Source: a virus. Taken from it: 59,031 bases of DNA. Shown here one piece after another: positions 1 to 59,031 of the stretch. The notes below the pieces were generated by a model. The model was not told the origin of the DNA. It saw only the letters and a program-made list of their open reading frames with translations, and ran no database searches. How positions within the stretch are numbered: the stretch's first letter is position 1; every line of letters begins with the position of its first letter. The stretch lies in the IMG/VR virus record IMGVR_UViG_3300016474_000052, positions 1 to 59,031 of that record. One strand, given 5' to 3'. Made by a program: the position numbers and the translations under genes.

Positions 1-228
1 AGCCTTGCGGTTGGCCGTGGCGAGAAGCTTCCGGTCTCTCAAGGCGCGGGTCTTACCGCCAAGGGCCGAGAGAAGTACAACCGAGAAACAGGATCAAACC
101 TAAAGGCTCCACAGCCCGAAGGAGGCGCTAGGAAGCGCTCTTTCTGCGCCAGGATGCAAGGGGTCGTTGATAATGCTAAAGGCCCTGCAGAACGCGCTAA
201 AGCGTCTTTGCGGCGCTGGAAATGCTAA
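1..228 (+). CDS. C-terminal part of a wrap-around CDS (continues from 58839..59031 across the circular junction); small conserved phage protein
   Basis: Frame 1 is open from nt 1 to TAA 226-228. It joins in frame with 58839..59031 through the 22-nt overlap, giving 132 aa in total. Contains ..NLKAPQPEGGARKRSFCARM.., a motif I recall from small phage/giant-virus proteins. Confidence 0.6.
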   Translation, partial: SLAVGRGEKLPVSQGAGLTAKGREKYNRETGSNLKAPQPEGGARKRSFCARMQGVVDNAKGPAERAKASLRRWKC

Positions 229-237
229 GGGGTAGAG

Positions 238-1287
238 ATGACCACATCGGGGACGGTAGGCCAGACAGTCATTACGACGCAAAGCCTCATCGATCACGGA
301 GCACGGCGAAGCGGTAAGGTCGCTGAAGAGCTAACGGTCGAGCAGGTTAACGCGTCCAAGCAGAACCTGTACTACCTGCTATCAAACCTCGCAAACCGCG
401 GGATTCAGTTCTGGTGCGTCGAGCAGACGATCATCGGCATGAAAGCCTTGCAGTACATCTACGACCTTCCCGTTGGGACCGTGGACGTGCGCAATGTGCT
501 TTACAGAAAGACGATGAGACCCTCGGGTTCCTATACCTCTTCTGCTGGCGGAACGGTTTCTAATGCCTTTGATGAGAACACCGAGACCATTTGTACGCAG
601 ACTTCCCCGGGCGGGAACATTGCTATTCAGTACACAGGCGATACCTACGTCACGATGGTAGGCCTTCTGCCTGGAGCCACCTCGACGGTTAACCTGATCA
701 TCGAGTATTCGGTCAATGGATCGACCTGGAGTACGCTTAAGAACCCTGGCTCGACACTCCTGGTAGATAACGAGTGGACATGGTTCACGATTGAGCCTGG
801 GGTATCGGTCCCATACTATCGAGTGAGAGCCGTTTCGGGCACTCTGGTTATGCGTGAGGTCTACTTTGGGACCACTGTCACGGATATTCCGATGGCAAGG
901 CTCAACCAAGACGACTACACGAACCTGCCGAACCGTAACTTTCCAAGCAATCAGCCCCTGCAGTTCTGGTTTGACCGCAAATTAGACCCTCAGATCTACT
1001 TGTGGCCGGTCCCAAACAACAGTTTTGTGCAGATGGTCTGCTGGAGACAGCGCCAGATCGAGGATGTAGGCGCCTTAAAGGACTCTATTGAGGTTCCCCA
1101 GCGCTGGTTTCCGGCCATTCAGGCCATGCTTGCCCATGCAATGAGCCTTGAGCTTCCTGACGTGCAGGAAAACCGCATCCTTTTGCTTGAAAAGTACGCT
1201 GAGAAGGCCCTTTATGACGCTGAGCAGGAAGAGCGCGACAGGTCGCCCGTGTACTTTGCACCGAACATATCGTACTATTCACGATAA
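238..1287 (+). CDS. head-to-tail adaptor-like virion protein (T7 gp11-like termini with an inserted middle domain)
   Basis: 349 aa. N-terminal ..NLANRGIQFWCVEQT.. and C-terminal ..LQFWFDRK..IYLWPVP..PQRWFPAIQAMLAHAMSLEL..EQEERD pattern resembles podovirus adaptor proteins. Lies downstream of the capsid module. Function is from recalled pattern only. Confidence 0.5.
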   Translation: MTTSGTVGQTVITTQSLIDHGARRSGKVAEELTVEQVNASKQNLYYLLSNLANRGIQFWCVEQTIIGMKALQYIYDLPVGTVDVRNVLYRKTMRPSGSYTSSAGGTVSNAFDENTETICTQTSPGGNIAIQYTGDTYVTMVGLLPGATSTVNLIIEYSVNGSTWSTLKNPGSTLLVDNEWTWFTIEPGVSVPYYRVRAVSGTLVMREVYFGTTVTDIPMARLNQDDYTNLPNRNFPSNQPLQFWFDRKLDPQIYLWPVPNNSFVQMVCWRQRQIEDVGALKDSIEVPQRWFPAIQAMLAHAMSLELPDVQENRILLLEKYAEKALYDAEQEERDRSPVYFAPNISYYSR

Positions 1288-1292
1288 CGATC

Positions 1293-1892
1293 ATGAGTTT
1301 GCTATCCGGTTTTCATAAACACCATATAGTCCCGCGATACAGGGGTGGCGATAATTCGCCCGAAAACCTTGTGCTTTTGCACCCAATCGATCACGCTATT
1401 ACGCACTTGGTTCGCTTTAAGATATTTGGTCACCCTGCAGATGGATGGGCTTACAATCGCCTCATAAATGGCTTGAAGGACGAGCTTTTTCCAAATTTGA
1501 AAGGCGTGGCGAGGCCTTACATGAAAAAGCCTAAAACGCCAGAAATAAAAGCCAAAATGTCTGCATCGGCCAAGGGTAAGCCAAAGACCGCGGAGGCCAT
1601 AGAAAAGATGCGCAAGGCGCTTACTGGAAGGCCTGCCACGGAACTTCAACTTTCATGTCTTGCTCTTGGAAGAAGTCGGCCGGATGGTTATGTCAGCCCA
1701 TTAAAGGGGCAAAAAAGAGAGACGCCCTGGATGCTGGGCAGAGTTCCGGCTAACAAAGGCAAGAAAGCTTCGGATGAGTTAAAACAGCGCCTTTCAGATA
1801 TTAGAAAAGGTCGCAAGCAAACACCCGAACAAATTGCCAAACGCGTTGCTTCGCGTCGCGCAACTCTTGCATCGCAGGGTAGAGCCCGATAA
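1293..1892 (+). CDS. HNH homing endonuclease with NUMOD3-like DNA-binding repeats
   Basis: HKHHIVPRYRGGDNSPENLVLLHPIDHAITH is a classical H-N-H core. Followed by repeated K-G-K/R-x-x-S/T-x-E-x-x-x-K-x motifs (KGKPKTAEAIEKMRKAL, KGKKASDELKQRLSDIRKGRKQTPEQIAKR). Confidence 0.85.
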   Translation: MSLLSGFHKHHIVPRYRGGDNSPENLVLLHPIDHAITHLVRFKIFGHPADGWAYNRLINGLKDELFPNLKGVARPYMKKPKTPEIKAKMSASAKGKPKTAEAIEKMRKALTGRPATELQLSCLALGRSRPDGYVSPLKGQKRETPWMLGRVPANKGKKASDELKQRLSDIRKGRKQTPEQIAKRVASRRATLASQGRAR

Positions 1893-2221
1893 TGCCTAGA
1901 TTCCTTGACACTCATGGCAACACGGTCCTGTCGATCGCTATATGCGGTCGCTGCAGCATGAAGAGGGCTTATGTGCAGCTTTCCTCGGACCCGAATTACC
2001 CTGGGCTGATGGTTTGCGACCAAGGGTGCAAGGATCAGTACGACCCCTATCGATTGCCTGCTCGGCAAACTGAGCGCATTACGCTGCGTTTCCCGCGTCC
2101 TGATACGCCGCTCGAGGTTACGCACGATGCGCTGATTACAAATCCGTATAACACGTCTATCATCTCGCCTGAGCAGGGCCATGTCCCTGTGAACGGCAAC
2201 ATCGACGGCCTGGAAGACTGA
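1892..2221 (+). CDS. hypothetical virion-module protein (Cys-rich)
   Basis: 109-aa ORF with a TAATG junction to the upstream gene. Has CGRC..CDQGC cysteine pairs. No family recognised. Confidence 0.55.
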   Translation: MPRFLDTHGNTVLSIAICGRCSMKRAYVQLSSDPNYPGLMVCDQGCKDQYDPYRLPARQTERITLRFPRPDTPLEVTHDALITNPYNTSIISPEQGHVPVNGNIDGLED

Positions 2222-2222
2222 T

Positions 2223-4763
2223 ATGCCTAATCTGCGAATTACGGAACTACCCAACGCAGCCGCGCTAACCGGCAACGAGTCGGTGCCTATCAGTCAAAAC
2301 GGTACGACCGTACAAACCACTACTGGGGCAATCGCTGCCGTCCCCATTCTGAATTTCACCTTCCTGACGGCCACACAGCAAGCAGGCCTTGCTAACAGCC
2401 GTTATCTGCAGGTTGGTTCAGGCCTATCGCTTACCGATAGTGGCGCACAGAACCCGCTGACAATCAACCTAGCAGGGGTCCTGGCTGCCTTTGTTGCGGC
2501 ATCAGACGGCATCATTGTTAAGAACGGCACGACAGTCTTAAGCCGCTCTGTAGCCGTCTCTGGCAATGGCTTATCAATTACTAACGCTGATGGCGTTGCA
2601 GGCAATCCAACCCTGTCAGTGACAGGCTTCTTGCTGAACGTCGCAAACCTTACCTCAGGCGCCGGCTTAATCGGAAGAGACCTCGCAGGCGGGGCTCAAC
2701 TCCTCACGATTACAGGCACCGCTAACCAGATCGCTGTCACGAATGGAAACGGCAATGCGGGCAACCCAACGATTAGTCTTGCCTCTAACCCCGTGCTCCC
2801 CGGTGTTGCCGGCGTGGTCGTCCCTTCAGGAACCACCGCGGAACGTGCTGTATCAGCAACAAACGGAACAATCCGCTACAACACGACAAGCAACGTCTTT
2901 GAAGGCTACTCAAACGGCCTTTGGGGACCTCTTGTCGCAGGCGCAGGAACAGGCACAGTCACGTCGGTTAACGTCTCTGGAGGCACCACAGGACTGACCT
3001 TCACGGGCGGTCCGATCATCTCTAACGGCACCATCACGATGGGTGGGTCCTTAGAGGTCGGCTATGGCGGTACGGGCACGACATCGACTCCCACGAATGG
3101 CCAGATCCTGATCGGTAACTCGGCAGGCAATTACACGGTCGCTAACATCACGGCCGGCACGAACATCGCAATCACAAACACCTCAGGCGGGATCACGATC
3201 TCTGCGACTGCAGGTGCTGGTACGGTTACCGCGGTTAACGCTACGGCGCCATTGGCTTCTAGTGGCGGCACGACGCCTACCATCTCAATCTCTGGCGCTG
3301 TACCTATCGCTAACGGTGGTACTGGCCAGACAACAGCATCGTCTGCCTTCAATGCGCTCTCGCCCATCATTGCCAAGGGCGACATCATCGTTGGTGACGG
3401 CGTTAACTCATCTAACCGTCTTGCTGTCGGCACAAACGGCTATGTCTTAACAGCCGACTCATCGACCGCCACAGGCGTTAAATGGGCCGTAGCAGCCTCC
3501 GGGATGGTCTACCCTGGCGCTGGTATTCCCAACTCCACGGGAAGCGCCTGGGGCACGTCCTACTCGACGACAGGCTCGGGTAATGTCGTTCTCAGTACCT
3601 CGCCTGTTTTGGTTGCGCCAGACCTTGGAACGCCTACAGTCATCTCCTTGGTTAATGCGACAGGCCTGCCGCTTTCCACGGGTGTTACGGGAACTTTGGC
3701 GATCGCCAGAGGCGGTACGGGCAGTTCAACCGCACCTACAAGTGGTCAGCTTTTAATCGGTAACGCTTCGGGAGGCTTCTCCCTGGCCACGATTACTGCA
3801 GGCACCAACGTTACGGTCACCAACGGAAATGGCACGATTACGATCTCTGCCACCGCCGGTGGCGCAGGCGTCAGCGCCGTTACTGCAACCGCTCCTCTTG
3901 CATCTTCGGGTGGTGGTACACCAGACATCAGCCTGACAGGCATTGTTCCGATCGCTAATGGTGGAACGGGCGCTTCTTCCACGTCAGGGAACTTCATCTT
4001 CGCCGGACCTAATGGAACCTCAGGTGCGCCAAGCTTCAGGGCCATGCTGGCGGCCGATGTCCCAACGCTTAACCAAAACACGACCGGCTCTGCCGGCTCT
4101 GTTGTTAACGCACTGACGATCAACAACTCGGGATCTGGCTCGGCATCGGGCGCGACCTTTAATGGCTCTTCTGCTGTCACGATCTCCTACAACTCGATTG
4201 GCGCTCCTTCTGCTACTGGTTTAGGCGCATCGGGAACCTGGGCTATTTCGATTTCTGGCAACGCCAATACGGCCTCTACGGCGACTTCTGCAGGCAGTGT
4301 GACCAACTCAGTCACCTTCTCGAATTCTGGCTCCGGAGACGTGTCTGGAACGACTTTTAACGGCTCTGCTGCCAGGACGATCTCTTACAACACACTCGGT
4401 GCGCCATCGGCTACAGGCTCAGGAGCCTCGGGCACTTGGGGCATATCGGTATCGGGTAACGCTGCGACGGTAACGGACGGTGTCTATACGACTGGAACGT
4501 ATACCAATCCAAGCTGGATTAGTTCGCTTGCAGCATCTAAAATCACGGGTACCTTAGGTATCGCAAACGGCGGCACCGGTAGCTCAGCGACACCAACAAA
4601 TGGACAGCTTTTAATCGGAAATGGCACAGGGTTCGCATTAGCAACACTAACGGCAGGTGCCAATATTGCAATTACAAATACTGCAGGAGGTATCCAGATT
4701 GATGCTTCAGGCGGTGGTGGCGGCGGCGGCGCTGGTAATGCTTACGCTTGGTTCCTTTGCTAA
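2223..4763 (+). CDS. tail fibre protein (long, repeat-rich)
   Basis: 846 aa. N-terminal I-T-E-L-P-x-A-x-x-L-T-G-x-E-x-V-P motif typical of phage fibres. Three copies of the (I/V)ANGGTG..PTxGQLLIGN..ATxTAGxN(I/V)x(I/V)TN module. Gly/Ser/Thr-rich. Confidence 0.8.
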   Translation: MPNLRITELPNAAALTGNESVPISQNGTTVQTTTGAIAAVPILNFTFLTATQQAGLANSRYLQVGSGLSLTDSGAQNPLTINLAGVLAAFVAASDGIIVKNGTTVLSRSVAVSGNGLSITNADGVAGNPTLSVTGFLLNVANLTSGAGLIGRDLAGGAQLLTITGTANQIAVTNGNGNAGNPTISLASNPVLPGVAGVVVPSGTTAERAVSATNGTIRYNTTSNVFEGYSNGLWGPLVAGAGTGTVTSVNVSGGTTGLTFTGGPIISNGTITMGGSLEVGYGGTGTTSTPTNGQILIGNSAGNYTVANITAGTNIAITNTSGGITISATAGAGTVTAVNATAPLASSGGTTPTISISGAVPIANGGTGQTTASSAFNALSPIIAKGDIIVGDGVNSSNRLAVGTNGYVLTADSSTATGVKWAVAASGMVYPGAGIPNSTGSAWGTSYSTTGSGNVVLSTSPVLVAPDLGTPTVISLVNATGLPLSTGVTGTLAIARGGTGSSTAPTSGQLLIGNASGGFSLATITAGTNVTVTNGNGTITISATAGGAGVSAVTATAPLASSGGGTPDISLTGIVPIANGGTGASSTSGNFIFAGPNGTSGAPSFRAMLAADVPTLNQNTTGSAGSVVNALTINNSGSGSASGATFNGSSAVTISYNSIGAPSATGLGASGTWAISISGNANTASTATSAGSVTNSVTFSNSGSGDVSGTTFNGSAARTISYNTLGAPSATGSGASGTWGISVSGNAATVTDGVYTTGTYTNPSWISSLAASKITGTLGIANGGTGSSATPTNGQLLIGNGTGFALATLTAGANIAITNTAGGIQIDASGGGGGGGAGNAYAWFLC
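4089..4472 (+). repeat. in-frame tandem duplication (two 62-aa units, period 66 aa) inside the 846-aa fibre gene
   Basis: SAGSVVNALTINNSGSGSASGATFNGSSAVTISYNSIGAPSATGLGASGTWAISISGNANTA versus SAGSVTNSVTFSNSGSGDVSGTTFNGSAARTISYNTLGAPSATGSGASGTWGISVSGNAATV. Confidence 0.8.
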
Positions 4764-4772
4764 GAGGCGAAC

Positions 4773-5942
4773 ATGACAACTCTTGTTCTTGACAGCACCC
4801 TAAAAACCATCAAGGTCAATATGGCCGGGTTGGCCACGACGACCAATCCGGACTTCACGGCTTCTTACGCTGACAACAATGGCGTGGTCTTCGCTGAAGG
4901 CGCAAACGATGGCGTCCTGAATGGCACGACTGATGTCACGGTTGTCGCGGCTCCTGCCTCTGGTTATCGACGGATCATCAAAAAGATCACGATCGAGAAC
5001 AAGGACACAGTCGCTAATACTGTCATTGTTAAGTACGACAACAACGGCACACAGCGGACGATCGCTCGAGTCACCCTGAATCCGAACGACACCTGGAGCC
5101 TTGAAGGCACGTTTGACAGCTTCGGCTCACTCAAGCAGACCCTAGGCGCGGTCAACGTCTCTACGGCAACTGGGACGCTCCCTGTGGCCAATGGCGGCAC
5201 TGGAGCAACTTCTCTGACGGCTAACAACGTTATTCTTGGTAACGGAACGGCAGCCGTTCAATTAGTTGCGCCAGGAACTCCCGGGAACGTCTTAACGTCT
5301 AACGGCACGACTTGGCAGAGCACTGCGCCAGCTTCATCCTTATCAAGCATTACGTTTGGCACCACAGGCTTAACGCCATCAACGCCCACTTCTGGCGCTG
5401 TTACGGTAGCAGGAACGCTTGCAGTCTCTAATGGTGGCACAGGGCTTACAGCGGGTAACTCAGGTGGTATTCCTTACTTCTCCGGAAGTTCGTCGATTGC
5501 AAGCTCTGCAGCCCTTACGCTTAACGCCCTTATGGTCGGTGGTGGAGCGGGAGCAGCGCCTTCGACAGTAACAACAGGGACCGGCGTCGTTACAGCCCTT
5601 GGCGTGAACGTAGGCACTGCAGGCGCATTTGTCGTCAATGGCGGCGCCTTGGGAACGCCCTCGGGCGGCACGCTAACCAATGCGACAGGTCTTCCACTGA
5701 CGACAGGGGTAACGGGCACACTAGCCTTTGGCAACGGCGGTACAGGGCAGACCAGCTATACAAATGGCCAACTGCTGATCGGTAACACCGCCACAGGGGG
5801 CTTGAGCAAGGCAACACTTACTGCAGGAACAAACATCACCATCACGAATGGTAATGGCACGATCACGATTGATGCAGCAGGTGGCGGCGGTGGCATTACA
5901 ACGGGCAAAGCAATCGCTATGTCGCTTATTTTCGGGTTCTAA
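4773..5942 (+). CDS. tail fibre-like protein sharing the C-terminal module of the 846-aa fibre
   Basis: 389 aa. Has four (A/S/G)NGGTG collar motifs. The C-terminal NGQLLIGN..ATLTAGTNITITNGNGTITIDAAGGGGG module parallels 4554-4760. Confidence 0.7.
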   Translation: MTTLVLDSTLKTIKVNMAGLATTTNPDFTASYADNNGVVFAEGANDGVLNGTTDVTVVAAPASGYRRIIKKITIENKDTVANTVIVKYDNNGTQRTIARVTLNPNDTWSLEGTFDSFGSLKQTLGAVNVSTATGTLPVANGGTGATSLTANNVILGNGTAAVQLVAPGTPGNVLTSNGTTWQSTAPASSLSSITFGTTGLTPSTPTSGAVTVAGTLAVSNGGTGLTAGNSGGIPYFSGSSSIASSAALTLNALMVGGGAGAAPSTVTTGTGVVTALGVNVGTAGAFVVNGGALGTPSGGTLTNATGLPLTTGVTGTLAFGNGGTGQTSYTNGQLLIGNTATGGLSKATLTAGTNITITNGNGTITIDAAGGGGGITTGKAIAMSLIFGF

Positions 5943-5951
5943 GGAAAAATC

Positions 5952-6323
5952 ATGGCATCTCCAAATATCGTTAACGTTACCTCGATTGTTGGTAATACCA
6001 GCTATCTGATACCAGCGAACACGACGGCTAACACTTGGACCGCGCTGACACCGGCAACTAACACGGTTAATCGCGTTGATTTCATCACGGCATCTAACGT
6101 GACGACATCAGCGGCGACAATCACAGTGTCGGTTAACTCTGCAATCTCCGGTGGCGGCACGGCCTACAGGCTTGTGTATCAGGTTACAGTTCCAGCGGGA
6201 TCGACCCTGGTCGTGGTGGATAAAACCACGTCCCTTTACATCACGGACAGTCAGTCAGTCGTTGTGACCTCGGGAACCGCAAGCGCTATTGAGCTAGTCG
6301 CCTCTTACGAAGCCATTACCTAA
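5952..6323 (+). CDS. hypothetical small virion-module protein
   Basis: 123-aa ORF, tightly packed between fibre genes. Ser/Thr/Val-rich beta-like sequence. Confidence 0.55.
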   Translation: MASPNIVNVTSIVGNTSYLIPANTTANTWTALTPATNTVNRVDFITASNVTTSAATITVSVNSAISGGGTAYRLVYQVTVPAGSTLVVVDKTTSLYITDSQSVVVTSGTASAIELVASYEAIT

Positions 6324-6324
6324 C

Positions 6325-8898
6325 ATGCCAATCGACCGCAATACCGCCCAGTACATTACAGGCAACCCTCAGCAGCCCACGCAATCTTCTGCGCCGGGAA
6401 TCTGGGATATAGACGAGCAGGGCAGCGCTCAAGCTGCTGGCCGTTGGCCTTTGCCGCCTAATGTCGTACAGCGGAGCTTGAGGTTTAATAGTGCGGATAG
6501 TACAAATCTCACTAGAACCTTCACCGCAACTGGAGATCAGACGCGGTGGACTTGGAGTGGATGGGTAAAACGCAGTGCGCTTGGAGTAACCCAGGGATTG
6601 ATGTGGCGAAACAATCCGGGAGCCACCCCGCATGGCGGAATTCGGTTTGAAGGCAGCAACACTATTGTTGTTGGAACAGATAGGGGTGGGTCAAACTATT
6701 GGTTTTTTGGCACCACGGCTGTATTTAGAGATTTGTCAGCTTGGTATCACATCGTTGTTGTCCTGAATACATCCGAAGCAGTCCAAGCAGACCGTTGCAA
6801 AATATATGTAAATGGCATTCAACAAACAACAACAATTGGATCTGGAAATTCAACGCCATCGTTAAATGACACGATGGGTGGATTCAACTCTAATGTTCAG
6901 CACAACATTGGCGCTATGGACTCAACCGCCAATTCAAAATTTGATGGCTACATGGCCGAGGTCAACTTCATTGACGGCCAAGCCCTAACCCCATCATCGT
7001 TCGGCCAAACAGACGCACAAACAGGTCAGTGGATACCCCGAGTGTATTCGGGCAGTTACGGCACCACTGGCTTTAGGTTGCAGTTCCTTGATAACAGTGG
7101 AACGACTGCGACAACGCTTGGCAAAGACACATCGGGATTGGGTAATAACTGGACACCCAATAACTTCTCTGTAGCCGCAGGGACTGGTAATGACTCCTTG
7201 CGCGATGTGCCGATGAACTACTACAGCCCCGACAACGGCCTTGGTGGTGAGGTGATCGGGAATTACTGTACGCTGAATCCGTTGGCAGGAAGTACCACGG
7301 GGACCATAACTTATAGCAATGGAAACCTTGACTTTGTCCTTGATAGATCCGTTTCCAATCCGTGGGTAACCTCTACGTTTGCCATACCAACCTCGGGTAA
7401 ATGGTACTTTGAGGTGAGTCAAACTGCGGCGAACACGGGGACGACTCCATATGGATATGCTGGTTTAATTGATCTTGCTACGCTCCGTTCAAATGCAACG
7501 CCTACTGAAGTAAGGTCTTACATTTTTTCCAGCGGCAACAAAACAACAACATACGCAACATCAGGATCGGCGTATGGAAGTGCGGTTGCTTTGGGGGATG
7601 TTGTTGGCGCTGCTGTTGATATGGATGCAGGGACGATTGTCTTTTACAAAAACGGGGTGAGCCAAGGAACGGCATACACGGATCTTGTTACTTCCGGTAA
7701 AACCTGGGGGTTCAGCGCATTTTTGGGCGGCAATAATACAGGAACCTTTTGGGTCAACTTCGGCCAACGCCCATTTGCTTACGCCGCACCATCAGGATTC
7801 AAAGCCCTTTGTACGCAGAATTTATCGGCACCGAGAATCGGTAACGTCGCAGTAGCGCAGGCGAATGATTACTTCAATACTGTCATCTGGTCTGGCAATG
7901 GTTCTACGCAGTCTCCCACGATTGATTTTGCTCCTGATTTGGTTTGGGTCAAGAACAGATCGTCAAGCTGGTCTAACCTTCTATATGACACCTTGCGCGG
8001 ACCCAGTACGGGATCAACCAGCAAAGCTTTAAGCTCAAATGGAACTGATGCAGAAGGTGTCATTAACGACAATAGTACCTACGGCTATTTATCTGCTTTT
8101 AATTCCAATGGGTTTACGTTAACCGCAGGTTCTTATGTCGGCGCTGGGGGTTACACCAACACCTCTGGTCAAAACTATGTCGGCTGGTGCTGGAACGCTG
8201 GCGGCTCAACGGTTACCAATACATCCGGAACTATTACAAGCACAGTAAGAGCCAGTCAGACGGCTGGGTTCAGCGTAGTCCGATACACAGGCACGGGGTC
8301 GTCAGCTTCATTCGGTCACGGTCTTGGAGCGACACCACAGATAGTTATTATTAAATCCCTGGGAATAGAGGATTGGTTTTTTTATGCAGGCGGCATACTT
8401 GGAGGTTCTCCTCCTAATTATCTTAAGTTAAACACAACGTCAGCGGCAGGACCAAGTTCTAGTATTTTCCCGTCATTGGCAACATCTTCGGTCGTAAATA
8501 TAGGCGGCGGTTCCGGTGTTGGTGCAAACGGAGTCAATCATGTCGCCTACTGCTTCGCCGCAGTCCCAGGCTTCTCGGCTTTTGGTTCGTATACCGGCAA
8601 TGGCTCCACGGATGGTCCGTTTATTTACCTCGGGTTTAGACCGGCTTGGATCATGATAAAGCGTTCTGACGCCATAGAAAACTGGAACTTGTACGACAAT
8701 AAACGAACTCCTTACAATGTTGCGGACCTAGAGCTATATCCAAACCTTAGTAATAGTGAAGGAACTATTGCCGACAGAGATTTTTTGTCAAATGGTTTCA
8801 AAATCAGAAGCTCTAACGCAGGCAGAAATGCCAGTGGCGGCACCTACATCTACGCTGCCTTTGCAGAAATTCCCTTCCAGTTCGCTAACGCCAGATAA
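6325..8898 (+). CDS. fibre/receptor-binding-type protein with LamG (ConA-like) and SPRY domains
   Basis: 857 aa. LamG-like WYHIVVVLN..CKIYVNGIQQ..FDGYMAEVNFIDGQAL. SPRY signature SGKWYFEV..GYAGL..GDVVGAAVDMDAGTIVFYKNGVSQG..WVNFGQRPFAY. Confidence 0.7.
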   Translation: MPIDRNTAQYITGNPQQPTQSSAPGIWDIDEQGSAQAAGRWPLPPNVVQRSLRFNSADSTNLTRTFTATGDQTRWTWSGWVKRSALGVTQGLMWRNNPGATPHGGIRFEGSNTIVVGTDRGGSNYWFFGTTAVFRDLSAWYHIVVVLNTSEAVQADRCKIYVNGIQQTTTIGSGNSTPSLNDTMGGFNSNVQHNIGAMDSTANSKFDGYMAEVNFIDGQALTPSSFGQTDAQTGQWIPRVYSGSYGTTGFRLQFLDNSGTTATTLGKDTSGLGNNWTPNNFSVAAGTGNDSLRDVPMNYYSPDNGLGGEVIGNYCTLNPLAGSTTGTITYSNGNLDFVLDRSVSNPWVTSTFAIPTSGKWYFEVSQTAANTGTTPYGYAGLIDLATLRSNATPTEVRSYIFSSGNKTTTYATSGSAYGSAVALGDVVGAAVDMDAGTIVFYKNGVSQGTAYTDLVTSGKTWGFSAFLGGNNTGTFWVNFGQRPFAYAAPSGFKALCTQNLSAPRIGNVAVAQANDYFNTVIWSGNGSTQSPTIDFAPDLVWVKNRSSSWSNLLYDTLRGPSTGSTSKALSSNGTDAEGVINDNSTYGYLSAFNSNGFTLTAGSYVGAGGYTNTSGQNYVGWCWNAGGSTVTNTSGTITSTVRASQTAGFSVVRYTGTGSSASFGHGLGATPQIVIIKSLGIEDWFFYAGGILGGSPPNYLKLNTTSAAGPSSSIFPSLATSSVVNIGGGSGVGANGVNHVAYCFAAVPGFSAFGSYTGNGSTDGPFIYLGFRPAWIMIKRSDAIENWNLYDNKRTPYNVADLELYPNLSNSEGTIADRDFLSNGFKIRSSNAGRNASGGTYIYAAFAEIPFQFANAR

Positions 8899-8901
8899 GT
8901 C

Positions 8902-11900
8902 ATGAGCAAATTCACAGGCAATATCATCCGTCTCCCGGCGGTTACGCCGACTCAGAACTCAGCGTCGGGCGTTTACACACTTGATGACCAGTTCACCGCG
9001 CAGTCATCGGGAACATGGCCGATTGTTCGGGATCAATACTTCAACTACACCACGTTATTGCTGACAGGTGCAGTGCAGGGTACAGCCTATCCCAATCCCG
9101 TCACACAGCCCTACAGCTTTCTGTCGGATGCCAGTACGAATAACTTTGTTGTCTCGCCTTACGGTGACGTGAGTGCAAGACCGTTTAACCCGTATCTGAA
9201 TAGTTACAGCAATTATTTTACAGGCTCAGGATCAACGTATTTGAGTATTGCAAGCAGTGCTGATTTGCAGCTTACTAACTCAACAGTTTTTACGATAGAA
9301 GCGTTTATTTATTGGACTGGAACAACTGGAACTCAGCAAGGAATTATTAATAAACGTGGGTCATCAGCAACGCAAGAATGGGGTTTGATAATTAACTCCA
9401 CTGGGAAACTTGTATTTACGAACACAACGACAGATTACACTGGTGGAACAACATTAAATCAGAACCGATGGAATCATATTGCTGTTAGTTCAGACGGAAC
9501 TAACATAGCCGTATATTTGAATGGCTCAAGAGATAGCACACCTACGGCAGCTACAGGCATCGTTTCATCAACCAATGATGTTTTAATTGGTTATCAAACC
9601 ACAACGGCTAATCCTTATACGGGCTATATAAGTAACTTGCGTGTTGTGAAAGGAACGCAGCTTTATTCAGGAACCTCTTACCCAGTCCCCACCGCACCCC
9701 TGCAAGCAGTTACTAACACTTCCTTATTGACCTGTCTAAGCAATCGTTTTCTTGACACAAATACACAAACAACCGCTAAGACGATCACTGTTAGCGGCTC
9801 CCCCGCCGTCTCGCAAAATTCCCCATTTGTCAGTTACGACACGACCAATGGTAGTGGGTATTTTGATGGGAATGATTATTTACTTTCAACGGCAACGCAG
9901 GTCATTCCATCAGGCTCTTTTACTGTTGAAGCTTGGGCATATCCAACGGTAAGCACTGATGGATATATAGTGGCGCAAGGAACATCAGGAAATTCTGCTA
10001 GATTTGCGGTTGGCATAGAAACTAATGCTTGGTATACCCAGATTGGGGCAACTCGTGTCACAAGCACCGCAGCACCGGTAATTAACGCATGGACTCACGT
10101 TGCAGTAACTTTTAACGGCGCAACACTTACGCTTTATATCAATGGTCAGTCGGTTGGCACTCCCGCATCTACATCAACTAATGCACAAAATGCAACGGTA
10201 AGAATAGGATCGCTTGGACCTGCTGATTGGGCTGCGCTATATTGGACTGGTTATATCAATTCTGTTCGTGTTTCAAATACTGTACGCGCTATTTCTGTGC
10301 CGACGGCTCCATACACCACAGACGCTAACACCTCCCTCCTCACCCTCCAAACTCGCGCTCCAGCGACGAACAACGGTTTTATTGACAGCAGTCCTAACAA
10401 CTTTGTCGTCACGAGAAATGGGAATACGACGCAGGGATCGTTTAGTCCGTTCAGTCAGACTGGGTGGGGGAATTATTTCAACGGGAGTAGCAATCTTCAG
10501 TTAGCGCAAACGTCTGCTTTTCAGCCCGGAACCGGAGACTTTACAATTGAAGCGTGGGTGAATTTCTCGGCCAGCAACAGCATGATTATTGCTGTTTATA
10601 ACCAAGGCTGTGCTTTTTATGTGAAGTCAACAGGATTTCTAGCTTTTGCCCAGGATTCAGTTGCTGAACGATTGGTGGCAAGCACTGCGTTTCCATTAAA
10701 TCAGTGGAATCATGTTGCAGTTGTAAGAAGTTCATCAAACTTGACAATTTATCAAAACGGAACTGCGGTCGGATCAACTGCAAATTCCAATAATTTAACT
10801 GGGATTGGCTCTACTGTAACTGTTGGATCTGGTAACGCTTTAACACAAGGGGCAACTGGTTATATTTCCAATATTCGGTTTGTAAACGGCCAAGCCCTGT
10901 TTACAGGTGCGTTCACGCCATCGGTTGCGCCAATTAATTCAACCACGGTCGGATCAACCGGCTCTGGGGTTCCCACCCAAACCATTACCGGGACTGTTGC
11001 ATTACTTACCTGTCAATCCAACCGGTTCAAGGACAATAGCCCAAACAATTACACGATAACCCTTGGAGGCTCACCCTCCGTCCAAGCCTTCTCCCCCTTC
11101 GCACCAGCGCAATCCTACATACCAAGTCAGATCGGTGGCAGCGGGTATTTTGATGGGACGACGGATTATTTGACGACTCCGGCAAGCAGCATTTTTGATT
11201 TCGCAGCAGGTCAAGCCTTTACTGTTGATTTCTGGTTCTACCAGACAACATCCGCGACTGTTGCCATTACGCAGGGTGGTGGAAACACATTTTCAATTGA
11301 CGTTACGATGGGCAGCAGCGGTTCCATCAATTACGGAAAAGCTGGGGTTGCAAACATCATTTCCGCTTCGGCTTCAATTCCTATTAGTAGCTGGAATCAT
11401 CTGGTGATTTCAAGGAATACCGGCAACCAAAGCAGGATGTGGCTTAATGGTGTTTCAATCGGATCAAGCAGTTCCGACAGTTACTCGTTTAATAATGCGG
11501 TGCAATATATAGGTTCAAACGCCAACCCCGGCAACTATGTAACGGGCTACCTAAGTGGATTTCGTGTTCTCAAAGGTACGGCGCTTTACGATCCAACTTC
11601 ATCAAGCAATATCACAGTCCCCACCGCCCCACCAACAGCCATACCCAACACCTCTCTCCTACTCAACTTCACGAATGGCGGGATTGTAGATGCCACTGGG
11701 AAGAATAATCTGGAGACGGTGGGTAATAGCGGGGTGCAGACAACCGTCATCAAGTATGGCAACGGGTCAATGTATTTTGATGGGACGAGTGATTATTTAC
11801 TTAGACCGTATAGTGATCTCTTAAATATAAATTCAGGTGATTTCACTATTGAAGCTTGGGTGTATCCGACCGTTAATAAAACCTTTAGCACAGTCGCGGC

Positions 11901-12270
11901 AATGTGGGGGACGGCGCAACAAAGTTGGATATTTGACATAAACAATGGTGTCGCAGGTTTTGCATGGCAGGCAAATTCAATAAGCGTCAACTTTTTGGAA
12001 GCTGGTTCCGTTTCATTAAATGTTTGGAGCCATTTGGCGGTGACTAGGCAGGCTAATACGTTTAGGTTGTTTGTAAATGGAAATTCAACGGCCTCATTGC
12101 CGTCAAGTAATAATTCACTAACGACATCCTTTAGTGTCGGTGCTTATGACAACGGAGCAAGCGGAAACTTTGCTGGTTATATATCTAACTTGCGTATAAC
12201 AAAAGGTGTTGCTCGTTACACCTCCAACTTCAATACGAACCTCCCACCCGGACCCTTCCCACTAGGCTAA
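8902..12270 (+). CDS. fibre/receptor-binding-type protein with five LamG (Laminin_G_3-like) repeats
   Basis: 1122 aa. Five repeats of FT(I/V)E(A/F)W(x)Y...WNH(I/V/L)A(V)...(Y/F/W)(L/I/V)NG...GY(I/L)SN(L/I)R(V/I/F).KG... Visibly A/T-rich versus the rest of the genome. Confidence 0.75.
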   Translation: MSKFTGNIIRLPAVTPTQNSASGVYTLDDQFTAQSSGTWPIVRDQYFNYTTLLLTGAVQGTAYPNPVTQPYSFLSDASTNNFVVSPYGDVSARPFNPYLNSYSNYFTGSGSTYLSIASSADLQLTNSTVFTIEAFIYWTGTTGTQQGIINKRGSSATQEWGLIINSTGKLVFTNTTTDYTGGTTLNQNRWNHIAVSSDGTNIAVYLNGSRDSTPTAATGIVSSTNDVLIGYQTTTANPYTGYISNLRVVKGTQLYSGTSYPVPTAPLQAVTNTSLLTCLSNRFLDTNTQTTAKTITVSGSPAVSQNSPFVSYDTTNGSGYFDGNDYLLSTATQVIPSGSFTVEAWAYPTVSTDGYIVAQGTSGNSARFAVGIETNAWYTQIGATRVTSTAAPVINAWTHVAVTFNGATLTLYINGQSVGTPASTSTNAQNATVRIGSLGPADWAALYWTGYINSVRVSNTVRAISVPTAPYTTDANTSLLTLQTRAPATNNGFIDSSPNNFVVTRNGNTTQGSFSPFSQTGWGNYFNGSSNLQLAQTSAFQPGTGDFTIEAWVNFSASNSMIIAVYNQGCAFYVKSTGFLAFAQDSVAERLVASTAFPLNQWNHVAVVRSSSNLTIYQNGTAVGSTANSNNLTGIGSTVTVGSGNALTQGATGYISNIRFVNGQALFTGAFTPSVAPINSTTVGSTGSGVPTQTITGTVALLTCQSNRFKDNSPNNYTITLGGSPSVQAFSPFAPAQSYIPSQIGGSGYFDGTTDYLTTPASSIFDFAAGQAFTVDFWFYQTTSATVAITQGGGNTFSIDVTMGSSGSINYGKAGVANIISASASIPISSWNHLVISRNTGNQSRMWLNGVSIGSSSSDSYSFNNAVQYIGSNANPGNYVTGYLSGFRVLKGTALYDPTSSSNITVPTAPPTAIPNTSLLLNFTNGGIVDATGKNNLETVGNSGVQTTVIKYGNGSMYFDGTSDYLLRPYSDLLNINSGDFTIEAWVYPTVNKTFSTVAAMWGTAQQSWIFDINNGVAGFAWQANSISVNFLEAGSVSLNVWSHLAVTRQANTFRLFVNGNSTASLPSSNNSLTTSFSVGAYDNGASGNFAGYISNLRITKGVARYTSNFNTNLPPGPFPLG

Positions 12271-12272
12271 TC

Positions 12273-12602
12273 ATGTACGCAATCATCAAAGACAATGCCG
12301 TGATAAAAACCGGCGAACTTGAGCAGATGTTCATCAGCAACGTCTTTCCGCCTTCTGGTACACCAGAATGGCTAGAAGAGCATGACGTTTACGAAGTCAT
12401 CGTTCCTGCTTATGACTCACAGACCGAGACACTGCAAGGCATCCCGCCACAGATCACGGGTCGAACAGTCGTTTTGCATCAGGTAGTTCCTCTGCCTGAA
12501 CCCCAACCCCAACCAGTGGAAATTCCGGTCGATCCCGTGCAAACTATCGACCTTAGTGGTGCTGCTGATAGCGCTGCGGAAACCCTTGGAGATACCCTAT
12601 GA
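12273..12602 (+). CDS. hypothetical protein
   Basis: 109-aa ORF starting 2 nt after the upstream stop. No motif recognised. Confidence 0.55.
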   Translation: MYAIIKDNAVIKTGELEQMFISNVFPPSGTPEWLEEHDVYEVIVPAYDSQTETLQGIPPQITGRTVVLHQVVPLPEPQPQPVEIPVDPVQTIDLSGAADSAAETLGDTL

Positions 12603-12733
12603 CTATCGAACTGACTTTGGATGAAGTCAATCAAATCCTCAACGCTCTTGGACAGCGGCCCTATGTTGAGGTGGCCAACCTGATTGGGAAGATTGCCACT
12701 CAGGCCCAGAACCAGGAGACTCCTGCGGAATAA
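12599..12733 (+). CDS. small hypothetical protein (44 aa, below the ORF-track cutoff)
   Basis: ATGA start/stop overlap with the upstream gene. Translates to MTIELTLDEVNQILNALGQRPYVEVANLIGKIATQAQNQETPAE. Fills the gap before 12737. Confidence 0.5.
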   Translation: MTIELTLDEVNQILNALGQRPYVEVANLIGKIATQAQNQETPAE

Positions 12734-12736
12734 ATC

Positions 12737-13480
12737 ATGGCAAGCGCTACCGGAACCCCGATTCAGCTTTTTTATTCGACTACCGCAACAACCCAAGCGA
12801 CCGCTGGACAGCTTCAGGTCGCGGAATTGTTTCTCAACGTCACCGACAGAAAGCTGTACTCAAAGGACAACTCCGGTAACGTCTTCCTGTTAGCCAATGG
12901 AAACAACTCCACAGCGACTGTCTCGAGCGTCGCTGTATCGGGCGGCACAACAGGCCTAACGACCTCTGGCGGCCCTATAACGACCTCAGGGACCATTACC
13001 CTTGCAGGCACGCTGGCTCTTACGAATGGCGGCACTGGAGGCACTACAGCCTCTGGTGCTCGTACCAATCTGGCCGTCCCAGGCCTTGCGGACGCGAACA
13101 CCTTTTCGAATACGAACAACTTCCAAGACAACGAAGTCATTCGCCCTAAGGTAAAGGACTATTCCCTCACAGTGAACGCCCTAGGAAACATCACAGGGGC
13201 CACCACTGTCAATCTGGAGGTTGGGAACTATGTCACCGCTACCTGTACCGGAAACATCACCTGGACCTTCAGCAACCCCGCTACAAGCGGCTCTGGCTGT
13301 GGCTTCATCATGGTCCTTACCAATGGTGGCGCTTTTACACAGACATGGCCTGCGGCTGTTGATTGGCCTTATGGCGCTGTTCCTACCCTGACGGCTTCCG
13401 GCACCGATGTCTTGGTATTCATTACCAATGACGGCGGAACGACTTGGCGCGGCACCATATCCATGACGGATAGCAAGTAA
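12737..13480 (+). CDS. tail fibre-like protein
   Basis: 247 aa. N-terminal QLFYSTT..LFLNVTDRKLYSKD and TNGGTGGTTASGARTNL collar motif typical of phage fibres. Confidence 0.65.
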   Translation: MASATGTPIQLFYSTTATTQATAGQLQVAELFLNVTDRKLYSKDNSGNVFLLANGNNSTATVSSVAVSGGTTGLTTSGGPITTSGTITLAGTLALTNGGTGGTTASGARTNLAVPGLADANTFSNTNNFQDNEVIRPKVKDYSLTVNALGNITGATTVNLEVGNYVTATCTGNITWTFSNPATSGSGCGFIMVLTNGGAFTQTWPAAVDWPYGAVPTLTASGTDVLVFITNDGGTTWRGTISMTDSK

Positions 13481-15318
13481 TGCTTTTGCTCGAGCTACTT
13501 GCCGGACAGACAGTCCGCGGGGAACAGCTTTACACCACGCCGGGGACGTTTTCATTTGTCGTCCCTAACGGTGTTGGTTCCTTATCAACAGCGGCCGTTG
13601 GAGCCGGAGGCGGCGGAGGCGGTGCCACAGGATCTTATGGCGGCGTCGGCGGTGCTGGTGGCGCTCTTGTTTATGGCAACAACATACCCGTAACCCCTGG
13701 CGAGACGTTAACCGTAGAGATCGGCGCAGGCGGTACATCAAGCGCAGGAAGCAATGGAACGGCTGGTGGCTATACCGAGATCAGAAGGGGCGCTACGGTC
13801 CTCCTGAGGGCTCCTGGAGGCCTTGGCGGGGTCTATGTCAACACGACCTATGCAGGCCTGACCACAGCGGCTACATCGGCCAATATTGGCGGCTACCCTT
13901 ATAACCAGGGCGGCGGCAATGGTGGCGGAGCAGGCTACGCAACCTGGGGCGGTTCTGGTGGTGGTGGCGCCGGAGGCTTTTCAGGCGCTGGTGGCACAAG
14001 CGGTACTGAGGCCTTCTCTTATCCTGGCGGATCTGTTGGTGCTTTTGGTTTCCAGGCAAGGATGCTTGCGAACTATCAAACCGGTTACTACTACGGCGAC
14101 GGCATATATATCCGCAAGACCACCGACTTCTCGACATTCACAACAGACTACACCCTAGGTGGCGGCAACATATTTCTTTATGTCTTGAAGAACTATGCGG
14201 CTGGAACGCCACTGATTGCCTCGGGAACCGCGGGTCAAATCGTTACCTATAACGGCACGACATGGTCAGCAGTTTCCTCAGGAACTTCTGAGAATATTTT
14301 CTCATTGAGCGATCTCACGGCCGGATCTGGCTATACCTACGGAGCCTGTAGTAATGGCGCCGTGATTGTTAACAGCGCTCAATTCAATTGGAATAACTGG
14401 ATAGTCTATAACTCAGCCACAACAGGCACACCTAACGCTTTACTTGGAAGCACTTATGCGCAGGCTGGCGGTACCGCATACATGTTCTTCTTCGGCACCG
14501 TTGGAACCATATTGCGGCAGTCTTATACAAGCCCTTCTGGACCCACTCCGCCGACAGTAAGCTACTCTTTGATGACATCAGGCACGACTGAGTTCTTGTA
14601 TAGCGGTGCCTATAACGGCAATCCATCGGCTGGCGTCATCATTGCATGCGGCGGTAACGGAACCATCCTAAGAACCACCGACGCGTCTAATTACACGACC
14701 TGGACAACGCAGACGTCAGGAACCACAGCAAACTTTTACCGAGCCACTTACTACAACGGCGTCTTTTATTGCATAGGCTCAAGCGGCACCATCGTTAAAA
14801 GCACTGACGGTGGTGTCACCTGGACGACCGTAACGTCAGGCGCCATCGCTCAGACCCTCTGGGGCATATTGCCTCCCATCGATTTTGTGGGCGTCCCTTT
14901 GGGAGGTGTCTTAGCCAATAAGGGCGTCTTCCCTTTATCGGGCGAGACAGACACTTGGTACAACTGCAAGCTTGATTTCAACATGACCGGATCAAATGGC
15001 GCCGGTGGTGGCGGTGGTGGCGGTGCAGGTTCAGACACTATTCGTGCAGGCGGTGGTGGTGGCGTAGGCATAACCGGTACGGGCTCAAGCGGCACCGGCG
15101 GAACATTCACGGCCGGTAATGCCGGGGCTGGTACTGGAGGCTCTTCTGGCGCCACAGGCACGGCTGGAACCGGCACTACAACAGGCGGTCTTGGCGGTAA
15201 CTATGGGGCGGGTGGCGCAGGCGCTGCTCGTGGAGGCTCCTACGCTGGAGCAAGTGGTGCAGGTGGGGCCATGAGATTGATCTGGGGCCCTGGAAGGAGC
15301 TTCCCAAGTGGAACCTGA
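13480..15318 (+). CDS. glycine-rich fibre-like protein with BNR/Asp-box beta-propeller-like insert
   Basis: 612 aa. Gly-rich flanks (GAGGGGGGATGSYGGVGGAGG..; C-terminal GGGGGGAGS..GTGGSSGATGTAGTG..). Central repeats include a canonical Asp-box, STDGGVTW. Confidence 0.6.
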   Translation: MLLLELLAGQTVRGEQLYTTPGTFSFVVPNGVGSLSTAAVGAGGGGGGATGSYGGVGGAGGALVYGNNIPVTPGETLTVEIGAGGTSSAGSNGTAGGYTEIRRGATVLLRAPGGLGGVYVNTTYAGLTTAATSANIGGYPYNQGGGNGGGAGYATWGGSGGGGAGGFSGAGGTSGTEAFSYPGGSVGAFGFQARMLANYQTGYYYGDGIYIRKTTDFSTFTTDYTLGGGNIFLYVLKNYAAGTPLIASGTAGQIVTYNGTTWSAVSSGTSENIFSLSDLTAGSGYTYGACSNGAVIVNSAQFNWNNWIVYNSATTGTPNALLGSTYAQAGGTAYMFFFGTVGTILRQSYTSPSGPTPPTVSYSLMTSGTTEFLYSGAYNGNPSAGVIIACGGNGTILRTTDASNYTTWTTQTSGTTANFYRATYYNGVFYCIGSSGTIVKSTDGGVTWTTVTSGAIAQTLWGILPPIDFVGVPLGGVLANKGVFPLSGETDTWYNCKLDFNMTGSNGAGGGGGGGAGSDTIRAGGGGGVGITGTGSSGTGGTFTAGNAGAGTGGSSGATGTAGTGTTTGGLGGNYGAGGAGAARGGSYAGASGAGGAMRLIWGPGRSFPSGT

Positions 15319-15466
15319 AGTAAATCCTCCGCATCCGCGGTATGGCATTCAGCATATTGACGAGTGTCCTGCAGTACAAGGTGGCGCATGCAATTGCTAC
15401 TACGAATACACGCTTGCCAAGTTGAACTTTCTCAACAATCTTGGCCCGGACCCTGATCTTGAATAG
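15308..15466 (+). CDS. possible small ORF (52 aa, GTG start)
   Basis: Open frame through the only gap before the lysis genes (VEPEVNPPHPRYGIQHIDECPAVQGGACNCYYEY..). No clear RBS. Confidence 0.3.
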   Translation: MEPEVNPPHPRYGIQHIDECPAVQGGACNCYYEYTLAKLNFLNNLGPDPDLE

Positions 15467-15468
15467 CT

Positions 15469-15666
15469 ATGGAGCCATCTGTGGAAACTCGATTATCCGT
15501 CCATGAAGCGGTTTGCGCCCAACGTTATGAAAATATCGAAAAGCGCTTTGATGACGGCTCTAAACGCATGCAGAAGATTGAGTATCTGCTCTACATCACG
15601 ATCGCTGCTGTCCTCCTCGGGCCAGGAGTAGCCGCTATGTTCGTGAAGAACCTGCTTGGCATATGA
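15469..15666 (+). CDS. small membrane protein (lysis cassette)
   Basis: 65 aa with a C-terminal hydrophobic segment (YLLYITIAAVLLGPGVAAMFV). Translationally coupled to the following genes. Confidence 0.55.
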   Translation: MEPSVETRLSVHEAVCAQRYENIEKRFDDGSKRMQKIEYLLYITIAAVLLGPGVAAMFVKNLLGI

Positions 15667-15932
15667 ACTGGAGCGACGTCCTCAAAGCGGTCATCCCGGT
15701 CATTGTGGCCTCGCTTGCGTGGCTTTTAGGACAGGTCGCTGACTTCTCAACCCGCCTAACGAAAATCGAAGGTGCGATGCCTGCCTTGATTACCAAGGAA
15801 GGTGTTCCGACTGATAGTCCAATCTCTGCTGAGAAACGGGCTATGCAGAAAGAGCAACTCATGCAGCATATCAACGAGCTTCAAGTGAAAGTGCGTTTGC
15901 TTGAAGAGCGTGAAAAGATGGGAAAGCGATAA
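15663..15932 (+). CDS. small membrane protein with coiled-coil tail (lysis cassette; holin partner or i-spanin-like)
   Basis: 89 aa. N-terminal TM (VLKAVIPVIVASLAWLLG) followed by a charged helical tail. ATGA overlap with the upstream gene. Confidence 0.5.
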   Translation: MNWSDVLKAVIPVIVASLAWLLGQVADFSTRLTKIEGAMPALITKEGVPTDSPISAEKRAMQKEQLMQHINELQVKVRLLEEREKMGKR

Positions 15933-16417
15933 TGTTTGATCTGCTAAGCGGCGGTCTTCTTGGTTCCATCTTCGGCGGTATCTTCCGCCTCGCCCCGGAA
16001 GTCCTGAAGTTCTTGGACAAAAAGAACGAGCGCCAGCATGAGTTAAGTATGTTCCAACTTCAAACCGACCTCGAAAAAATGAGGGGCGAGTTCAAGATGG
16101 AGGAGAAGTATGTGGACTACTCGATCTCGCAGATGGACACGATTAAGGAGGCTTTTAAGGAGCAGGCCCAAACGGCAAAAGAGGCTGGTTGGTTGGCTTC
16201 TTTTATCACTGCTATTACCCGCCCCGGTCTTACTTGGATTGCATTTGGCGTATACGTGGCTGTCAAAGCTGCTGGCCTGACGATTGCGTTTCAGACTAAC
16301 GCTAACTGGGCAGAAGTCCTAACCAAGAGCTATGACGAGGATGACTTCGCCATGCTGAATATGATGCTTACGTTCTGGTTTGTAGGTCGGTCTATTGAGA
16401 AGTACAACAAGTCGTGA
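15932..16417 (+). CDS. putative holin
   Basis: 161 aa with hydrophobic segments (LLGSIFGGIF; GLTWIAFGVYVAVKAAGLTIAF; MLNMMLTFWFVG). Lies immediately upstream of the endolysin. Confidence 0.5.
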   Translation: MFDLLSGGLLGSIFGGIFRLAPEVLKFLDKKNERQHELSMFQLQTDLEKMRGEFKMEEKYVDYSISQMDTIKEAFKEQAQTAKEAGWLASFITAITRPGLTWIAFGVYVAVKAAGLTIAFQTNANWAEVLTKSYDEDDFAMLNMMLTFWFVGRSIEKYNKS

Positions 16418-16881
16418 ATGAGGCTAAGAAGCTTTGCAAGGATGTTCTGATCAAGCCCTTTGAAGGGCTGGCAAAGCGTTTGCCCGATGGACGAGTTCAA
16501 GCCTATCCCGATCCTGGCACCAGAGGACACCCTTGGACTATAGGCTGGGGTGCTACGGGCCCTGACATCAACCCTGGGACTATCTGGACGCTCGAGCAGT
16601 GCGAGGACGCCTTAGACCATCACGTCGAGTATTTCGTTCGGGGTTTGCTCAAGATGTCACCGAGCCTCTCTAAAGCGCTCCCAAGGCGCATGGCAGCGGT
16701 TACAAGCTGGGCCTATAACTGTGGCCTTGGCAATTACCGGATCAGCACCTTCAAGAAGCGTATTGACGCTGATAACTGGGACGGTGCCGCGGATGAGTGC
16801 CTGAAGTGGAATAAAGCCGCTGGCAGGGTTTTGCCAGGACTAACCCGTAGGAGGGCGGCTGAGGCCGCATTAATGCGATGA
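16414..16881 (+). CDS. endolysin, phage lysozyme (GH24-like)
   Basis: FEGLAKRLPDGRVQAYPDPGTRGHPWTIGWGATG matches the E..D..T catalytic region of T4-type lysozymes. GTG start overlaps the upstream stop (GTGA). Confidence 0.8.
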   Translation: MNEAKKLCKDVLIKPFEGLAKRLPDGRVQAYPDPGTRGHPWTIGWGATGPDINPGTIWTLEQCEDALDHHVEYFVRGLLKMSPSLSKALPRRMAAVTSWAYNCGLGNYRISTFKKRIDADNWDGAADECLKWNKAAGRVLPGLTRRRAAEAALMR

Positions 16882-17279
16882 GTTCAGCGACCAAGTCAGA
16901 TCCGGCCAAATGGAAGCGCATCGTCGCCTCTGTTAAAGCCTCCGGTAAGGGCGGTGATCCAGGCGAATGGAGCGCCCGTAAGGCTCAATTAGCGACTCAG
17001 AAGTACAAAGCCTCAGGTGGGGGTTACAAAGGGCCTAAAAAGGCGGATAATTCGCTCTCAAAGTGGACCAGCGAGGATTGGGGTACAAAATCCGGCAAGC
17101 CATCCACGCAAGGGCCTAAGGCCACCGGAGAACGGTACCTGCCCCGGAGAGCGCGAGAGGCGCTTTCGTCTGCTGAGTATGCAGCCACCACACGCGCTAA
17201 ACGTGAGGGTACCAAGACCGGTAAGCAATTTGTCGCTCAACCCTCAAAGATCCGCGAGAAAACAGCAAGGTACCGATAA
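16878..17279 (+). CDS. hypothetical basic protein
   Basis: 133-aa Lys/Gly-rich ORF (..WSARKAQLATQKYKASGGGYKG..). ATGA-coupled to the upstream gene. Confidence 0.55.
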   Translation: MSSATKSDPAKWKRIVASVKASGKGGDPGEWSARKAQLATQKYKASGGGYKGPKKADNSLSKWTSEDWGTKSGKPSTQGPKATGERYLPRRAREALSSAEYAATTRAKREGTKTGKQFVAQPSKIREKTARYR

Positions 17280-17908
17280 TGGCCGCTCAGATGACTTACG
17301 ACACGCTGGTCAATGACGTGCGGACCTACTTGGAGCGCACTGATCAGTCTACGCTCGAGAAAATCCCAACATTTATCATGCTGGCTGAGTCCATCATCTC
17401 TGATGAGCTTAAGATTCTTGGCCAGCAGCAAGCCGTCTTGTCGACTTTAGTCGTAGGAGACCCTGTTATTCCGAAGCCTGCCCGTTGGCGCAAGACAACT
17501 TCGATGAATATCACGGTAAACGGCGAGAAAAAGCCCGTTTTGCTGCGTAAATATGAGTATTTGCGCAATTATTGGCCCGATCCGACACAAACCGGTGAGC
17601 CAAAATACTATGCGGACTACAACTTCAACAACTGGTTGATCGCACCTACCCCTGATGCGGCCTATACGTTCGAAGTTCTGTACTACGAGAAGGTCCAACC
17701 ACTGGATGAGACCAATCAGGTGAACTTTTGGACCGAAAATGCGCCTCAAGCCATGCTCTACGGCACCTTATTGCAGGCCATGCCGTTTTTGAAGAACGAT
17801 TCTCGCGTCCAACTATGGCAAGCCATGTACGACCGAGCAATTCAGACGCTGAAGCTTGAGAACGATACGCGCACGATCGACAGGCAGACGCAAGTAAGAG
17901 AGGTCTAA
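17279..17908 (+). CDS. putative neck/head-completion virion protein
   Basis: 209 aa. Sits at the start of the nozzle/internal-protein block. Pattern ..YLER..IPTFIMLAE..I...L.. resembles head-tail connector families. Weak call. Confidence 0.4.
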   Translation: MAAQMTYDTLVNDVRTYLERTDQSTLEKIPTFIMLAESIISDELKILGQQQAVLSTLVVGDPVIPKPARWRKTTSMNITVNGEKKPVLLRKYEYLRNYWPDPTQTGEPKYYADYNFNNWLIAPTPDAAYTFEVLYYEKVQPLDETNQVNFWTENAPQAMLYGTLLQAMPFLKNDSRVQLWQAMYDRAIQTLKLENDTRTIDRQTQVREV

Positions 17909-19117
17909 ATGACAACGTATACCAGCGCATTCACCGGTCAGGTCATTCAGCCTACCGATGTCTCCTATCGCTCGATCACACTAACGGCTGATACGACCCT
18001 ATCCTGGCCGGTTGAGGTTGATACCTCAGGCAATTACGCCGCCAGGATCATGAACGTCTCGGCCTCTTCGGCTTCTCTCAGCCTTTTAATGCCACCTGCC
18101 AATCAGACCTCGGTAGGCACTGATGCGCTCATTCGAAACACGGGAGCTAATACTTTTACCGTCAAGGACTATGCAGGCGGGACCATCGTTTCGATTGCAA
18201 GCGGCGAAGCTAAGTACATTTACATCACAGCCAATTCAACCGCTGCAGGCACTTGGTCGACTATTGCATTCGGTGTTGGTACCTCTAGCCCTGATGCCTC
18301 AACACTTGCAGGCAATGGCCTGTTAGCGATTGCTTCAACGCTTAATCAGGCTCACCCAGTCACAACGATTGCAGCGACCTACACAGCCACAGCAAGTGAT
18401 CGAGCCCTGTCCTATGTCTGGAATGGCGGCGCAGGCACTATCAACCTGCCTTCGGCTGCTTCGGTAGGCGATAACTGGTTCTTCTTGCTGCGAAATGGTG
18501 GTTCAGGCCTCTTAACTGTTGATCCCAATGGCTCGGACCTGATCAATGGCGAAGCAACGCTTACGATGCAGCCTGCAGACTCTGCGATCATTCTATGCTC
18601 AGGCGTTAGCTTTTATACGATCGGCCTTGGCCAATCAACGACCTTTGCCTTCACACAGCTTACCTATCCTGTCGTCTCGGGGACTTACACCCTCACGCCT
18701 ACGCAAGCCTCCAACACGATCATTAAGGTCACAGGTACGCTTTCAGGATCGGTGAATATTGTCGTCCCAGCGACGGTTCAGGTTTACTACGTCTTAAACG
18801 CCACGACAGGCTCGGTTACCTTCACGACAGGGGTCGTAGGGGGCCTTACAACGACGATCTCAGCCGGTGCGCAGTCTATCCTTGTCTGCGACTCTGTGAA
18901 CGTCCTGAACGCCAATAGCGCGATTGTCGGGGCCCTTTCTCTGGAGCTTGTTAACGGGACGGCCTCAGTGCCTGCACTTCGCTTTAACGCAGAGCCCAGT
19001 ACGGGTATCTATCGAAGCGGCGCAGGCGAACTGAACGTCTCCGTCCTTGGAACTAAGATCGGGACCTTTAGCTCATCCGGCTTTACGACGACGCTGATCT
19101 CTGGAGGTTCGATCTAA
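17909..19117 (+). CDS. virion structural protein (fibre-attachment or tail-associated)
   Basis: 402 aa, Ser/Thr/Gly-rich. C-terminal PALRFNAEPSTGIYRSGAGEL motif resembles motifs seen in podovirus fibre proteins. Confidence 0.5.
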   Translation: MTTYTSAFTGQVIQPTDVSYRSITLTADTTLSWPVEVDTSGNYAARIMNVSASSASLSLLMPPANQTSVGTDALIRNTGANTFTVKDYAGGTIVSIASGEAKYIYITANSTAAGTWSTIAFGVGTSSPDASTLAGNGLLAIASTLNQAHPVTTIAATYTATASDRALSYVWNGGAGTINLPSAASVGDNWFFLLRNGGSGLLTVDPNGSDLINGEATLTMQPADSAIILCSGVSFYTIGLGQSTTFAFTQLTYPVVSGTYTLTPTQASNTIIKVTGTLSGSVNIVVPATVQVYYVLNATTGSVTFTTGVVGGLTTTISAGAQSILVCDSVNVLNANSAIVGALSLELVNGTASVPALRFNAEPSTGIYRSGAGELNVSVLGTKIGTFSSSGFTTTLISGGSI

Positions 19118-20940
19118 TGACTGAAAAAGTCATCTCGATCAATACCAAGCCCGGAATACGCCGGGACGGTACAACCCTGGACGGCGATCAATACTCTGAT
19201 GGCCAATGGGTTCGCTTTCAACGAGGAAGGCCCAGAAAGACCCAGGGCTACAGTCGTATCTCCCAGCAGATCAGAGGGCTTGTCCGCGGGATGTTTGTCG
19301 ATTCCACAAACGGTATCAATAACATCTTCACGGGCTGGTCAGGCGGCGTACAAGTCATCGGTGTCGATAACAACGGCGTCGGATCAGGCGTCTCTGACTT
19401 TACCTTCAATGGCCAAGTCTTAACGCTTGGCGTCATTGTTCCTGGCAGCGGATATACCACGGGCACTTATAGCAACGTCGCCTTAACTGGCGGCGCAGGC
19501 ACCGGCGCAAAGGCCACTATCACGGTGGCTGGCGGTGTTGTAACCACTGTCACCCTAACTCAAGGCGGTGTCGGTTATGCGGTAGGTAACTCACTGACCG
19601 CGGCAGCTTCAACGATTGGCGGAACGGGAGCGGGTTTCTCTATCCCTGTTGCAACGATCGCATCAAGCTTTTCTGCTGATTCCACGAATCTTTATCAGTT
19701 CGACACTTCCTATGACGTTACGGGCGGTGTCAATCTATTGCTTGCGCATCCTGGCCATAACCTCACTGAGATTGACAGCACAGCCGATACGCCTGTCCTT
19801 TATGGGCCGATCAACGGGACCGTGCTCTCAGCTTTGAGAGATATTGAAGGTACGTCGCCGACGGGTAATACGATCTCGGTCTCGGGTGGTGTCGTTGCCT
19901 TGCACCCCTACATCTTTGTTTATGGCGATGCAGGGCTGATCAAGAACAACTCTGCAGGCAAGCCTCTTGATTGGAACAGCGCTGACGCTAATGAGACCAA
20001 CGTCGCAACCGGAAAGATCGTAAAGGGCCTGCCTGTCCGAGGTGGTACCAATGCGCCGTCTGGTTTGTTTTGGTCGCTCGACTCACTCATTAGGGTGTCT
20101 TACCTTGGTGGCGTTGGTACGCCTGCCCAGTTCTGGCGCTACGACATCATCTCCTCGCAGTCTTCGATCCTTTCATCGCAGTCTGTTATCGAGTACGACG
20201 GCATTTATTACTGGTGCGGCGTCGATCGATTCCTGATGTACAACGGTGTCGTCCAGGAAATTCCTAACGACATGAACCAGAACTATTTCTTCGACAATCT
20301 GAACTATGCGCAACGTCAGAAGGTCTGGGCGTGCAAGGTCCCCCGGTACGGTGAGATCTGGTGGTTCTATCCTCGAGGGTCGGCTACCGAGTGTACTGAC
20401 GCAGTCATTTACAACGTCAGAGAAAAGACTTGGTACGACGCAGGCTCTGCGCCTGGGGCTTATCGTTCTTCGGGTTACTTCTCAAACGTCTTTCGCTATC
20501 CGGTCATGGCCGGCACAACGAACTACTCGGGCTACATCAAGCTTTGGCAGCATGAGATCGGCTATGACGAGGTTGATGGCCCGAACATTACTGCTATTCA
20601 GTCCTCATTCACAACGCATGACCTGTCGTGGGTTACTGGCAACCCAGCACAAGAGGTACCCATCGGGGATAACTTCTGGACCCACTTTGAGCGCGTAGAG
20701 CCTGACTTCCTGCAGGTAGGGGACATGAACCTCTATGTGATTGGTAGACCCTATGCTCAGGCCGCTGATGTCACGTCAGACGCCTATCCATTTAGCCCGA
20801 CGACGACTAAGATTGACATGCGAGAGCAAAGGCGTGAGATACGACTCAAGTTTGAGAGCAATACCGTGAACGGCAACTATCAAGCCGGTCGCATCTTGTT
20901 GTCTGCCGATATGGGCGACGTCAGAGGCTACACGCCATGA
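19117..20940 (+). CDS. tail nozzle-like protein (T7 gp12-like beta-propeller pattern)
   Basis: 607 aa. ..YDGIYYWCGVDRFLMYNGVVQEIP..GEIWWFYPRGSATECTDAVIYNVREKTWYD.. resembles podovirus nozzle/tail tubular B proteins. Has a Gly-rich GYTTGTY..GGVGYAVG insert. Confidence 0.45.
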   Translation: MTEKVISINTKPGIRRDGTTLDGDQYSDGQWVRFQRGRPRKTQGYSRISQQIRGLVRGMFVDSTNGINNIFTGWSGGVQVIGVDNNGVGSGVSDFTFNGQVLTLGVIVPGSGYTTGTYSNVALTGGAGTGAKATITVAGGVVTTVTLTQGGVGYAVGNSLTAAASTIGGTGAGFSIPVATIASSFSADSTNLYQFDTSYDVTGGVNLLLAHPGHNLTEIDSTADTPVLYGPINGTVLSALRDIEGTSPTGNTISVSGGVVALHPYIFVYGDAGLIKNNSAGKPLDWNSADANETNVATGKIVKGLPVRGGTNAPSGLFWSLDSLIRVSYLGGVGTPAQFWRYDIISSQSSILSSQSVIEYDGIYYWCGVDRFLMYNGVVQEIPNDMNQNYFFDNLNYAQRQKVWACKVPRYGEIWWFYPRGSATECTDAVIYNVREKTWYDAGSAPGAYRSSGYFSNVFRYPVMAGTTNYSGYIKLWQHEIGYDEVDGPNITAIQSSFTTHDLSWVTGNPAQEVPIGDNFWTHFERVEPDFLQVGDMNLYVIGRPYAQAADVTSDAYPFSPTTTKIDMREQRREIRLKFESNTVNGNYQAGRILLSADMGDVRGYTP

Positions 20941-21167
20941 CGCAGTATTACGATCCCCGGAACATCGAATGGCCTTACTGGAGTGCTTTGATTGCTGAGC
21001 AGTACGAAGCGCAACAGCTTATGTGGCCAGTCCCCGAGGATCGGTGGCAGGACTTCGCTCTGTCTATTTGCTCGATTGCGTTGTTTTCCAACTATGGCGT
21101 ACCTTCTCCAGCCGGGTTTAGCCGGTGGCAGGACTGGGCGCTTGCATTCAATAACGCGGTGAACTGA
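20937..21167 (+). CDS. hypothetical small protein
   Basis: 76-aa Trp-rich ORF with an ATGA overlap at each end. Confidence 0.55.
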
Positions 21168-24100
21168 TGCCTTTTAGAGAGAATATCGGCGGCCTGCAAT
21201 CTGAGCAGGAACTTGATGAGCAAGGGCTTAAAGGATTGCCCGTTAGCTCTCAAACCACTTCGCCTCTTCAGCAGGCGGCAGTTCAGCAATCGACAGTTCA
21301 GCCCACGTCTTTGCGATTTGACTTCAATAAAGACCCAACAAACGCGGCCAATATTCAGAATATTGCTAATCAGCTTGCAACCTCAGGCAAGGGTCTGATC
21401 GGTACGCAGCTTGATCCTTATGCGCTTGAGCAACTGGGTTTTGCTAAGAACCCCATCTACTCTCAGGGCGAGGGTAGCGATGCTCTTACCAATCCTTCGG
21501 TTTGGTCTGCCGACAAAAAGCTTGTTGGTTACGACAACGAAGGCAACCCGCTTTATGAGAACCTGGGGACGTATTCGACCTTTGCAAACGCTTATGACAT
21601 TGGCAACAAAGGAACGCTGCTAGGTCAGAACATCACGGTCGATGACACCGGCAAGATTGTTAACGTTGGCTTAGGCACTTCTCAACGAGGCGGAACGCTC
21701 TTAGAGAATTTATCCCCGATTCTCAACATGGCCGCCATGGTTGTTTCGGGGGGTGCTGCAGGCCTGGGCCTTTCACCACTGCAGGGTATGGCCGCCTCTA
21801 CAGCCTTAAAAGCACTTGGCGGGGCGGATCTTGAAAGCCTGATTAAGAACGCAGCAGCAACTTATGGAATCAATACTGGCCTTGATATGGCCGCCACTGA
21901 GATTGCCAATGCCTCCGGACTTGATAAAGCGCTTGTCGACAAGGCGCTGAAAACTGCTTACAGCGCTTCACAATCGAAGAACCCGTACGAATTTTTGTCT
22001 GCCGGCATAAAGACCCTGGCCTCAGGAAGTCCAAATGTTATTGACGAATACAACGTCACCGGCGGAGAAGGAACTCAATTAAGCACAGTTACCGGCGACC
22101 TTGGAAATGATTCGGTAGTTAGTGGTTCGGGACCTCTTGATTATGTGATTGGAGACGATTCGCTTTCCGGTGGCTTGCAGAAGGTTTCTGATGTTGGCGG
22201 AGGCTCTTTCCGCGCTGATGTTTCTGGCGTGGCTCCTGATTATCGCGAAATGAGCGGCAAGATTACGTCTACAGGCGGCATATCGTCAGCTATCAATGAT
22301 CTTAAAAGCGCGGGTTATTCAGCACAGGACATCGCTGCTTATCTTGGCACACATATCGGTCTTGATATAAGCCCTGGATCGCCTGCTTATCAAGACATGG
22401 TTGCAGCTTTCGGGCCACCGAACGCCGCGGGTCAGTTTGGTGGCGGAACAGTCATCAACCTTGGTGATACGGGTGCAACCGGCGGACTTGGGGGCGCCAC
22501 AGCTATCGTAGGCGGCAGCCCAACCGGTGGTGGAACGCTTGGGTCTCAAGGCGCAGATTTTGATCTTGCACCGGTGTTTGATGCGCTTGGTATTCCTGGT
22601 TTCACGCTTTCAAGCTCTAACAACATCGGCACCGATTCGTCCGGCAATCTGTATAGCGTTGTTAACAAATCTGATGGCTCAGCCACGATCGTTGACTTAA
22701 ATGATGAGACCTTTCAAGTCGAGTTAACGCCTGAGCAAAACAACGCCCTCAAGCAAAAAGACATAGCAAAAAACATCACAACGGATCAGTTTGCCAAGCA
22801 ATTACCCTATAACGAGTTTACGCAAAGCTTCCCTTATGTCGATGAGTTCAATAACGTCAAGTACGCTACCAAGCAGGAACTCAATACCGATCCAAACCTG
22901 AAGTGGGTTGAACAGATTTACTTCCCCGAGCCCATCACAATTGACACGTCGTTCAATGTTGATGACCCAAACAAGCCCAAGGTCACGGGCCCAGCCGGAG
23001 GGGGAACTTCTGGCGGCGCGACCTCTGGAGGCGGTCTTTCCCAGGTAACTGGCGATACTAGCCAAGACACTTCTGGAGGGGCGTTGTCGCAAATAACCGG
23101 TGGTACCCCTGGCGGGGGTACTCCTGAAGGCGGGTTATCTCAGATTACCGGTGGGACCCCTGGAGGCGGAACACCAGCGGGTGGCACCCCTGGCGGCGGA
23201 ACCCCAGGAGGAGGAACTCCAGGAGGAGAAACTCCTGGCGGCGGGACCACTGGAGGCGGAACGCCTAGCGATGGCGGAGGGTTGGAATTGACGCAATCCG
23301 AGGCCATGAAGAAGCTTGGCGATGAGTTGCTGGCACAAGGAAAGTCACAGGAAGAGGTTGCTAACAATCTTAACAAACAGCTTTCGGATGCAGGCTCCAA
23401 TCTTCGCGTTGGCTTTACGATGGTTGGTGGTGAGCCAAGAACGAATATTTATGAAAGCAAGGTCGTAGACCGCACAAGAAGCGGTGCCGACTATGGCGCT
23501 ATTACAAGCGGCCTGTCGCAAAAGTTCGGTGATAGCAGACTAGGAACCCAAGATCTTGCTTCTGACATCAACACAAGGATGCGCACGGTTAATGGCAAGG
23601 TCTATGACACGATGGAAGAGGCGATCAGGGCCAGGAATCCATCCGGTGTTACGGGACCTGCTGGCGATAAACCTAAAGCCTCTGATTACGCTTACCAATA
23701 CATTTTCAACAAGGTCTATGGCCGTCCAGGAACGGATGAAGAGCTTAAGTATGCAAGAACCCGATCCCTGTCGGATCTTGAAAAAGATCTCGGCGGGTTC
23801 TTGAGTGCTTGGAAAAGCTCTCAACCTCCAACTGGCAATTTATCTGTTGACCAGCAGATCAATGACATAACCGGTGGAATTGACCAAGCCACTCAGGACG
23901 CAGTCAACGCTGAGGTTTCCGGCGTAAAGACGGGAACAGGAACAGGAACGGGTACAGGCACTGGAACAGGTACGGGAACGGGTACGGGTACTGGAACGGG
24001 AACAGGGACTGGTACCGGCACGGGCACAGGTACAGGGACTGGCACCGGGACAGGAACCGGAACTGGTACGGGTACAGGGACAGGAACCGGCACAGGAACC

Positions 24101-25417
24101 GGTACAGGAACTGGGACAGGAACAGGTACGGGTACAGGCACTGGTACAGGCACCGGTACGGGAACTGGGACAGGCACAGGCACCGGAACCGGTACTGGAT
24201 CTGGAACAGGCACTGGAACAGGTACAGGTACAGGAACGAGTACAGGCACTGGCACCGGAACCGGTACAGGCACCGGTACGGGTACAGGGACCGGAACAGG
24301 CACCGGTACGGGAACAGGTACCGGAACTGGAACTGGCACTGGGACAGGCACTGGGACCGGAACTGGGACGGGTACCGGAACGGGTACGGGGACTGGGACC
24401 GGAACCGGTACTGGCACTGGGACAGGCACTGGGACCGGTACAGGTACAGGGACCGGAACAGGCACCGGAACAGGCACCGGGACAGGAACCGGAACTGGAA
24501 CTGGAACTGGGACTGGAACTGGCACCGGTACGGGAACAGGTACCGGAACCGGAACGGGTACAGGGACTGGTACAGGTACGGGAACGGGTACGGGAACAGG
24601 GACCGGAACCGGAACGGGAACAGGGACTGGGACTGGTACGGGCACAGGCACTGGAACTGGCACTGGTACAGGGACCGGAACTGGAACGGGAACAGGAACC
24701 GGAACAGGAACCGGTACGGGCACAGGAACCGGCACAGGAACCGGCACAGGAACCGGCACGGGAACAGGAGGCGGCGCTTACCAACCCTCTTATCAAACCG
24801 GATTAAGTAGCCAGTACAAAGGATTCAAGAATGTCCCATCACTTACACCCACGACTTTGGCGGCGGCTCCGATCATGAAAGAGAAAACCATCTCCAACCT
24901 CCCTGAGGGATTGGTCCAGCAACTGGTGCGCATGGGTATCAGCAAGACCCTGATCAATCAGATCGCTAAGTCAGCCAAGATTGATTTGCTTGAAAATGAG
25001 GCCCCTACGGACGTCAAAGGTGGCCTTGAGCAGATTGACGCTGACGAGCTTATGGGTGGTCAGCCCAAGACAGGTGGCCAACCGGATAAACCCGAAGAGA
25101 AGGCTATGGGCGGTCTTATGAAGATGGCTGAGACCAATGGCTTTGCAGGAACGCCAGATTCACGGAGAATGCAAGGTTATGCGGTTGGTGGTGCTGGAGG
25201 CGGTCAAGACGATCTTATTCCCGCTCTGTTGGCTGACGGTGAGTACGTTATGGACGCCGACATTGTTGCAGCGCTTGGTGATGGATCTTCGAAGGAAGGT
25301 GCCGCAAAGCTTGATAAGTTCCGCGAGGCGATCCGTAAACACAAGCGTTCAGCACCTTTGAACAAAATTCCGCCAAAGGCTAAGTCGCCTCTGGCTTACT
25401 TGAAAGAAGCGAGGTAA
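21167..25417 (+). CDS. large internal virion/ejection-type protein with giant Gly-Thr repeat
   Basis: 1416 aa, first of four consecutive large genes ending with an SLT protein. Contains a GGTPG-type tract and a 279-aa (GT)n tract. C-terminal [27 protein letters not shown] motif. Confidence 0.6.
22987..23283 (+). repeat. in-frame Gly/Thr/Pro low-complexity tract (GGTPGGGTP-type and GGLSQ(I/V)TG repeats)
   Basis: Reads ..[84 protein letters not shown]. Confidence 0.85.
23930..24766 (+). repeat. in-frame hexanucleotide (GGN-ACN) repeat encoding a 279-aa Gly-Thr dipeptide tract
   Basis: Uninterrupted TGTGTG.. from 23930 to 24766 in the 21167 frame. Only two deviations were read (GS, TST). All four Gly and all four Thr codons are interleaved. 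Confidence 0.95.
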
Positions 25418-25419
25418 TC

Positions 25420-26436
25420 ATGCCTTTCGATTGGACTCAAGGGTCAGCCCCACCGCCTGTCGATATTACGCAGTCGCAAAAGACAACAGCGCCTGAGTTC
25501 TATACCGATTATCTTAAAGAAATTGGTAAAGCAGGCGAGGGCTTTTTAGGTGCAAATGCGCCCAAGTACATCGGTGAACAAGCACTTCAGACTGAAGCCT
25601 TTGATCAAGCCAAAGGGAAATCGTTCGGCGCTCAAAATTACCTAGATCAGGCATCCCGCCTTGGCGGCTTGTCTGGTGTAACGACTGCTCAACAGCTTGA
25701 AGGCTATCAAGTAACCGACCCCACGACCGGCCAGAAGGTCACGATGGGTGGCGGTTACATGAACCCCTACATCAAAGACGTCGTTGGTGAGATTGAAAGG
25801 CTTGGCCAAAGGCAGCTACAAGAGGCTTTGCCATCCATCACTGGCGCGGCTGTAGGCTCTGGCGGCTTTGGTAGTCAAAGGGCTCTGCAGTCTGCAGGGA
25901 TTGTCGGCAGGGATGTCCTGGCGGATATTCTTGGCAAGCAGACTGGCGCCCTTGCCTCTGGTTATGACGCAGCCACCAAAGCGGCGCAGACAGATCTTGC
26001 ACGTTACCTTCAAGGTGCAGGCGTAATGGGCGGCCTGGGTCAGATTGCCTCGGGTACCAACATCGCAGAATTGCAGAATCTGGCCTCATTAGGAGCCCAG
26101 CAGCAGGCGATCGAGCAAGGCGAAGAGAACTTCCCATTGCAAACAGCACAGGCTGTCTCAGGGCTTCTGAGGGGCTATACGATGCCTACTGAAACGGCGT
26201 CGACTTACAAGGGTCCTCTGGCAGGTCTTCAATACAGTCCGTCTGGCTTACAGACCCTGGGATCTATTGCTGGCTTATTTGCGCCTACTGGCTCAAGTGG
26301 CCAGGGCATCTCTGCCGCACAAGGTCTAATCAATGCTGGCAAAGGGCTGGTCGACACACTGAAAAACATGGGGCTATTTAGCTCAGATAGCGGCCTGCCG
26401 AATACCGGGAATATTGAAGACCCGACTTGGACTTAA
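25420..26436 (+). CDS. internal virion/ejection-module protein
   Basis: 338-aa Gly/Ala/Gln-rich ORF located between the large internal proteins. No domain recognised. Confidence 0.5.
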   Translation: MPFDWTQGSAPPPVDITQSQKTTAPEFYTDYLKEIGKAGEGFLGANAPKYIGEQALQTEAFDQAKGKSFGAQNYLDQASRLGGLSGVTTAQQLEGYQVTDPTTGQKVTMGGGYMNPYIKDVVGEIERLGQRQLQEALPSITGAAVGSGGFGSQRALQSAGIVGRDVLADILGKQTGALASGYDAATKAAQTDLARYLQGAGVMGGLGQIASGTNIAELQNLASLGAQQQAIEQGEENFPLQTAQAVSGLLRGYTMPTETASTYKGPLAGLQYSPSGLQTLGSIAGLFAPTGSSGQGISAAQGLINAGKGLVDTLKNMGLFSSDSGLPNTGNIEDPTWT

Positions 26437-26448
26437 TCGGAGATAACG

Positions 26449-28203
26449 ATGGCTCTCGAAATATTGCAGGGCGAGGATGCCGAAGAGATGGGTGGCGGCA
26501 CGGGCATTACGCCCCCTTCTGGCTTTCAAATACCCGTCAATCGACAGCCTTCTCCGGGAGGGCTGGGACAGGCCGCTCCTGACGGTCTTAGTTCAGCTAA
26601 ACAGGACTACCTAAAAGCCACGCAAGACATGATCAATGCTCTCGAGCAAAGGATCAGTGGCCAGGGTTACGACATATCTCGACTGCTTTTTGCTTTTGGC
26701 CAACCTACTGCAACTGGATCGCTTGGAAGCGCTTTTGCCAATGTGGGCGCAGAAGCGACAAGGCAGCGTGGTGAGCAAGAGAAGATGATGCCCTCCATGA
26801 TGAAGATGCGGACCGAACTGGCCGCTAATCGTCTTGCTATGGCCCAACAAGAAGAGGCCGATCGTATTGCGAGTATGTACGGGGTTGGGGAGCCCGGGGC
26901 TAATGTTCAAGCCGCCCCTGGATCGGGAGCCTCTGCTGAAGCCGCGGTTGGCAACCCGCAGGCGCGTCGTGAGATGGACGTTGATCCCTTGCGTCTCTTG
27001 GCGATTACAAGGAGGCTTGGTCCCGCAGGCGAGAAGCTTTATAGCCAGATCATGCAAGCCAGAGAAGACTATCGCAAAAACTTCTTGCCTGGAGGCGAAG
27101 GTTCTTTCTATAGACCCGATACCGGTCAGCGAATCTATAACCCAGTTGAACTTGCCAAGCCGATTGAGCGTCAGTTAAACCTTGGTAACTTTAGCGGCGA
27201 GATCAAGATGCCTCTTGGCGACTGGATGAAGTACGACGAGATTATGGATAAAGGCGGTCAGACAGAGGCCGCCAAGTTCATCGTCAGCAAGATCCCAGGC
27301 CTTGGCGAAAGGATCGGGGCAATCGCTCCATCAAGGCCACTCGATTCAACACCTATAGCACCTGCTCAGCAACCTGCTATGCAGCCATCTCAAGGGGCTC
27401 CTGCGCAAGGGCCAAGATTCGAGACTGCAGGCGAAAGAGAGCAGCGCCAAAAGGCAGAGTCCAAGCAGACCGAAGAGAACATCTCGATGCTGACCGGGGA
27501 AGTCAAGGAGGCTAGAACTCCAATCCTTACCCGCTACGACAAGGCTGACTCCCTACAGCAAGAAGCCAAGCAGATGATGCAACTAGCCTCGGCGTACCCC
27601 TATGCGGTTGGCATTTTCAATAAGCCTGGAGGTCAGTACGCACTTGCGCAATTCCTCAAGGAAGGTATTCGCGTTGGCAGCACGAACGTCACCATCGGAG
27701 GCTTTGAAGATGGCATGAGACGACTCGTGAGAGCCAACCCTGAGATGGTTGCAAGGGTTGCAAAAGAACGCGGCATCTCGAACGACGAGGCTCAAAAATA
27801 CCTGCAGCAGCAAGGCTTAGATGCAGCGTCAATGCTCTTGCAGTCTGAGCGCAGACTTGACGCTCTGTTAAACAAGGCCGAGCGCAAGGGCGAGGGTCAG
27901 GTATCCAACTACGAGCGGGTCCTGTTCAGCCAGCTTTTGCCAAGCCTCTCGAATGACCCGATCAAAGCCTATCTCGCAAAGACCCTGGCCCTTCAAGAGA
28001 TGGCCAAGTTTGATAAGCAGGTTGGCGATCTCTTAAGAAAACGCTCTGAGGCTAAGCAATACGACCCAAGGCAGATGTATGACTCGGATGAGTACAAGCG
28101 TATTCGTGCGAATTACGTCAACTCCCTTGAGGGTACGATGCGTGAGTTCTTCCCTGAGACAAGGGGCAGGCTTGCCGAGGCTAGAAAAGTAGCGGGGGTC
28201 TAA
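26449..28203 (+). CDS. internal virion/ejection-module protein
   Basis: 584-aa charged, helical-looking ORF directly preceding the SLT protein. Confidence 0.5.
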   Translation: MALEILQGEDAEEMGGGTGITPPSGFQIPVNRQPSPGGLGQAAPDGLSSAKQDYLKATQDMINALEQRISGQGYDISRLLFAFGQPTATGSLGSAFANVGAEATRQRGEQEKMMPSMMKMRTELAANRLAMAQQEEADRIASMYGVGEPGANVQAAPGSGASAEAAVGNPQARREMDVDPLRLLAITRRLGPAGEKLYSQIMQAREDYRKNFLPGGEGSFYRPDTGQRIYNPVELAKPIERQLNLGNFSGEIKMPLGDWMKYDEIMDKGGQTEAAKFIVSKIPGLGERIGAIAPSRPLDSTPIAPAQQPAMQPSQGAPAQGPRFETAGEREQRQKAESKQTEENISMLTGEVKEARTPILTRYDKADSLQQEAKQMMQLASAYPYAVGIFNKPGGQYALAQFLKEGIRVGSTNVTIGGFEDGMRRLVRANPEMVARVAKERGISNDEAQKYLQQQGLDAASMLLQSERRLDALLNKAERKGEGQVSNYERVLFSQLLPSLSNDPIKAYLAKTLALQEMAKFDKQVGDLLRKRSEAKQYDPRQMYDSDEYKRIRANYVNSLEGTMREFFPETRGRLAEARKVAGV

Positions 28204-29451
28204 ATGGTCGATCTTGAAAAGCTTAACGAGTCCCAGCGACGCATAGCCGATAAGGTCATCAAGGCCGCTGAGCAAGAGGGCGTTGATCCCCAACTAGCCC
28301 TTGCCGTTGCCCAAGTCGAGTCTGGCTTCTCCCAGGCTGCAAAGAGCCCTGCCGGAGCCATTGGCGTCATGCAGCTTATGCCTGCCACCGCTAAGGGTTT
28401 AGGCGTTAATCCAAAGAAGATGGACGACAACATCCGCGGCGGGGTCATGTACCTCAAGGAAATGCTCGACTTTACTGGTGGCGATGTCCGAAAGGCTTTG
28501 GTCGGTTATAACGGCGGGCCAAAGCTTGCCAAGATGGACAACCCGCCCAACATGGATTATGCCGATCAAGTCAATTCGGTTTATCCATTTGACGCTGTTG
28601 GCCAAGCAAGAAGACTTAAGCAGCAGCTTGAAGGCGGTGCTACCGCGCAGCCAAGCCAAGAGGGCGAACCGCCCGAAAGCGAAGCAGTTGCTGAAGCAAG
28701 AAGGCTTGCTCAGCAGATCGATCAAATGCAGATCAATCAGCCCGATGATCCTGCCATTGGCCGTGCCATGTCTGCAGCCGCTGGAGCCCCTGCTGGAGCC
28801 CTTTTAAGCGGGATTGGAGCCGATGTTAAGCGTGGTATGCAGCAAAGGCGCTTTGATGCCTTCCAAGAGGCTCAGAAGGCCGCTAGGGACCAGAACCTCG
28901 CAAGGGTTGCTGACGGCATGACTTCTGGCGCAAAGTGGGGTAGCAAAGTCACAGGCTATGTAAAGCCTGGGGTCGAGACCGTCTCTGAGGCAGCTACCGA
29001 TTATCGAAGGGCTATGCCTCAAGGCAAGATCTCAGGAAGGATGGCCAAGCTTTACGGGATTCCAGGCCCTGATGAACCTGCACAGCTTTCCCAACGTCTT
29101 ATTGATCGCGCTAAGAACGCACCCGTCATGGGAGAGCCCCGCCAAGGCTTGCCTGTAGAGCGTGCAGCGCGTCCTAGCGGCAGGATGGCAGGAATGCTTA
29201 AAGGTACTGCGATGGGCGCTCTAGGCGGCGCAGGCGCAGGCTATTCGGCCTATGACGCCTATGACCGTTACATGCAGGGCGATTACCCTGGCGCAGCTTT
29301 AAGTGCGATCGGCGCCTTAGGTGGTGCTGCAAGCCTTATTCCGACACCGGTAACCCGCGGGGTTGGACTTGCAACAACTGCAGCAGTCCCAGCCTTAACC
29401 GAGCTATACGACCGCTATAGGCCTCAGCGGACGATTACGTTGCCCGAATAA
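28204..29451 (+). CDS. internal virion protein with N-terminal lytic transglycosylase (SLT) domain
   Basis: LALAVAQVESGFSQAAKSPAGAIGVMQLMPATAKGLG..GGVMYLKEM is the canonical SLT motif set with the catalytic Glu in ES. Gly/Ala-rich hydrophobic C-terminus. Confidence 0.85.
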   Translation: MVDLEKLNESQRRIADKVIKAAEQEGVDPQLALAVAQVESGFSQAAKSPAGAIGVMQLMPATAKGLGVNPKKMDDNIRGGVMYLKEMLDFTGGDVRKALVGYNGGPKLAKMDNPPNMDYADQVNSVYPFDAVGQARRLKQQLEGGATAQPSQEGEPPESEAVAEARRLAQQIDQMQINQPDDPAIGRAMSAAAGAPAGALLSGIGADVKRGMQQRRFDAFQEAQKAARDQNLARVADGMTSGAKWGSKVTGYVKPGVETVSEAATDYRRAMPQGKISGRMAKLYGIPGPDEPAQLSQRLIDRAKNAPVMGEPRQGLPVERAARPSGRMAGMLKGTAMGALGGAGAGYSAYDAYDRYMQGDYPGAALSAIGALGGAASLIPTPVTRGVGLATTAAVPALTELYDRYRPQRTITLPE

Positions 29452-30232
29452 AGTATTGGGCCCTTTTGGACTTTTCCTCCGGAGCGGATGTAAGCATAAG
29501 CTCCGGGGTTCCAAGGCTCCTTGCCATCTTGAAGAACAGGCTCTCCGGGTTGTTGGAATAAGCCTCGCCTGCTATGGCGATCGTCATGAAGTCAATGATG
29601 GCTTTTGAGTTGCGGTCATAAAAGTTCTCTGGCTTTGTTTTGTGGACTGGCCGATGTCCTTCTATGCCCGCGCATGAGATTGTCGATTCTGGGCTGATTT
29701 CGGCCCATTGCTGGGCAAGTCTTGTGTCATCGGTTATGACATGGGCATCACCCGATTCGCCGTAAAGATCAAACAAGCTTGATCCTTCGTTGTATCGATC
29801 GGTCCCTCGCAAATGCACGACCACGTCATGCTTTTTGACTTTGCCTGCAATTTCAAAACTGACCCGTAGGTGCCTTGCAAGCAGTGGCATGTTCCAAACC
29901 CTGAAGCCAATACCAGAGTGTACGATCACGTCATAAGTGCTTGGCGAAAGCTTTTCCTCCTTGATGTCGTATACCCAATCGCCCAAGCTATTTTGGCCCA
30001 AAGCCTCCCAGATGGGGGGCCATACTGACTTGCCGATGAGCGATATTTTTTCATCCGTATACGGGACATCTACGAGATGGAAGTAAGAGCAAAACCGGCC
30101 GTTCCATACATTGTCGAGCCAGTTAACCTTGAGTATTCGATTGTGCTTGAGCGCGAAATCCAAGCAGTAAGACAGGCATTGCAGGCGGTCGCCTAGCCCC
30201 TCATACCCGTTGCTGATAACGTACTTTTCCAT
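29435..30232 (-). CDS. putative glycosyltransferase (fucosyltransferase-like GT-B; GT11/GT23/POFUT-type motifs)
   Basis: 265 aa. Three motifs in the expected order: N-terminal GLGDRLQCL..A..HNRIL, central VVVHLRGTDRY (the HxRxxD motif), C-terminal IDFMTIAIAGEAYSNNPESLFF. Last gene of the - strand block, overlapping the 3' end of 28204..29451 by 17 nt. Confidence 0.45.
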   Translation of the reverse strand: MEKYVISNGYEGLGDRLQCLSYCLDFALKHNRILKVNWLDNVWNGRFCSYFHLVDVPYTDEKISLIGKSVWPPIWEALGQNSLGDWVYDIKEEKLSPSTYDVIVHSGIGFRVWNMPLLARHLRVSFEIAGKVKKHDVVVHLRGTDRYNEGSSLFDLYGESGDAHVITDDTRLAQQWAEISPESTISCAGIEGHRPVHKTKPENFYDRNSKAIIDFMTIAIAGEAYSNNPESLFFKMARSLGTPELMLTSAPEEKSKRAQYFIRAT

Positions 30233-30485
30233 AATGCTTCCTGCACTCCTTACAGTGTGCTAAATAGCCTGGGCGGCCGGATCGCTTGTAGAACTCCTTG
30301 ATGGGTTTGACGGCATGGCACTTTGTGCAGCGCTTATTGCCCTCGAGTACCCAGTCCTTGCGCGTGAAGAGTCGATCGGTATCCCAGCCTGCATTGACCC
30401 TGTACTCAATCGTTGTCCTGGGAACGCCGGTCAATAAAGACCACTCCCTCGATGATCGGGTGAACATCCCGACAGTAATCATCAT
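30201..30485 (-). CDS. small DNA-binding-type protein (HTH-like N-terminus plus CxxC..CxxC zinc ribbon)
   Basis: 94 aa. WSLLTGVPRTTIEYRVNAGW, then KRCTKCHAVKPIKEFYKRSGRPGYLAHCKECRKH. The ribbon is paralogous to the N-terminus of the HNH protein at 34333..34776. Confidence 0.55.
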   Translation of the reverse strand: MMITVGMFTRSSREWSLLTGVPRTTIEYRVNAGWDTDRLFTRKDWVLEGNKRCTKCHAVKPIKEFYKRSGRPGYLAHCKECRKHYGKVRYQQRV

Positions 30486-30637
30486 TTGGCTTTCTCTTTC
30501 TGTTTTTGCAATCGAAGTTCAAGCACGACCAGGGCAAGCTTGCGTAGTGCGTAGTCCACGTCAGTGTTCTTTTGCACGGCAAGCTTGGCTTCCTGGTATG
30601 CCTTTGTGATCTCAGGGAAAGGGTCGTAATCCTTCAA
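30482..30637 (-). CDS. possible small ORF (51 aa, TTG start)
   Basis: LKDYDPFPEITKAYQEAKLAVQKNTDVDYALRKLALVVLELRLQKQKEKAK. TTGA overlap upstream and ATGA overlap downstream. Fills an otherwise empty 150-nt gap. Confidence 0.35.
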   Translation of the reverse strand: MKDYDPFPEITKAYQEAKLAVQKNTDVDYALRKLALVVLELRLQKQKEKAK

Positions 30638-30897
30638 TTGGCAAACCTTGAGACCCGATCCGTGATGTAGTCCTGAATAATGTGATCAAGCTCCATCGGA
30701 TGATCGGGCTGAAGCTTTTCGATGCGGTCTTTTAGCTCGGTCTTCTCGATGATCGCCATTTGAAGGGCGAAGTACATTACTTCGATCTGCCTCAGCCTCC
30801 AGAGTTCTGCTTTCGCTACTCTGTCGATCGCTTCTCTGCCGCTCGAACCACGCACCCGTCGCGTTTTCTTCGCGGAATTTTGTCCATTTGTTGACAT
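30634..30897 (-). CDS. hypothetical protein (start moved to MSTNGQ..)
   Basis: The C-terminal 87 aa of ORF 30634..30993 look protein-like (..AKAELWRLRQIEVMYFALQMAIIEKTELKDRIEKL..). The N-terminal extension overlaps another frame and looks non-coding. Confidence 0.45.
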   Translation of the reverse strand: MSTNGQNSAKKTRRVRGSSGREAIDRVAKAELWRLRQIEVMYFALQMAIIEKTELKDRIEKLQPDHPMELDHIIQDYITDRVSRFAN

Positions 30898-31030
30898 AGT
30901 ATGGGTCCTCCGATGGTGGGGTGAAGTTCGGTGAAACAAGAGGCTCGGTTCGGTTAGGGTCGTGAGGCTGGGGGAACTTGCGCCAGCGATCAATCACGTT
31001 CGGTCTTGAGTCGTAGATGCGCTCATCCAT
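30686..31030 (-). CDS. hypothetical protein; 3' two-thirds overlaps 30634..30897 in another frame
   Basis: MDERIYDSRPNVIDRWRKFPQPHDP.. starts with an ATGGATGA overlap to the upstream gene. The distal part is Arg/Ser-rich and looks out of frame. True end is uncertain. Confidence 0.4.
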   Translation of the reverse strand: MDERIYDSRPNVIDRWRKFPQPHDPNRTEPLVSPNFTPPSEDPYYVNKWTKFREENATGAWFERQRSDRQSSESRTLEAEADRSNVLRPSNGDHREDRAKRPHRKASARSSDGA

Positions 31031-31181
31031 GATTTTCCCAGGGCTTTCCAAAGGTTTCCATGGCCACCTTCTGTAGCGCGTCGATGAACTCGTTGACCTC
31101 GTCCCAGTCTTTGAGGAATTGGACCGGGAAGGACTCGATCTCGATGATTACATGCTTGCTATTAGAGTTGATCTGGATCAT
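31023..31181 (-). CDS. small hypothetical protein (52 aa)
   Basis: MIQINSNSKHVIIEIESFPVQFLKDWDEVNEFIDALQKVAMETFGKPWENHG. The longer track ORF start is rejected because it overlaps 31162..31353. Confidence 0.5.
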   Translation of the reverse strand: MIQINSNSKHVIIEIESFPVQFLKDWDEVNEFIDALQKVAMETFGKPWENHG

Positions 31182-31353
31182 GTTCCACCATAAATTTTGC
31201 GTAAGAGAAACAAACCTCGGCAAGGTCCTTGCGGCTCTCGATCGGGGTTCCATCGGGCTTGTTGTAGTTTGAAATGCCACCGGCAAGCAACCCCTGGAGG
31301 GCTGCTGCAGCAAACAAATCGAATCGGTCAGTAGGGGGCTTCTTCGTACTCAT
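31162..31353 (-). CDS. small hypothetical protein
   Basis: 63-aa ORF packed in the early - strand array. Confidence 0.5.
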   Translation of the reverse strand: MSTKKPPTDRFDLFAAAALQGLLAGGISNYNKPDGTPIESRKDLAEVCFSYAKFMVEHDPDQL

Positions 31354-31537
31354 CTAAGTTCCTTTTTGGTTGGTAAGCTCGTTTAACCTGGGACTGGTGG
31401 ACGTAAACCCACTCGGGAAACGGCCACTCGTTTTCGTTGATCAATCGGACTGCGCAGGTCCCGTCGGGGTGAAGATGTTCAAGGATGCCAAGCTTCTTAC
31501 CGACACGCACGCGAAGGCCGGGGTTCATTTCTCCCAT
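31328..31537 (-). CDS. small hypothetical protein
   Basis: 69-aa ORF; GLRVRVGKKLGILEHLHPDGTCAVRL looks like a small beta-barrel. Confidence 0.5.
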   Translation of the reverse strand: MGEMNPGLRVRVGKKLGILEHLHPDGTCAVRLINENEWPFPEWVYVHQSQVKRAYQPKRNLDEYEEAPY

Positions 31538-31545
31538 GATCCCTC

Positions 31546-31902
31546 CTATGCACAGCGAAGAATTTCAATATTGGACTCAATGATGCAGGTCTTGTAGGAC
31601 CCTTTTCCCCACTGTGCCGTAGCCCATGAAGTGAGCGCCCCTTGAAGGCTTTTGGGGGCAAACTCACCTGACTCAATAACTACAACATCACCGACCTGCA
31701 TGTTTTTTATTAAAGGATGGTAGTAACGAAACATCGTTCCCGGCGGATGTGCATAGTTTTTGTTTGTCTTTTTAGGGTTGGAAACAGTCAACGTACCAAA
31801 TTCATTCCCATCCAGGTCAATAATTTTGTACTTAACGCCTGACGCATCAAGCAGCTTGATGGCTTGCTGAATCGTGCGCTTTACGATCTCTGGCATGCTC
31901 AT
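31546..31902 (-). CDS. hypothetical early protein
   Basis: 118-aa ORF with an ATGA overlap to the upstream gene. No motif recognised. Confidence 0.55.
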   Translation of the reverse strand: MSMPEIVKRTIQQAIKLLDASGVKYKIIDLDGNEFGTLTVSNPKKTNKNYAHPPGTMFRYYHPLIKNMQVGDVVVIESGEFAPKSLQGALTSWATAQWGKGSYKTCIIESNIEILRCA

Positions 31903-32099
31903 GTCTTTATCTCCTTAACCGACACCTTTGTTTCGGGGTCCATCTCAAGTTGGGTAAGCAGGTCCCGAATGGCCTGGAGCTTTGTCCGCCCCCAGCCGAT
32001 CCGATCGCCCTGCTGGTAGCCTTCTTGGACAGCACGCCAGTCATACGAGCGCGTGTCCAGGGGATTTGGGTCATGCCGCACTTGGATTTTCATTCTCAC
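31899..32099 (-). CDS. small hypothetical protein
   Basis: 66-aa ORF in the early array. Confidence 0.5.
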   Translation of the reverse strand: MRMKIQVRHDPNPLDTRSYDWRAVQEGYQQGDRIGWGRTKLQAIRDLLTQLEMDPETKVSVKEIKT

Positions 32100-32343
32100 T
32101 CCTTACGACGTCGATGTTGTCGCCGAATACCACGATTCGGACCCGTTCGCCATTCTCGGCAATGAAGGTGATGTCCATCGTTTGGCAGGCTGCTTTCTCA
32201 AGTAGCTCGGGCTCCGAAATGATGACCGACACAATGTTATGTACCGACATCGACGTGTACATTGCCCGTGGTTCGCGCTTTTTGCTTTGGGTGTTGCCGA
32301 AGAAACGGCTTATGACGTTATCCATTGCTTGAAACTCTTCCAT
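32071..32343 (-). CDS. hypothetical early protein
   Basis: 90-aa ORF preceded by AATCAGGAGAACAAC-ATG. Nearly the same 14-nt initiation context occurs at 32640. Confidence 0.55.
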   Translation of the reverse strand: MEEFQAMDNVISRFFGNTQSKKREPRAMYTSMSVHNIVSVIISEPELLEKAACQTMDITFIAENGERVRIVVFGDNIDVVRSENENPSAA

Positions 32344-32358
32344 GTTGTTCTCCTGATT

Positions 32359-32374
32359 GGGGGCCGAAGCCCCC
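32359..32374 (-). other. GC-stem UUCG-tetraloop hairpin (GGGGGCUUCGGCCCCC on the - strand transcript)
   Basis: Perfect 6-bp G/C stem plus UUCG loop in the 36-nt spacer between two early genes. Same core as the hairpins at 56680 and 57681. Confidence 0.7.
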
Positions 32375-32379
32375 GGTTA

Positions 32380-32640
32380 TTAAGCTGTTAAACGTGCTTC
32401 CATGCAGTCACGGACGGTGGCGAGGCGCCCGTTGTTGATGCTGTACTCAATCTGCTCAAGGTCCGGGTAAAAACAGCAAGTTGAATCCCAGACGTTTGAG
32501 CAAAGCCGCTTGCCCTCAAACCACATAAGCGTGACCGTAAAGTCTTCGATCTCGGCGATCGTGTAGACCTGAGCATCAGTGTGTTTGTTGAGCACGACCA
32601 GTTGGCCGATATGCAGGGATTTTTGCGCGATTCTTTTCAT
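32380..32640 (-). CDS. hypothetical early protein (start at MKRIAQK..)
   Basis: 86 aa with a strong RBS context, AATCAGGAGAACAAT-ATG. The longer track ORF overlaps 32654..32947. Confidence 0.55.
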   Translation of the reverse strand: MKRIAQKSLHIGQLVVLNKHTDAQVYTIAEIEDFTVTLMWFEGKRLCSNVWDSTCCFYPDLEQIEYSINNGRLATVRDCMEARLTA

Positions 32641-32653
32641 ATTGTTCTCCTGA

Positions 32654-32947
32654 TTAGCGGCTGGTAACTTTGACCGAAAACACGGCGGTCGTCTTGGTGA
32701 AGTGCTCGTAAACCTCGGCACCGAAAGCTTTTACGAAGGCTGCCTTGTCAAACACCGAGCGGTCAGACTCGATGTAGGTTGCCTTGAAGAGCGAACCCTC
32801 GATCGACTTAGCGCCACCTGCCGAGGCTGAATCCTTGATTGCGTCCTTGATTGCATCGGCTTGCTTTTGCAGGTCGGCGATCTGAGCCAAGAGGGCGCCA
32901 AGGGTGTCGACTGATGCTGCTTCGATTACTGCTGCTTCTGTTTTCAT
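32654..32947 (-). CDS. hypothetical early protein
   Basis: 97-aa ORF, first gene after the internal promoter/terminator. RBS GGAGAAACAG-ATG. Confidence 0.6.
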   Translation of the reverse strand: MKTEAAVIEAASVDTLGALLAQIADLQKQADAIKDAIKDSASAGGAKSIEGSLFKATYIESDRSVFDKAAFVKAFGAEVYEHFTKTTAVFSVKVTSR

Positions 32948-32986
32948 CTGTTTCTCCGGTTTCTCACTGCACGTCGCAGTAGGTGT

Positions 32987-33015
32987 ATTTGACTCCTTAT
33001 TTATCCACCTGTCAA
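32987..33015 (-). promoter_or_regulatory. sigma70-like promoter on - strand (TTGACA-N17-TCAAAT)
   Basis: Perfect -35 (33015-33010), 17-nt spacer, 4/6 -10 (32992-32987). Lies directly downstream of a terminator and upstream of 32947. Confidence 0.45.
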
Positions 33016-33018
33016 ATG

Positions 33019-33038
33019 AAAAAGGGGCATAAGCCCCT
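33019..33038 (-). terminator. Rho-independent terminator on - strand
   Basis: AGGGGC-UUAU-GCCCCU hairpin followed by U5 on the - strand, 28 nt after the exonuclease stop. Confidence 0.65.
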
Positions 33039-33065
33039 AAAACAACTGCCGTCTGTCAGCCCACT

Positions 33066-33821
33066 TTAACCGCCTGTCTTGCTCTTCACTTTCCAGAAGG
33101 CCAGCAGGGCAGAGAACATCTCCCAACCTCGCTGAATATCCTTCGGTTCATGCTCAAGCACAATGACTGGATAAGGGTCGATCACTGAGACAAACACGTT
33201 TGCGCACCGAGGCGGAGAGATCTTGAGCCCTACCGCATAAGCCGCTAACTGCATGTAATGGTCATCAAACAGCGCCACCTTATCGCCTGGGGCAAATTCT
33301 TTGGTCTTGATGTCGATAACCGTGTCATGGCAGTGCAGATCAACCTTCCCGCCATAGCCATGAGGGGCAGCGAATGAGGCCTCAGAGATCCACGTCCGGT
33401 CCCCAAAATGCTTGTCTATGGCGTTAACAGCCTTTCGGACGTATGGCACGTTGATCTTCGTTGTATCGCCCTCGTAATAGGCCTGTATCTCAGCGTGAAT
33501 GGCTGTTCCGCGGTCGGCTGCATCCCTGGTTTGCTTGCGGGAGTCCTCGAGCACTCGCTTGGCATAGTCCTCAAGACTCTCGTCTTCGCCCTTGGGAAGG
33601 GTAAGAGACGCTAAAAGCAGTTGCTGTTGCTTCCAGGCCTCCAACCCAGGCTTTGCAGCCATTGACATGACTGTCGTGACCGAAGGCAGCAGATCAAACT
33701 TCTTGGCGTCTCGGAGGGTCGTGTTGCGTACCTTGCCGTTACTGCCGACAATTGTGTACGCAGGCTTCCCCTCCTTGTCGTACCAGTGGCCAGACTCGGC
33801 CGTCTTGGTATTGATGATCAT
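33066..33821 (-). CDS. PD-(D/E)XK recombination exonuclease (Cas4/RecB/lambda-Exo-like)
   Basis: ..DRGTAIHAEIQ..GKVDLHCHDTVIDIKTK..YMQLAAYA fits the D..(D/E)xK plus QxxxY nuclease motifs. Start moved to the ATGA-coupled ATG at 33821. Confidence 0.65.
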   Translation of the reverse strand: MIINTKTAESGHWYDKEGKPAYTIVGSNGKVRNTTLRDAKKFDLLPSVTTVMSMAAKPGLEAWKQQQLLLASLTLPKGEDESLEDYAKRVLEDSRKQTRDAADRGTAIHAEIQAYYEGDTTKINVPYVRKAVNAIDKHFGDRTWISEASFAAPHGYGGKVDLHCHDTVIDIKTKEFAPGDKVALFDDHYMQLAAYAVGLKISPPRCANVFVSVIDPYPVIVLEHEPKDIQRGWEMFSALLAFWKVKSKTGG

Positions 33822-34111
33822 AGCTTTTGCGACAGACTGACGGCCCAAATCTCAAAGCCATTGTCTTTCAAGAAATTACGAAAATGTTCGCCGATCTTCG
33901 TAACCAGGAATTGATCGCCGCCTGGGGCCTTCAGCATATAAGCCACGGGCTCCTCCTTTTTTTTCGCAGCCAAGTTTTGGACCTGCTTGAACAAGTCGTA
34001 GGGAATGGTCGTCTTAGACTCTTTCATCCTCCGGTATTCGGCCCAGCGCTTTTTAGCGCCTTCCCTGATCCTGGCCTTTGACTCTTCGCTCATGGGTTTG
34101 CGCTTTTTCAT
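33818..34111 (-). CDS. hypothetical protein with NUMOD3-like N-terminal motif
   Basis: 97 aa. SEESKARIREGAKKRWAEYR resembles the NUMOD3 DNA-binding motif. ATGA-coupled at both ends. Confidence 0.5.
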   Translation of the reverse strand: MKKRKPMSEESKARIREGAKKRWAEYRRMKESKTTIPYDLFKQVQNLAAKKKEEPVAYMLKAPGGDQFLVTKIGEHFRNFLKDNGFEIWAVSLSQKL

Positions 34112-34329
34112 GACCGCACCTCAATCCAAAAACGTGACCAGAGAGGCGTGATCTTCGGGACAAACCCGTTGACCACAAGCTCTTCGGCGCTTGTCTCAAT
34201 ATTTCCTGGAAGGACGTAAACGCCCTCTTTTTTCCAGGACGGTACGGCCATCACGTTCTCCCGATGGTAAGTGGGCATGAGGTAGCGCTCAGCCATTCGG
34301 CTATCTGCAGGAACAATTTTGTTTTCCAT
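34108..34329 (-). CDS. small hypothetical protein
   Basis: 73-aa ORF in the early array. Confidence 0.5.
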   Translation of the reverse strand: MENKIVPADSRMAERYLMPTYHRENVMAVPSWKKEGVYVLPGNIETSAEELVVNGFVPKITPLWSRFWIEVRS

Positions 34330-34332
34330 GTG

Positions 34333-34776
34333 TTACTCCTCTAAAAGTTTGAGTTCTTTATGTCTTTGCTTATGGCATGGCTGACAAAGCCACATCACTT
34401 GCAGCTTAAAGTCGTAATCATCGTGATGGGCAACCGACTTCTCGGCGCCGCATCGTTCGCAAGGCATGCGTTTAAGCTTTCCAGATTTAATTGCCCTTGC
34501 AACCGCGTTATGAGCGGCCGATCGACGCCTGTCTTGTTGTCTCCAGATCTTTGTGATTTCAATGGTTGCATCGATTCGCTCCTGTCTTTTTCCTCGGTTC
34601 CGGTCGTATTCACGCACCTTGTCAAGGTTATCTTCGCGGTGCTTGGCTACATCATTTTTGGTACACGCCTTGCACTTATTTAGGTGACCATCGGCCATTG
34701 CGGAATGCCTGTAAAACTCTTGCAATGGCTTTATGTCGTTGCACTTAAAACACCTTTTAGAACCGTCCATGCTCAA
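34333..34776 (-). CDS. HNH endonuclease with N-terminal zinc ribbon
   Basis: CERCGAEKSVAHHDDYDFKLQVMWLCQPCHKQRHK is a typical HNH/zinc core. N-terminal KRCFKCNDIKPLQEFY..GHLNKCKACTK ribbon. Confidence 0.8.
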   Translation of the reverse strand: MSMDGSKRCFKCNDIKPLQEFYRHSAMADGHLNKCKACTKNDVAKHREDNLDKVREYDRNRGKRQERIDATIEITKIWRQQDRRRSAAHNAVARAIKSGKLKRMPCERCGAEKSVAHHDDYDFKLQVMWLCQPCHKQRHKELKLLEE

Positions 34777-34814
34777 TCTCCTGTGCTTGTAGACTGAGCC
34801 ATTATAGGCCGGTT

Positions 34815-35450
34815 CTAATTAAAAGGGATGTCGTCGTCAGCATCATCAAGTGACGTAGCCTGCTTGGCAGGAAGCTCATGCAAGGCGGACCACTCAGGCG
34901 AGGCCTTAATAACGTCCTGGAGGCCTTTGCCGAAGCTGTTGAAGAGATCCATCATGTCGGGCTCAAACTGGTCCATTGAGAAGATTCCAAGGGCGTTATG
35001 GCCAGCAGGCAGGACCTTCCTGAGAGCCGGTGGCAGCGGCATGACGGCTGCGACGTTCGAGTAGGTCTTGCCGTCTCGAGACTCTTGGGTGATGTTGATC
35101 ATGCCCCACTGACCAAGCAGCGACTTGATAGCAAAGCCATTCAGTTCGGCGTCGCTAAAAGGCTTGCCCCTCCAGGACTCAAGAAAGGCCCGTAGAGCGG
35201 CTTTTTCGGACAGGCTGGCAGTAAACCGCTTGCTGGCCATCATAGGCCTGCCATCGTCCGTTAAAAGGGGTTTGCCAGTATCGTCCTCGCCATGGATTTC
35301 CCAGGACAGCAGGACCTTGCGCTGGTGTTTGATTTTGCCCTGCCAAGTCGTTTCTTGCGTACCGAGATCAATGACACGGTAGCAGCGCCCCATGTAGACG
35401 CCTGGAGGGGTGGGTGTAAAACCGGTGTTAACTTCAGCTTTGAGTAGCAT
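34815..35450 (-). CDS. ssDNA-binding-type protein with SSB-like acidic tail
   Basis: C-terminus ..LDDADDDIPFN mirrors the bacterial SSB DDDIPF tip. Start set at ATG 35450 (RBS AAAGGAAAGAG). The track's 35588 start is probably an over-extension. Confidence 0.55.
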   Translation of the reverse strand: MLLKAEVNTGFTPTPPGVYMGRCYRVIDLGTQETTWQGKIKHQRKVLLSWEIHGEDDTGKPLLTDDGRPMMASKRFTASLSEKAALRAFLESWRGKPFSDAELNGFAIKSLLGQWGMINITQESRDGKTYSNVAAVMPLPPALRKVLPAGHNALGIFSMDQFEPDMMDLFNSFGKGLQDVIKASPEWSALHELPAKQATSLDDADDDIPFN

Positions 35451-35595
35451 CTCTTTCCTTTCGTAGTCCAAGTTCGTAACGCAAAACAGCCCAGTCTTCT
35501 TCATCTGCAAGACCTGCTCGGGCACGTTCGTAAGCGTCTTCCAATCGTTGCTCACGTTCTTCCATTTGCTGCTGGTACCAAAAATCATCTTCCAT
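35434..35595 (-). CDS. small acidic protein (53 aa), first gene of the leftward early operon; missed by the ORF track
   Basis: Strong RBS AAAGGAGAAACG-ATG. Translates to MEDDFWYQQQMEEREQRLEDAYERARAGLADEEDWAVLRYELGLRKERDATQS. Its stop overlaps the start region of the SSB-like gene. Confidence 0.5.
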   Translation of the reverse strand: MEDDFWYQQQMEEREQRLEDAYERARAGLADEEDWAVLRYELGLRKERDATQS

Positions 35596-35633
35596 CGTTT
35601 CTCCTTTTCTCACGGCAAAGCGCCGTACCGAAG

Positions 35634-35662
35634 ATGTTAGATATATCGAACACCCTTGTCAA
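35634..35662 (-). promoter_or_regulatory. sigma70-like leftward early promoter (TTGACA-N17-TAACAT)
   Basis: Perfect -35 at 35662-35657, 17-nt spacer, 4/6 -10 at 35639-35634. About 40 nt upstream of the 35595 start. Confidence 0.5.
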
Positions 35663-35679
35663 GCACGCTCCATAGGTAT

Positions 35680-35708
35680 TTGCGCAAACACTTGCGTTCG
35701 GTTAATCT
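35680..35708 (+). promoter_or_regulatory. sigma70-like rightward promoter (TTGCGC-N17-TAATCT) giving a probably leaderless Cro-like mRNA
   Basis: The -10 ends 6 nt before ATG 35715 and there is no SD sequence. The -35 overlaps the perfect palindrome TTTGCGCAAA (35679-35688). Confidence 0.45.
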
Positions 35709-35714
35709 AACACC

Positions 35715-35894
35715 ATGGATACGAGAGAGATGATTAAAACGCTAGGCGGTACCAGAGCAGTCGCTCGGTACCTGGGGGTGGCTCCGAGCACGGTCCACCA
35801 CTACATCAAAACGGGGAAGATCCCGCTGCATCGGTTGATGATGCTCATGCCGCGGTTACACGAGAAGGGGGTTGTATGGCCACTAAAGATATGA
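35715..35894 (+). CDS. Cro/YdaS-like HTH regulator (59 aa, below the ORF-track cutoff)
   Basis: MDTREMIKTLGGTRAVARYLGVAPSTVHHYIKTGKIP.. is a typical small Cro-type helix-turn-helix. First gene of the rightward block. Confidence 0.65.
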   Translation: MDTREMIKTLGGTRAVARYLGVAPSTVHHYIKTGKIPLHRLMMLMPRLHEKGVVWPLKI

Positions 35895-36151
35895 GCGAGG
35901 CGCTTGAGCGCGTATTCGATTACGCCGATCAGTTAACGGATCACACGCTGGACAATATCGAGAATCTCGCGGAATCAACTAACGCTAACTTTGCCGCTTT
36001 AGTGTTTCACGCAACGGCTATGAACATGCTCATCATGAACTGTAAGGACGAGTACGAGCGCCGTGGCTATAAGGACCTCGAGATCATCGTAGGAGCCGTC
36101 AGTGACGCAGTCCGAGGTGCTTTGACCGATTGCAAACCAACGACACACTAA
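35891..36151 (+). CDS. hypothetical protein
   Basis: Track ORF 35876..36151. The ATG at 35891 gives an ATGA overlap with the Cro-like stop, so that start is preferred. Confidence 0.5.
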   Translation: MSEALERVFDYADQLTDHTLDNIENLAESTNANFAALVFHATAMNMLIMNCKDEYERRGYKDLEIIVGAVSDAVRGALTDCKPTTH

Positions 36152-36241
36152 GTACCATTCAACGGGCATGGCTACCTCGACGGAGGGAAAAGCGGTCTCT
36201 TCACCCGCCTGCCAACGCCCAACCTCAGTGAAGACGACCTT

Positions 36242-36913
36242 ATGAAGAAAGGTTTAGGTATGCACTTTTACCCCCACCATATCGGGGACTTTTTGAAGGA
36301 CACCTCGTCCTTAACACCCGAAGAGTCCTACTACTATCTGCGGCTTATTTGGCTGTACTACGACACCGAAAAGCCGCTCCCAGATGACATTACAAGCCTT
36401 GCTTTTAAGATTGGAGCACGAGGTAAGGAGGATTGCGTTCGGAGTCTGGTTCAGATCTATTTCACATACGATTCAGATCTGAAATCACATACGCATCAGA
36501 GGATTGACTTGGAAATTAAGAAGTACCAAGCCAAGGCAGCTTCTGCAAAGCGTGCGAATCAGATCCGTTGGGAAGCTGAAAAGGATCTGAAATCAGATCT
36601 GAAATCAGATGCGGAACAGATCCCAACCAAGAACCAAGAACCAAGAACCAATAAAGACAAAGGGCTTGCAGGCAAGCCTGATGAAGTGTCCGATCAGATC
36701 TGGTCCGATTTCTTGAGGGTTCGCAAGGCTCATAACGCACCGATTACGAAAACCGCCCTGGCCAAGATCATCGTGGAATCCGTAAAAGCCAACCTGACCG
36801 TCGAGGAGGTCCTGAAGCTTTGCGTTGAAAAGAACTGGCGCGGGTTCGAAGCTGAATGGCTTAAAGACAAGAAGGGTCCTAAGCCCCTTGACCAATTTGC
36901 AGGTGCGCTATGA
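36242..36913 (+). CDS. DUF1376 (YdaU-like) replication-module protein containing iteron-like repeats
   Basis: HFYPHHIGDFLKDTSSLTPEESYYYLRLIWLYYDTEKPLPDD is the DUF1376 signature. The start may instead be ATG 36260. Lies upstream of the helicase. Confidence 0.7.
   Translation: MKKGLGMHFYPHHIGDFLKDTSSLTPEESYYYLRLIWLYYDTEKPLPDDITSLAFKIGARGKEDCVRSLVQIYFTYDSDLKSHTHQRIDLEIKKYQAKAASAKRANQIRWEAEKDLKSDLKSDAEQIPTKNQEPRTNKDKGLAGKPDEVSDQIWSDFLRVRKAHNAPITKTALAKIIVESVKANLTVEEVLKLCVEKNWRGFEAEWLKDKKGPKPLDQFAGAL
36451..36691. repeat. cluster of TCAGATC(T/C) iteron-like repeats plus (AACCAAG)x3-AACCAAT; candidate replication origin
   Basis: TCAGATC(T/C) at 36451, 36474, 36559, 36592 and 36684. Variants: GGATCTGAAATCA at 36583, TCAGATG at 36604 and ACAGATCC at 36616. 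Heptamer tandem at 36625-36652. Confidence 0.5.
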
Positions 36914-37206
36914 AGGGCCATGAATTCGTGATTGCTTGCCAGCTAAACAAGGCCCGGCCCCGCGCTGTGTTCGTGGACTTCTCTGGCCTCCCTGACCCGA
37001 CCCTGCCGATCCCGGTCGTGGTCGCCTCCCCATCCGATCGTGACTATCGTTGGGCTCGAGGCCTAATGGTCTACGTCCAAGGAATCAATTCTGAGGCCAT
37101 TTTTAGGGCCGTGGAGGCGTTAAAACTCTGTGGTGCAGGTCGAATCATTGCCACCTACGAAGAAACGTCTCCAGCGCTGATTTGGGATTCGGAGGTGGAC
37201 GTATGA
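36910..37206 (+). CDS. hypothetical protein
   Basis: 98-aa ORF with ATGA overlaps on both sides. Confidence 0.55.
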   Translation: MKGHEFVIACQLNKARPRAVFVDFSGLPDPTLPIPVVVASPSDRDYRWARGLMVYVQGINSEAIFRAVEALKLCGAGRIIATYEETSPALIWDSEVDV

Positions 37207-38108
37207 ATCCGATGCCCGAAGTCGATTATCTGGAGTGGTACCACCAGATGGAGGCGGCCGTTACTGTAAAACCGGCCAAGGACGTGATCAGCGAGGCGAT
37301 TGAACTCTTAAGGTCCGATCCTCCGAAACCTGTACTCATGCCCTGGCCCAAGCTAAAGGACCGCTTTGCCTTTCGAGACGCTGAGGTCACGGTCTACGCC
37401 GGGAACAATGGCTCAGGCAAGTCGCTGATTACCGGCATGATCGCGCTGAACTTGATTAGCCAGGGTCGCAAGGCGTTGATTGCAAGCTTCGAGATGAAGC
37501 CGGTCACGACCCTGACTCGAATGGTCCGGCAGTTCACGAACTCCAGGTTCCCAACAGTGGAGCAGTACGAGAATTTCTCACGTTGGGTCGGTGACAAGCT
37601 GTGGTTTTACGACAAGCAGGGCGAGGTCAACCGCAAAGCAGTTATCGGGGTCGGGCACTTTGCTGCAACGCAGTACAAGATCCAGGATTACTTCGTTGAC
37701 AGCCTTATGAAGTGCGTTGCAGGCGAAGACGACTTCAACGCGCAAAAGGACTTTGTCTCGGACTGCACAAACCTCGCACGCGATACAGGACTTCATGTTC
37801 ATCTTGTTCACCATATCCGCAAGGGTCAGACCGACGAGCAGGTCCCGCAGAAAGTCGACATGAAGGGCTCAGGCTCGATTGCCGACCAAGTCGACAACGT
37901 CTGGATGGTTTGGCGCAACAAGAAAAAAGAACGCCTACAAGAGGCTGGCCAGCCCGTTCAAATGGACGAGCCTGACGCCATGCTCTTGTGCGAGAAGCAG
38001 AGAAACGGTGAATCGGAGCCCCGATTAAGGCTCTGGTTCCATGCTCAATCCCAACAATTTGTGGAGGCCGCCGGTGCAAACCCCTACCGATTCAACCCCG
38101 ACTTTTGA
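37203..38108 (+). CDS. DnaB/RepA-like replicative helicase (RecA-fold ATPase domain)
   Basis: Walker A GNNGSGKS, Walker B-like DYFVDSLMK, then HVHLVHHIRKG..GSGSIADQVDNVWMVWRN..EKQRNGE, typical of DnaB C-terminal/AAA_25 helicases. Confidence 0.75.
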   Translation: MNPMPEVDYLEWYHQMEAAVTVKPAKDVISEAIELLRSDPPKPVLMPWPKLKDRFAFRDAEVTVYAGNNGSGKSLITGMIALNLISQGRKALIASFEMKPVTTLTRMVRQFTNSRFPTVEQYENFSRWVGDKLWFYDKQGEVNRKAVIGVGHFAATQYKIQDYFVDSLMKCVAGEDDFNAQKDFVSDCTNLARDTGLHVHLVHHIRKGQTDEQVPQKVDMKGSGSIADQVDNVWMVWRNKKKERLQEAGQPVQMDEPDAMLLCEKQRNGESEPRLRLWFHAQSQQFVEAAGANPYRFNPDF

Positions 38109-38149
38109 AGTCTCCCTTCCCTGGCCGCCGACGGTTTTTTTAAGTTAAG

Positions 38150-38213
38150 ATTAATTGATGGCTACCTTTAGCGGGGGAAAAGTCGCTTCATCACCGACCT
38201 GCCATCAATTAAT
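38150..38213. repeat. 13-bp perfect inverted repeat (ATTAATTGATGGC / GCCATCAATTAAT) separated by 38 nt
   Basis: Arms at 38150-38162 and 38201-38213, ending 2 nt before the HNH ORF. Preceded by a T7 run at 38134-38140. Confidence 0.8.
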
Positions 38214-38215
38214 TT

Positions 38216-38620
38216 GTGATGACTTCTACCTTGATGGGGTACGACATGATCGATTTATCCAGCCCTTGCATCGTTGGCATTGGTGAAAAAACCAGGCTTG
38301 GTTATATCCGCCTTTGGAATGGAGGCAATAGAATTCTCGCTCACCGCGCAGAATTTATAAAAAAAATAGGCCCTATTCCGGAAGGTTTAGAGATCGACCA
38401 TTTATGCCATAACAGATCTTGTATCAATGTTTTGCATCTAAAGCTTACAACTCATAAAGAAAATAGTCGCCGCCGTGTTAATTCAAAATTAACGATTGAA
38501 CAGGTGGAGAAAATAAGAATTATGCTTCTTAATGGTATGTCCTTAAAAAAAATTGCAGACAATTTTAATGTCAGCAAGCAAATGATTTGGTTGATAGCGA
38601 AAGGAAAGCAATGGAACTGA
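38216..38620 (+). CDS. HNH endonuclease (HNH_3-type) with C-terminal HTH
   Basis: AHRAEFIKKIGPIPEGLEIDHLCHNRSCINVLHLKLTTHKEN is the HNH_3 signature. C-terminal MSLKKIADNFNVSKQMIWLI HTH. Low-GC segment (21/60 G+C at 38461-38520, counted by hand). Confidence 0.8.
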   Translation: MMTSTLMGYDMIDLSSPCIVGIGEKTRLGYIRLWNGGNRILAHRAEFIKKIGPIPEGLEIDHLCHNRSCINVLHLKLTTHKENSRRRVNSKLTIEQVEKIRIMLLNGMSLKKIADNFNVSKQMIWLIAKGKQWN

Positions 38621-38952
38621 CTTTGCCATGGCCGCCAAGTACGAATCAATACTGGAGAAGTTTTCAAGGAAGGGTGATTATCAGTGCGCAAGGTCGCGCT
38701 TATAGAAAAGCAATTATTGAACAAGTCATTATTCAATCCGGGGCTAGGCGATTTGAGCATGATCTTCGAATTGAAATCGAGGTATTTCCGCCAGACCGCA
38801 GAAAGCGCGACATTGATAACTTGCTTAAGTCTCTATTGGATAGCCTGACTCACGCGCAAGTGTGGATCGACGATAACCAAATTTCTGATTTAAGAATTTA
38901 TCGAAACAAACAAATTGCAGGCATGGTGAAAGTGAGGATCTATGAAGCATGA
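38611..38952 (+). CDS. rusA: RusA-family Holliday junction resolvase
   Basis: MELTLPWPPSTNQYWR..GRAYR..FPPDRRKRDIDNLLKSLLDSL..VWIDDNQI matches RusA (PF05866-type) motifs. The ATG at 38611 is preferred over the TTG at 38587. Confidence 0.85.
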   Translation: MELTLPWPPSTNQYWRSFQGRVIISAQGRAYRKAIIEQVIIQSGARRFEHDLRIEIEVFPPDRRKRDIDNLLKSLLDSLTHAQVWIDDNQISDLRIYRNKQIAGMVKVRIYEA

Positions 38953-39268
38953 CCCGCATCAAGCGATTGATTACATCATCAAACATGGCCAGAAGTTTGC
39001 CGACGCAAAAGCCCAAAGGATCTATCTTGAGGAGTTCCGCAAGAGCAAGAAAGCTTTGCTCATGCAGGCATCCATGGAGACGACCGTTAACGCTCAGGAA
39101 AGGGACGCCTACGCTCACCCGGAATACATCGAGCTTTTGGACGGTATCCGAAAAGCAGTCGAGATCGAGGAGGAGCTACGCTGGAAGCTGATCGCCGCCC
39201 AGGCCAGGGTGGACGTATGGCGCTCAGAGCAGGCTAATTTGCGCACCGAAGGGAAGGTGACGGTATGA
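38942..39268 (+). CDS. hypothetical protein
   Basis: 108-aa helical, charged ORF. Confidence 0.55.
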   Translation: MKHDPHQAIDYIIKHGQKFADAKAQRIYLEEFRKSKKALLMQASMETTVNAQERDAYAHPEYIELLDGIRKAVEIEEELRWKLIAAQARVDVWRSEQANLRTEGKVTV

Positions 39269-39438
39269 GTATGCAAACCGATTGGGAGGCCTTTGCAAAG
39301 CTGCAGGGGCTCAATCCCAAGTCTAAGGGCCACTTTTACATGGCCTTTGTTGCAGGCTGGAAGGCCGGTATGAACGACGCAAAAAAGATAGCGAGGGAGG
39401 GCGAAGAATGGAAACTACTGGACAACGATCAAGCATGA
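39265..39438 (+). CDS. small hypothetical protein (57 aa, missed by the ORF track)
   Basis: ATGA overlaps at both ends. Translates to MSMQTDWEAFAKLQGLNPKSKGHFYMAFVAGWKAGMNDAKKIAREGEEWKLLDNDQA. Confidence 0.5.
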   Translation: MSMQTDWEAFAKLQGLNPKSKGHFYMAFVAGWKAGMNDAKKIAREGEEWKLLDNDQA

Positions 39439-39842
39439 GCGCTATGCAACTGGCGCTTGAGGCGTTGGAGAAAGTAATTATTGCCTTTGGATCAGGATTA
39501 ACGTTACAACAGAACGCTATCACCGCCCTGCGCCAAGCACTTGTCGATGCTGACGACACATCGCAAAAACGTGTCGATGAAAAGGCAAAACGTGAACAAG
39601 AGCCGGTGGCGTGGCTGAAAACTTGGTCTGATGGGTCTTTGTCTGTCCTAAAAACTAAGTCGCGTGCTTTTGCTGACCATGAATTAGAACCCCTTTACGC
39701 CGCACCACAAAAGCGTGAGTGGGTTGGGCTGACGGATGGGGAGATTGACATACTGTCGTGCGAGATGGTTAAAGGTGATAAATCAGTCAACTGGCTATGC
39801 AAAGTCCTTGAAGCCAAGCTAAAGGAGAAGAACCATGGATAA
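39435..39842 (+). CDS. hypothetical protein
   Basis: The ATGA-coupled start at 39435 (MSAMQLALEAL..) is preferred to 39408. Confidence 0.55.
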   Translation: MSAMQLALEALEKVIIAFGSGLTLQQNAITALRQALVDADDTSQKRVDEKAKREQEPVAWLKTWSDGSLSVLKTKSRAFADHELEPLYAAPQKREWVGLTDGEIDILSCEMVKGDKSVNWLCKVLEAKLKEKNHG

Positions 39843-40164
39843 CCATGAGGTTCTGGCGCTTGCCAAGAAGGCTGGGGTAATGGTCTCGGGTCGGCCTGAG
39901 TTCGAGGAGTCGGTCAAGCAGTTTGGCAAGCTGATCATCAAGCGTGTAGCGCCAAGGCCGTTAACCAAAACGCAGCTTGCATACCTCGAGGCGCTCAGCG
40001 ACTGGAAGTCCCTGCAAGACTTGGCCAACGAGTTCGGTTGCACTCCGCAAAACGCCCTGAAGATGATAAGGGCGCTCGAGGGAAGGGGTCTGGTCACTAA
40101 GACCTCGCTATTCAAACGACGCCTGGATCGCGGAGCCTGGGCTTACTACTACCGAAAGAATTAA
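39835..40164 (+). CDS. hypothetical protein with winged-helix (MarR-like) C-terminal half
   Basis: ..LTKTQLAYLEALSDWKSLQDLANEFGCTPQNALKMIRALEGRGLVTK.. reads as a wHTH. Confidence 0.5.
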   Translation: MDNHEVLALAKKAGVMVSGRPEFEESVKQFGKLIIKRVAPRPLTKTQLAYLEALSDWKSLQDLANEFGCTPQNALKMIRALEGRGLVTKTSLFKRRLDRGAWAYYYRKN

Positions 40165-40401
40165 ATGAGCGACAAGAACATATGGACGCGCAGGTATGAG
40201 ATCGACAAGGCGCGACAGGAAAAGATGAAAGAGGTTATGGATGAGTACGACCGGAAGGTCTACAACCCAGCAAGAAAGCAATTGGTCGAGGACTGCGAAA
40301 AGGAAGGCCATACCCAAGGAAAGTTCCACGACAACGGATGGGGCTGGACATGGTGGTGGTGCGGTAAGTGCGGAACATCATTCAACAAGGAGAGATCATG
40401 A
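40165..40401 (+). CDS. hypothetical protein
   Basis: 78 aa, Trp-rich C-terminus with a CGKCG motif. Confidence 0.5.
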   Translation: MSDKNIWTRRYEIDKARQEKMKEVMDEYDRKVYNPARKQLVEDCEKEGHTQGKFHDNGWGWTWWWCGKCGTSFNKERS

Positions 40402-40481
40402 AATCAGACACGACAACACTCGTTTTAGGCGGCGCTTTATTCGGCTTGGTGTATGCGGTGCTTGCCTGGGCAATGCTATGA
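40398..40481 (+). CDS. possible 27-aa hydrophobic peptide
   Basis: MKSDTTTLVLGGALFGLVYAVLAWAML. ATGA overlaps both up- and downstream. Confidence 0.35.
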   Translation: MKSDTTTLVLGGALFGLVYAVLAWAML

Positions 40482-40690
40482 AGCATGTAGCAGGCATTTG
40501 CGAATGGCGAGATCCGGAAGAGGACCCGCCACCGCTTGGCTCGAAGATGCTGCTGCTTAACCCGGCAGGCGTTGCCTGCATCGGGACCTGGAGCCGAGTA
40601 TTTATCGCTTGGGCGCCTCTGCCCAAGATCCCACCGAACGTCAAACAAAAACTGGATGAAGCATATGAGAACCTGGGCCAATACACCTGA
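40478..40690 (+). CDS. hypothetical protein (70 aa)
   Basis: ATGA-coupled start MKHVAGICEWRDPEED... The longer track ORF 40241..40690 overlaps 40165..40401. Confidence 0.5.
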   Translation: MKHVAGICEWRDPEEDPPPLGSKMLLLNPAGVACIGTWSRVFIAWAPLPKIPPNVKQKLDEAYENLGQYT

Positions 40691-40691
40691 A

Positions 40692-41111
40692 ATGCGTGAC
40701 GCCTACCGTGAGTGGTATCAAACCACGGTATCGATTGAAATGACGCTTGCAAACTGCTGGCAGGCCGCTTGGAATGCAGCACTGAAAAAGCGCCAGCCAA
40801 ACAAGCAGCAGGACCTCTTCGGCGTGTCGTCTCTAGCCTTCGCAAGAGCGACCGATCCCGACACCAGCCAGGACGCTGCTAAGTCCTTTGATCCGAATGC
40901 CATGGAGTCTAAGGTCCTCGAGGTTATCCAGTCCTACGGCCAAGACGGCTGCATCAAGGACCAGATCCTTCAGCACTTCCCCGCTGACGCTGCTCCGACC
41001 GTTACACCGCGCTTAGCGCCGCTTATGCGCAAGGGTTGGATTGAAGATACAGGAGAGCGCAGGAAGGGCAACAGCGGCCGCAATCAGCGTGTCCACAGGG
41101 CTATCCGATGA
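40692..41111 (+). CDS. hypothetical protein with C-terminal winged-helix-like region
   Basis: Start at ATG 40692, 2 nt after the upstream stop. ..SKVLEVIQSYGQDGCIKDQILQHF..RLAPLMRKGWIEDTGERR.. resembles a wHTH. Confidence 0.5.
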   Translation: MRDAYREWYQTTVSIEMTLANCWQAAWNAALKKRQPNKQQDLFGVSSLAFARATDPDTSQDAAKSFDPNAMESKVLEVIQSYGQDGCIKDQILQHFPADAAPTVTPRLAPLMRKGWIEDTGERRKGNSGRNQRVHRAIR

Positions 41112-41443
41112 CCAAGGACGAGAAGCAGTGGCTCAACGATCTATCAGAGATCGGCTGCATTCTCTGCGCCCATCTTGGTACGCCAGGGACTCCGGCCGAG
41201 ATCCATCACCCTCGGTCAGGGGTAGGCATGGGCAGGAAGGCTACGCACTTCGAGGCCATCCCTCTGTGCCCGGAGCACCATAGGGGGAAGACGGGCGTAC
41301 ACGGCCTGGGAACCAAAGGTTTCCCTAAGCATTACGGGATTACGGAGCAGGACTTGCAGGCCAAGGCAGCGCTGATGATCGGCACTCTTCGGGCGCAACG
41401 TACCGTTCGTCGGCTGGATAAAGAAAATAAGCCAACAGGATAA
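41108..41443 (+). CDS. Ref-like (P1 recombination enhancement function) HNH nuclease
   Basis: GCILCAHLGTPGTPAEIHHPRSG..GRKATHFEAIPLCPEHHRG..GVHG matches the Ref/RecA-dependent nuclease pattern as I recall it. Confidence 0.6.
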   Translation: MTKDEKQWLNDLSEIGCILCAHLGTPGTPAEIHHPRSGVGMGRKATHFEAIPLCPEHHRGKTGVHGLGTKGFPKHYGITEQDLQAKAALMIGTLRAQRTVRRLDKENKPTG

Positions 41444-41500
41444 AAAACCGTGCTGTAATCCTATCTACAGCAAGTCGCTGTGAGAAACAGGAGAAACCAA

Positions 41501-41740
41501 ATGCAAACAGCAAGCACCATAAATAACATCTATAGAGGCATGATTTACTGCGACTACATTGCCGCGCTCGTTTTCGAGTCCCTGGAAAGGGACCCGAACG
41601 GGCTCATGAAGGACCCTTCCGGTATCGAGTTGGACCTCACGCCGGAGGGCGCATACCTAAGTTCCAAGAAGATCGTTCGCGTCCAGGGTGAGAATGGCCG
41701 CAAGTACAAAATCACGGTGGAGATCGACGATGGACGATAA
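41501..41740 (+). CDS. hypothetical protein
   Basis: ATG 41501 has RBS AGGAGAAACCAA. The track's GTG start at 41480 is less likely. Confidence 0.55.
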   Translation: MQTASTINNIYRGMIYCDYIAALVFESLERDPNGLMKDPSGIELDLTPEGAYLSSKKIVRVQGENGRKYKITVEIDDGR

Positions 41741-41945
41741 AAGACTTCGAAACCTAGCCTCGGAAGCAGGCCTTAAAGACACGATCGAGGACGTGGCTTA
41801 CATAGCTTACCTGCAAGATCTCGATCGGTTTGCAAACCTGCTGCTGAGCATGGAAAGGGACTCGGTATGCAGGATTATCGACACGGCACAGATCCCAAAA
41901 ACAGAAGCAGAACGCATTAAAAAAATGATCAAGGAGCGCATATGA
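41730..41945 (+). CDS. hypothetical protein
   Basis: MDDKRLRNLASEAGL.. start overlaps the upstream stop by 11 nt. Confidence 0.5.
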   Translation: MDDKRLRNLASEAGLKDTIEDVAYIAYLQDLDRFANLLLSMERDSVCRIIDTAQIPKTEAERIKKMIKERI

Positions 41946-42328
41946 GCGAAGATATGAAGCCTTACTATCAACTTCGGGAGATGGTAAAGGACCCCAGCTT
42001 GAAGCCTAAGGAAATAGCCGAGAAGACCGGCTACAAGCTTGCGTATGTTTATAAATATCGCAGGATGCACAGGGATCATGAAGCCTGGAAGCAGGAAAAG
42101 CTGCGCAAAGAACAGGAAAATCGCCTGAAAGAGCAGGCCAGGATTGACGGCCTGATCGCTGAGGCGGTGGCCAAGGAGCGCGAGGCTTGCGCAAGGCTTT
42201 GTGATATTGCGGTAGAGAACTTCAACAGCATATCGCTGCAATTCGACGACCATGACGGGATCGTTATGGAACACGCGAACACCTGTAGCAACTTGGCCGC
42301 AGCTATTCGAGCAAGGGGTCAAGCGTGA
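41942..42328 (+). CDS. hypothetical protein
   Basis: 128-aa ORF, ATGA-coupled. Confidence 0.55.
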   Translation: MSEDMKPYYQLREMVKDPSLKPKEIAEKTGYKLAYVYKYRRMHRDHEAWKQEKLRKEQENRLKEQARIDGLIAEAVAKEREACARLCDIAVENFNSISLQFDDHDGIVMEHANTCSNLAAAIRARGQA

Positions 42329-42573
42329 GCGGCGACCACAACATGCACCAAAAGCCAAAGTCGTACCTGGAAAGCACGGGCCTGATGGACAGGCTCGAGG
42401 CGGACGATGCTCAGACCTGGGCCGCGGTTGCGATGATTGTCAACCGGCAGAAAGTTGCCCAGTGGATGATCAGTCGCGGCTATGCAACCGGCCGTGGCGA
42501 CACGATCGAGGACCTGTTGAGAGAGTTGGACTGGCAGATTGAAGAACGTATTAGAAACGCGAGGGGAAAATAA
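42325..42573 (+). CDS. hypothetical protein
   Basis: 82-aa ORF with a GTGA-coupled GTG start. Confidence 0.5.
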   Translation: MSGDHNMHQKPKSYLESTGLMDRLEADDAQTWAAVAMIVNRQKVAQWMISRGYATGRGDTIEDLLRELDWQIEERIRNARGK

Positions 42574-42866
42574 TGGACCGCGAACAAATCATCCGCATGG
42601 TGCGGGAAGTTGCTGATAAGGACAAAGTAGACCCGTACTTAAACGAGTTCGTGGTGCTTACTCCGGAAGAACTTGAACGCTTCGCCGCCCTTGTCGCTGC
42701 TGCCGAGCGTGAGCGCATCTGCAAGGCGATCAAAGAGGAAAACGATTACTGCGTCACCGAAGGCGATTACATGCTGGATTCGAACGACTGCATCGCCGTG
42801 GCAAAAAGCGAGTGGGTTCGTCCCGACTACAGCGAAGGCACCATACGAGCAAGGGGAGACAGATGA
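42573..42866 (+). CDS. hypothetical protein
   Basis: 97-aa ORF with a TAATG junction. Confidence 0.55.
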   Translation: MDREQIIRMVREVADKDKVDPYLNEFVVLTPEELERFAALVAAAERERICKAIKEENDYCVTEGDYMLDSNDCIAVAKSEWVRPDYSEGTIRARGDR

Positions 42867-43105
42867 CAAACAACATCAAACCGTTCATCAAAGCTACAAC
42901 CCCTGACAACTCTGATGTCATAGAAATGTTGGAGCAGTGGCTGGAAGATGCCAAGTCTGGGGAGGTCGTCACGGTGGCTATTGTCGGCAAACGCGTAGGC
43001 GGCGAATGGCAGACCGGCATGAGCAGTAGTCAAAATCGCCTTGAGGACGCCGCAATGCTCATCGAGTTGGGTATGCGTCGGCTTGGCTTTAACCCACAGA
43101 GATGA
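42863..43105 (+). CDS. hypothetical protein
   Basis: ATGA-coupled start MTNNIKPFIK... The track's earlier start overlaps the upstream gene. Confidence 0.5.
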   Translation: MTNNIKPFIKATTPDNSDVIEMLEQWLEDAKSGEVVTVAIVGKRVGGEWQTGMSSSQNRLEDAAMLIELGMRRLGFNPQR

Positions 43106-43108
43106 CAT

Positions 43109-43291
43109 ATGATTTGCCCCTATTGCCGAACCCCAAAGGGTCAGGGGTACAAGACTAAGATCCTCGAGACCCGAACATTCTGGAACCCCGAGAAGCATTA
43201 CTACTTCGTAGAGCGCCGACATAAATGCAAGCAGTGCGAGGAGGAATTCTGGACGGAGGAACGATCACCCAAAGTCGCTAATACAGGGTAA
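43109..43291 (+). CDS. NrdR-type zinc-ribbon protein lacking an ATP-cone
   Basis: MICPYCRTPKGQGYKTKILETR..VERRHKCKQCEEEFWTEE parallels the NrdR N-terminus (M-x-CP-[FY]-C..TKV-x-[DE]-[ST]-R..RRR-x-C-x-x-C-x-x-RFTT-x-E). Last gene before the late-operon terminator. Confidence 0.5.
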   Translation: MICPYCRTPKGQGYKTKILETRTFWNPEKHYYFVERRHKCKQCEEEFWTEERSPKVANTG

Positions 43292-43357
43292 ACTATGGGC
43301 TGTTTTCCCTGTGTCCTCCTGGTGATTCCGTGAGTTTCCTCAAGGCTCACGACGATT

Positions 43358-43383
43358 AACCCCCTTCCCCGGGGGTTTTTTTT
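43358..43383 (+). terminator. Rho-independent terminator
   Basis: AACCCCC-UUCCCC-GGGGGUU hairpin followed by a run of 8 T (43376-43383). A second stem, CGTGAG..CTCACG, lies just upstream. Confidence 0.7.
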
Positions 43384-43428
43384 CGTGTATCCTATATGTA
43401 AGTGCTTGATTTTTGAAGGAAAATCAGA

Positions 43429-43872
43429 ATGCCAGCAGGAAGACCGACCGACTACAAGCCCGAATATTGCGAACTGGTTATCAAGATGGGCCGCCAAGGT
43501 AAGAGCAAGGCTCAGATCGCCGCGACCATAGGGGTGACGAGAAAGACCATGTGGACTTGGTGCTCCGTCCACGAAGAATTTCTAAACGCCATAGAGTATG
43601 CAGAGGAATTAGCCCTGCAATGGTGGGAGGATATAGCCCAGGATCACCTGAAGCAGACCAAGGATGGGGTGACGCTGAACACCTCGCTCTGGTCCCGCTC
43701 GATGGCTGCAAGATTCCCTAAGGACTACACCGACCGGACAAAGCATGAAGTCACCGGCAAGGATGAAGGACCGCTCCAGGTTGACGTTGTTATGGACGTC
43801 GCACAATCACTGATCGATGAATTGACCGGCATCCGCCAGCATGCTGACAGCAAGTCAAGCAAAGCGGATTGA
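43429..43872 (+). CDS. terS: terminase small subunit
   Basis: MPAGRPTDYKPEYCELVIKMGRQGKSKAQIAATIGVTRKTMWTWCSVHEEFLNAIEYA.. is the typical HTH-type TerS N-terminus. Directly upstream of terL. Confidence 0.85.
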   Translation: MPAGRPTDYKPEYCELVIKMGRQGKSKAQIAATIGVTRKTMWTWCSVHEEFLNAIEYAEELALQWWEDIAQDHLKQTKDGVTLNTSLWSRSMAARFPKDYTDRTKHEVTGKDEGPLQVDVVMDVAQSLIDELTGIRQHADSKSSKAD

Positions 43873-45271
43873 AGCCAAGCTTGCCCTGCATCAGGAGTTG
43901 CTGAAGAAGCTACCTCCGGAGGCATCAGCAGCCTTCTACGCCAGGATGAAGTGGCTCATGAGGGCCCACTCTCACCAGATCCCGCCTAAAGGCGACTGGT
44001 GGACGATATGGCTTCTTCTTGCAGGAAGGGGCGCAGGCAAGACCAGGACGGCTGCAGAAGACGTCTGGCATACAGCCTGGACGACGCCAAACATCCGCAT
44101 CTTGATCTCGGGGCCGACCTCGGCAGACATCAGAGATACGATGATTGAGGGCGAGTCAGGGCTGCTTAACTGTATGCCCGAGGAGATCCGGGTGAAGTAC
44201 ACGAGGAGCCTGCATGAGATCGTGCTTACGAATGGCTCCCTGATCAAAGGCATACCAGCATCAGAACCCGAGCGCTTCCGGGGTCCGCAATGGCATACCG
44301 CATGGCTAGATGAACTCGCAGCCTGGGAGTATCTGGACTCAGCCTGGGACCAGATCATGTTCTCGGTCCGTTTGGGCAATAAGCCAAGAATCATAATTAC
44401 CACTACGCCTAAGCCTAAGCCCTTGATCATTGACCTGCTAGACCGGGAAGGCGAAGACGTCATCGTTACCAAGGCGTCGACCTACGACAACCTTGCCAAC
44501 CTCGCCGGGACGTTCAAGCAGCAGATCTTGCAGTACGAGGGAACCTCTTTAGGACGTCAGGAGATCCACGCTGAGATCATCGACCCCGAAGAGGCTGGGA
44601 TCATCAAGCGCAACTGGATCAAGCTCTGGCCATCAGATAAGCCCTTCCCGCGGTTTGAGTTCGTTGTGCAGTCCTATGACGGCGCCTATACCGAGAAGAC
44701 CATCAACGACCCCTCAGCTTGTAGCGTATGGGGAATCTTCAAGCCCAGCGAAGACAAAGGCTTCTGTGCCATGCTGATCGACTGCTGGGAAGAGCACCTG
44801 CAGTACCCGGACTTAAAGGAGAAGGTCATTGAAGACTTTGGCACGGTTTACGGGGACCCCAATGAATTTGGACAAGGCAAGAAGACTGACTTGGTTCTGG
44901 TTGAAGACAAGTCCTCCGGCATCTCCCTCCTGCAGGACCTGGGGCGTGCCCACATACCCTGCAGGTCATACAATCCCGGGGGCGCCGACAAAGTCCAGCG
45001 GGTCAACCTGATTGCGCCACTGATCAAGGCAGGCAAGGTCTACATCCCTGAGAGCACGAAGAACGAAGATCATCCCAGGTCTTGGGCTGAGCCGCTCGTT
45101 AACCAGCTATGCGCCTTCCCTGAAGTCAGGCATGACGACCTCGTGGATACCGTCTCTCAGGCCTTGCGAGTCCTTCGAGACATGGGCTGGCTGAATATTG
45201 ATCCACCGCCACCAGACGATGATGTTTACGCTGAAGACAGACCTAAGCGGGTGAATCCGTATGCGGCTTGA
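43841..45271 (+). CDS. terL: terminase large subunit
   Basis: Walker A LLAGRGAGKTR, Walker B AWLDELAAW, C-terminal nuclease motif HDDLVDTVSQAL. 476 aa. Confidence 0.9.
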   Translation: MLTASQAKRIEAKLALHQELLKKLPPEASAAFYARMKWLMRAHSHQIPPKGDWWTIWLLLAGRGAGKTRTAAEDVWHTAWTTPNIRILISGPTSADIRDTMIEGESGLLNCMPEEIRVKYTRSLHEIVLTNGSLIKGIPASEPERFRGPQWHTAWLDELAAWEYLDSAWDQIMFSVRLGNKPRIIITTTPKPKPLIIDLLDREGEDVIVTKASTYDNLANLAGTFKQQILQYEGTSLGRQEIHAEIIDPEEAGIIKRNWIKLWPSDKPFPRFEFVVQSYDGAYTEKTINDPSACSVWGIFKPSEDKGFCAMLIDCWEEHLQYPDLKEKVIEDFGTVYGDPNEFGQGKKTDLVLVEDKSSGISLLQDLGRAHIPCRSYNPGGADKVQRVNLIAPLIKAGKVYIPESTKNEDHPRSWAEPLVNQLCAFPEVRHDDLVDTVSQALRVLRDMGWLNIDPPPPDDDVYAEDRPKRVNPYAA

Positions 45272-45640
45272 GCATAGCCCTCTCCTTACTAAGTTACGGT
45301 ATAGGTTAGAAACCTATCCAACGGAGGGTTCCGGGCGAAGGGAGGCCCAACCCCAGAGAATGAGGTTTGGGTCCGCCCTCAGCTATCCACTCGGATGGGA
45401 CACGCTGCTCGGCTCACAAGACGGTGCGCTTGTAAGCTGGACTCTGCAACCCCTTGCACCAGGGTCAAGTTCCCACCAGAGTCTTCGGCATGGCCGCGGC
45501 TTGAACTTCATCCTACCGCTCTCGCATAGCACCGGATCGTGACTGTGGACGCCTGTCTTGCTATGCCAGTTATCGGTTTCGGCTGGGTTCTGAGTCCCAC
45601 TTGGGTCACAGCTAACTTTGGTCTGTGATCCGTGATGCCA

Positions 45641-45739
45641 ACAAAAAAGCCACTTACTGCTGCGTCTGGTCGAAGTCCCTCGGTTAAGAGGGCAGACGCA
45701 TGAGTAAGTGGCCTTACAGTTGTTGACTTCGACGACAAC
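45641..45739 (-). ncRNA. candidate ~100-nt small RNA transcribed against the late operon
   Basis: Bounded by a - strand promoter (45774-45746) and a long hairpin (45712-45649) followed by UUUUUUGU (45648-45641). No start codon lies downstream of the predicted TSS. Confidence 0.4.
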
Positions 45740-45745
45740 GACGCA

Positions 45746-45774
45746 ATCATAGTGCTCATGGATAGACTTTGCAA
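45746..45774 (-). promoter_or_regulatory. sigma70-like promoter on - strand (TTGCAA-N17-TATGAT)
   Basis: -35 at 45774-45769, 17-nt spacer, 5/6 -10 at 45751-45746. Confidence 0.45.
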
Positions 45775-45791
45775 GCCCTACTGGGTATCAT
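45763..45791 (+). promoter_or_regulatory. sigma70-like promoter on + strand (TAGACT-N17-TATCAT) ahead of the structural genes
   Basis: 4/6 -35, 17-nt spacer, 5/6 -10. Lies 25 nt upstream of ATG 45816 and overlaps the - strand promoter back-to-back. Confidence 0.35.
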
Positions 45792-45815
45792 CCCTACAAA
45801 CTCCCGGGGATACCT

Positions 45816-47375
45816 ATGCCTAATCCACTTGGTGGGCTGCAAAAGGTTATGGCCAAGATGGCTGCTAACCAGAAGGTTCAGTCCGCACTCCCAAAGGCTC
45901 CGCCGCCAGCAAGCGAAATCCTTAAGCCGGATCTCATGCGTGTTTACTCTGGCCAGCGAGAGCCCATCGAAGGAAAGTTCGACATCTCAAGGGCAGATCC
46001 TCACGCCTCAATGGGTCGAGCCTTCTACACGGCAGAGCTTCCCCGGTACGCTAATAAGTTCACAGGCAATCAGCCTGGAGCTAACGTCACGCCCGTTGAT
46101 GTCGATCGCAATCGCCTGCTGATGTTCGACAGGATGTACGACACGCCTCAAGGCAAGATGGAAGGCCTCGACTACTACGACCTTCTGCGCAGGCAGGCCA
46201 TGGCCAAGCCAGGAGTCGGCAAGGACATGATCCGCAAGGAGATCCTAGACGCTGGCTTTGCAGGCACTGAGATGCCTAACGCTACTGGCAAAGCGTATGC
46301 AATTTACGACACCAGCGCAGCGCAAGACATGTCTGGCCAAGCCTTTCGAGAGGGAGGCCTTGCCATGGCCAGCGGTGGCCTTGCACGCAGAGCGGCAAAG
46401 GCAGCTTTCAAAGCCCTGCCCGGAGAAAGCTTCCAGGGTAAGACAGGCACCGACATGCCCTCAGATGTTGAGCGGCGCATCATGGAGATCAACAGGCCCA
46501 ACCTGATCCTGCCGTCCGAAGCTTTGGGTAAGCACGAAGGCAAGACGCTGATGATCACCCAGGCTGACAGGACTAAAGTAGGCGAGGGCTTTCTTGGTGG
46601 CCCAGGCTTCTCGAGCCTTCAGCTAACTGATCCACGTTATGCCGAGGCTGCATGGGGCGTTAAGACGCCTGGAGTCGCTCAGACCATTGCAGGATCTAAT
46701 CGCCGCGTACCTGAAGGCCAAGCGATCTGGACGACCATGCTCGGAACACCGACGCAGCACAAGTCAAACCAGATGGTCTTTGACCGCCTCTACAAGGAAT
46801 TCATGGGCGGTATCAAGCAAGAGAAGCTCTCGCCTGAACTCAAGGACACCCTGAACGCAAAGCTTGCCTCAGTGGTCGATAAAGAAGGCAAGAACCTATT
46901 CCCGGAAGACGTCGACATTACGAACCCCAGGAAGTTCCGCAAGCTTGTCGACACCTTCGATAAACGTGCAGCCGCTGCTGACGTCATGGGCGGTATCGGC
47001 GTTGGCGGTAAGAAGGGCCAGATCTTCGACTACGACCGGATCATTCAGCGCACGACAGACCCAGCGCTTTTAGACACCCCGACGGGTTCGCTTGGCAACC
47101 GCCTCTTCCAGTTAAGCGGCGAAGTCATGGACAGGCCTGACCTTCACCCAGCCTTCCCGACCATCCTCAAGGGCGAGGACCTCGGCGTTAACTTCACGCC
47201 CGCTCCCCGTGAATTGCTCATGGAAGACTTCATCAACAAGGTCCTTACCGAGAAGGGCAGACAGCCTGGATACATGGACTGGACTCGAGGCTATGCGCCA
47301 TCCCAGTTCCTGTCGGAAGAACTGCTTACCAAGCTTCAAAAGGCTGGTTACAAAAAAGGCGGTCGAGTCAAATGA
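45816..47375 (+). CDS. large virion-module protein; N-terminal domain paralogous to the ART-like domain of the next gene
   Basis: 519 aa. RVYSGQREPIEGKFDISRADPHASMGRAFYTAELPRYANKF aligns with AYHGSPHRFKKFDASKIGTGEGAQAYGYGLYFAENPDVAKTY in 47372..50392. C-terminus KKGGRVK. Confidence 0.5.
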   Translation: MPNPLGGLQKVMAKMAANQKVQSALPKAPPPASEILKPDLMRVYSGQREPIEGKFDISRADPHASMGRAFYTAELPRYANKFTGNQPGANVTPVDVDRNRLLMFDRMYDTPQGKMEGLDYYDLLRRQAMAKPGVGKDMIRKEILDAGFAGTEMPNATGKAYAIYDTSAAQDMSGQAFREGGLAMASGGLARRAAKAAFKALPGESFQGKTGTDMPSDVERRIMEINRPNLILPSEALGKHEGKTLMITQADRTKVGEGFLGGPGFSSLQLTDPRYAEAAWGVKTPGVAQTIAGSNRRVPEGQAIWTTMLGTPTQHKSNQMVFDRLYKEFMGGIKQEKLSPELKDTLNAKLASVVDKEGKNLFPEDVDITNPRKFRKLVDTFDKRAAAADVMGGIGVGGKKGQIFDYDRIIQRTTDPALLDTPTGSLGNRLFQLSGEVMDRPDLHPAFPTILKGEDLGVNFTPAPRELLMEDFINKVLTEKGRQPGYMDWTRGYAPSQFLSEELLTKLQKAGYKKGGRVK

Positions 47376-50300
47376 ATCCGCTGACTAAGTTCCTAGGTGT
47401 TAAAGGCCTATCCAACGGTGGAAAGTTACCACCGGGCATTAAACGCGCTACAGACCGCGCTAAGGAAAGCAAGAGCGTATTGCCTGTTGCGGGTGCCAGA
47501 CAAGCACGGCAAGCTATTCAGGGTTATCTGGGCATGGACCCCAGCTTCAGCGTCATGGACCCTGAGGCTCAGGCACTCGAGTCAGCCTACCGCGGTGGCG
47601 AGACTGCAAGTGTGCTCGGCGATCTCGTTGCAAGCCTGACGCCATTTGCCGCCGCCTCGGCCGCCGCTAAGGCCAATCAAGTTCCAGGCCTTGCGCAACT
47701 GATTGCTTACCATGGCTCACCACACAGGTTCAAGAAGTTCGACGCCAGCAAGATCGGCACGGGTGAAGGTGCCCAGGCTTATGGCTATGGGCTGTACTTT
47801 GCTGAGAATCCTGATGTAGCAAAAACATATCAGCCACGATCCCCTCAGTACGAACAAAAACTGTTAAAAAAGTACAACGCAGCAGAAGCAAGAAGAGACT
47901 ACACGACCATGGAGATCCTTGAGGATGCCATGATGCACAGGTCTCCAGAGGAAATTCTGCAACGGTATACGAATATCAGCGAAGGGTATACCCCGGCGCA
48001 TGCAAAAGCCGCCAAAGACTTTGCGAGTTGGTATGCGAAAAACTTGCCCGAGGTCGGAGGGATGTACAAGGTTGACATCCCAGATGAAAAGATTGCTCAG
48101 ATGCTTGATTGGGATAAGCCACTGAGCCAGCAGCCAGCGGCCATGCAGGTTGCAAGAAAAGTTTTCAACGACCCACAGCGGAAATCGGCTGGGTTTCCAA
48201 GCATTACAGATGAAGAGATCGGCAACTTGACTGGGCAGGATTTGTATCAGGCCATGACCACCACCAGGGGTGGTTTGCAGCCTGGCGCATCCAAATCATT
48301 GTTGCAAGAGGGTATACCTGGCATTCAGTACCTTGACCAAGCCTCCCGCGATGCAAAGCAAGGCACCCGCAATTTCGTTGTGTTCCCTGGCGAAGAGCAA
48401 AACATCAAGATGCTTGATATTGATGGTGTCCCCCAAAAGGCTGACGGTGGTCTAATCCGCATGAGCAATGGCGGCGATCGCTTCATGGGCAAGACGCCCA
48501 AGCGAGGCGTCTCTTCGCTTCCTGGTTACGGCGAAGGCGATCTCTTGAAGGACATCGAAGCCGCCTACCCAAGGGTGGCAGGAGCCATAGACACAGCGGC
48601 AACGCTTGCACCTATCTTTGGCCGCGCTCTGGTATCTCCTGCTGTCAGCGCAGGGACCTTCGTTAAGGAAGCAATCAAGAGCGGCGACCCTCGAGACACC
48701 AGCCCCTTGCAAAGGGCAAGCGAAGCCTCTGAGGAGTTCATTACAGGCGATATAAGGCCCTTCAGGACCCAGCTTGGCCCTGAGTATGCCTCGGCCACAT
48801 TAGAAGGCCTTGAGAGCGCTTTACAGGCCTCTAAGCTGCCACCAATCCTCCCGCAAGCATGGACAGCGTCGCTCATGCCTGGAGTGACAGCGGCAACAAA
48901 GCAAGCGGCAAAAACTGCCGGCAAGGAAATGCTTAGGCCGATCGACCAAGCCATGATGGGCCAGGGCCCGCTTGCTGGTGCGTTCAGTGCTGTTTCGCCC
49001 ATGAACGTCACGGCACCGGTTAGCAAGCTTGGCTTTTACAACCCGATCGAAGAGACGGCCACTACCTTGCAGCGCAAGCAAGGACCAGGGCAGGCCTTCC
49101 TCAACGAGTTCACCAAGGCAGGCATCAGCAAGCAGCGTCTCGAAGATGCAGGCCTAGCTCAGAAGCTTGCTGCCGCGCCCAACATCACGCGTGAAGAGGT
49201 CCAGGCCATGACCAAGGGCACCATGCCCGACGTCGAGGAAGTGGTCCTGAGCAGATCTGTCATACCACCCTACATGAAAGGGTTTGCCAACCTGCATATG
49301 CCAGACCTGAATGTCAATGACTACAGGCAGATCAATCAGTTGCGCAAGATTGCCGATGAGCGTTATCAAAAGGCCCTTGCGGAAAACGATTTGGACGCGG
49401 CTGAGTTTGCGATGAAGGCCGAAGAGGACATCAACAAGTTCAGCCGGACCCACAGCTATGGCACCAAGCCTGGGGAGCGGCTGACTGAATTTCACGAGTA
49501 TCAAGAGCCTGGGGGCAAGAACTACCGCGAGGTCTTGCTCAAAGTACCGGTTAAAAGGGTCAGCGAGGAAGAGGCGCGGGTAATCTTAAATGCTCGACCT
49601 GAAGATAAGCTAAGTGCTTACGACATTGACTTCGCCTCGCGTAAGGCAAATCCTGAGTTTCGATCGGCGCACTGGATGGACCCCAACGTCATATCCCATA
49701 TCAGGATGAATGACCGTGTGGACGCCGACAACAAGAACGTGCTTTTCATTGAAGAGCTTCAGTCTGACTGGGCGCAAGAAGGTCGCAAAAAAGGTTTTGG
49801 CAAGGATGTTCCGCAAGGACCTTTCGTTAAGAACACTAACGAGTGGGTTGACCTATCGCTGAAAAACATCATCAAGCGTGCAGTCGATGAGGGCTACGAC
49901 CGCGTTGCGTTCATTGACGGCTACAAGTCCTACCTGCGCTTTCCGCAAGGTGCCGATGGCGAGTCCACTGAAGCAGGGATGCGCAAGTTTTACGACGAGA
50001 TTATCCCCGGCAGGCTCAAGGCCTTGGTGGGCAAGGACAATGTCCGGACCATCCCCGGCATCACGCAACAGCGACCACTTGATGTTTCGTTGCAAGGCGA
50101 TCGGTACTACGTGGTCGACGCCGACACCGACATTGCGATACCAGATCATCCTGGATTCCGAAGCCTTGAAAGGGCCGAGCAATACCTTGACGAGTTGTAC
50201 AGCAAGTCAAAGTCCATGGACCAGATCGGCTTTGACATCACGCCTGAGATCCGTGAGAAATTCAGTGCCCCTATCCCGTATAAACGTGGAGGGGCCGTAA

Positions 50301-50392
50301 AGTCCTCCAAGAGCCGTCCCTTGAATCGAATGCAAGTTGACACCGACGCTATGCGTCTTGAAATGATGAGGAAATCATGGCGATCGAAATGA
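47372..50392 (+). CDS. polyvalent-type large virion protein with PARP/ART-like (H-Y-E class) motif block
   Basis: 1006 aa, directly upstream of the portal. YHGSPHRFKKF..GEGAQAYGYGLYFAENPDVAKTY resembles the H-G-[ST] .. G-x-G-x-Y-F-A .. Y motifs of PARP-like ARTs. Also carries a conserved-looking LFIEELQSDWAQEGRKKGF block. Confidence 0.5.
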   Translation: MNPLTKFLGVKGLSNGGKLPPGIKRATDRAKESKSVLPVAGARQARQAIQGYLGMDPSFSVMDPEAQALESAYRGGETASVLGDLVASLTPFAAASAAAKANQVPGLAQLIAYHGSPHRFKKFDASKIGTGEGAQAYGYGLYFAENPDVAKTYQPRSPQYEQKLLKKYNAAEARRDYTTMEILEDAMMHRSPEEILQRYTNISEGYTPAHAKAAKDFASWYAKNLPEVGGMYKVDIPDEKIAQMLDWDKPLSQQPAAMQVARKVFNDPQRKSAGFPSITDEEIGNLTGQDLYQAMTTTRGGLQPGASKSLLQEGIPGIQYLDQASRDAKQGTRNFVVFPGEEQNIKMLDIDGVPQKADGGLIRMSNGGDRFMGKTPKRGVSSLPGYGEGDLLKDIEAAYPRVAGAIDTAATLAPIFGRALVSPAVSAGTFVKEAIKSGDPRDTSPLQRASEASEEFITGDIRPFRTQLGPEYASATLEGLESALQASKLPPILPQAWTASLMPGVTAATKQAAKTAGKEMLRPIDQAMMGQGPLAGAFSAVSPMNVTAPVSKLGFYNPIEETATTLQRKQGPGQAFLNEFTKAGISKQRLEDAGLAQKLAAAPNITREEVQAMTKGTMPDVEEVVLSRSVIPPYMKGFANLHMPDLNVNDYRQINQLRKIADERYQKALAENDLDAAEFAMKAEEDINKFSRTHSYGTKPGERLTEFHEYQEPGGKNYREVLLKVPVKRVSEEEARVILNARPEDKLSAYDIDFASRKANPEFRSAHWMDPNVISHIRMNDRVDADNKNVLFIEELQSDWAQEGRKKGFGKDVPQGPFVKNTNEWVDLSLKNIIKRAVDEGYDRVAFIDGYKSYLRFPQGADGESTEAGMRKFYDEIIPGRLKALVGKDNVRTIPGITQQRPLDVSLQGDRYYVVDADTDIAIPDHPGFRSLERAEQYLDELYSKSKSMDQIGFDITPEIREKFSAPIPYKRGGAVKSSKSRPLNRMQVDTDAMRLEMMRKSWRSK

Positions 50393-52860
50393 ATCTGCCC
50401 CTTGAGGAAAGCCCCGAGGGCGACGAGACGATCTACAAGCTATTTGACGATAAGCCCGACGTCGAAGAACTCGAGGACGGCTCAGCGGTTGTCCGCATAT
50501 CCGAGAACGACGGCCCCGAGGAAGATCCCCAGTTCTATGAAAACCTTGCGATTAAGGTCGATCCAAACACCCTGGACGACCTTGCACTCAAGTACCTCGA
50601 GCTATTCGAAAAGGACATGCAAGCCCGTAAGGAGCGCGATAAGCAGTACGAGGAAGGCTTAAAACGTTCCGGCCTTGGTAACGAGGCTCCTGGAGGCGCA
50701 ACCTTCCAGGGCGCATCCAAGGCTGTACACCCAGTCATTGCTGAAGCCTGCGTGGACTTTGCCAGCCGGTGCATGAAAGAGATCATGCCGCCTGATGGCC
50801 CTGTAGGTACGAAAATCCTCGGCGATGTTACTGAGCAAAAGCAAGAGCTTGCTGAGCGCAAACGCGACTTCATGAACTGGCAGTGCACTGAGCAGATCGA
50901 AGAGCTTCGAGACGAACTTGAGCAGCTTGCTACTCAACTCCCGCTTGGCGGAAGTCAGTACCTAAAACTTTGGTATGACGAGCAAAAGAAGCGCCCCTGC
51001 GCTGAGTTCGTCCCTATCGACAAGATCCTGTTGCCCTTCTCGGCGCCAAGCTTTTACACCGCCCAGCGTTGTACCGAGATGCAAGACATCTCCGAGGAAG
51101 AGTTCAACCGCCGGATCGCTGCAAACCTTTACCTGGATGTAACCTTTACCCGTGCATCCATGGAGCCTGAGCCCACGGCCGCACAAAAGGCTAACGAGAA
51201 GATTGAAGGCAAGAAGTCAAGCAGCGAGAACATCGACGGAGAGCGTCGTGTCTTCCATTCTTACGTCAACCTTACGATTGATGACGACGACAAATCGAAC
51301 GGAGAACTTGCGCCTTACATTCTGATGATTGACGAGCAGTCCCGGCAGGTGGTCGGTTTGTACCGTAACTGGGAAGAAGGCGACGAGCAGATGCAAAAAC
51401 TCGACTGGCTCATCGAGTTCAAGTTCATCCCCTGGCGCGGTGCTTATGCAATCGGTCTGCCACAGTTGATTGGAGGCCTGTCTGCGGCCCTTACAGGGGC
51501 CCTGAGAGCCCTTTTGGATTCTGCCCATATCAACAACTCACCGACCATGCTCAAGCTCAAGGGAGCCCGTATAACAGGCCAGAGCGTACAGGTTGAGCCC
51601 ACCCAAGTTGCAGAGATTGAAGGCGCTCCCGGTGTCGATGACATCAAGAAGATCGCTATGCCCTTCCCGTTCAATCCGCCGTCGCCTGTGCTCTTCGAGT
51701 TGCTGGGCTGGATTACCAACGCAGCTAAGGGTGTTGTCACGACAAGCGAAGAGAAGATTGCTGACATATCCAACAACGCACCGGTTGGAACTACCCAGGC
51801 TCTGATCGAGCAGGGCGCCGCGGTCTACTCCAGCATTCACATGAGACTGCACAAGTCCATGCGCAAGATGCTGATGGTCCTCGGCAGGATCAATCGCTGG
51901 TGGCTCGAGGACATGCGCAAGGGCGACATGGTCGAGGACCTCGTCATTGGCCGTCAGGACTTTGACCGCAACACCGACATCGTCCCCATCTCTGATCCGC
52001 ATATCTTCAGCGAGACGCAACGCTTTGCCCAAAACCAAGCCCTGGCAGCACTGGCTAAGGACAATCCCGACCTATTTGATCGCCGGGAAGTCATGAAGCG
52101 GATCTTGAAGCAGATGAAGGTGCCTGAGATCAATCAGGTCCTGCCTGACGTCCGCGAAGTCAAGGAGATGAATCCTGCGCTCGAGAACGTAGCCATGTCG
52201 CTTGGGCAGCCTGTTGCAGCCTTCCCGAACCAAGACCACATAGCGCACTTGCAGACGCATTTGTCGTACGCCATGGACCCGGTCTACGGCATGAACCCGA
52301 TCATTGGCCAGAAGCTCATCCCTGCCTTGCTAGAGCACATCAAGCAGCACTTAACGCTCTGGTACCTCAAGCGCATGGACGAGTACATCAATGCCACTGA
52401 GATCAAGGATATGGACACGCTGAAGGTCGCACCGATCTTCGCAGAAGCCCAGCAATTGATGTCTGCTGTCGCCCGACATGTTCATATCGACTCGGCTGAG
52501 ACCTTTGAGCCGATGATGCCCATCTTGCAGCAACTCATGCAGATGGCCCAGCAAATGGCGCCCAAGCCTCCGGTACCGCCAGAGGTCGAGGCGCTTGTTC
52601 AAACTTCCATGGCAGAAACGCAACGCCGCGCCCAGAAGGACCAGGGCGAACTCATGCTCAAGAAGGAAAAGCAAGACACCGACGTTGCACAGAACGCCCA
52701 GAAGATCCAGGCCGACATCGCTATGAACGTCGAGGATAACCTTACCCGCCAGCAGATCGAGGCGGCAAAAATTGCCGGTGAGAACGCAGCACTCACCCAG
52801 GAGCAAGCGCGGACCGCTATGGCCGCACAAGAGGCTGCGCAACGTACCTTTGGAGCTTAA
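50377..52860 (+). CDS. portal protein (putative)
   Basis: 827 aa. Position fits: after terminase and before the GroES-like, scaffold and capsid genes. Long charged helical C-terminal region. No diagnostic motif verified. Confidence 0.55.
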   Translation: MAIEMNLPLEESPEGDETIYKLFDDKPDVEELEDGSAVVRISENDGPEEDPQFYENLAIKVDPNTLDDLALKYLELFEKDMQARKERDKQYEEGLKRSGLGNEAPGGATFQGASKAVHPVIAEACVDFASRCMKEIMPPDGPVGTKILGDVTEQKQELAERKRDFMNWQCTEQIEELRDELEQLATQLPLGGSQYLKLWYDEQKKRPCAEFVPIDKILLPFSAPSFYTAQRCTEMQDISEEEFNRRIAANLYLDVTFTRASMEPEPTAAQKANEKIEGKKSSSENIDGERRVFHSYVNLTIDDDDKSNGELAPYILMIDEQSRQVVGLYRNWEEGDEQMQKLDWLIEFKFIPWRGAYAIGLPQLIGGLSAALTGALRALLDSAHINNSPTMLKLKGARITGQSVQVEPTQVAEIEGAPGVDDIKKIAMPFPFNPPSPVLFELLGWITNAAKGVVTTSEEKIADISNNAPVGTTQALIEQGAAVYSSIHMRLHKSMRKMLMVLGRINRWWLEDMRKGDMVEDLVIGRQDFDRNTDIVPISDPHIFSETQRFAQNQALAALAKDNPDLFDRREVMKRILKQMKVPEINQVLPDVREVKEMNPALENVAMSLGQPVAAFPNQDHIAHLQTHLSYAMDPVYGMNPIIGQKLIPALLEHIKQHLTLWYLKRMDEYINATEIKDMDTLKVAPIFAEAQQLMSAVARHVHIDSAETFEPMMPILQQLMQMAQQMAPKPPVPPEVEALVQTSMAETQRRAQKDQGELMLKKEKQDTDVAQNAQKIQADIAMNVEDNLTRQQIEAAKIAGENAALTQEQARTAMAAQEAAQRTFGA

Positions 52861-52862
52861 AC

Positions 52863-53012
52863 ATGAGTGAAGCAATCAACATGCACAAACGCCTTGCCAT
52901 GGGCGAGAAGCTGACCGGCCAGAAACTTAAGCACGGCGGCAGCCCCAGCAAGAAGAAGGATGAGTCCCCCAACCTACGCCCTGAAGAGAAGAAATCAGCC
53001 AAGCGTAAATGA
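52863..53012 (+). CDS. small basic protein (49 aa, missed by the ORF track)
   Basis: MSEAINMHKRLAMGEKLTGQKLKHGGSPSKKKDESPNLRPEEKKSAKRK. ATGA-coupled to the next gene. Carries the K-x-GG motif. Confidence 0.5.
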   Translation: MSEAINMHKRLAMGEKLTGQKLKHGGSPSKKKDESPNLRPEEKKSAKRK

Positions 53013-53191
53013 ACGACTTTTCTCAGCTTATCGGGATCATCAAGGGGTTGCAGGCAGATATTGCAACCTCCTTGGCGAACGGTAATGCCAACAGTTACGA
53101 GGTCTATCAACGTCTCGTAGGTGAATACCGAGGGCTTGAACAAGCTCTGAAGGCTATCGACCAACTTTTAACGGAGAATGAGTATGACTAA
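53009..53191 (+). CDS. small hypothetical protein
   Basis: 60-aa helical ORF. Confidence 0.5.
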   Translation: MNDFSQLIGIIKGLQADIATSLANGNANSYEVYQRLVGEYRGLEQALKAIDQLLTENEYD

Positions 53192-53600
53192 CGCTTCGAA
53201 TGAAGCGGCGATTCGGGAAGCATTTCCTGAAGTCCACCCCGGTGCAGCACCCTTAGGCGCTCGATTGCTCGTGCAGATCAAGTCGCCCAAGAAGAAAACG
53301 ACGTCTTCGGGCATCGTCCTGGTCGAAGAGACCAAAGAAGTTGAGAAGTGGAACAGCCAAGTGGCTAAAGTTATTTCGGTTGGCCCTCTTGCTTTCCGTA
53401 AACGTGACTCGATGGACCCATGGCCTGAAGGCTCATGGTGCGAAATCGGCGATTTTGTCCGCGTACCCAAGTGGGGCGGGGACCGATGGGAAGTCTCGGT
53501 ACCTGGGAGCGATGAGAAGGCCCTGTTTTGCATCTTCAACGACCATGAAATCATCGCCAAGGTCACGATGGACCCCTTGACGATGCACATTTACATCTAG
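53178..53600 (+). CDS. GroES/Cpn10-like co-chaperonin homologue
   Basis: PLGARLLVQIKSPKKKTTSSGIVLVEE..VAKVISVGP..CEIGDFVRVPKWGG..ALFCIFNDHEIIAKV follows the GroES pattern (PLxDRVLV..K(T/S)xGGIVLP..GxVxAVGxG..VGDxV...Y.G..........DILA.V). Confidence 0.6.
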   Translation: MSMTNASNEAAIREAFPEVHPGAAPLGARLLVQIKSPKKKTTSSGIVLVEETKEVEKWNSQVAKVISVGPLAFRKRDSMDPWPEGSWCEIGDFVRVPKWGGDRWEVSVPGSDEKALFCIFNDHEIIAKVTMDPLTMHIYI

Positions 53601-53616
53601 GTTTTGGGAGAAAACC

Positions 53617-54588
53617 GTGAATGCAAGCGACAAATTAGAGATGCAGCTTAGTGTCCAGGAGGCAAACGACGGCTCAGCCGTTGTCCAACTGCCTGATGAC
53701 ATGGAGCCCATCGATCAAACCCCTCCGCCGCCTGATATTTCTGAGCACAATGGATTTGCAGCGCCTGAAAGTCATGACGACGACGAAGATGTTGATCCCG
53801 AACGCGAAGCTATTCGTGCAGCACGACGCGAAGAGCGAAAACTCAAGCGCCAATTAGGCAAGGAAGAGAAGCGGCACAACCACCACCTGATCTCATCGCT
53901 CAAAAAGCAGAATCAGGAGCTTGCCGAACGCCTTGCAAACCTCGAAAAGCGCACCTCCGGGGCAGAAATGGCCCGCGTGGAGAAGGCTATCGAGGACGCT
54001 GACGTCCGTTTGCGCTGGACGCAGATGAAATTGAAGGAAGCGGTCGAATCTGGCGACGGTGATGGTGTCGTACAGGCCCAAGAGGCCATGTATGAGGCCA
54101 AGCGACAGGTCGAAGCCCTTCAAAACCTCAAGCATCAGGCTTCTAAGCAGGTCGAAACCTCGGGAATCAAGCCTCCAGACCCCGATATGCAGCGTCTTGC
54201 ATCAAATTGGATGGCTAACAACCGCTGGTATGACCCAAAGGGTCGAGATACCGACTCGAGGATCGCCTTGCAGATCGATAAAACCATGGCTGAAGAGGGT
54301 TACGACCCATCAACCGAAGAGTATTGGGACGAGCTTGATGAACGCTTGTCAAAGTACCTACCTCATCGTTACAATCAAGGCAAGAGCAACAGTCGACCGA
54401 GACCTCGCTCTGTTGTAACGGGTTCTGAACGTTCTAGTTCGAGCACCTCTGGAAGTGGCAACGAGTTTTTGCTTTCACCGCAACGAGTCGCCGCCATCAA
54501 AGAGGCTGGAATGTGGGACAACAAGGAACAGCGCATGAAAATGATCAAGCGCTTCATGGATTTTGACCGTGAACAGAGAAAGGGATAA
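53617..54588 (+). CDS. scaffolding protein (putative)
   Basis: 323 aa. Acidic N-terminus, long charged coiled-coil-like middle. Located between the portal region and the capsid gene. GTG start with RBS GGGAGA. Confidence 0.55.
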   Translation: MNASDKLEMQLSVQEANDGSAVVQLPDDMEPIDQTPPPPDISEHNGFAAPESHDDDEDVDPEREAIRAARREERKLKRQLGKEEKRHNHHLISSLKKQNQELAERLANLEKRTSGAEMARVEKAIEDADVRLRWTQMKLKEAVESGDGDGVVQAQEAMYEAKRQVEALQNLKHQASKQVETSGIKPPDPDMQRLASNWMANNRWYDPKGRDTDSRIALQIDKTMAEEGYDPSTEEYWDELDERLSKYLPHRYNQGKSNSRPRPRSVVTGSERSSSSTSGSGNEFLLSPQRVAAIKEAGMWDNKEQRMKMIKRFMDFDREQRKG

Positions 54589-54590
54589 TC

Positions 54591-55127
54591 ATGGACGATA
54601 GGCTCAAAAAGAATTCTGACGCTGGCCGACGCTCTCGGGCTTCCGAGGATCGACAGCGTGACGCACCTGAGGCAGATTTTGCCTTTGCGGGGGAACGTCG
54701 GAAGATGTTCCGGTCGGAGTGGCTACAGGAGGCTCTCCCGACACCGCCGGAGATTCCCGGCTTCCACCTTTGTTGGCTATCGACTACCAATTCGTATGAT
54801 CCGATTCACAAGCGGATGCGCCTGGGCTACGAGCCTGTTAAAGCTGATGACCTTCCCGGCTTTGAGCATCTAAAAGTGAAAGCAGGCGAGTTTGCAGGGT
54901 TTGTGGCGTGTAACGAAATGATTTTGTTCAAGCTTCCAATGGACATCTATCAGGACTACATGACGCAAGCACACTTCGAGGCGCCCCTGGAAGAGCAGGA
55001 AAAGATCCGGGTGCAAGTCGAGCAACTGCAAGGCGCCCGCGACTCAAACGGCAGACGGCTTGGGATGGTTGAGGGCGACGGGATGAATTTTGATCAACCA
55101 ACTCGACCCCCGGTATTCCAGGGTTGA
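54591..55127 (+). CDS. head-morphogenesis-module protein, unknown function
   Basis: 178-aa ORF, tightly packed between scaffold and decoration-like genes. Confidence 0.5.
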   Translation: MDDRLKKNSDAGRRSRASEDRQRDAPEADFAFAGERRKMFRSEWLQEALPTPPEIPGFHLCWLSTTNSYDPIHKRMRLGYEPVKADDLPGFEHLKVKAGEFAGFVACNEMILFKLPMDIYQDYMTQAHFEAPLEEQEKIRVQVEQLQGARDSNGRRLGMVEGDGMNFDQPTRPPVFQG

Positions 55128-55146
55128 GACCTCAGGAGTCTAAAAC

Positions 55147-55743
55147 ATGAGTGCTACCTCTGCAGCCTTTGGCATGCGGCCGGCATACCACCCAAGCGGG
55201 TTGGATCGTGCTCAAGCCCTTGCTAACGGCATCGCGTCTGGTTACAACGCGAACATTCTTAAAGGTCAGCCTGTGAAGATCAACGTTGCTACGGGCGCTA
55301 TCGTCCCCGCTGCAGCCGCTGAAGCCTTCGTAGGTTGTTTTGCAGGCGTTGAGTTCACCGACACCACCGGTCGTCGTCGTGTATCCAACTATTGGCCTGC
55401 CAACACGTCTGCGACTGAAATCGTTGCTTACTTCTACACCGATCCCGCGATCGTGTATGAGATCCAGACCAACGCGACCCTTGCGCAAACCGCAATCGGT
55501 CAGGAATATGATCTGGCCTCGACGACTGCAGGCTCGACCACCACTGGCCTTTCGCAGTGTGTGCTTGCAACGACTGCAGCCGCAACGACTGCTTCCAAGC
55601 AGATGCGAGTCATCGACATTGCGCCTTATCCCGACAACGCTTGGGGTGATAACTTTGTCATCGTCCGCGCACAGATTGCGCAACACCAGTTCGGCGGTAT
55701 CTACAACACTTCAGGTGTTGTTTACCCCGTAACCATCGCTTAA
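55147..55743 (+). CDS. capsid decoration/accessory-like protein
   Basis: 198 aa, immediately upstream of the MCP (lambda D/E-like order). Ala/Thr-rich beta-type sequence. Call is by position only. Confidence 0.4.
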   Translation: MSATSAAFGMRPAYHPSGLDRAQALANGIASGYNANILKGQPVKINVATGAIVPAAAAEAFVGCFAGVEFTDTTGRRRVSNYWPANTSATEIVAYFYTDPAIVYEIQTNATLAQTAIGQEYDLASTTAGSTTTGLSQCVLATTAAATTASKQMRVIDIAPYPDNAWGDNFVIVRAQIAQHQFGGIYNTSGVVYPVTIA

Positions 55744-55756
55744 GGAGGGCTAGAAC

Positions 55757-56671
55757 ATGGCAGCCCCGATGCGCAGTACCGACTTTCGGTCGATTGTCGA
55801 ACCGATCCTTAACGAATCGTTCGACGGTATTTATGATCAGAGAGCCGATGAATGGTCTACCGTTTTCCGTGAGCAAAATGGTATTCCCCGCAACTACCAC
55901 GAAGAGCCGGTCCTTTATGGTTTCGGCGCAGCCCCTGAAATGCCTGACGGCACTCCCGTCACCTATCAGCAGGGCGGCGTACTCTTCCTCAAGCGCTATG
56001 TGTACAAGGTCTATGGCTTGGCCTTCGCACTGACCAAAGTGCTCGTGGAAGACGGCGACCATATCCGGATTGGTCAGGTCTATGCTAAGCACCTCGCACA
56101 GTCTCTCGTCGAGACCAAAGAGACCTTGGCAGCTAACGTGCTCAACCGTGCCTTTACCGCAGGCTACAACGGTGGCGACGGCGTTCCCTTGAATGCCAAC
56201 AACCACCCGATCGTTAACGGCACCTTCAGCAACCTGCTTACGACCGCTGCGAACCTTTCGCAAACGTCGCTCGAGCAGATGCTCATCCAGATCCGTCAGG
56301 CTGTTGACAACAACGGCAAGAAGATCCGTTTGAACCCGCTGAAGTTGGTTGTTGCTCCTGGCAACACCTTCCAGGCTGAAGTTCTGCTCAAGAGCGTTCT
56401 GCGTGCTGGTACCGCAAACAACGACATCAACCCGATCAAATCGATTGGCTTGCTATCCGAGGGCGCTTCGGTTATCAGCCGTTTGACCTCGCCTACCGCA
56501 TGGTGGGTGCAGACCGACGCACCGGAAGGCATGAAGCTGATGATGCGCCGTGCCCTTGAAAAGACCATGGAAGGTGACTTCGAAACCGACTCCATGCGTT
56601 ACAAGGCCACCGAGCGTTATGACATCGGCTGGACCGACCCGCGTGCCATGTACGGTACTCCTGGCGTCTAA
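55757..56671 (+). CDS. major capsid protein (HK97-fold, lambda E / Mu gpT-like size class)
   Basis: 304 aa. Position fits, followed by a strong hairpin. The N-terminal ..FRSIVEPILNESFDGIYDQ..EW..VF.. and ..YGLAFALTKVLVEDGDH.. patterns resemble capsid families. Confidence 0.7.
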   Translation: MAAPMRSTDFRSIVEPILNESFDGIYDQRADEWSTVFREQNGIPRNYHEEPVLYGFGAAPEMPDGTPVTYQQGGVLFLKRYVYKVYGLAFALTKVLVEDGDHIRIGQVYAKHLAQSLVETKETLAANVLNRAFTAGYNGGDGVPLNANNHPIVNGTFSNLLTTAANLSQTSLEQMLIQIRQAVDNNGKKIRLNPLKLVVAPGNTFQAEVLLKSVLRAGTANNDINPIKSIGLLSEGASVISRLTSPTAWWVQTDAPEGMKLMMRRALEKTMEGDFETDSMRYKATERYDIGWTDPRAMYGTPGV

Positions 56672-56677
56672 ACCGGC

Positions 56678-56695
56678 GAGGGGCTTCGGCCCCTC
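56678..56695 (+). other. GC-stem UUCG-tetraloop hairpin after the capsid gene
   Basis: GAGGGGC-UUCG-GCCCCUC, 7-bp stem, 7 nt after the MCP stop. No U-tract. Confidence 0.75.
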
Positions 56696-56713
56696 TCCTC
56701 ATAGGAGAGAAAA

Positions 56714-57106
56714 ATGGCGTACAACAACAGTGTGACAAATGCAGCAGGTGTACTGTCAGCGATCACAGCAACGATCGCTTATACAGATACCGGCGCTGTC
56801 ACCATTGGCACGCTCCCCGCAGGCGCTCAGATCGTTGACATCAACATCGACGTGACGACTGCCTTCAATGCCGCCTCGACCAACACGGTCACGGTAGGCA
56901 AGACGGGATCGGCTGCTGCTTATGTCGCTTCGACTTCCGTTGGCTCTGCTGGCCGCATTTCGGTCGCCACGACCGGTGTATTCAGCGCCTGGGCTAACGT
57001 CGGCACAAGTGACGTTGACTATGCAACCGTGACCTATAGCCAGACCGGTACCGCGGCATCTGCCGGGGCTGCTCGTGTGACGATCGTCTACAAGTCGTTC
57101 GCATAA
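56714..57106 (+). CDS. small virion-module protein
   Basis: 130-aa Ala/Thr/Val-rich ORF with RBS GGAGAGAAAA. Confidence 0.55.
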   Translation: MAYNNSVTNAAGVLSAITATIAYTDTGAVTIGTLPAGAQIVDINIDVTTAFNAASTNTVTVGKTGSAAAYVASTSVGSAGRISVATTGVFSAWANVGTSDVDYATVTYSQTGTAASAGAARVTIVYKSFA

Positions 57107-57116
57107 GGAGCGGATC

Positions 57117-57674
57117 ATGGGTCAGTTCAAGCCAATGGTGAAAATGATGACCACCGAGCCTTCAGTGGAGTTGAAGCTGAAGAAAGGTGGCCATGTTCAA
57201 CGCAAAGCAATGGGCGGTATGCCTGAGGCTGCAGCACCTTCGGAGCGCGGTATTCCGATGGCTGCACGTCGCGGTATTGCTCCCAAGATGACCGTGCCTA
57301 AAGGCGGTATGCGCGGTCCAATGATGCGCAAGAAGGGCGGCGAAGTTGAGTCCAAGTCGATGCACAAGGCCGAAATGGCCGAGATGAAAGGCATCAAGAA
57401 GGAACTCAAGTCCCACGAGGGAAAGCCTGCTTCCAAAGCGCATAAAGGTCTCAAATCGGGTGGTGTAGCTGCTTACAAGACTGGTGGCGTGATTGAGAAG
57501 TACGCAACCGGTGGCGTTATCCAGAAGTTCAAGAATGGCGGACTTCAGGACGACGGCAAGGCAGTGAAGTACCCGAAGGTGCCTGCTACCAAACCTCCGT
57601 ACATTACGAAGCTTGCTGACACCCATAAAAAGGGCGGTCGGATTGCTAAGAAGGCCTACGGCGGCGCGTGCTAA
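57117..57674 (+). CDS. basic protein built from ten K/x-G-G motifs
   Basis: 185 aa. KKGGH, AMGGM, PKGGM, KKGGE, KSGGV, KTGGV, ATGGV, KNGGL, KKGGR, AYGGA. Confidence 0.6.
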   Translation: MGQFKPMVKMMTTEPSVELKLKKGGHVQRKAMGGMPEAAAPSERGIPMAARRGIAPKMTVPKGGMRGPMMRKKGGEVESKSMHKAEMAEMKGIKKELKSHEGKPASKAHKGLKSGGVAAYKTGGVIEKYATGGVIQKFKNGGLQDDGKAVKYPKVPATKPPYITKLADTHKKGGRIAKKAYGGAC

Positions 57675-57679
57675 ATAGT

Positions 57680-57695
57680 GGGGGCTTCGGCCCCT
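57680..57695 (+). other. GC-stem UUCG-tetraloop hairpin
   Basis: GGGGC-UUCG-GCCCC core, identical to that at 56680-56693. Lies 6 nt after the stop at 57674. Confidence 0.7.
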
Positions 57696-57715
57696 GCTTC
57701 TAACTGGGGACTGAC

Positions 57716-58018
57716 GTGAAAGTTCAATCCGTTTCAAAGACAGGGACTGGCTCGAGTAGCGCTCTGGTCATGAATACCAACATCAGCCCGTTTAACGTCG
57801 GGTTTGGTGTCACCGTGACTGGCACGGTCAACTATACCGTCCAGCACACCTTCGACGATCCCGCTGTGGGATTCTCGACTTGGTTCTCGCATCCTACCGT
57901 GGCCTCTCTGGCGGCCAACGCTGATGGCAACTACGCCTTCCCAGTGACTGGTATCAAGGTCCTGGTGAACTCAGGATCGGGCACTGCCACGCTTAATCTC
58001 ATCCAAGCGGGTATCTGA
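57716..58018 (+). CDS. small virion-module protein
   Basis: 100-aa ORF with a GTG start. Confidence 0.5.
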   Translation: MKVQSVSKTGTGSSSALVMNTNISPFNVGFGVTVTGTVNYTVQHTFDDPAVGFSTWFSHPTVASLAANADGNYAFPVTGIKVLVNSGSGTATLNLIQAGI

Positions 58019-58257
58019 TGGGCATCGTCGGCTACACCGGCGTTGCTAATCAAGCCAATACGTCAGACGGGTTCGCTCGTGGCGTAGGGGCTCAAAACGT
58101 CATTGGTGGCACAGACTGGGGCCTGGACGTTGGCGATAACGGCGTGGTCGATATGTATGGCGCAGTGCCTACAACCACCTTCTACATTCTTGATGAGACA
58201 ACCCCAGGGTACGTCCTTCAGGAAGACAACAGCAAGATCGTATTGGAGGCCTCGTGA
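58018..58257 (+). CDS. small virion-module protein
   Basis: 79-aa ORF, 1-nt overlap (TGATG) with the upstream gene. Confidence 0.5.
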   Translation: MGIVGYTGVANQANTSDGFARGVGAQNVIGGTDWGLDVGDNGVVDMYGAVPTTTFYILDETTPGYVLQEDNSKIVLEAS

Positions 58258-58838
58258 GCGACCAAAAGATTTCCGCAATGCCATCAGCCGCTACCCTCAC
58301 GGGTGCGGAGCTTGTGCCTCTGGTCCAAAGCGGTGCCAACGTCAAAGCTACGCTCGACTCCATCAGGGCCTATGACGCAGCCTACGGCGCCTTCAGTAGC
58401 TCACTGGATCAGACTGGCAGCATCTCTGCAGGCACGGTTATGACCTTCAGCACAACAGATGTTGCTGATGGCGTGACGCTTGTTAGCAGTAGCCGCCTGA
58501 CGGTTCCCAATACGGGCATCTATAACCTGCAGTTTAGTTCCCAGTTTAAGAACGTTGAGAACACGCAAGAAGATGTCACGATCTGGTTTCGGGTCAATGG
58601 CTCTGACCTTGCAAACTCAGCCACTCAGATCACGATCCCTGCAAGAAAGTCTGCAGGCATCTTTGGCTACGGCGTTGCAGCCTGGAACATCTATCTATCG
58701 CTTACCGCGGCTCAATACGTTCAGATCGTATGGCTTCCAACCGTCGCAACCCTGACGATGGAAGCTTTGCCTGCCAGCGTAACGCCTGCTTATCCTGCGA
58801 TACCTTCTGTTATCGCTACCATGGGACAGGTGGCCTAA
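58254..58838 (+). CDS. short fibre-like protein with C1q/TNF-like jelly-roll pattern
   Basis: N-terminal KISAMPSAATLTGAELVPLVQSG matches the N-terminus of the 846-aa fibre. C-terminal half TVPNTGIYNLQFSSQF..VTIWFRVNG..WNIYLSLTAAQYVQIVW resembles C1q-type heads. Confidence 0.5.
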   Translation: MSDQKISAMPSAATLTGAELVPLVQSGANVKATLDSIRAYDAAYGAFSSSLDQTGSISAGTVMTFSTTDVADGVTLVSSSRLTVPNTGIYNLQFSSQFKNVENTQEDVTIWFRVNGSDLANSATQITIPARKSAGIFGYGVAAWNIYLSLTAAQYVQIVWLPTVATLTMEALPASVTPAYPAIPSVIATMGQVA

Positions 58839-59031
58839 ATGCCAGCCAAATCAAAAGAGCAGTTCCGCCTGATGCAGGCGGTGGCCCATAACCCTTCGTT
58901 CGCTAAGAAGGTCGGTATCAAGCCGAGCGTAGGGTCTGAGTACACCAAATCAAACGTCGGAAAGAAATCCTATGAAAAGCTTCCTGAACGACTTAAAGAG
59001 GGCGGTCCGAGCCTTGCGGTTGGCCGTGGCG
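58839..59031 (+). CDS. N-terminal part of the wrap-around CDS (continues at nt 23)
   Basis: TAAATG junction with the upstream gene. MPAKSKEQFRLMQAVAHNPSFAKKVGIKPSVG.. resembles (from memory) DUF3008-type small proteins. Confidence 0.6.
   Translation, partial: MPAKSKEQFRLMQAVAHNPSFAKKVGIKPSVGSEYTKSNVGKKSYEKLPERLKEGGPSLAVGRG
59010..59031. repeat. 22-nt terminal overlap identical to nt 1-22 (circular closure)
   Basis: AGCCTTGCGGTTGGCCGTGGCG occurs at both ends, and an ORF reads through the junction in frame. Confidence 0.9.

Follow-up and report, generated by a model that had tools for sequence, protein, structure and literature searches.

A long, rapidly replaced Thr-Gly tract in a putative podophage ejection protein may serve as a disordered spacer

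Known ejection proteins of podoviruses include gp14, gp15 and gp16 of T7 and gp7, gp20 and gp16 of P22. They belong to one of the least understood parts of phage infection, and we know of no characterised member reported to carry a dipeptide repeat hundreds of residues long. Flexible low-complexity segments are familiar from other systems: the (EGGGS)n linkers of filamentous-phage g3p, engineered (G4S)n linkers and the disordered Gly-rich translocation domains with which colicins thread porins all tether functional modules, in the phage and colicin cases of proteins crossing the bacterial envelope. The Drosophila clock protein PERIOD, a eukaryotic nuclear protein, contains an uninterrupted, length-polymorphic (Thr-Gly)n repeat of about 14-23 pairs written in mixed synonymous ACN/GGN codons. 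Stalks and linkers that are O-glycosylated include mucin-like domains, the Pro/Thr linkers of cellulases and glycosylated virion proteins of mycobacteriophages. In phage SU10, gp20-24 were identified as ejection proteins by mass spectrometry, and their genes lie downstream of those for nozzle and needle (PMC9509320). Ejection proteins are mosaic, fast-evolving and poorly conserved and must partly unfold for exit (PMC8954989), while the tape measure proteins (TMPs) of long-tailed phages are expelled and thought to form a trans-envelope channel (PMC13033339).

The window analysed here (the whole stretch of 59,031 nt) is the complete ~59-kb genome of a freshwater podophage. Its gene order of adaptor, nozzle and cassette is that of SU10, and the cassette has a lytic transglycosylase component. 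The relevant features are as follows.

17279..17908, plus strand: SU10-type tail adaptor protein (PF24175, E 1.2e-26; phrog_2941).
19117..20940, plus strand: podovirus tail nozzle protein (PDB 8zkk/8zkm "nozzle gp16", E 1.4e-7; phrog_3287).
21167..25417, plus strand: putative ejection (internal virion) protein carrying the tract, an open ORF (1416 aa, 138.7 kDa, pI 4.6).
21707..21796, plus strand: moderately hydrophobic Gly/Ala-rich segment, candidate membrane-active (aa 181-210).
23098..23270, plus strand: second, shorter low-complexity repeat of GGTP(G/A/E) type (aa ~645-702; Tandem Repeats Finder periods 15, 30 and 45).
23840..24796 (318 aa) and 23893-24759 (288 aa), minus strand: antisense ORFs over the tract.
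23930..24775, plus strand: (Thr-Gly)140 followed by GG (aa 922-1203); the G/T/S-only run ends at nt 24775.
24200..24241, plus strand: interval holding both non-TG residues.
24776..25171, plus strand: first part of the C-terminal region (aa 1204-1335), about 75-83% conserved among close relatives, with a low-confidence fold.
25172..25282, plus strand: short tape-measure-like motif (aa 1336-1372).
25283..25414, plus strand: basic C-terminal tail, conserved family-wide (last 60 aa, pI 9.6).
25420..28203, plus strand: two further putative ejection-cassette ORFs (338 aa and 584 aa), their order kept in relatives L001, L002 and L003.
28204..29451, plus strand: SLT lytic-transglycosylase protein (415 aa; PF01464, E 3e-22), the last gene of the cassette.
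29435..30232, minus strand: predicted NodZ/FUT8-like (GT23-type) fucosyltransferase-superfamily enzyme (265 aa), convergent with the cassette.

The tract-bearing ORF is thus the first gene, and encodes the largest protein, of a four-gene cassette that lies downstream of adaptor and nozzle and ends in the SLT transglycosylase, which also matches phrog_342, "internal virion protein with endolysin domain". No homology to characterised proteins was detectable for the 338-aa and 584-aa products. This context fits the description of the tract protein as an internal virion protein in the initial annotation, which had been made from the sequence letters.

The tract itself, (Thr-Gly)140, spans residues 922-1201 (nt 23930..24769), that is 140 dipeptides or 280 residues, and takes about 0.85 kb, roughly 1.4% of the genome. 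The initial annotation had placed it in this frame and read two deviations, GS and TST; they correspond to Ser for Gly (AGT, 24239-24241) and Ser for Thr (TCT, 24200-24202). The C-terminal peptide quoted there is likewise present in the translation. All four Gly codons (GGA 54, GGT 35, GGC 30 with the two trailing Gly included, GGG 22) and all four Thr codons (ACA 47, ACC 34, ACT 32, ACG 26) are used, as the annotation had stated, with a third-position entropy of 1.93-1.96 against a maximum of 2 bits. At first and second codon positions 558 of 560 are intact, whereas third positions are near-random. This bears out the proposal that the peptide repeat is selected: the counts show that the composition of the tract peptide is under strong purifying selection, with synonymous sites free. 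The tract is a clean case of such selection on a low-complexity peptide, its synonymous sites saturated and its non-synonymous sites almost untouched. By physical estimate the uncharged peptide (about 22 kDa) has a contour length of about 96-107 nm and a coil size of about 10 nm. The antisense ORFs are by-products, because (ACNGGN)n is free of stop codons in all six frames.

The scrambling of codons had been taken to mean that long perfect DNA repeats are avoided, as expected if slippage and recombination are selected against. We counted repeated k-mers in the tract against 1000 synonymous-codon shuffles. Repeated 12-, 15- and 18-mers were commoner in the tract than in the shuffles; for 18-mers the count was 78 versus 17.6+-9, a value reached by 0 of 1000 shuffles. 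Three quarters (75%) of 107 other viral TG tracts, whose third-position entropy runs from 0 to 1.97, also showed an excess (z>2), and 0% showed a deficit (z<-2); family tracts of all repeat types behaved likewise. Avoidance of long repeats therefore stands as a description only, and selection against slippage or recombination is not supported. The excess fits segmental duplication followed by synonymous drift. The tract grows by duplication of segments and drifts later under peptide-level selection; its scrambled codons are the look of an old tract and no evidence of designed repeat avoidance. Scrambled codons in peptide repeats thus need no special anti-slippage selection.

It had also been feared that the length of such a repeat might be wrong in a short-read assembly. 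We compared nt 23400-25300 with Logan's independent k=31 contigs for the source run (X1), a freshwater metagenome. One contig of 8447 nt (depth 15.8) spans the interval without a single difference or gap. Exact DNA repeats within the tract are at most 29 nt long and none reaches 31 nt, so the de Bruijn path through it is unambiguous at k=31. (Thr-Gly)140 is not an assembly artefact.

Comparison of tract length among related phages, as proposed in the initial annotation, showed that both length and repeat type vary widely. At the same site L003 has 44 TG dipeptides and a degenerate T/S/Q/G zone, L134 and L126 have (SG)52-86, L136, L139 and L144 have (TQTG)n, L127 has (SG)n(TG)n and L150 has (TG)n(ST)n; a hydroxyl residue is retained in every variant (TG, SG, TQTG, ST). 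In 66 family members at greater distance no such tract was found. Among the relatives tract length runs from 0 to about 190 residues, and across the family from 0 to about 280. The occurrence of (SG)n, (TQTG)n, mixed tracts or none shows that what is selected is composition, namely Gly together with a small hydroxyl residue, rather than sequence or exact length.

In the C-terminal flank the window and L003 share a third-position identity of 0.72, but no register of the tract exceeds 0.40 (baseline 0.26+-0.05). Strain X5 is identical until about 40 nt into the tract and then differs at 87 positions over the 398 nt of tract covered. The L003-type tract of 264 nt, on the other hand, is identical in three assemblies and thus stable within its lineage, and the tail genes are conserved between close relatives whose tracts differ, from 44 to 140 dipeptides. 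Judged by these alignments, the tract is replaced much faster than its flanks diverge. Tracts of more than 100 residues nevertheless recur at this site across lineages whose C-termini are only 40-80% identical. The site is a mosaic boundary, where middle regions without homology to each other meet a shared C-terminus. For 32 of 97 viral TG proteins, a pattern-blind DNA scan recovered the arrangement of variable N-terminus, TG tract and conserved C-terminal module. Because 78 cellular proteins of many phyla likewise contain (TG)n tracts in frame, this type of tract is generic.

The remainder of the protein offers few handles. Neither the full-length protein nor its N-terminal 921 aa gave a PHROG, Pfam or PDB sequence match, and a set of 1.84 billion proteins contains only 7 representatives of the N-terminal 600 aa. 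The segment at aa 181-210 gives the sole 19-residue Kyte-Doolittle peak of its kind in the protein (1.51, below the usual transmembrane threshold) and is conserved in L003 and P0122. The C-terminus places the protein, encoded between the nozzle and SLT genes, in a family defined here by a module of ~80 residues with a DGE(Y/F)V signature and 26 invariant columns, which fall in the tape-measure-like motif and the basic tail. The family comprises 351 database proteins and at least 561 viral stretches. An AlphaFold2 model of the C-terminal region (pLDDT 56) was too poor for a structure search. The motif, G-x-G-x-G-(Q/R)-(S/D)-D-x-(I/L)-x-A-x-L-x-(D/N)-G-E-(Y/F)-(V/I)-x-x-A-x-x-V, matches six PHROGs annotated as tape measure (phrog_6090, 25241, 17300, 3547, 934 and 5448; E 5e-5 to 1e-2; 8e-8 for the Caulobacter orthologue), and the family profile matches the TMP of mycobacteriophage Douge (PDB 8zdo chain S) at two sites (E 2e-4). 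Neither the TMP PHROGs nor the Douge TMP matched outside these ~35 residues, which have no resolved structure in 8zdo.

We favour, with a probability of roughly 0.55, the explanation that the tract is a disordered, threadable spacer in a putative ejection protein. It would be a hypervariable, intrinsically disordered linker of Gly and a small hydroxyl residue. The protein would be packaged in the head and precede the DNA out through the tail channel, as TMPs do in long-tailed phages; it has the short C-terminal motif in common with them. An uncharged chain with small side chains and no stable fold could pack compactly (as the 10-nm coil) and thread a narrow channel. Since it could extend to about 100 nm, the tract could tether the N-terminal part, which contains a single hydrophobic Gly/Ala segment, to the basic module conserved at the C-terminus during envelope crossing. 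Its exact length would not be critical, and orthologues in which (SG)n or (TQTG)n stands in its place fit such a role. Many family members work without a tract, so it is not essential to the core function of the family. A spacer cannot easily be told from a tolerated, composition-filtered expansion, and the adjacent fucosyltransferase-like gene, together with the adjacency of such genes to TG tracts in unrelated viruses, suggests that the Thr/Ser hydroxyls may matter beyond solubility.

The neighbouring gene had been called glycosyltransferase-like, and this assignment held. Its family profile matches NodZ (PDB 2hhc) over its full length (residues 2-250; E 1.2e-9). Foldseek with an AlphaFold2 model of the product (pLDDT 84.6, pTM 0.85) returned NodZ (TM 0.67, E 3e-9), then FUT8, AtFUT1 and POFUT1, the last a protein O-fucosyltransferase (E 4e-3). 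The H-x-R-x-x-D nucleotide-sugar motif is kept, with H140, R142 and D145 of VHLRGTDR invariant. We conclude that the product is a predicted NodZ/FUT8-like member of the fucosyltransferase superfamily.

It is possible, if doubtful, that the tract is densely O-glycosylated and forms a mucin-like stalk, with this enzyme adding fucose or another sugar to Thr. Such a role would be compatible with a spacer: glycan would stiffen or protect the segment or make it adhesive, and the segment may then lie outside the virion. Besides the membership of POFUT1 in the superfamily, the retained hydroxyl in every repeat variant speaks for it. So do two unrelated large-virus contigs, L074 and L387, in which the gene of an enzyme homologue runs in the same direction as, and only 65-69 nt away from, an ORF encoding a membrane anchor, then (TG)30-150, then a globular domain. 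In distant family contigs of L025 and L063, a TG-tract protein and an enzyme homologue of 30-44% identity are 10-12 kb apart. Both features are rare, the enzyme being found in 74 of 2.9 million viral contigs; none of the 66 tract-less family members has it within 10 kb, and no homologue was detected in any deposited phage, including the tract-less RW/GB2A and MW202545. Yet 66 of those 74 enzyme-bearing loci lack any S/T-G tract within 9 kb, and Ser/Thr-richness at the tract-less ones is not above that of control loci. The enzyme is missing from the corresponding position in L134 and in seven tract-bearing family members whose flanks are ample, and the L003 contig is absent from the enzyme-bearing set. 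In the stretches searched, the enzyme was near 0 of 120 bacterial and only 2 of 120 viral TG-pattern loci. Within the family, phylogeny confounds the association, since seven cases belong to one clade. The gene is also encoded on the other strand and belongs to a separate transcription unit, and its nearest relatives, the GT23 enzymes NodZ and FUT8, fucosylate GlcNAc of glycans, not proteins. The homologues beside TG-tract proteins in two unrelated contigs keep O-glycosylation a live hypothesis. A wider proposal is more speculative still: that this viral enzyme family uses (Thr-Gly)n as a protein substrate, forming a two-part "viral mucin" in freshwater podophages and giant-virus-like genomes, here with a virion or ejection protein that bears a heavily O-glycosylated segment about 100 nm long. 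Modification of the tract by the fucosyltransferase, if true, would represent a new type of protein glycosylation in phages, shared with giant viruses.

Less probable again is a functionally neutral expansion at a permissive module junction, where selection would purge bulky, charged or aggregation-prone residues while length drifts. The variable length and repeat type, the mosaic boundary and the TG tracts of many unrelated viral and cellular proteins would all be expected, and low-complexity A/G/S/T regions are common in TMP-annotated proteins (PMC13585406). Against this stand the non-synonymous positions, intact next to saturated synonymous ones and with both exceptions conservative changes to Ser, a very strong constraint if the region had no role, and the 0.85 kb kept in a capsid-limited genome. 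The recurrence of tracts of more than 100 residues at one site also suggests repeated retention rather than accident.

That the ORF encodes a true TMP of a long-tailed phage, with the tract setting or adjusting tail length, is very improbable. The orthologue in Caulobacter phage GB2A is annotated "tail length tape measure protein", the record MW202545 carries the label Siphoviridae sp., and the C-terminal motif matches TMPs; the window, however, encodes an SU10-type adaptor and a podovirus nozzle, with no tail tube, sheath or TMP family among the 25 of 36 Pfam families listed for the 72 other ORFs. The TMP similarity is confined to about 35 residues, and conserved tail genes accompany tracts of 44 to 140 dipeptides. 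TMPs measure by an extended helix, which a Gly-Thr copolymer cannot form, so the tract would be unable to act as such a ruler.

Least probable of all is an assembly artefact or a constraint on the nucleic acid (for example GG-run structure every 6 nt): such tracts often break short-read assemblies, many contigs end in them, most database homologues begin just past the tract and the coding strand is strongly purine-skewed (24001-25000; AT skew 0.435, GC skew 0.163), but the reassembled contig is identical and even in depth, the L003 allele recurs across three samples, and orthologues swap TG for SG (TCN/AGY) or TQTG, which alters nucleotide periodicity and keeps peptide character.

In practice, TG-type tracts break short-read assemblies, split gene calls and, being stop-free in six frames, give spurious antisense ORFs. 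The family provides a natural series of one protein with TG, SG, TQTG or no linker, of 0-280 residues, in which it can be tested whether a disordered spacer matters for packaging, tail passage and envelope spanning.

Among known systems, the tract resembles O-glycosylated stalks in its hydroxyl at every second position, with a predicted glycosyltransferase gene close by, and the anchor-(TG)n-globular ORFs of L074 and L387 have the classic stalk architecture; most enzyme-bearing phages have no such tract nearby. With the PERIOD repeat it has (Thr-Gly)n in mixed synonymous codons in common, although with 140 pairs and without homology, a purely convergent likeness. With TMPs such as Douge gp16 the protein shares the ~35-residue motif, a hydrophobic Gly-rich segment and low-complexity tracts of small residues (PMC13585406), but its phage is short-tailed, with an adaptor, a nozzle and no tube that could be recognised. 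To characterised podovirus ejection proteins it has no detectable sequence or fold homology (Pfam, PHROG, PDB), and the SLT domain here is on a separate protein. It is nonetheless like those of SU10, T7 and P22 in being encoded in a block downstream of adaptor and nozzle together with a lytic transglycosylase, and in being large, fast-evolving, mosaic and expected to leave the head partly unfolded via a narrow channel (PMC8954989, PMC9509320). Like flexible Gly/Ser linkers, finally, the tract would be an uncharged, structure-free tether of small residues between modules, and its orthologues use (SG)n; at 280 residues it is roughly ten times longer, and its strict alternation and exclusive use of Thr are unusual.

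The (+) strand ORF at 21167..25417 is open throughout and encodes 1416 residues, among which 140 Thr-Gly dipeptides occupy residues 922-1201 (nt 23930..24769), a tract that the initial annotation had given as 279 residues. There is no break between dipeptides, GG follows directly, and two serines are the sole departures, one replacing a Thr (TCT at 24200) and the other a Gly (AGT at 24239). The tract draws on every Gly codon and every Thr codon, with a third-position entropy of 1.93-1.96 bits, and Tandem Repeats Finder returned only ~75% matches, at periods of 12 and 30. Because (ACNGGN)n is stop-free in every frame, two antisense ORFs across the tract are by-products of the pattern.

Features around the tract
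23098-23270: shorter second repeat, GGTP-type
23840-24796, antisense: ORF across the tract, by-product of the stop-free pattern
23893-24759, antisense: ORF across the tract, likewise a by-product

Positions 1-22 and 59010-59031 of the window are an identical 22 nt, as expected of an assembly closed into a circle, which makes the window a complete closed phage genome of ~59.0 kb. It encodes a large terminase, portal, capsid proteins, tail fibres and replication genes; no tRNA genes were found in it. An adaptor and a nozzle were recognized, and the order 3' of the nozzle is a 76-aa ORF, the 1416-aa ORF, a 338-aa ORF, a 584-aa ORF and a 415-aa SLT protein.

Features of the adaptor-nozzle-cassette region
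17279-17908: SU10-type adaptor (PF24175, E 1e-26)
19117-20940: podovirus nozzle (solved structure PDB 8zkk/8zkm, E 1e-7)
last of the cassette: 415 aa, SLT transglycosylase domain at the N terminus (PF01464, E 3e-22; phrog_342)

By synteny, the four ORFs at 21167-29451 are a putative ejection cassette. In SU10, virions contain gp20-24, which come after the nozzle and needle and include a transglycosylase, and genome-release intermediates lack them (PMC9509320). No deposited phage with near-identical DNA to window 17000-30000 was found, and neither the portal nor the 402-, 338- and 584-aa neighbours had a significant match in PDB sequence searches.

Elsewhere in the window, an HNH homing endonuclease gene (1293-1892; phrog_655, E 6e-18) lies within the structural module, flanked by an adaptor-like gene and tail-fibre genes. 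The C-terminal half of the 238-1287 product is SU10-adaptor-like (PF24175, E 7.5e-7), so that, with the adaptor at 17279-17908, the phage has two adaptor-family paralogues; a match of the same protein to discoidin (F5/8 type C) is weak and sub-threshold (21.5 bits, cut-off 28.2). Two very large fibre or receptor-binding candidates, of 857 aa (phrog_19943, E 6.5e-191) and 1122 aa (five matched stretches, several PHROG families), occupy 6325-12270, and the all-ORF Pfam scan gave one DUF7483 match (E 1.9e-108) and one concanavalin-like Laminin_G_3 match (E 1.4e-90). Just upstream of the portal gene, a 1006-aa ORF (47372-50392) has a sub-threshold match to PF18760 (polyvalent-protein ADP-ribosyltransferase; 24.6 bits, cut-off 31.2) and may be another packaged or ejected effector.

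Among deposited phages, relatives of the 1416-aa protein share its final ~80 residues only. MW202545 encodes one such relative, of 640 aa, and the Caulobacter Riverwalk phages another, of 581 aa, with the gene order preserved in both; their middles are of differing low complexity (Cys-rich; Gly/Ala- and Pro/Thr-rich), without a TG tract. At the site of the window's repeat, the orthologue in the spring-water phage (MW202545.1, 7282-9201) has its Cys-rich middle with many C-x-x-C spacings, and its C-terminal DGE(Y/F)V motif is present twice. The conserved C-terminal module has 26 invariant columns and 351 database homologues, and it occurs in at least 561 viral stretches, in proteins of 266 to more than 2000 aa. 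The final 60 residues of the 1416-aa protein are basic (pI 9.6). Tblastn with the N-terminal 921 aa against deposited phages gave no match, and aa 701-921 have no relative in IMG/VR. An exhaustive search of 1.84 billion proteins with the N-terminal 600 aa, in which a single Gly/Ala-rich segment is moderately hydrophobic (aa 181-210, peak 1.51), found 7 representatives, too few for a useful alignment; a word-indexed search, swamped by low-complexity words, gave 2. PDB sequence searches with the C- and N-terminal regions yielded nothing significant, and an AlphaFold2 model of the C-terminal 213 aa (45-sequence alignment; pLDDT 56, pTM 0.22) was unfit for fold search.

A pattern-blind IMG/VR scan for (ACNGGN)20 gave at least 120 stretches. 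In-frame TG tracts of 40-197 residues were present in 97 of the 120 listed, and 32 of these 97 proteins belong to the family carrying the C-terminal module, where the tract immediately precedes the C-terminal region. When metagenome members with C-terminal regions 76-83% identical were compared, as the initial annotation had proposed for related phages, length and repeat type were found to differ widely at this one site.

Linker site in metagenome family members
L134: (SG)52
L126: (SG)86
L136: ~33 TQTG units
L127: (SG)51(TG)27
L135: (TG)36...(TG)26
L142: (TG)65
L150: (TG)36(ST)16

More distant family members have no tract. What is conserved at the linker site is Gly plus a small hydroxyl residue, uncharged and unbulky, over ~100-300 residues. 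Between the window and L003, a close relative from IMG/VR, third-position identity is 72% in the flanking C-terminal domain (640 nt) and at most 40% between the tracts in any register (baseline 26 ± 5%); the middle of the protein (aa ~330-920) is non-homologous. In a strain from sequencing run X5, the sequence equals the window through the upstream flank and ~40 nt into the tract, after which 87 differences follow in the 398 nt of tract covered. Together, these two comparisons identify the tract as a mosaic boundary with turnover far faster than its flanks. The N-terminal ~950 nt are common to the window and L003 at 90% identity, while the middle of the gene and the tract (8374-8637 in L003) are not collinear. 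The (SG)n(TG)n junction of L127 has a recombinant-like appearance, and modules may be exchanged by crossover within tracts of this kind. As a type, the tract is generic: in-frame TG tracts of 40-142 residues occur in 78 cellular proteins spanning many phyla, and the phage C-terminal module is absent from all 78. When 56 non-family viral TG proteins were scanned against PHROG, most of the families matched had no assigned function, and no general functional theme emerged.

The mixture of codons had been read as a sign that DNA repeats are avoided. We permuted synonymous codons within the tract (1000 shuffles) and counted repeated k-mers. Repeated 12-mers (300 vs 207 ± 19), 15-mers (141 vs 64 ± 15) and 18-mers (78 vs 17.6 ± 9) were above every shuffle, and repeat-avoiding scrambling is not supported. 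Internal duplicates of 17-29 nt are scattered through the tract at many offsets, the longest at the upper end of the shuffle range (23 ± 3). Local avoidance is hinted at only by successive residues of one kind, which share a codon slightly less often than in the shuffles (59 vs 72.9 ± 7.2, P=0.03). The (SG)n and (TQTG)n tracts of relatives likewise have an excess of repeated k-mers over synonymous shuffles, and among 107 TG tracts from other viral contigs z exceeded 2 (excess repeats) in 75% and fell below -2 in none. The simplest account is growth via slippage or segmental duplication, followed by synonymous drift under peptide selection. Entropy among these 107 tracts spans 0-1.97, with as many as 21 identical adjacent hexamers at the low extreme, and the window's tract falls among the old, drifted ones. 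Codon entropy showed no significant trend with tract length (rho 0.15, p 0.12), a comparison biased by short reads, which cannot assemble long perfect repeats and so skew long assembled tracts towards scrambled ones.

The tract has a codon usage unlike that of the remaining genome (GGA 0.39 vs 0.17, ACA 0.34 vs 0.19, GGC 0.20 vs 0.46), and the enrichment of A-ending codons and depletion of GGC produce an AT skew of 0.435 at 24001-25000; a founder repeat unit, tRNA load or foreign origin are candidate sources of the bias. First and second codon positions are intact at 558/560, both exceptions being conservative changes to Ser, and third positions are near-random. Since conversion would homogenise third positions too, purifying selection on amino-acid composition is the only reading that fits.

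The best-supported reading of the tract, to which we assign a probability of about 0.55, is that it forms a thin spacer, disordered and without charge, within an ejection protein. For a chain of 282 residues we calculate a contour length of 96-107 nm and, when relaxed, a coil of ~10 nm. What the data show is that the tract is under selection, that it varies and where it lies in the genome; beyond this, we infer that such a chain could be packed in the head, would thread a channel a few nanometres wide, would be long enough to span tail and envelope, and would link the N-terminal part with the conserved basic module at the C terminus. Of the overall interpretation in the initial annotation, selection on the peptide, the internal virion context, the fit of a spacer and the identity of the glycosyltransferase are supported; codon scrambling as repeat avoidance is not.

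O-glycosylation of the tract, compatible with a spacer, is a tentative proposal. The glycosyltransferase-like gene at 29435..30232 (-), convergent with the cassette, matched only XG_FTase in Pfam as a single sequence, below cut-off (12.4 bits). A 25-sequence family profile, with invariant motifs G-x-G-D-R-L-Q and V-H-L-R-G-T-D-R, matches NodZ alpha-1,6-fucosyltransferase over its full length (E 1.2e-9), and the structure model (pLDDT 84.6, pTM 0.85) matches NodZ (TM 0.67), FUT8 and plant FUT1, and POFUT1 more weakly; the gene therefore encodes a fucosyltransferase-superfamily enzyme. In the close clade the enzyme adjoins the cassette with SG and TG tracts alike, and homologues (30-44% identical to other family members) lie 10-12 kb from the tract gene in two distant family contigs, those of L025 and L063. 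The enzyme is within 10 kb in 0/66 tract-less family members, and deposited phages have no detectable homologue. In two unrelated large-virus contigs, L074 and L387, a homologue is 65-69 nt from a TG-tract ORF. Against this, 66/74 enzyme-bearing viral loci have no such tract nearby, Ser/Thr-richness around enzyme-bearing loci is not above controls, the enzyme is missing at the corresponding position in eight tract-bearing family members, and it was found in the compared stretch of 0/120 bacterial and 2/120 viral TG-pattern loci. O-glycosylation is not general to TG tracts, and given these mixed results we keep it as a live hypothesis. The L074 (1811-3573) and L387 (6804-9849) ORFs comprise an N-terminal membrane anchor or signal, (TG)30 to ~150 and a globular domain, and are co-directional with the enzyme homologue; one of the two contigs is a giant-virus MAG, and the pairs look like an enzyme plus stalk protein.

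A neutral, composition-filtered expansion is hard to tell from a spacer, and we consider it doubtful. Much less likely is that the 1416-aa ORF is a true tape measure protein. The ~35-residue core of the C-terminal module matches six PHROG families annotated as tape measure, and its profile finds two sites in the mycobacteriophage Douge tape measure protein (PDB 8zdo, E 2e-4), both unresolved in the cryo-EM map (PMC13033339). This core match explains how the Caulobacter orthologue came by its 'tape measure' label. In phage GB2A, the annotation of gp065c (7477-9219; orthologues in RW/RLK/KcrB) as 'tail length tape measure protein' rests on a ~35-residue motif; gene order round gp065c is the window's adaptor-nozzle-cassette order, which suggests a podovirus-type ejection cassette. 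With an adaptor and a nozzle in the phage the label is unlikely to be correct, and it is probably misleading. A true tape measure is contradicted by the window's SU10-type adaptor and podovirus nozzle, and the Pfam families listed (25/36) for the 72 other ORFs include none for a tail tube, sheath or tape measure.

All sampled 31-mers of 23400-25300 are present in X1, the freshwater metagenome run from which the window derives, and an independent Logan contig from X1 (8447 nt, depth 15.8) spans this interval with 0 differences and 0 gaps. The longest exact repeat within the tract is 29 nt, so a k=31 graph has a single path and short reads fix the tract length. The 44-dipeptide tract of L003 is base-for-base the same in two further metagenome assemblies, L325 and L326. 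The caution that assembly may misstate repeat length is sound in general, as related-strain contigs in runs X2, X4 and X5 stop inside the tract, leaving exact lengths unreadable for those strains, but does not apply to the window. Most database homologues of the C terminus are 150-350-aa fragments beginning right after the tract. An assembly artefact, or constraint at the nucleic-acid level, is the least credible explanation, contradicted by the identical independent contig and by the (SG)n and (TQTG)n tracts in relatives.

Recent work has catalogued both low-complexity A/G/S/T regions and tandem repeats among TMP-annotated proteins (PMC13585406), and ejection proteins are mosaic and exit partly unfolded (PMC8954989). 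Our literature searches found no Thr-Gly repeats in phages, no dipeptide-repeat linker of such length described in phage ejection proteins, no description of the C-terminal-module family or of any link with a NodZ-like enzyme, and nothing on PDB 8ZKK. The Thr-Gly repeat of Drosophila PERIOD and Gly/Ser linkers are convergent analogues of the tract. Tape measure proteins precede the DNA through the tail channel and into the envelope, a behaviour that suggests a functional analogy with the 1416-aa protein.

Follow-up and report, generated by a model that had tools for sequence, protein, structure and literature searches.

The 59,031-nucleotide stretch of viral DNA analysed here (the window) contains, between the large terminase gene, terL, and the next structural gene, a non-coding gap that is probably the ORF-less remnant of a mobile cassette, in which a promoter, a structured leader RNA and an HNH endonuclease gene were inserted in antisense orientation. 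The life cycle of free-standing homing-endonuclease cassettes is well established, and we favour this reading because the insert is patchily present at a fixed junction, is found in either orientation, carries its own promoter, has HNH cargo in relatives and appears in graded states of decay. The RNA that it retains belongs to a family in which a pseudoknotted terminator sRNA is combined with interchangeable modules of 250–330 nt, and which occurs in > 80 contigs of uncultured phages, lake and river metagenomes being the origin of many.

The gap (45272–45815, about 544–545 nt) runs from the terL stop at 45271 to the ATG at 45816, and is flanked as follows.

43841–45271, + strand: terL (large terminase), the upstream flank, with Pfam Terminase_6N and Terminase_6C.
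45783–45815, + strand: translation-initiation region of the next gene, with a GGUAUC/GAUACC hairpin and the Shine–Dalgarno (SD) sequence GGGGA.
45816–47375, + strand: downstream flanking gene, an ORF call of 519 aa, family not assigned (no match in Pfam or PHROG).

An earlier reading of the sequence alone had singled out this interval as lacking a credible ORF in a genome whose genes otherwise abut or overlap. Both parts of that description held. In a crude gene call, the median junction in the rest of the genome is 0 nt and the other gaps are all ≤ 206 nt; none of the ORFs inside the gap matches Pfam, and the frame open across module A is not kept in relatives. The coordinates given in that reading were all correct when rechecked against the sequence. 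It had also named an assembly artefact as the outcome under which the whole finding would fall; because the same 544 nt are present, letter for letter, in a separate Logan assembly (SRR6423809), the gap is not such an artefact.

A terL query retrieved 41 related IMG/VR loci. In 21 of these, whose terL is 89–94% identical to that of the window, there is no gap, and the next gene starts about 10–15 nt past the terL stop. Among the 41, inserts are confined to the closest terL clade (98% identical), where they differ both in size (545 nt in the window, 434 nt in L001/L002, 619 nt in L003/L032) and in content. The inserts of the window, L001 and L003 are unrelated, their common part being the last 31–78 nt before the ATG of the next gene; the window gap shares only 31 nt with L001, in the next-gene initiation region, and 78 nt with L003. 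A fourth, different insert occupies the terL junction of locus L152, which belongs to another terL lineage. Cassettes at the terL junction of other relatives thus differ and lie in either orientation, and the terL/next-gene junction is, as judged from these alignments, a polymorphic insertion site and a recombination hot spot.

This pattern bears on the proposal, raised in the sequence-only reading, that the gap is the packaging (pac/cos) site, and equally on the possibility of a replication origin. The position adjoining the terminase genes and the many inverted repeats are all that such a DNA-level site has in its favour. An essential packaging site would be expected to be conserved among phages that share a terminase, and the patchy presence and replacement of the insert among close relatives argue against one: the region is missing from phages with 89–94% identical terL, and unrelated sequence takes its place in phages with 98% identical terL. 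Furthermore, homologous modules occur in the early regions of other phages, and their G–U pairs and compensatory changes point to an RNA made from one strand. We therefore regard a DNA-level site as very improbable. Absence of the spacer from close relatives had also been named as a result that would count against an RNA locus. The spacer is indeed absent from most terL relatives, but its RNA modules are conserved at other loci.

Because modules A, C and B2 are all conserved on the minus strand, positions 45323–45739 (about 417 nt) are, on comparative grounds, one conserved minus-strand RNA. Its parts, together with the adjoining promoter-like sites, are listed here in the direction of the RNA.

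45763–45791, + strand: promoter-like site TAGACT-17-TATCAT, back-to-back with the next and carrying the TATCATCC motif (scan; relatives).
45774–45746, − strand: sigma-70-like promoter of the RNA, TTGCAA-17-TATGAT (promoter scan; homologues).
45640–45739, − strand: module A, an sRNA/attenuator-like RNA of ∼97 nt with a 5' hairpin, a long terminator hairpin and a U6 run (covariance model, covariation, folding).
45726–45733, − strand: S1 (GUCGAAGU), within the loop of the 5' hairpin; it pairs with S1'.
45713–45649, − strand: terminator hairpin, closed by GGCC..GGCC, with the U6 run (45648–45643) directly after it.
45669–45676, − strand: S1' (ACUUCGAC), an 8-nt bulge on the 3' side of the terminator hairpin and the complement of S1.
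45566–45631, − strand: module C, a UCACAG/CUGUGA hairpin (45628–45606) and the invariant GUGGGACUCAGAACCCAGCC (45600–45581) (covariation).
45323–45565, − strand: module B2, a structured RNA body with a conserved, anti-SD-like 3' end, ..GGAACCCUCC (homologues, compensatory pairs).
45289–45322, − strand: spacer between the conserved RNA and an SD, including a small hairpin (45301–45317), with a partial counterpart in L209 but none in L151.

Homologues of module A are present in > 45 phage contigs, and pattern searches turned up almost identical copies in settings otherwise unrelated to the window (L047 in viral contigs, L146–L152 in metagenomes). The 100-nt RNA 45739–45640 folds with −46 kcal/mol (z = −7.2 against shuffles). 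The minus strand has the G+C-rich stem and directly following U-run of an intrinsic terminator, the + strand has no U-run, and the U-run is present in all module A homologues; the long minus-strand hairpin and U-run picked out by eye in the earlier reading are therefore real, being both unusually stable and conserved. The terminator rule of our promoter/terminator scan did not call hairpin 45713–45649, because its loop and stem exceed the limits of the scan.

A covariance model, R2, built from 11 homologues with the window sequence in the seed, found one copy only in the window, at 45634–45778(−), with 156.6 bits (E = 2.6e-40), and gave 148–168 bits on the independent loci L047, L148 and L151. 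In the alignment of 11 module A sequences, 98% of cells are paired and 12 pairs have changed on both sides. The covariation observed was reached in 0 of 500 shuffles, and sliding the pairing partners by 1–3 columns abolished the signal. The 5' hairpin, h1, is weakly supported, with 87% of cells paired and no both-side changes. The minus-strand hairpin of the window also resembles a + strand hairpin in L001, and its outer stem co-varies. Module A is always followed on its 3' side by further conserved RNA. These co-varying stems bear out the view that the locus is non-coding and specifies a structured RNA.

S1 and S1' are exactly complementary in the window, a pairing that had been missed when the sequence was first read. 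The resulting pseudoknot helix is 100% paired, and four of its eight pairs co-vary within the closest subgroup. In an alignment guided by the model and made with no reference to the pseudoknot, all 121 of 121 cells of the helix are canonical. By scan, eight exact-complement versions of S1/S1' were identified across 47 loci, and at least five more were seen by eye, including those of the L001-type and L056-type subgroups; copies that are nearly identical elsewhere often differ mainly in S1/S1'. When we looked for a trans target of S1/S1', no other site in the window was complementary to the exposed 9-mer. Two further candidates, both assessed by eye, were rejected. An extension of S1 that could act as an antiterminator by pairing with the terminator's 3' strand (GCGUC/GACGC) is present in the window and not in L047 or L125, and so is no family feature; segments of the B modules considered as a third target box of the P4 kind failed to co-vary with S1.

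The promoter scan of the region gave three promoter-like sites where 0.7 would be expected. The minus-strand promoter matches the consensus at 9 of 12 positions, and in all 20 module A members checked, which span three subgroups, a sigma-70-like promoter ends 12–13 nt upstream of S1. These promoters differ in sequence among members and mostly match the consensus at 8–10 of 12 positions (seven in L114). Because the distance is fixed, we place the start site about 5–6 nt before S1, near 45739, which gives an RNA of ∼97 nt. Homology, the fixed promoter spacing and stem covariation thus back the minus-strand promoter-to-terminator unit that had been proposed; that it is actually transcribed, we infer.

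The + strand TAGACT-17-TATCAT site, previously noted by eye, was recovered by the scan, and is identical in L003 and near-identical in L152. Its TATCATCC motif is common to all insert-bearing junctions and missing from insert-free ones. It may belong to a promoter through which the downstream gene regains its expression; alternatively, it may form part of the hairpin in the initiation region of that gene, because it aligns also with the 3' end of another module, B1 (the 3' strand of its last helix). The B1 model, R1, gave its only hit here, an alignment of its ends with 45768–45824(+) at 5.9 bits.

Downstream of module A, the stem of module C co-varies with UUGCAG/CUGCAA in L148, L150 and L209, and the exact 20-mer GUGGGACUCAGAACCCAGCC recurs in 56 IMG/VR stretches. 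The TCACAG/CTGTGA stem (45606–45628) of the earlier reading is accordingly conserved and co-varying, and belongs to module C; the ATAGGTT/AACCTAT stem at 45301–45317 is present but not conserved. The B2 body matches L151, L166, L195 and L209 (E = 1e-36 to 1e-67), and its fold has z = −3.2; L151 is contig SXGQ01477667.1, and L209 is IMGVR_UViG_3300046804_000823. Comparison with L151 (about 86% identity over the conserved stretch) revealed eight compensatory pairs and several changes from G–C to G–U. No pair of a shared helix is broken, the one gapped pair lying past the conserved 3' end, beyond the L151 alignment. B2 forms many G–U pairs, on the minus strand only. The intactness of B2 relative to L151 indicates selection within the family, and not necessarily on the ORF-less window copy. 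At its 3' end is the anti-SD-like CCUCC, with an SD downstream.

Downstream of module A, most IMG/VR homologues have B1, a module of ∼270 nt with compensatory changes in 20 of 41 predicted pairs (alignment A3) and no reading frame that is open or conserved throughout the family. With filters off, model R1 detected no B1 in window positions 44800–46300. The idea that B2 is a divergent B1 was rejected, since R1 with filters off is silent on B2 yet detects the distant B3 module of L003/L028.

A conserved coding frame in relatives would have overturned the RNA reading, and two frames in the gap are open: a 93-aa + strand ORF (45261–45542) and an 88-aa minus-strand ORF (45508–45774). However, neither has a Pfam match, and the 88-aa frame begins at the −35 hexamer and passes through the terminator. 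A 1-nt indel in L150 shifts this frame within module A and leaves the RNA helices intact, no frame stays open across the related B1 family, and substitutions compensate within helices. With the frames broken in relatives by the L150 indel and within the B1 family, we rejected a conserved small ORF within the RNA, and we consider it scarcely credible that the gap encodes a small protein.

The contexts in which the RNA occurs are varied. A+B units lie in early regions, after small nuclease genes (L047, L148, L150 and L151), at the terL junction in sense (L001, L042, L046 and L094) or antisense orientation (the window, L003/L028 and L152), and alone, with no ORF on the same strand (L054 and L149). 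The 3' end of B1 frequently holds the SD and AUG of the next ORF. Besides nuclease genes of the HNH type, A+B units lead into PD-(D/E)xK-like, ParB-like and metallophosphatase genes; because units stand alone or precede such other genes, the RNA may have a function of its own beyond that of a leader.

The linkage to HNH genes is most direct for the A–C–B2 arrangement found in the window. In L166, an A–C–B2 RNA and an SD are followed by a 215-aa HNH endonuclease (core ...CQCCG...VDHIKPRK...CNHGKGN...); in L195, the same RNA precedes the first 167 residues of this protein. In L209 the first about 40–43 residues of the downstream ORF match the N-terminal domain of the HNH protein, and the locus ends inside the gene. 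Among the 53 C-bearing loci with ≥ 900 nt downstream, 25 have, within 1.6 kb and on the same strand, a homologue of this HNH protein, 10 of which match residues 1–53 (the N-terminal domain) only; the other 28 are without this HNH family downstream.

Identity between the window and L209 is about 95% over the stretch that begins with the promoter and includes UAAGGAGA (45288–45282). Past this SD the window diverges from L209 into the reverse complement of the terL end, which leaves two further features at the edge of the gap.

45282–45288, − strand: orphan SD (UAAGGAGA region), which in L209 stands before the UUG start of the HNH gene.
45272–45281, no strand: deletion/recombination junction, ∼10 nt between the terL stop and the start of L209 homology (window/L209 alignment).

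Because homology to L209 stops just after the SD, it is the HNH gene that is missing from the window. The orphan SD is followed only by a 10-codon ORF (AUG at 45275–45273), antisense to the terL end, and no homologue of this HNH protein was found anywhere in the window. A possible intermediate is offered by L003/L028, in which the similarity of a 55-aa ORF to the 143-aa HNH protein of L148 is limited to the N- and C-terminal ends (E = 7e-3 and 9e-4). This ORF resembles an HNH gene with its core deleted, and would represent an intermediate state of decay. The loci fit a putative series that leads from full-length HNH (L166 and L195, with at least the ORF start in L209) through the core-deleted form (L003/L028) to no ORF at all (the window and L152).

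The window locus thus shares with mobile cassettes a patchy presence at a fixed site among close relatives, and homologous cassettes elsewhere carry the nuclease (L166 and L195; in L209 its start only). Because no endonuclease ORF is encoded in the window itself, we class the locus as a remnant and not as a member of the group.

We propose the following course of events for a cassette of this kind. The sigma-70-type promoter (45774–45746) would direct an RNA of about 417–420 nt, from a start near 45739 to 45323. In module A, the S1 loop would pair with the S1' bulge of the terminator hairpin, after which comes the U6 run. Most transcripts would stop at the U6 run and yield a stable small RNA, so that module A would act both as a promoter-proximal attenuator and as the source of that sRNA. 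Transcripts that read through would continue via C and B2 to the anti-SD-like CCUCC and the SD, and C and B2, by ending in CCUCC upstream of the SD, would gate nuclease translation. From its start codon onwards, the nuclease gene appears to have been deleted in the window, where any read-through would run antisense into the 3' end of terL.

In relatives the SD starts an HNH endonuclease gene, and for this reason we consider a cis role of the RNA most likely, namely that of an attenuator and leader by which expression of a selfish nuclease would be limited and timed. This differs from the suggestion of the sequence-only reading that the locus is a dedicated antisense regulator of the late operon, which fits poorly with the finding of the RNA in early regions and in both orientations elsewhere, and with its place as an HNH leader in relatives. 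An antisense effect of putative read-through on the 3' end of terL is nevertheless possible.

A plausible but unlikely reading is that the RNA is an autonomous functional non-coding gene, comprising a trans-acting sRNA and a larger structured RNA, and kept for its own function as moron-like cargo. Such an RNA might exert antisense control over the transcript that runs from terL into the next gene, or might regulate host or phage targets. This reading stays plausible because ORF-less units recur (L054, L149 and L152 besides the window) and because all helices of the window copy, like its promoter and terminator, are intact. In addition, the RNA is complementary to the late mRNA in its intercistronic part, any read-through would be antisense to terL, and the rapid change of S1/S1' between nearly identical flanks is what would be expected of a specificity determinant. 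On the other hand, the window has no second site complementary to S1 or S1', most close relatives live without the element, and its orientation relative to the late genes is inconsistent (sense in L001, antisense in the window). Moreover, since the nearest homologue, L209 (about 95% identical), retains the HNH start, loss of the ORF in the window was recent, and intactness of the RNA need not mean function.

Homing-endonuclease cassettes are known to degenerate after fixation, and the window copy might have gone further, to an inert relic that, transcribed or not, has lost all activity. The core-deleted HNH in L003/L028, the complete loss of the ORF in the window and the lack of conservation in the 50 nt adjoining terL are consistent with this. 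We think it unlikely, given that the helices tested in A, C and B2 are all free of disrupting substitutions in the window copy, and that the promoter still matches the consensus at 9 of 12 positions.

A more speculative extension of the cassette reading, to which we give little credence at present, is that the A/C/B RNAs form a riboregulatory or RNP layer on homing endonucleases. S1:S1' might then be an intermolecular code, serving in immunity of the P4/c4 type or in multimerization of the pRNA/ROOL type, or the large modules might be partners or sensors that license the HNH protein. If this were true, it would add a new layer to homing endonucleases, and the ORF-less window copy could act in trans on the cassettes of co-infecting phages.

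The search against Rfam that had been recommended for this locus gave no match to the gap. With Rfam 15, the whole window returned at the gathering threshold only two int-alpA hits, both outside the gap; the gap at E ≤ 10 gave noise only (mir-3119, Plant_SRP and EBER2), and the homologous loci gave nothing over the element. ARAGORN found no tRNA or tmRNA in the window. A BLAST search of 50,697 GenBank phages gave no match to the gap or to the A+B1 unit of L047, the closest cultured or deposited terL being only 57% identical, and modules A, B1, C and B2 are all without a match in GenBank phages and Rfam 15. The B1 core gave chance or coding hits only (e.g. dihydroorotate dehydrogenase) in 185,579 species-representative genomes, with no clue to the host, and we found no description of this RNA family in the literature on int-alpA and in phage structured-RNA surveys.

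In kind, then, the locus is known: a homing-endonuclease cassette remnant and phage sRNA unit. What is new, as far as the matches in Rfam 15 and GenBank phages go, is this family of RNAs, along with a pseudoknotted terminator whose pairing code varies fast. A 2023 catalogue of structured RNAs from IMG/VR lists 8495 motifs with a mean length of 67 nt and no functional description (PMC10690425); its candidates come from the same data source and are likewise conserved phage intergenic RNA structures, many with terminators or upstream of genes, and its unnamed motifs may overlap with this family. On the reading proposed here, a puzzling non-coding interval among tightly packed genes is the trace left by a mobile nuclease cassette. 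For experiments, both the covariance models and the series of S1/S1' specificities are usable starting material.

Several known phage RNAs resemble the element in part. The lambda oop RNA, the lambda 6S/PR' transcript and StxS are promoter-proximal terminated phage small RNAs, and share with module A a constitutive-looking promoter, an RNA of ∼100 nt, an intrinsic terminator and possible antisense relations to neighbours. Unlike them, module A has a loop–bulge pseudoknot and is followed by more RNA, and there is no homology in sequence or structure. The P4 CI RNA and the c4 RNA of P1/P7 (RF01695) are also operon-leader small RNAs with an exposed segment complementary to a site within the leader, and their specificity sequences also vary between related elements. 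In contrast, our family has no match to this Rfam entry and just two boxes, both inside the module A sRNA, with no third target box of the P4 CI/c4 type found downstream of module A; moreover, those RNAs serve in immunity, a role that would be hypothetical here. In phi29 pRNA (RF00044), as in module A, a hairpin loop complements an internal bulge and the two co-vary, and some copies of our element lie beside packaging genes. However, there is no Rfam match, the phages concerned have classical terS/terL, and most copies are in early regions.

HEARO, the omega-RNA of IscB (RF02033), is similar in being a large structured RNA directly upstream of an HNH ORF in a mobile element. The present family differs in having no Rfam match, in HNH proteins of 143–215 aa with no RuvC domain, in an RNA that contains an internal promoter and terminator, and in B modules that are swapped among cassettes with the same HNH family; because of this swapping, a fixed RNP scaffold is unlikely.

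The closest parallel is with phage free-standing homing endonucleases, exemplified by the seg and mob genes of T4 and by HNH enzymes, among which RNA hairpins occlude the ribosome-binding site at mobE and I-TevI. As with these genes, we see presence/absence polymorphism at one junction of conserved genes, a promoter belonging to the element, insertion in either orientation, HNH cargo in relatives and states of decay. The differences are that the window copy is without an endonuclease and that the same leader modules also precede non-HNH genes. As at mobE and I-TevI, an RNA structure adjoins the SD, but the leader here is ∼420 nt long, modular (A, C and interchangeable B) and conserved by covariation, and so goes well past a plain RBS hairpin. 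If this RNA does gate nuclease expression, no homing endonuclease would be known to have a more elaborate regulatory leader, and the element would offer a handle on how selfish genes avoid harming their carrier.

The RNA modules can exist separately, since module B1 stands without an upstream module A in two of the related loci, L053 (7440-7717) and L127 (9033-9306), where it lies directly 3' of an ORF and a small hairpin. Two copies of the core of module C occur on a single viral contig, L165, at 1741-1760 (minus strand) and 9795-9814 (plus strand), about 8 kb apart and in opposite orientations. The int-alpA RNA motif (Rfam RF02996) may be an additional module of the leader system to which B1 belongs, because in L047 it sits (7448-7515) with module B1 on one side and a further HNH gene on the other. 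The window itself contains this motif twice:

36165-36234, plus strand: int-alpA motif, upstream of a DUF1376 replication-type gene (36242-36913)
38155-38222, plus strand: int-alpA motif, adjoining the 5' end of the HNH_3 homing-endonuclease gene (38216-38620)

Reading frames that match only part of an HNH protein also accompany the RNAs. A K/R-rich ORF of 55 aa is found 3' of the RNA in the L003 gap (minus strand) and in L028 (about 5430-5600), and its similarity to the 143-aa HNH protein of L148 is limited to the N- and C-termini of the latter. It looks like an HNH gene from which the catalytic core has been deleted; its stop codon overlaps that of terL, tail to tail. Residues 1-53 alone of the 215-aa HNH protein, the endonuclease encoded downstream of the A-C-B2 RNA in L166, were matched on the same strand downstream of module C in 10 C-bearing loci:

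L161, L163, L164, L179, L181, L183, L188, L201, L203 and L204: N-terminal-only HNH homologues

These are either a separate small protein with a common N-terminal domain or another truncated form.

In the insert-free relatives L004-L030, the gene following terL begins MPNP, as does the 519-aa gene of the window (45816-47375), and compared with the latter it carries roughly 110 additional residues immediately behind the N-terminus, so that this gene is itself variable in its N-terminal region. The stop of the 519-aa gene is overlapped by 4 nt by the gene that follows:

47372-50392, plus strand: protein of 1006 aa; its matches to the ADP-ribosyltransferase domains found in polyvalent proteins (ART-PolyVal, DUF3990) are all weak and lie below threshold

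Among deposited sequences the nearest relative is L153 (MW202545.1), the genome of an uncultured member of the Caudoviricetes from Manatee Spring, and it has no gap after terL. A 476-nt gap that carries no annotation does separate its terS from its terL (2429-2904), and a search of this gap with R1, the covariance model of module B1, gave no match.

All B2-like RNAs, those of the window (45323-45332), L149, L151, L152, L166, L195 and L209, terminate in (A)ACCCUCC. In the window and L209 a Shine-Dalgarno sequence follows 35-60 nt 3' of that end, which is itself similar to the anti-Shine-Dalgarno tail of 16S rRNA.

Follow-up and report, generated by a model that had tools for sequence, protein, structure and literature searches.

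A class of polyvalent cargo proteins was predicted by computation in 2017 (Iyer et al., PMC5512222). The same study took the ADP-ribosyltransferase (ART) domain of the virion RNA polymerase of Roseovarius Plymouth podovirus 1 as the prototype of the ART-PolyVal family, described an H-Y-D configuration for this family, and noted that some polyvalent proteins have a GNAT domain beside the ART domain. (ART-PolyVal, which is PF18760 in Pfam, is also named the N4-ART or Tox-ART-HYD2 clade.) Both Iyer et al. and a 2022 survey of NAD+/ADPr in viruses (PMC9503650) predicted that such ARTs are packaged in the head and injected. Enzymes that enter the cell from the phage head act before any other phage protein, and are candidate factors for taking over the host and for blocking defences based on NAD+. 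We found no experimental papers on ART-PolyVal activity in the literature, and no reports that test the activity of the class's most common enzymatic domain.

We analyzed a viral contig of 59,031 nucleotides (IMG/VR record IMGVR_UViG_3300016474_000052), which we will call the window. Between its large terminase and portal genes lie two overlapping genes, and we think it probable that they form an accessory cassette whose 1006-aa product is packaged in the head, injected, and acts on the host early through two domains. The genes of this region are:

43841..45271, plus strand: TerL (large terminase; Terminase_6N/6C)
45816..47375, plus strand: 519-aa ORF between TerL and the 1006-aa gene, assigned to the same cargo array
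47372..50392, plus strand: gene for the 1006-aa polyvalent cargo protein, with an ATG start
50377..52860, plus strand: portal protein (phrog_1216, E 1e-18)

The first-pass annotation, which was made from the sequence alone, had singled out the 1006-aa ORF and placed it between terminase and portal. The ORF is real: an independently called protein (P0001) of a public contig is identical to it, both of the peptide blocks that had been quoted are in it, and TerL and the portal flank it. The first block had been put at 47705–47835, and its start is correct, but it ends at 47830, so 5 nt too many had been included. The start codon overlaps the stop of the 519-aa ORF (ATGA), and the start of the portal gene shares 16 nt with the 3' end of the cargo gene. 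The gene order is thus TerL, cargo, portal, with the major capsid gene further downstream. No terminator-like sites were found on the plus strand from 43377 to 54000, promoter-like sites were not more frequent than expected by chance, and no tRNA gene was found in the window. We rejected a signal of horizontal transfer for the cassette because its GC content (0.54–0.57) is that of the neighboring genes. NCBIfam searches with the cargo protein, the 519-aa ORF, and the portal gave no matches, and the PHROG matches to the cargo protein (aa 102–182, 227–347, and 535–611) were short, to unnamed families or to very long "endolysin" profiles, and were uninformative.

Conservation, structure prediction, and the domain maps of homologs divide the cargo protein into these parts (all on the plus strand):

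47372..47686, plus strand: N-terminal module, aa 1–105, Ala/Gly-rich (homolog conservation)
47687..48427, plus strand: ART-PolyVal-family domain, aa 106–352 (conservation, AF2, Foldseek, Pfam, hhalign)
47705–47830, plus strand: block 1, AYHGSPHRFKKFDASKIGTGEGAQAYGYGLYFAENPDVAKTY, aa 112–153, in the ART-PolyVal-family domain
48437..48457, plus strand: junction peptide K-A-D-G-G-L-I, aa 356–362, directly after the ART-PolyVal-family domain
48467..49006, plus strand: middle module, aa 366–545, Ala/Gly/Pro-rich (homolog domain maps)
49007..49942, plus strand: C-module, aa 546–857 with core 705–857 (conservation, Foldseek, profile searches)
49670–49798, plus strand: block 2, HWMDPNVISHIRMNDRVDADNKNVLFIEELQSDWAQEGRKKGF, aa 767–809, the most conserved part of the C-module
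49943..50389, plus strand: C-terminal tail, aa 858–1006 (domain maps, motif analysis)
50279–50299, plus strand: junction peptide Y-K-R-G-G-A-V in the C-terminal tail
50339–50389, plus strand: terminal peptide DTDAMRLEMMRKSWRSK in the C-terminal tail

The N-terminal block had been likened to the ART-PolyVal, DUF3990, and PARP group of ARTs, and Pfam, hhalign, and Foldseek agree on an ART-fold domain. Pfam's ART-PolyVal model scored 24.6 bits against the full-length protein (E 4.7e-5) and 28.6 bits against its insert-free core, which is below the gathering score of 31.2 bits in both cases. The match covers only positions 7–66 of the 140 in the profile, and it still stops at position 66 if the inserts are removed. 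But this says little, because the family's prototype also matches only positions 5–70. When we searched the insert-free (spliced) cores of 35 family members, all 35 matched ART-PolyVal (best E 2.1e-11), 33 matched DUF3990, only 10 matched PARP (over the Y-F-A region), and 6 matched RES; no unrelated Pfam family had a comparable score. Pfam's PARP model did not hit the cargo protein itself. Relatives do clear the gathering score, and many of them have a precomputed hit to PF18760. Furthermore, hhalign aligned the insert-free core with 42 canonical full-length copies of ART-PolyVal over 116 columns (98.6% probability, E 7.8e-16). The AF2 model of the domain has a pLDDT of 88, and its top ~28 hits from Foldseek against the PDB all belong to the ART superfamily, although each is weak (no match to the PDB reached E ≤ 1e-3 for this domain or for the C-module). 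A sequence-only search of the PDB gave weak matches to PARP, tankyrase, exotoxin-like proteins, and cholix (E 0.04–3). (Matches to gp41 coiled coils in that search are spurious.) The first-pass reading is in large part borne out here: aa ~106–352 are an ART-PolyVal-family domain, though a divergent one.

Predicted strand 1 (aa 109–116) ends with H114-G-S, with H114 in 124 of 127 copies, and is followed by the loop G-T-G-E132-G-A-Q. Strand 2 (predicted at aa 141–144) has the form G-x-G-x-Y142-F-A-E, with Y142 in 126 of 127 copies, and then comes Y153. Two helical inserts (aa ~155–228 and ~255–310), neither of which is found in canonical copies, precede G-I-P316-G-I-x-Y320-L-D322-x-x-S325-R326 and then T-R-N334-F-V-V-F. 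H114, Y142, Y153, Y232, Y320, D322, S325, R326, and N334 are each kept in 120–126 of about 126 copies. In the profile-profile alignment, the canonical Asp (G-y-D-G, in 41 of 42 copies) corresponds to P316; among 126 copies of the subfamily, the residue in this column is mostly Pro (104), otherwise Lys (8), His (4), or, in just two copies, Asp. The subfamily alignment has no conserved Glu or Asp at the candidate strand starts, P316 and N334. We also considered that N334 might be the equivalent of Glu988 of PARP1, as N-F-V-V-F resembles E-Y-I-V-Y by eye, but the profile-profile mapping supersedes this: it pairs the Asp with P316 and puts N334 one strand beyond. As the catalytic Glu is absent and the family's Asp column holds Pro316, the proposed H-Y-E class assignment fails, and by its sequence the domain is not an H-Y-E enzyme.

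Without the canonical catalytic Asp, transfer of ADP-ribose cannot be taken for granted. The conserved residues point to selection on a putative active site. NAD+ use is putative, as is any catalytic activity of the protein. The widespread insert-bearing subfamily may have swapped the Asp for a new invariant site made up of E132, Y320, D322, S325, R326, and N334, and its chemistry may be unlike classical protein ADP-ribosylation (for instance, RES-like breakdown of NAD+ or modification of nucleic acids). Since this large subfamily lacks the presumed catalytic residue, "ADP-ribosyltransferase" may be a wrong or incomplete annotation for it.

The second block lies in the C-module, whose domain turns up, at E ≤ 1e-3, in 14,747 representative clusters. 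The block had been associated with large polyvalent proteins, correctly; however, no Pfam LPD model covers it, and we found no Pfam, PHROG, or NCBIfam model for the C-module family. E795, Q797, S798, and D799 are invariant across 73 aligned copies. The (near-)invariant positions also include P-G-G-x-N717-Y-R-E720, H767, H776-x-R778-x-x-D781-R782, E794-E795-x-Q-S-D799-W, W825, K831, Y842-D843, and R856. Both blocks lie far beyond what chance would give.

The fold of the C-module is tentatively GNAT-like. The top Foldseek matches of the model in the PDB are all GNAT folds (the best is SSAT, with E 4e-3 and probability 0.98), and in a viral structure library GNATs are the first matches outside the family (E 0.015–0.08). 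The TM-scores against GNAT structures are low (0.36–0.38, normalized by target), Pfam's GNAT models gave no hit at E ≤ 0.1 to 20 members, and a profile search of PDB sequences gave nothing relevant. The C-module may be a very abundant, unmodelled family of phage-cargo enzymes with a GNAT-like fold and a non-GNAT active site.

The modules recur in relatives in other orders and combinations, as expected from the first-pass annotation's description of the protein as polyvalent. The ART domain and the C-module occur in either order, and their partners include RadC, PcfJ, LPD23, SLT, glucosaminidase, InPase, and GP88. About 20–40 of the 120 best homologs have the N-terminal module, mostly at their own N-terminus but in some cases elsewhere. 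The middle module is the N-terminus of P0057, P0064, P0067, P0074, P0080, and P0082, which suggests that two units have been fused in the cargo gene. (An internal repeat of aa 1–110 and aa 355–546 has no support, with a BLASTP E of 0.94.) The upstream 519-aa ORF and the 1006-aa gene are, judging from homologs, the same cargo array split over two overlapping genes: in P0034 and P0044, a fusion places the domain of aa ~234–519 of the 519-aa protein behind the ART domain. A search of PDB sequences with the 519-aa protein found nothing. We also considered a degenerate ART at its N-terminus ("VYSGQ..FDIS..GRAFYTAE"), and rejected it at 1.9–3.3 bits against ART profiles.

A short peptide, [Y/K]-[A/K]-x-G-G-x-V, is found at module ends and at C-termini. 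The motif is 8-fold enriched, and its median distance downstream from the N-[FY]-V-V-F strand is 17 aa. The 519-aa protein ends with G-Y-K-K-G-G-R-V-K, and among the virion proteins of the window, only the two cargo genes have clear C-terminal copies. The terminal peptide DTDAMRLEMMRKSWRSK is identical among proteins whose preceding sequences differ. The peptide may be a signal for incorporation or processing, and its C-terminal form may be a general head-targeting signal or cut site for cargo; it may also be the point at which modules are gained and lost.

Four lineages (L003, L004, L005/L006, and phiGT1) share the location in the head module, next to the portal. The window's portal is 49% identical to that of Caulobacter phage RW and 27.5% identical to the SU10-type portals of L004 and L005. 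In phage RW, the order is TerL, tRNA, portal, and the cargo gene is absent; in MW202545, an unrelated protein of 890 aa fills the same slot. By this comparison of genomes, the cassette is accessory.

Evidence from virions comes from gp5 of Sulfitobacter phage phiGT1 (QLB38217.1), which belongs to the same ART subfamily (E 6.5e-67). Mass spectrometry of purified phiGT1 virions detected gp5 with 12 spectra and an SC/MW of 0.29, and the authors saw contamination only below an SC/MW of 0.2 (PMC10386132, Table S3 for the spectra). Like the cargo protein, gp5 has the signature P-G-I-K-Y-x-D-x-x-S-R and T-R-N-F-V-V-F and is encoded in the head module, in its case between portal and scaffold. In contrast to the cargo protein, gp5 has 387 aa and a single globular domain, and lacks the C-module. 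Over the ART region the two share only 35% identity, and phiGT1 is from a different, P22-like lineage of podoviruses. The protein is annotated just as "hypothetical protein," and the phiGT1 paper does not mention ADP-ribosylation. Detection of this homolog in virions does not prove injection. In relatives, peptidoglycan-cutting domains are fused to modules of the same type, which fits ejection across the envelope. The family membership, the modular build, the location of the gene, and a homolog's presence in virions are established; for the cargo protein itself, we infer packaging and injection.

We propose that 45816–47375 and 47372–50392 are an accessory, two-gene "polyvalent protein" cassette of a tailed phage, situated in its late head operon. 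The protein of 1006 aa would be made late, enter the head close to the portal, and leave it with the DNA for the host cell, where its two globular domains would target host molecules at an early stage of infection. Of these, domain 1 (aa 106–352) keeps the His (H114) and Tyr (Y142/Y153) of the NAD+ site, with Pro316 in place of the catalytic Asp. If it is active, it would most likely be an acid-less mono-ADP-ribosyltransferase, like the H-Y-[I/L/Y] PARPs; alternatively, E132, D322, S325, R326, and N334 could form a rewired site. Domain 2 (aa 546–857) would be a second probable enzyme, and the [Y/K]-[A/K]-x-G-G-x-V peptides, which mark unit ends, may signal incorporation or processing. That the locus combines all three of a new ART site chemistry, an unmodelled enzyme family in the C-module, and a G-G-x-V head signal or cut site is a bolder idea, which we think rather unlikely.

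The ART-like domain might instead be catalytically dead, with its fold serving for binding or as a scaffold in a minor head or ejection protein (a plug, a channel, or a component at the DNA end). The Pro at the family's Asp column would fit this, as would the gene's constant location within the head module, the abundance of the phiGT1 homolog in virions (similar to that of low-copy structural proteins), and the long Ala/Gly/Pro-rich segments (aa 1–105 and 366–545), which are typical of internal virion proteins. However, the near-invariant His and Tyr of the NAD+ site, together with E132, D322, S325, R326, and N334, fit an active site better, and the extensive shuffling of domains is typical of effectors. 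Also, the closest cultured relative lacks the cassette, so assembly of the particle does not need it. Finally, H-Y-I/L/Y PARPs without the Glu are still listed as mono-ADP-ribosyltransferases (table in PMC7955679). We consider a dead domain unlikely.

If the domain is active, it might consume or cleave NAD+ or an NAD+-derived signal, like a NADase or phosphorylase of the RES type, and, once injected, counter defences or shut off the host without modifying proteins. The canonical transferase acid is lost, and the highest target-normalized TM-scores are to RES-Xre toxins (0.46–0.48). Pfam's RES model (PF08808) matches the protein at positions 89–138 of 157 (E 0.04–0.08), and the matches to six relatives (best E 0.0086) are likewise faint and in the C-terminal half. 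The subfamily's S-x8-N-[FY]-V-V-F-P pattern also seems to resemble the C-terminal motif of RES. But all of the RES signals are below threshold (13.4–14.4 bits versus 23.2), strand 1 carries the His of the H-Y clade and not the Arg of the RES signature (Arg-Glu-Ser), and the best-supported relationship is to ART-PolyVal, a family with no known activity. RES-type chemistry therefore strikes us as quite unlikely. It is very improbable that the protein is not packaged at all, and acts late in the cytoplasm in assembly or lysis, with its adjacency to the portal being incidental. Direct evidence for packaging of this protein is lacking, and we found no MuF or other recognized head-targeting domain in it. 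Against an unpackaged protein stand the homolog in virions, the conserved portal-adjacent position in four lineages, the fusions of relatives to domains that cut the cell wall and would be of use only during entry, and the location of the family's prototype inside a virion-packaged RNA polymerase of the N4 type. Injection of an active protein is still the explanation that we prefer.

The locus links a predicted class to an actual virion protein, phiGT1 gp5, and thus to a test system that can be cultured. The C-module, as a domain in over 14,000 sequence clusters without a database model, is a directly testable feature. And the short terminal peptide may explain how cargo is loaded, in which case it might serve as a tool for putting foreign proteins into the heads of phages.

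Among known systems, ART-PolyVal is homologous to the ART-like domain over the whole core. They share the His of strand 1, the aromatic residue of strand 2, and the downstream Tyr, as well as a setting in multi-domain phage proteins among late virion genes. Canonical copies are compact (~120–140 aa) and have the G-y-D-G Asp, while the subfamily described here has inserts of ~75 and ~55 aa and Pro. It also has a PARP-like G-x-G-x-Y-F-A-E strand and a G-T-G-E-G-A-Q loop, and the invariant motifs Y-L-D-x-x-S-R and N-F-V-V-F are its own. The PARP-type H-Y-E ARTs and the diphtheria and exotoxin A toxins align with it at H-G-S, G-x-G-x-Y-F-A, and the second Tyr, and the structural matches are to these toxins, but the domain lacks a catalytic Glu, and all of the similarity is weak (E of 0.04–3 in PDB profile searches, and ≥ 0.1 in Foldseek). 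T4 Alt and the MuF-effector fusions follow the same proposed logic, in which the head carries an enzyme that enters the host together with the DNA, and the first-pass annotation had named them as examples. However, T4 Alt is of the R-S-E clade, whereas this domain is H-Y, and there was no Pfam or PHROG hit to MuF (PF04233) or to an ART domain of the R-S-E type, nor did we find a metallopeptidase or any other domain known to anchor proteins in the head or to process them. Compared to the GNAT acyltransferases, the C-module has no Q/R-x-x-G-x-G/A CoA loop that is evident by eye, and its invariant set of His, Arg, Asp, and Glu is atypical. The polyvalent proteins of Iyer et al. (2017) likewise string together several unrelated globular domains, whose order and partners vary, in a single chain, are encoded beside virion genes, and are predicted to be delivered with the DNA. 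They have a zincin-like metallopeptidase (MPTase) as a proposed processing hub, which we did not find in the cargo protein. Here, two overlapping genes share the array between them, and it has the G-G-x-V peptide at module ends, of which we found no mention in that study. This class of cargo has already been described; it is the ART-like domain without the Asp and the unmodelled second domain that set this version apart.

The gene is a plus-strand ORF that starts with ATG and encodes 1,006 amino acids, and independent gene calling on a public 123.6-kb contig gave an identical protein (P0001). (The relatives with the most similar portals have genomes of 57–62 kb, about half the length of that contig, which at 123,607 bp may be a concatemeric assembly.) The first-pass annotation described the product as a candidate capsid-delivered polyvalent effector with the motif layout of H-Y-E class ADP-ribosyltransferases (ARTs). 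Both sequence blocks that it relied on are present, at aa 112-153 (nt 47705-47830) and aa 767-809 (nt 49670-49798). It placed the gene between terminase and portal, which is correct, but a 519-aa ORF also lies there, between the terminase and this gene. The stop codon of the 519-aa ORF overlaps the ATG of the larger gene. The features are:

43841-45271: large terminase (TerL), Terminase_6N/6C
45816-47375, plus strand: 519-aa ORF
47372-50392, plus strand: 1006-aa ORF
50377-52860: portal (phrog_1216, E 1e-18)
55757-56671: major capsid gene

No terminator-like site was found on the plus strand from 43377 to 54000, and GC content is uniform across the two cargo genes and their neighbors. The upstream part of the window encodes tail-fiber, baseplate, and lytic-transglycosylase proteins, so this is a tailed phage. 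That part also contains a run of large genes (21167-25417, 25420-26436, 26449-28203, and 28204-29451). The first three products (1416, 338, and 584 aa) have no match in PHROG; the fourth (415 aa) has a lytic transglycosylase domain and matches PHROG family 342 (E 1.6e-17), which is described as "internal virion protein with endolysin domain." These products may be the phage's ejection proteins. The head module includes a 140-aa GroES/Cpn10-like gene (53178-53600) that is 96% identical to a Cpn10-annotated gene of lineage L003, and "co-chaperonin GroES" is annotated syntenically in Caulobacter phage RW and in MW202545.

BLAST mapping of 240 homologs divides the 1006-aa protein into five parts:

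aa 1-105: N-terminal module
aa 106-352: ART-like domain, shared by almost every one of the 120 best hits
aa 366-545: middle module, rich in Ala, Gly, and Pro, which is the N-terminus of other proteins
aa 546-857 (core 705-857): C-module
aa 858-1006: tail

Relatives have the ART-like domain either before or after the C-module, and the partners of these two domains include RadC-JAB, PcfJ-like, LPD23, SLT, glucosaminidase, lysozyme, InPase, GP88, ParB, and phosphatase domains. Such shuffling of domain order and partners is what defines the "polyvalent proteins" of Iyer et al. 2017 (PMC5512222), and the protein does belong to that class.

The N-terminal block indeed belongs to an ART-family domain. 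Pfam's ART-PolyVal matches the full protein with E 4.7e-5 and 24.6 bits, under the 31.2-bit cut-off, and DUF3990 matches at E 1e-3; both matches are limited to aa 110-177. An AlphaFold2 model of aa 100-375, made from 35 sequences, is confident (pLDDT 88, pTM 0.77). Between its strands (aa 109-116, 141-144, 230-237, 317-321, 333-337, and 346-350) are two long helical inserts. Foldseek found no match to this model in the PDB at E ≤ 1e-3, and the top ~28 matches are all from the ART superfamily (exotoxin A, PE-like toxins, cholix toxin, diphtheria toxin, RES-Xre, and NatT). Once the two inserts are removed, all 35 family cores match ART-PolyVal (best E 2.1e-11), 33/35 match DUF3990, 10/35 match PARP (best 8e-5), and 6/35 match RES (best 0.0086); no unrelated Pfam family gives a comparable score. 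Furthermore, giant relatives contain canonical full-length ART-PolyVal copies (in P0361, the match covers 1-140 of 140 positions with 179 bits). A profile of 42 such copies aligns to the subfamily's insert-free core with 98.6% probability and E 7.8e-16 over 116 columns, which take in the C-terminal half of the domain. The domain thus is a genuine, if divergent, member of ART-PolyVal. The prototype named by Iyer et al. (PMC5512222), the vRNAP of Roseovarius Plymouth podovirus 1, also matches Pfam's model only in part (positions 5-70), so the partial match of our protein is no argument against membership.

The third residue of the proposed H-Y-E triad is wrong. According to Iyer et al. (PMC5512222), the family's residues are a His in strand 1, a Tyr in strand 2, and an Asp in strand 5. 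In the 42 canonical copies, the Asp of G-y-D-G (41/42) is the sole conserved acid in the C-terminal half. Profile-profile alignment places this column at P316; among 126 copies of the subfamily, 104 have Pro there, 8 have Lys, 4 have His, and only 2 have Asp. The family's H-Y-D thus does not fit this protein either. The His and Tyr residues are retained (H114 in 124/127, Y142 in 126/127, and Y153 in 125/127). E132 (in G-T-G-E-G-A-Q), Y232, Y320, D322, S325, and R326 are also invariant or nearly so, and N334 is invariant (125/125). This pattern points to a site that is preserved but rewired.

By analogy, the domain might transfer ADP-ribose without the acid: H-Y-I/L/Y PARPs are entered as mono-ADP-ribosyltransferases in a table of PMC7955679. 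Alternatively, it might break down NAD+, which is consistent with a faint RES-domain signal from the C-terminal half and with RES-Xre having the best target-normalized TM-scores in Foldseek. Or it might merely bind a ligand. We have far less confidence in any specific chemistry than in the proposal that the protein is a packaged and injected effector.

The C-module has many invariant or nearly invariant residues: P-G-G-x-N717-Y-R-E720, H767, H776-x-R778-x-x-D781-R782, E794-E795-x-Q-S-D799-W, W825, K831, Y842-D843, and R856. Charged and polar invariants such as these are typical of an enzyme. Pfam has nothing for the module at E ≤ 1, nothing meaningful for 20 of its members at E ≤ 0.1, and nothing that spans it in five giant relatives; PHROG has no match to aa 612-1006, and NCBIfam has none to the module. 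Yet the family is large: when 1.84 billion representative proteins were searched exhaustively with its profile, 14,747 clusters matched at E ≤ 1e-3, and 9,372 did so at E ≤ 1e-30, in proteins of up to 7,058 aa, several of which have multiple matched stretches (up to 7). The top PDB matches for an AlphaFold2 model (pLDDT 81) are GNAT-fold acyltransferases only, with SSAT as the best (E 4e-3, probability 0.98; TM 0.36–0.38, target-normalized). In a viral structure library, the model matches 26 large proteins of uncultured phages at E ≤ 1e-3, several of which are named for LPD, ART-PolyVal-like, RadC, or lysozyme domains; the next matches are N-acyltransferases. A GNAT-like fold is thus plausible, though tentative; by eye, the module shows no clear CoA-loop motif of the usual kind. 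It may be an LPD domain from the set of Iyer et al. for which no Pfam model was ever made.

The 519-aa ORF has no match in Pfam, PHROG, NCBIfam, or PDB sequences. Its domain (aa ~234-519) is found in at least 120 proteins, several of which also bear ART-PolyVal, PcfJ, LPD23, or SLT. P0034 and P0044 carry it in a single polypeptide with the same ART domain, immediately downstream of that domain, so the two overlapping genes form one cargo array divided between two ORFs. The N-terminal part (aa 1-230, window 45816-46500; VYSGQ..KFDIS..GRAFYTAE..RYANKF) is covered by just 7–17 of 120 homologs. By eye it resembles a degenerate ART block, but ART profiles give it just 1.9–3.3 bits, which lends the resemblance no statistical support.

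Short peptides of the form [Y/K/M/F]-[A/K]-x-G-G-x-[V/I] mark the ends of modules in both genes, and another peptide ends the larger protein:

47349-47369: junction peptide in the C-terminal end of the 519-aa ORF, which reads G-Y-K-K-G-G-R-V-K
48437-48457: K-A-D-G-G-L-I, right after the ART domain
50279-50299: Y-K-R-G-G-A-V, near the end of the 1006-aa protein
50339-50389 (aa 990-1006): DTDAMRLEMMRKSWRSK, its C-terminus

In the homologs, the pattern [F/Y/K/M/A]-x-x-G-G-x-[V/I/L/M] occurs 395 times, 8-fold more often than in shuffled sequences (49 ± 6.5). It comes a median of 17 aa after the last ART strand and lies within the last 45 residues of 236/495 proteins, versus ~32 expected. Within the window, only the two cargo genes have clear C-terminal G-G-x-V tags. 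P0241 matches the 519-aa ORF at 99.6% identity over all 519 aa, up to GYKKGG, then extends 251 residues further and closes once more with KKKGGRVK; the junction peptide is thus the exact point at which a whole module is gained or lost. P0121, P0123, P0125, and P0240 share the terminal peptide DTDAMRLEMMRKSWRSK without change, despite differing sequence before it, and a looser pattern, D-[AT]-M-[RL]-L-[EAQ], is within the last 30 residues in 31/47 occurrences. The junction peptide, which is not mentioned in the literature that we searched, may be a packaging or processing signal.

As first worded, the finding would not surprise a specialist: Iyer et al. 2017 (PMC5512222) and a 2022 virus-wide survey of NAD+/ADPr cover polyvalent proteins and their ART domain, the late-gene context of such proteins, and the prediction that they are packaged in the head. 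Four points go beyond the literature we searched: that a large insert-bearing subfamily has lost the family's catalytic Asp, how large the unmodeled C-module family is, the terminal and junction peptides, and the link from the ART subfamily to a virion protein seen by mass spectrometry. That protein is gp5 of Sulfitobacter phage phiGT1, a member of the same ART subfamily (E 6.5e-67) that shares its signature. Purified virions yielded 12 spectra of gp5, with an SC/MW of 0.29 (PMC10386132, Table S3; tubeA 0.39, tubeB 0.15), and the authors confine contaminants to SC/MW < 0.2. (They do not mention ADP-ribosylation.) For a homolog of our two-domain protein, this answers the virion mass-spectrometry check that the first-pass annotation proposed, and it speaks to presence in the virion rather than to injection. 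Overall, we think it reasonably probable that our protein is a multi-domain effector that is packaged and injected.

The portal-side position of the cargo gene is kept in four other lineages. In L003, the homolog P0002 is just upstream of a portal that is 97% identical; in L004, the order is TerS, methylase, TerL, SU10-type portal, cargo; in L005 and L006, a protein with the C-module and InPase is two small genes downstream of the portal; and in phiGT1, the order is TerS, TerL, portal, gp4, gp5, gp6, scaffold, capsid. In contrast, in Caulobacter phage RW, whose portal is 49% identical, just a tRNA separates TerL from the portal. (RW also has two ORFs annotated as "large terminase subunit" with a gene for a SAM-dependent methyltransferase between them, L008 2445-5247; the window's TerL is uninterrupted.) And in MW202545, whose portal is 57% identical, the slot holds an unrelated 890-aa protein (L009 6227-8899). 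This protein has no detectable similarity to either cargo gene, and it has three G-G-x-V peptides (KAKGGQV, KAEGGNV, and YAEGGGV). The two-gene cargo cassette is accessory, and the TerL–portal slot looks like a hot spot for exchangeable cargo.
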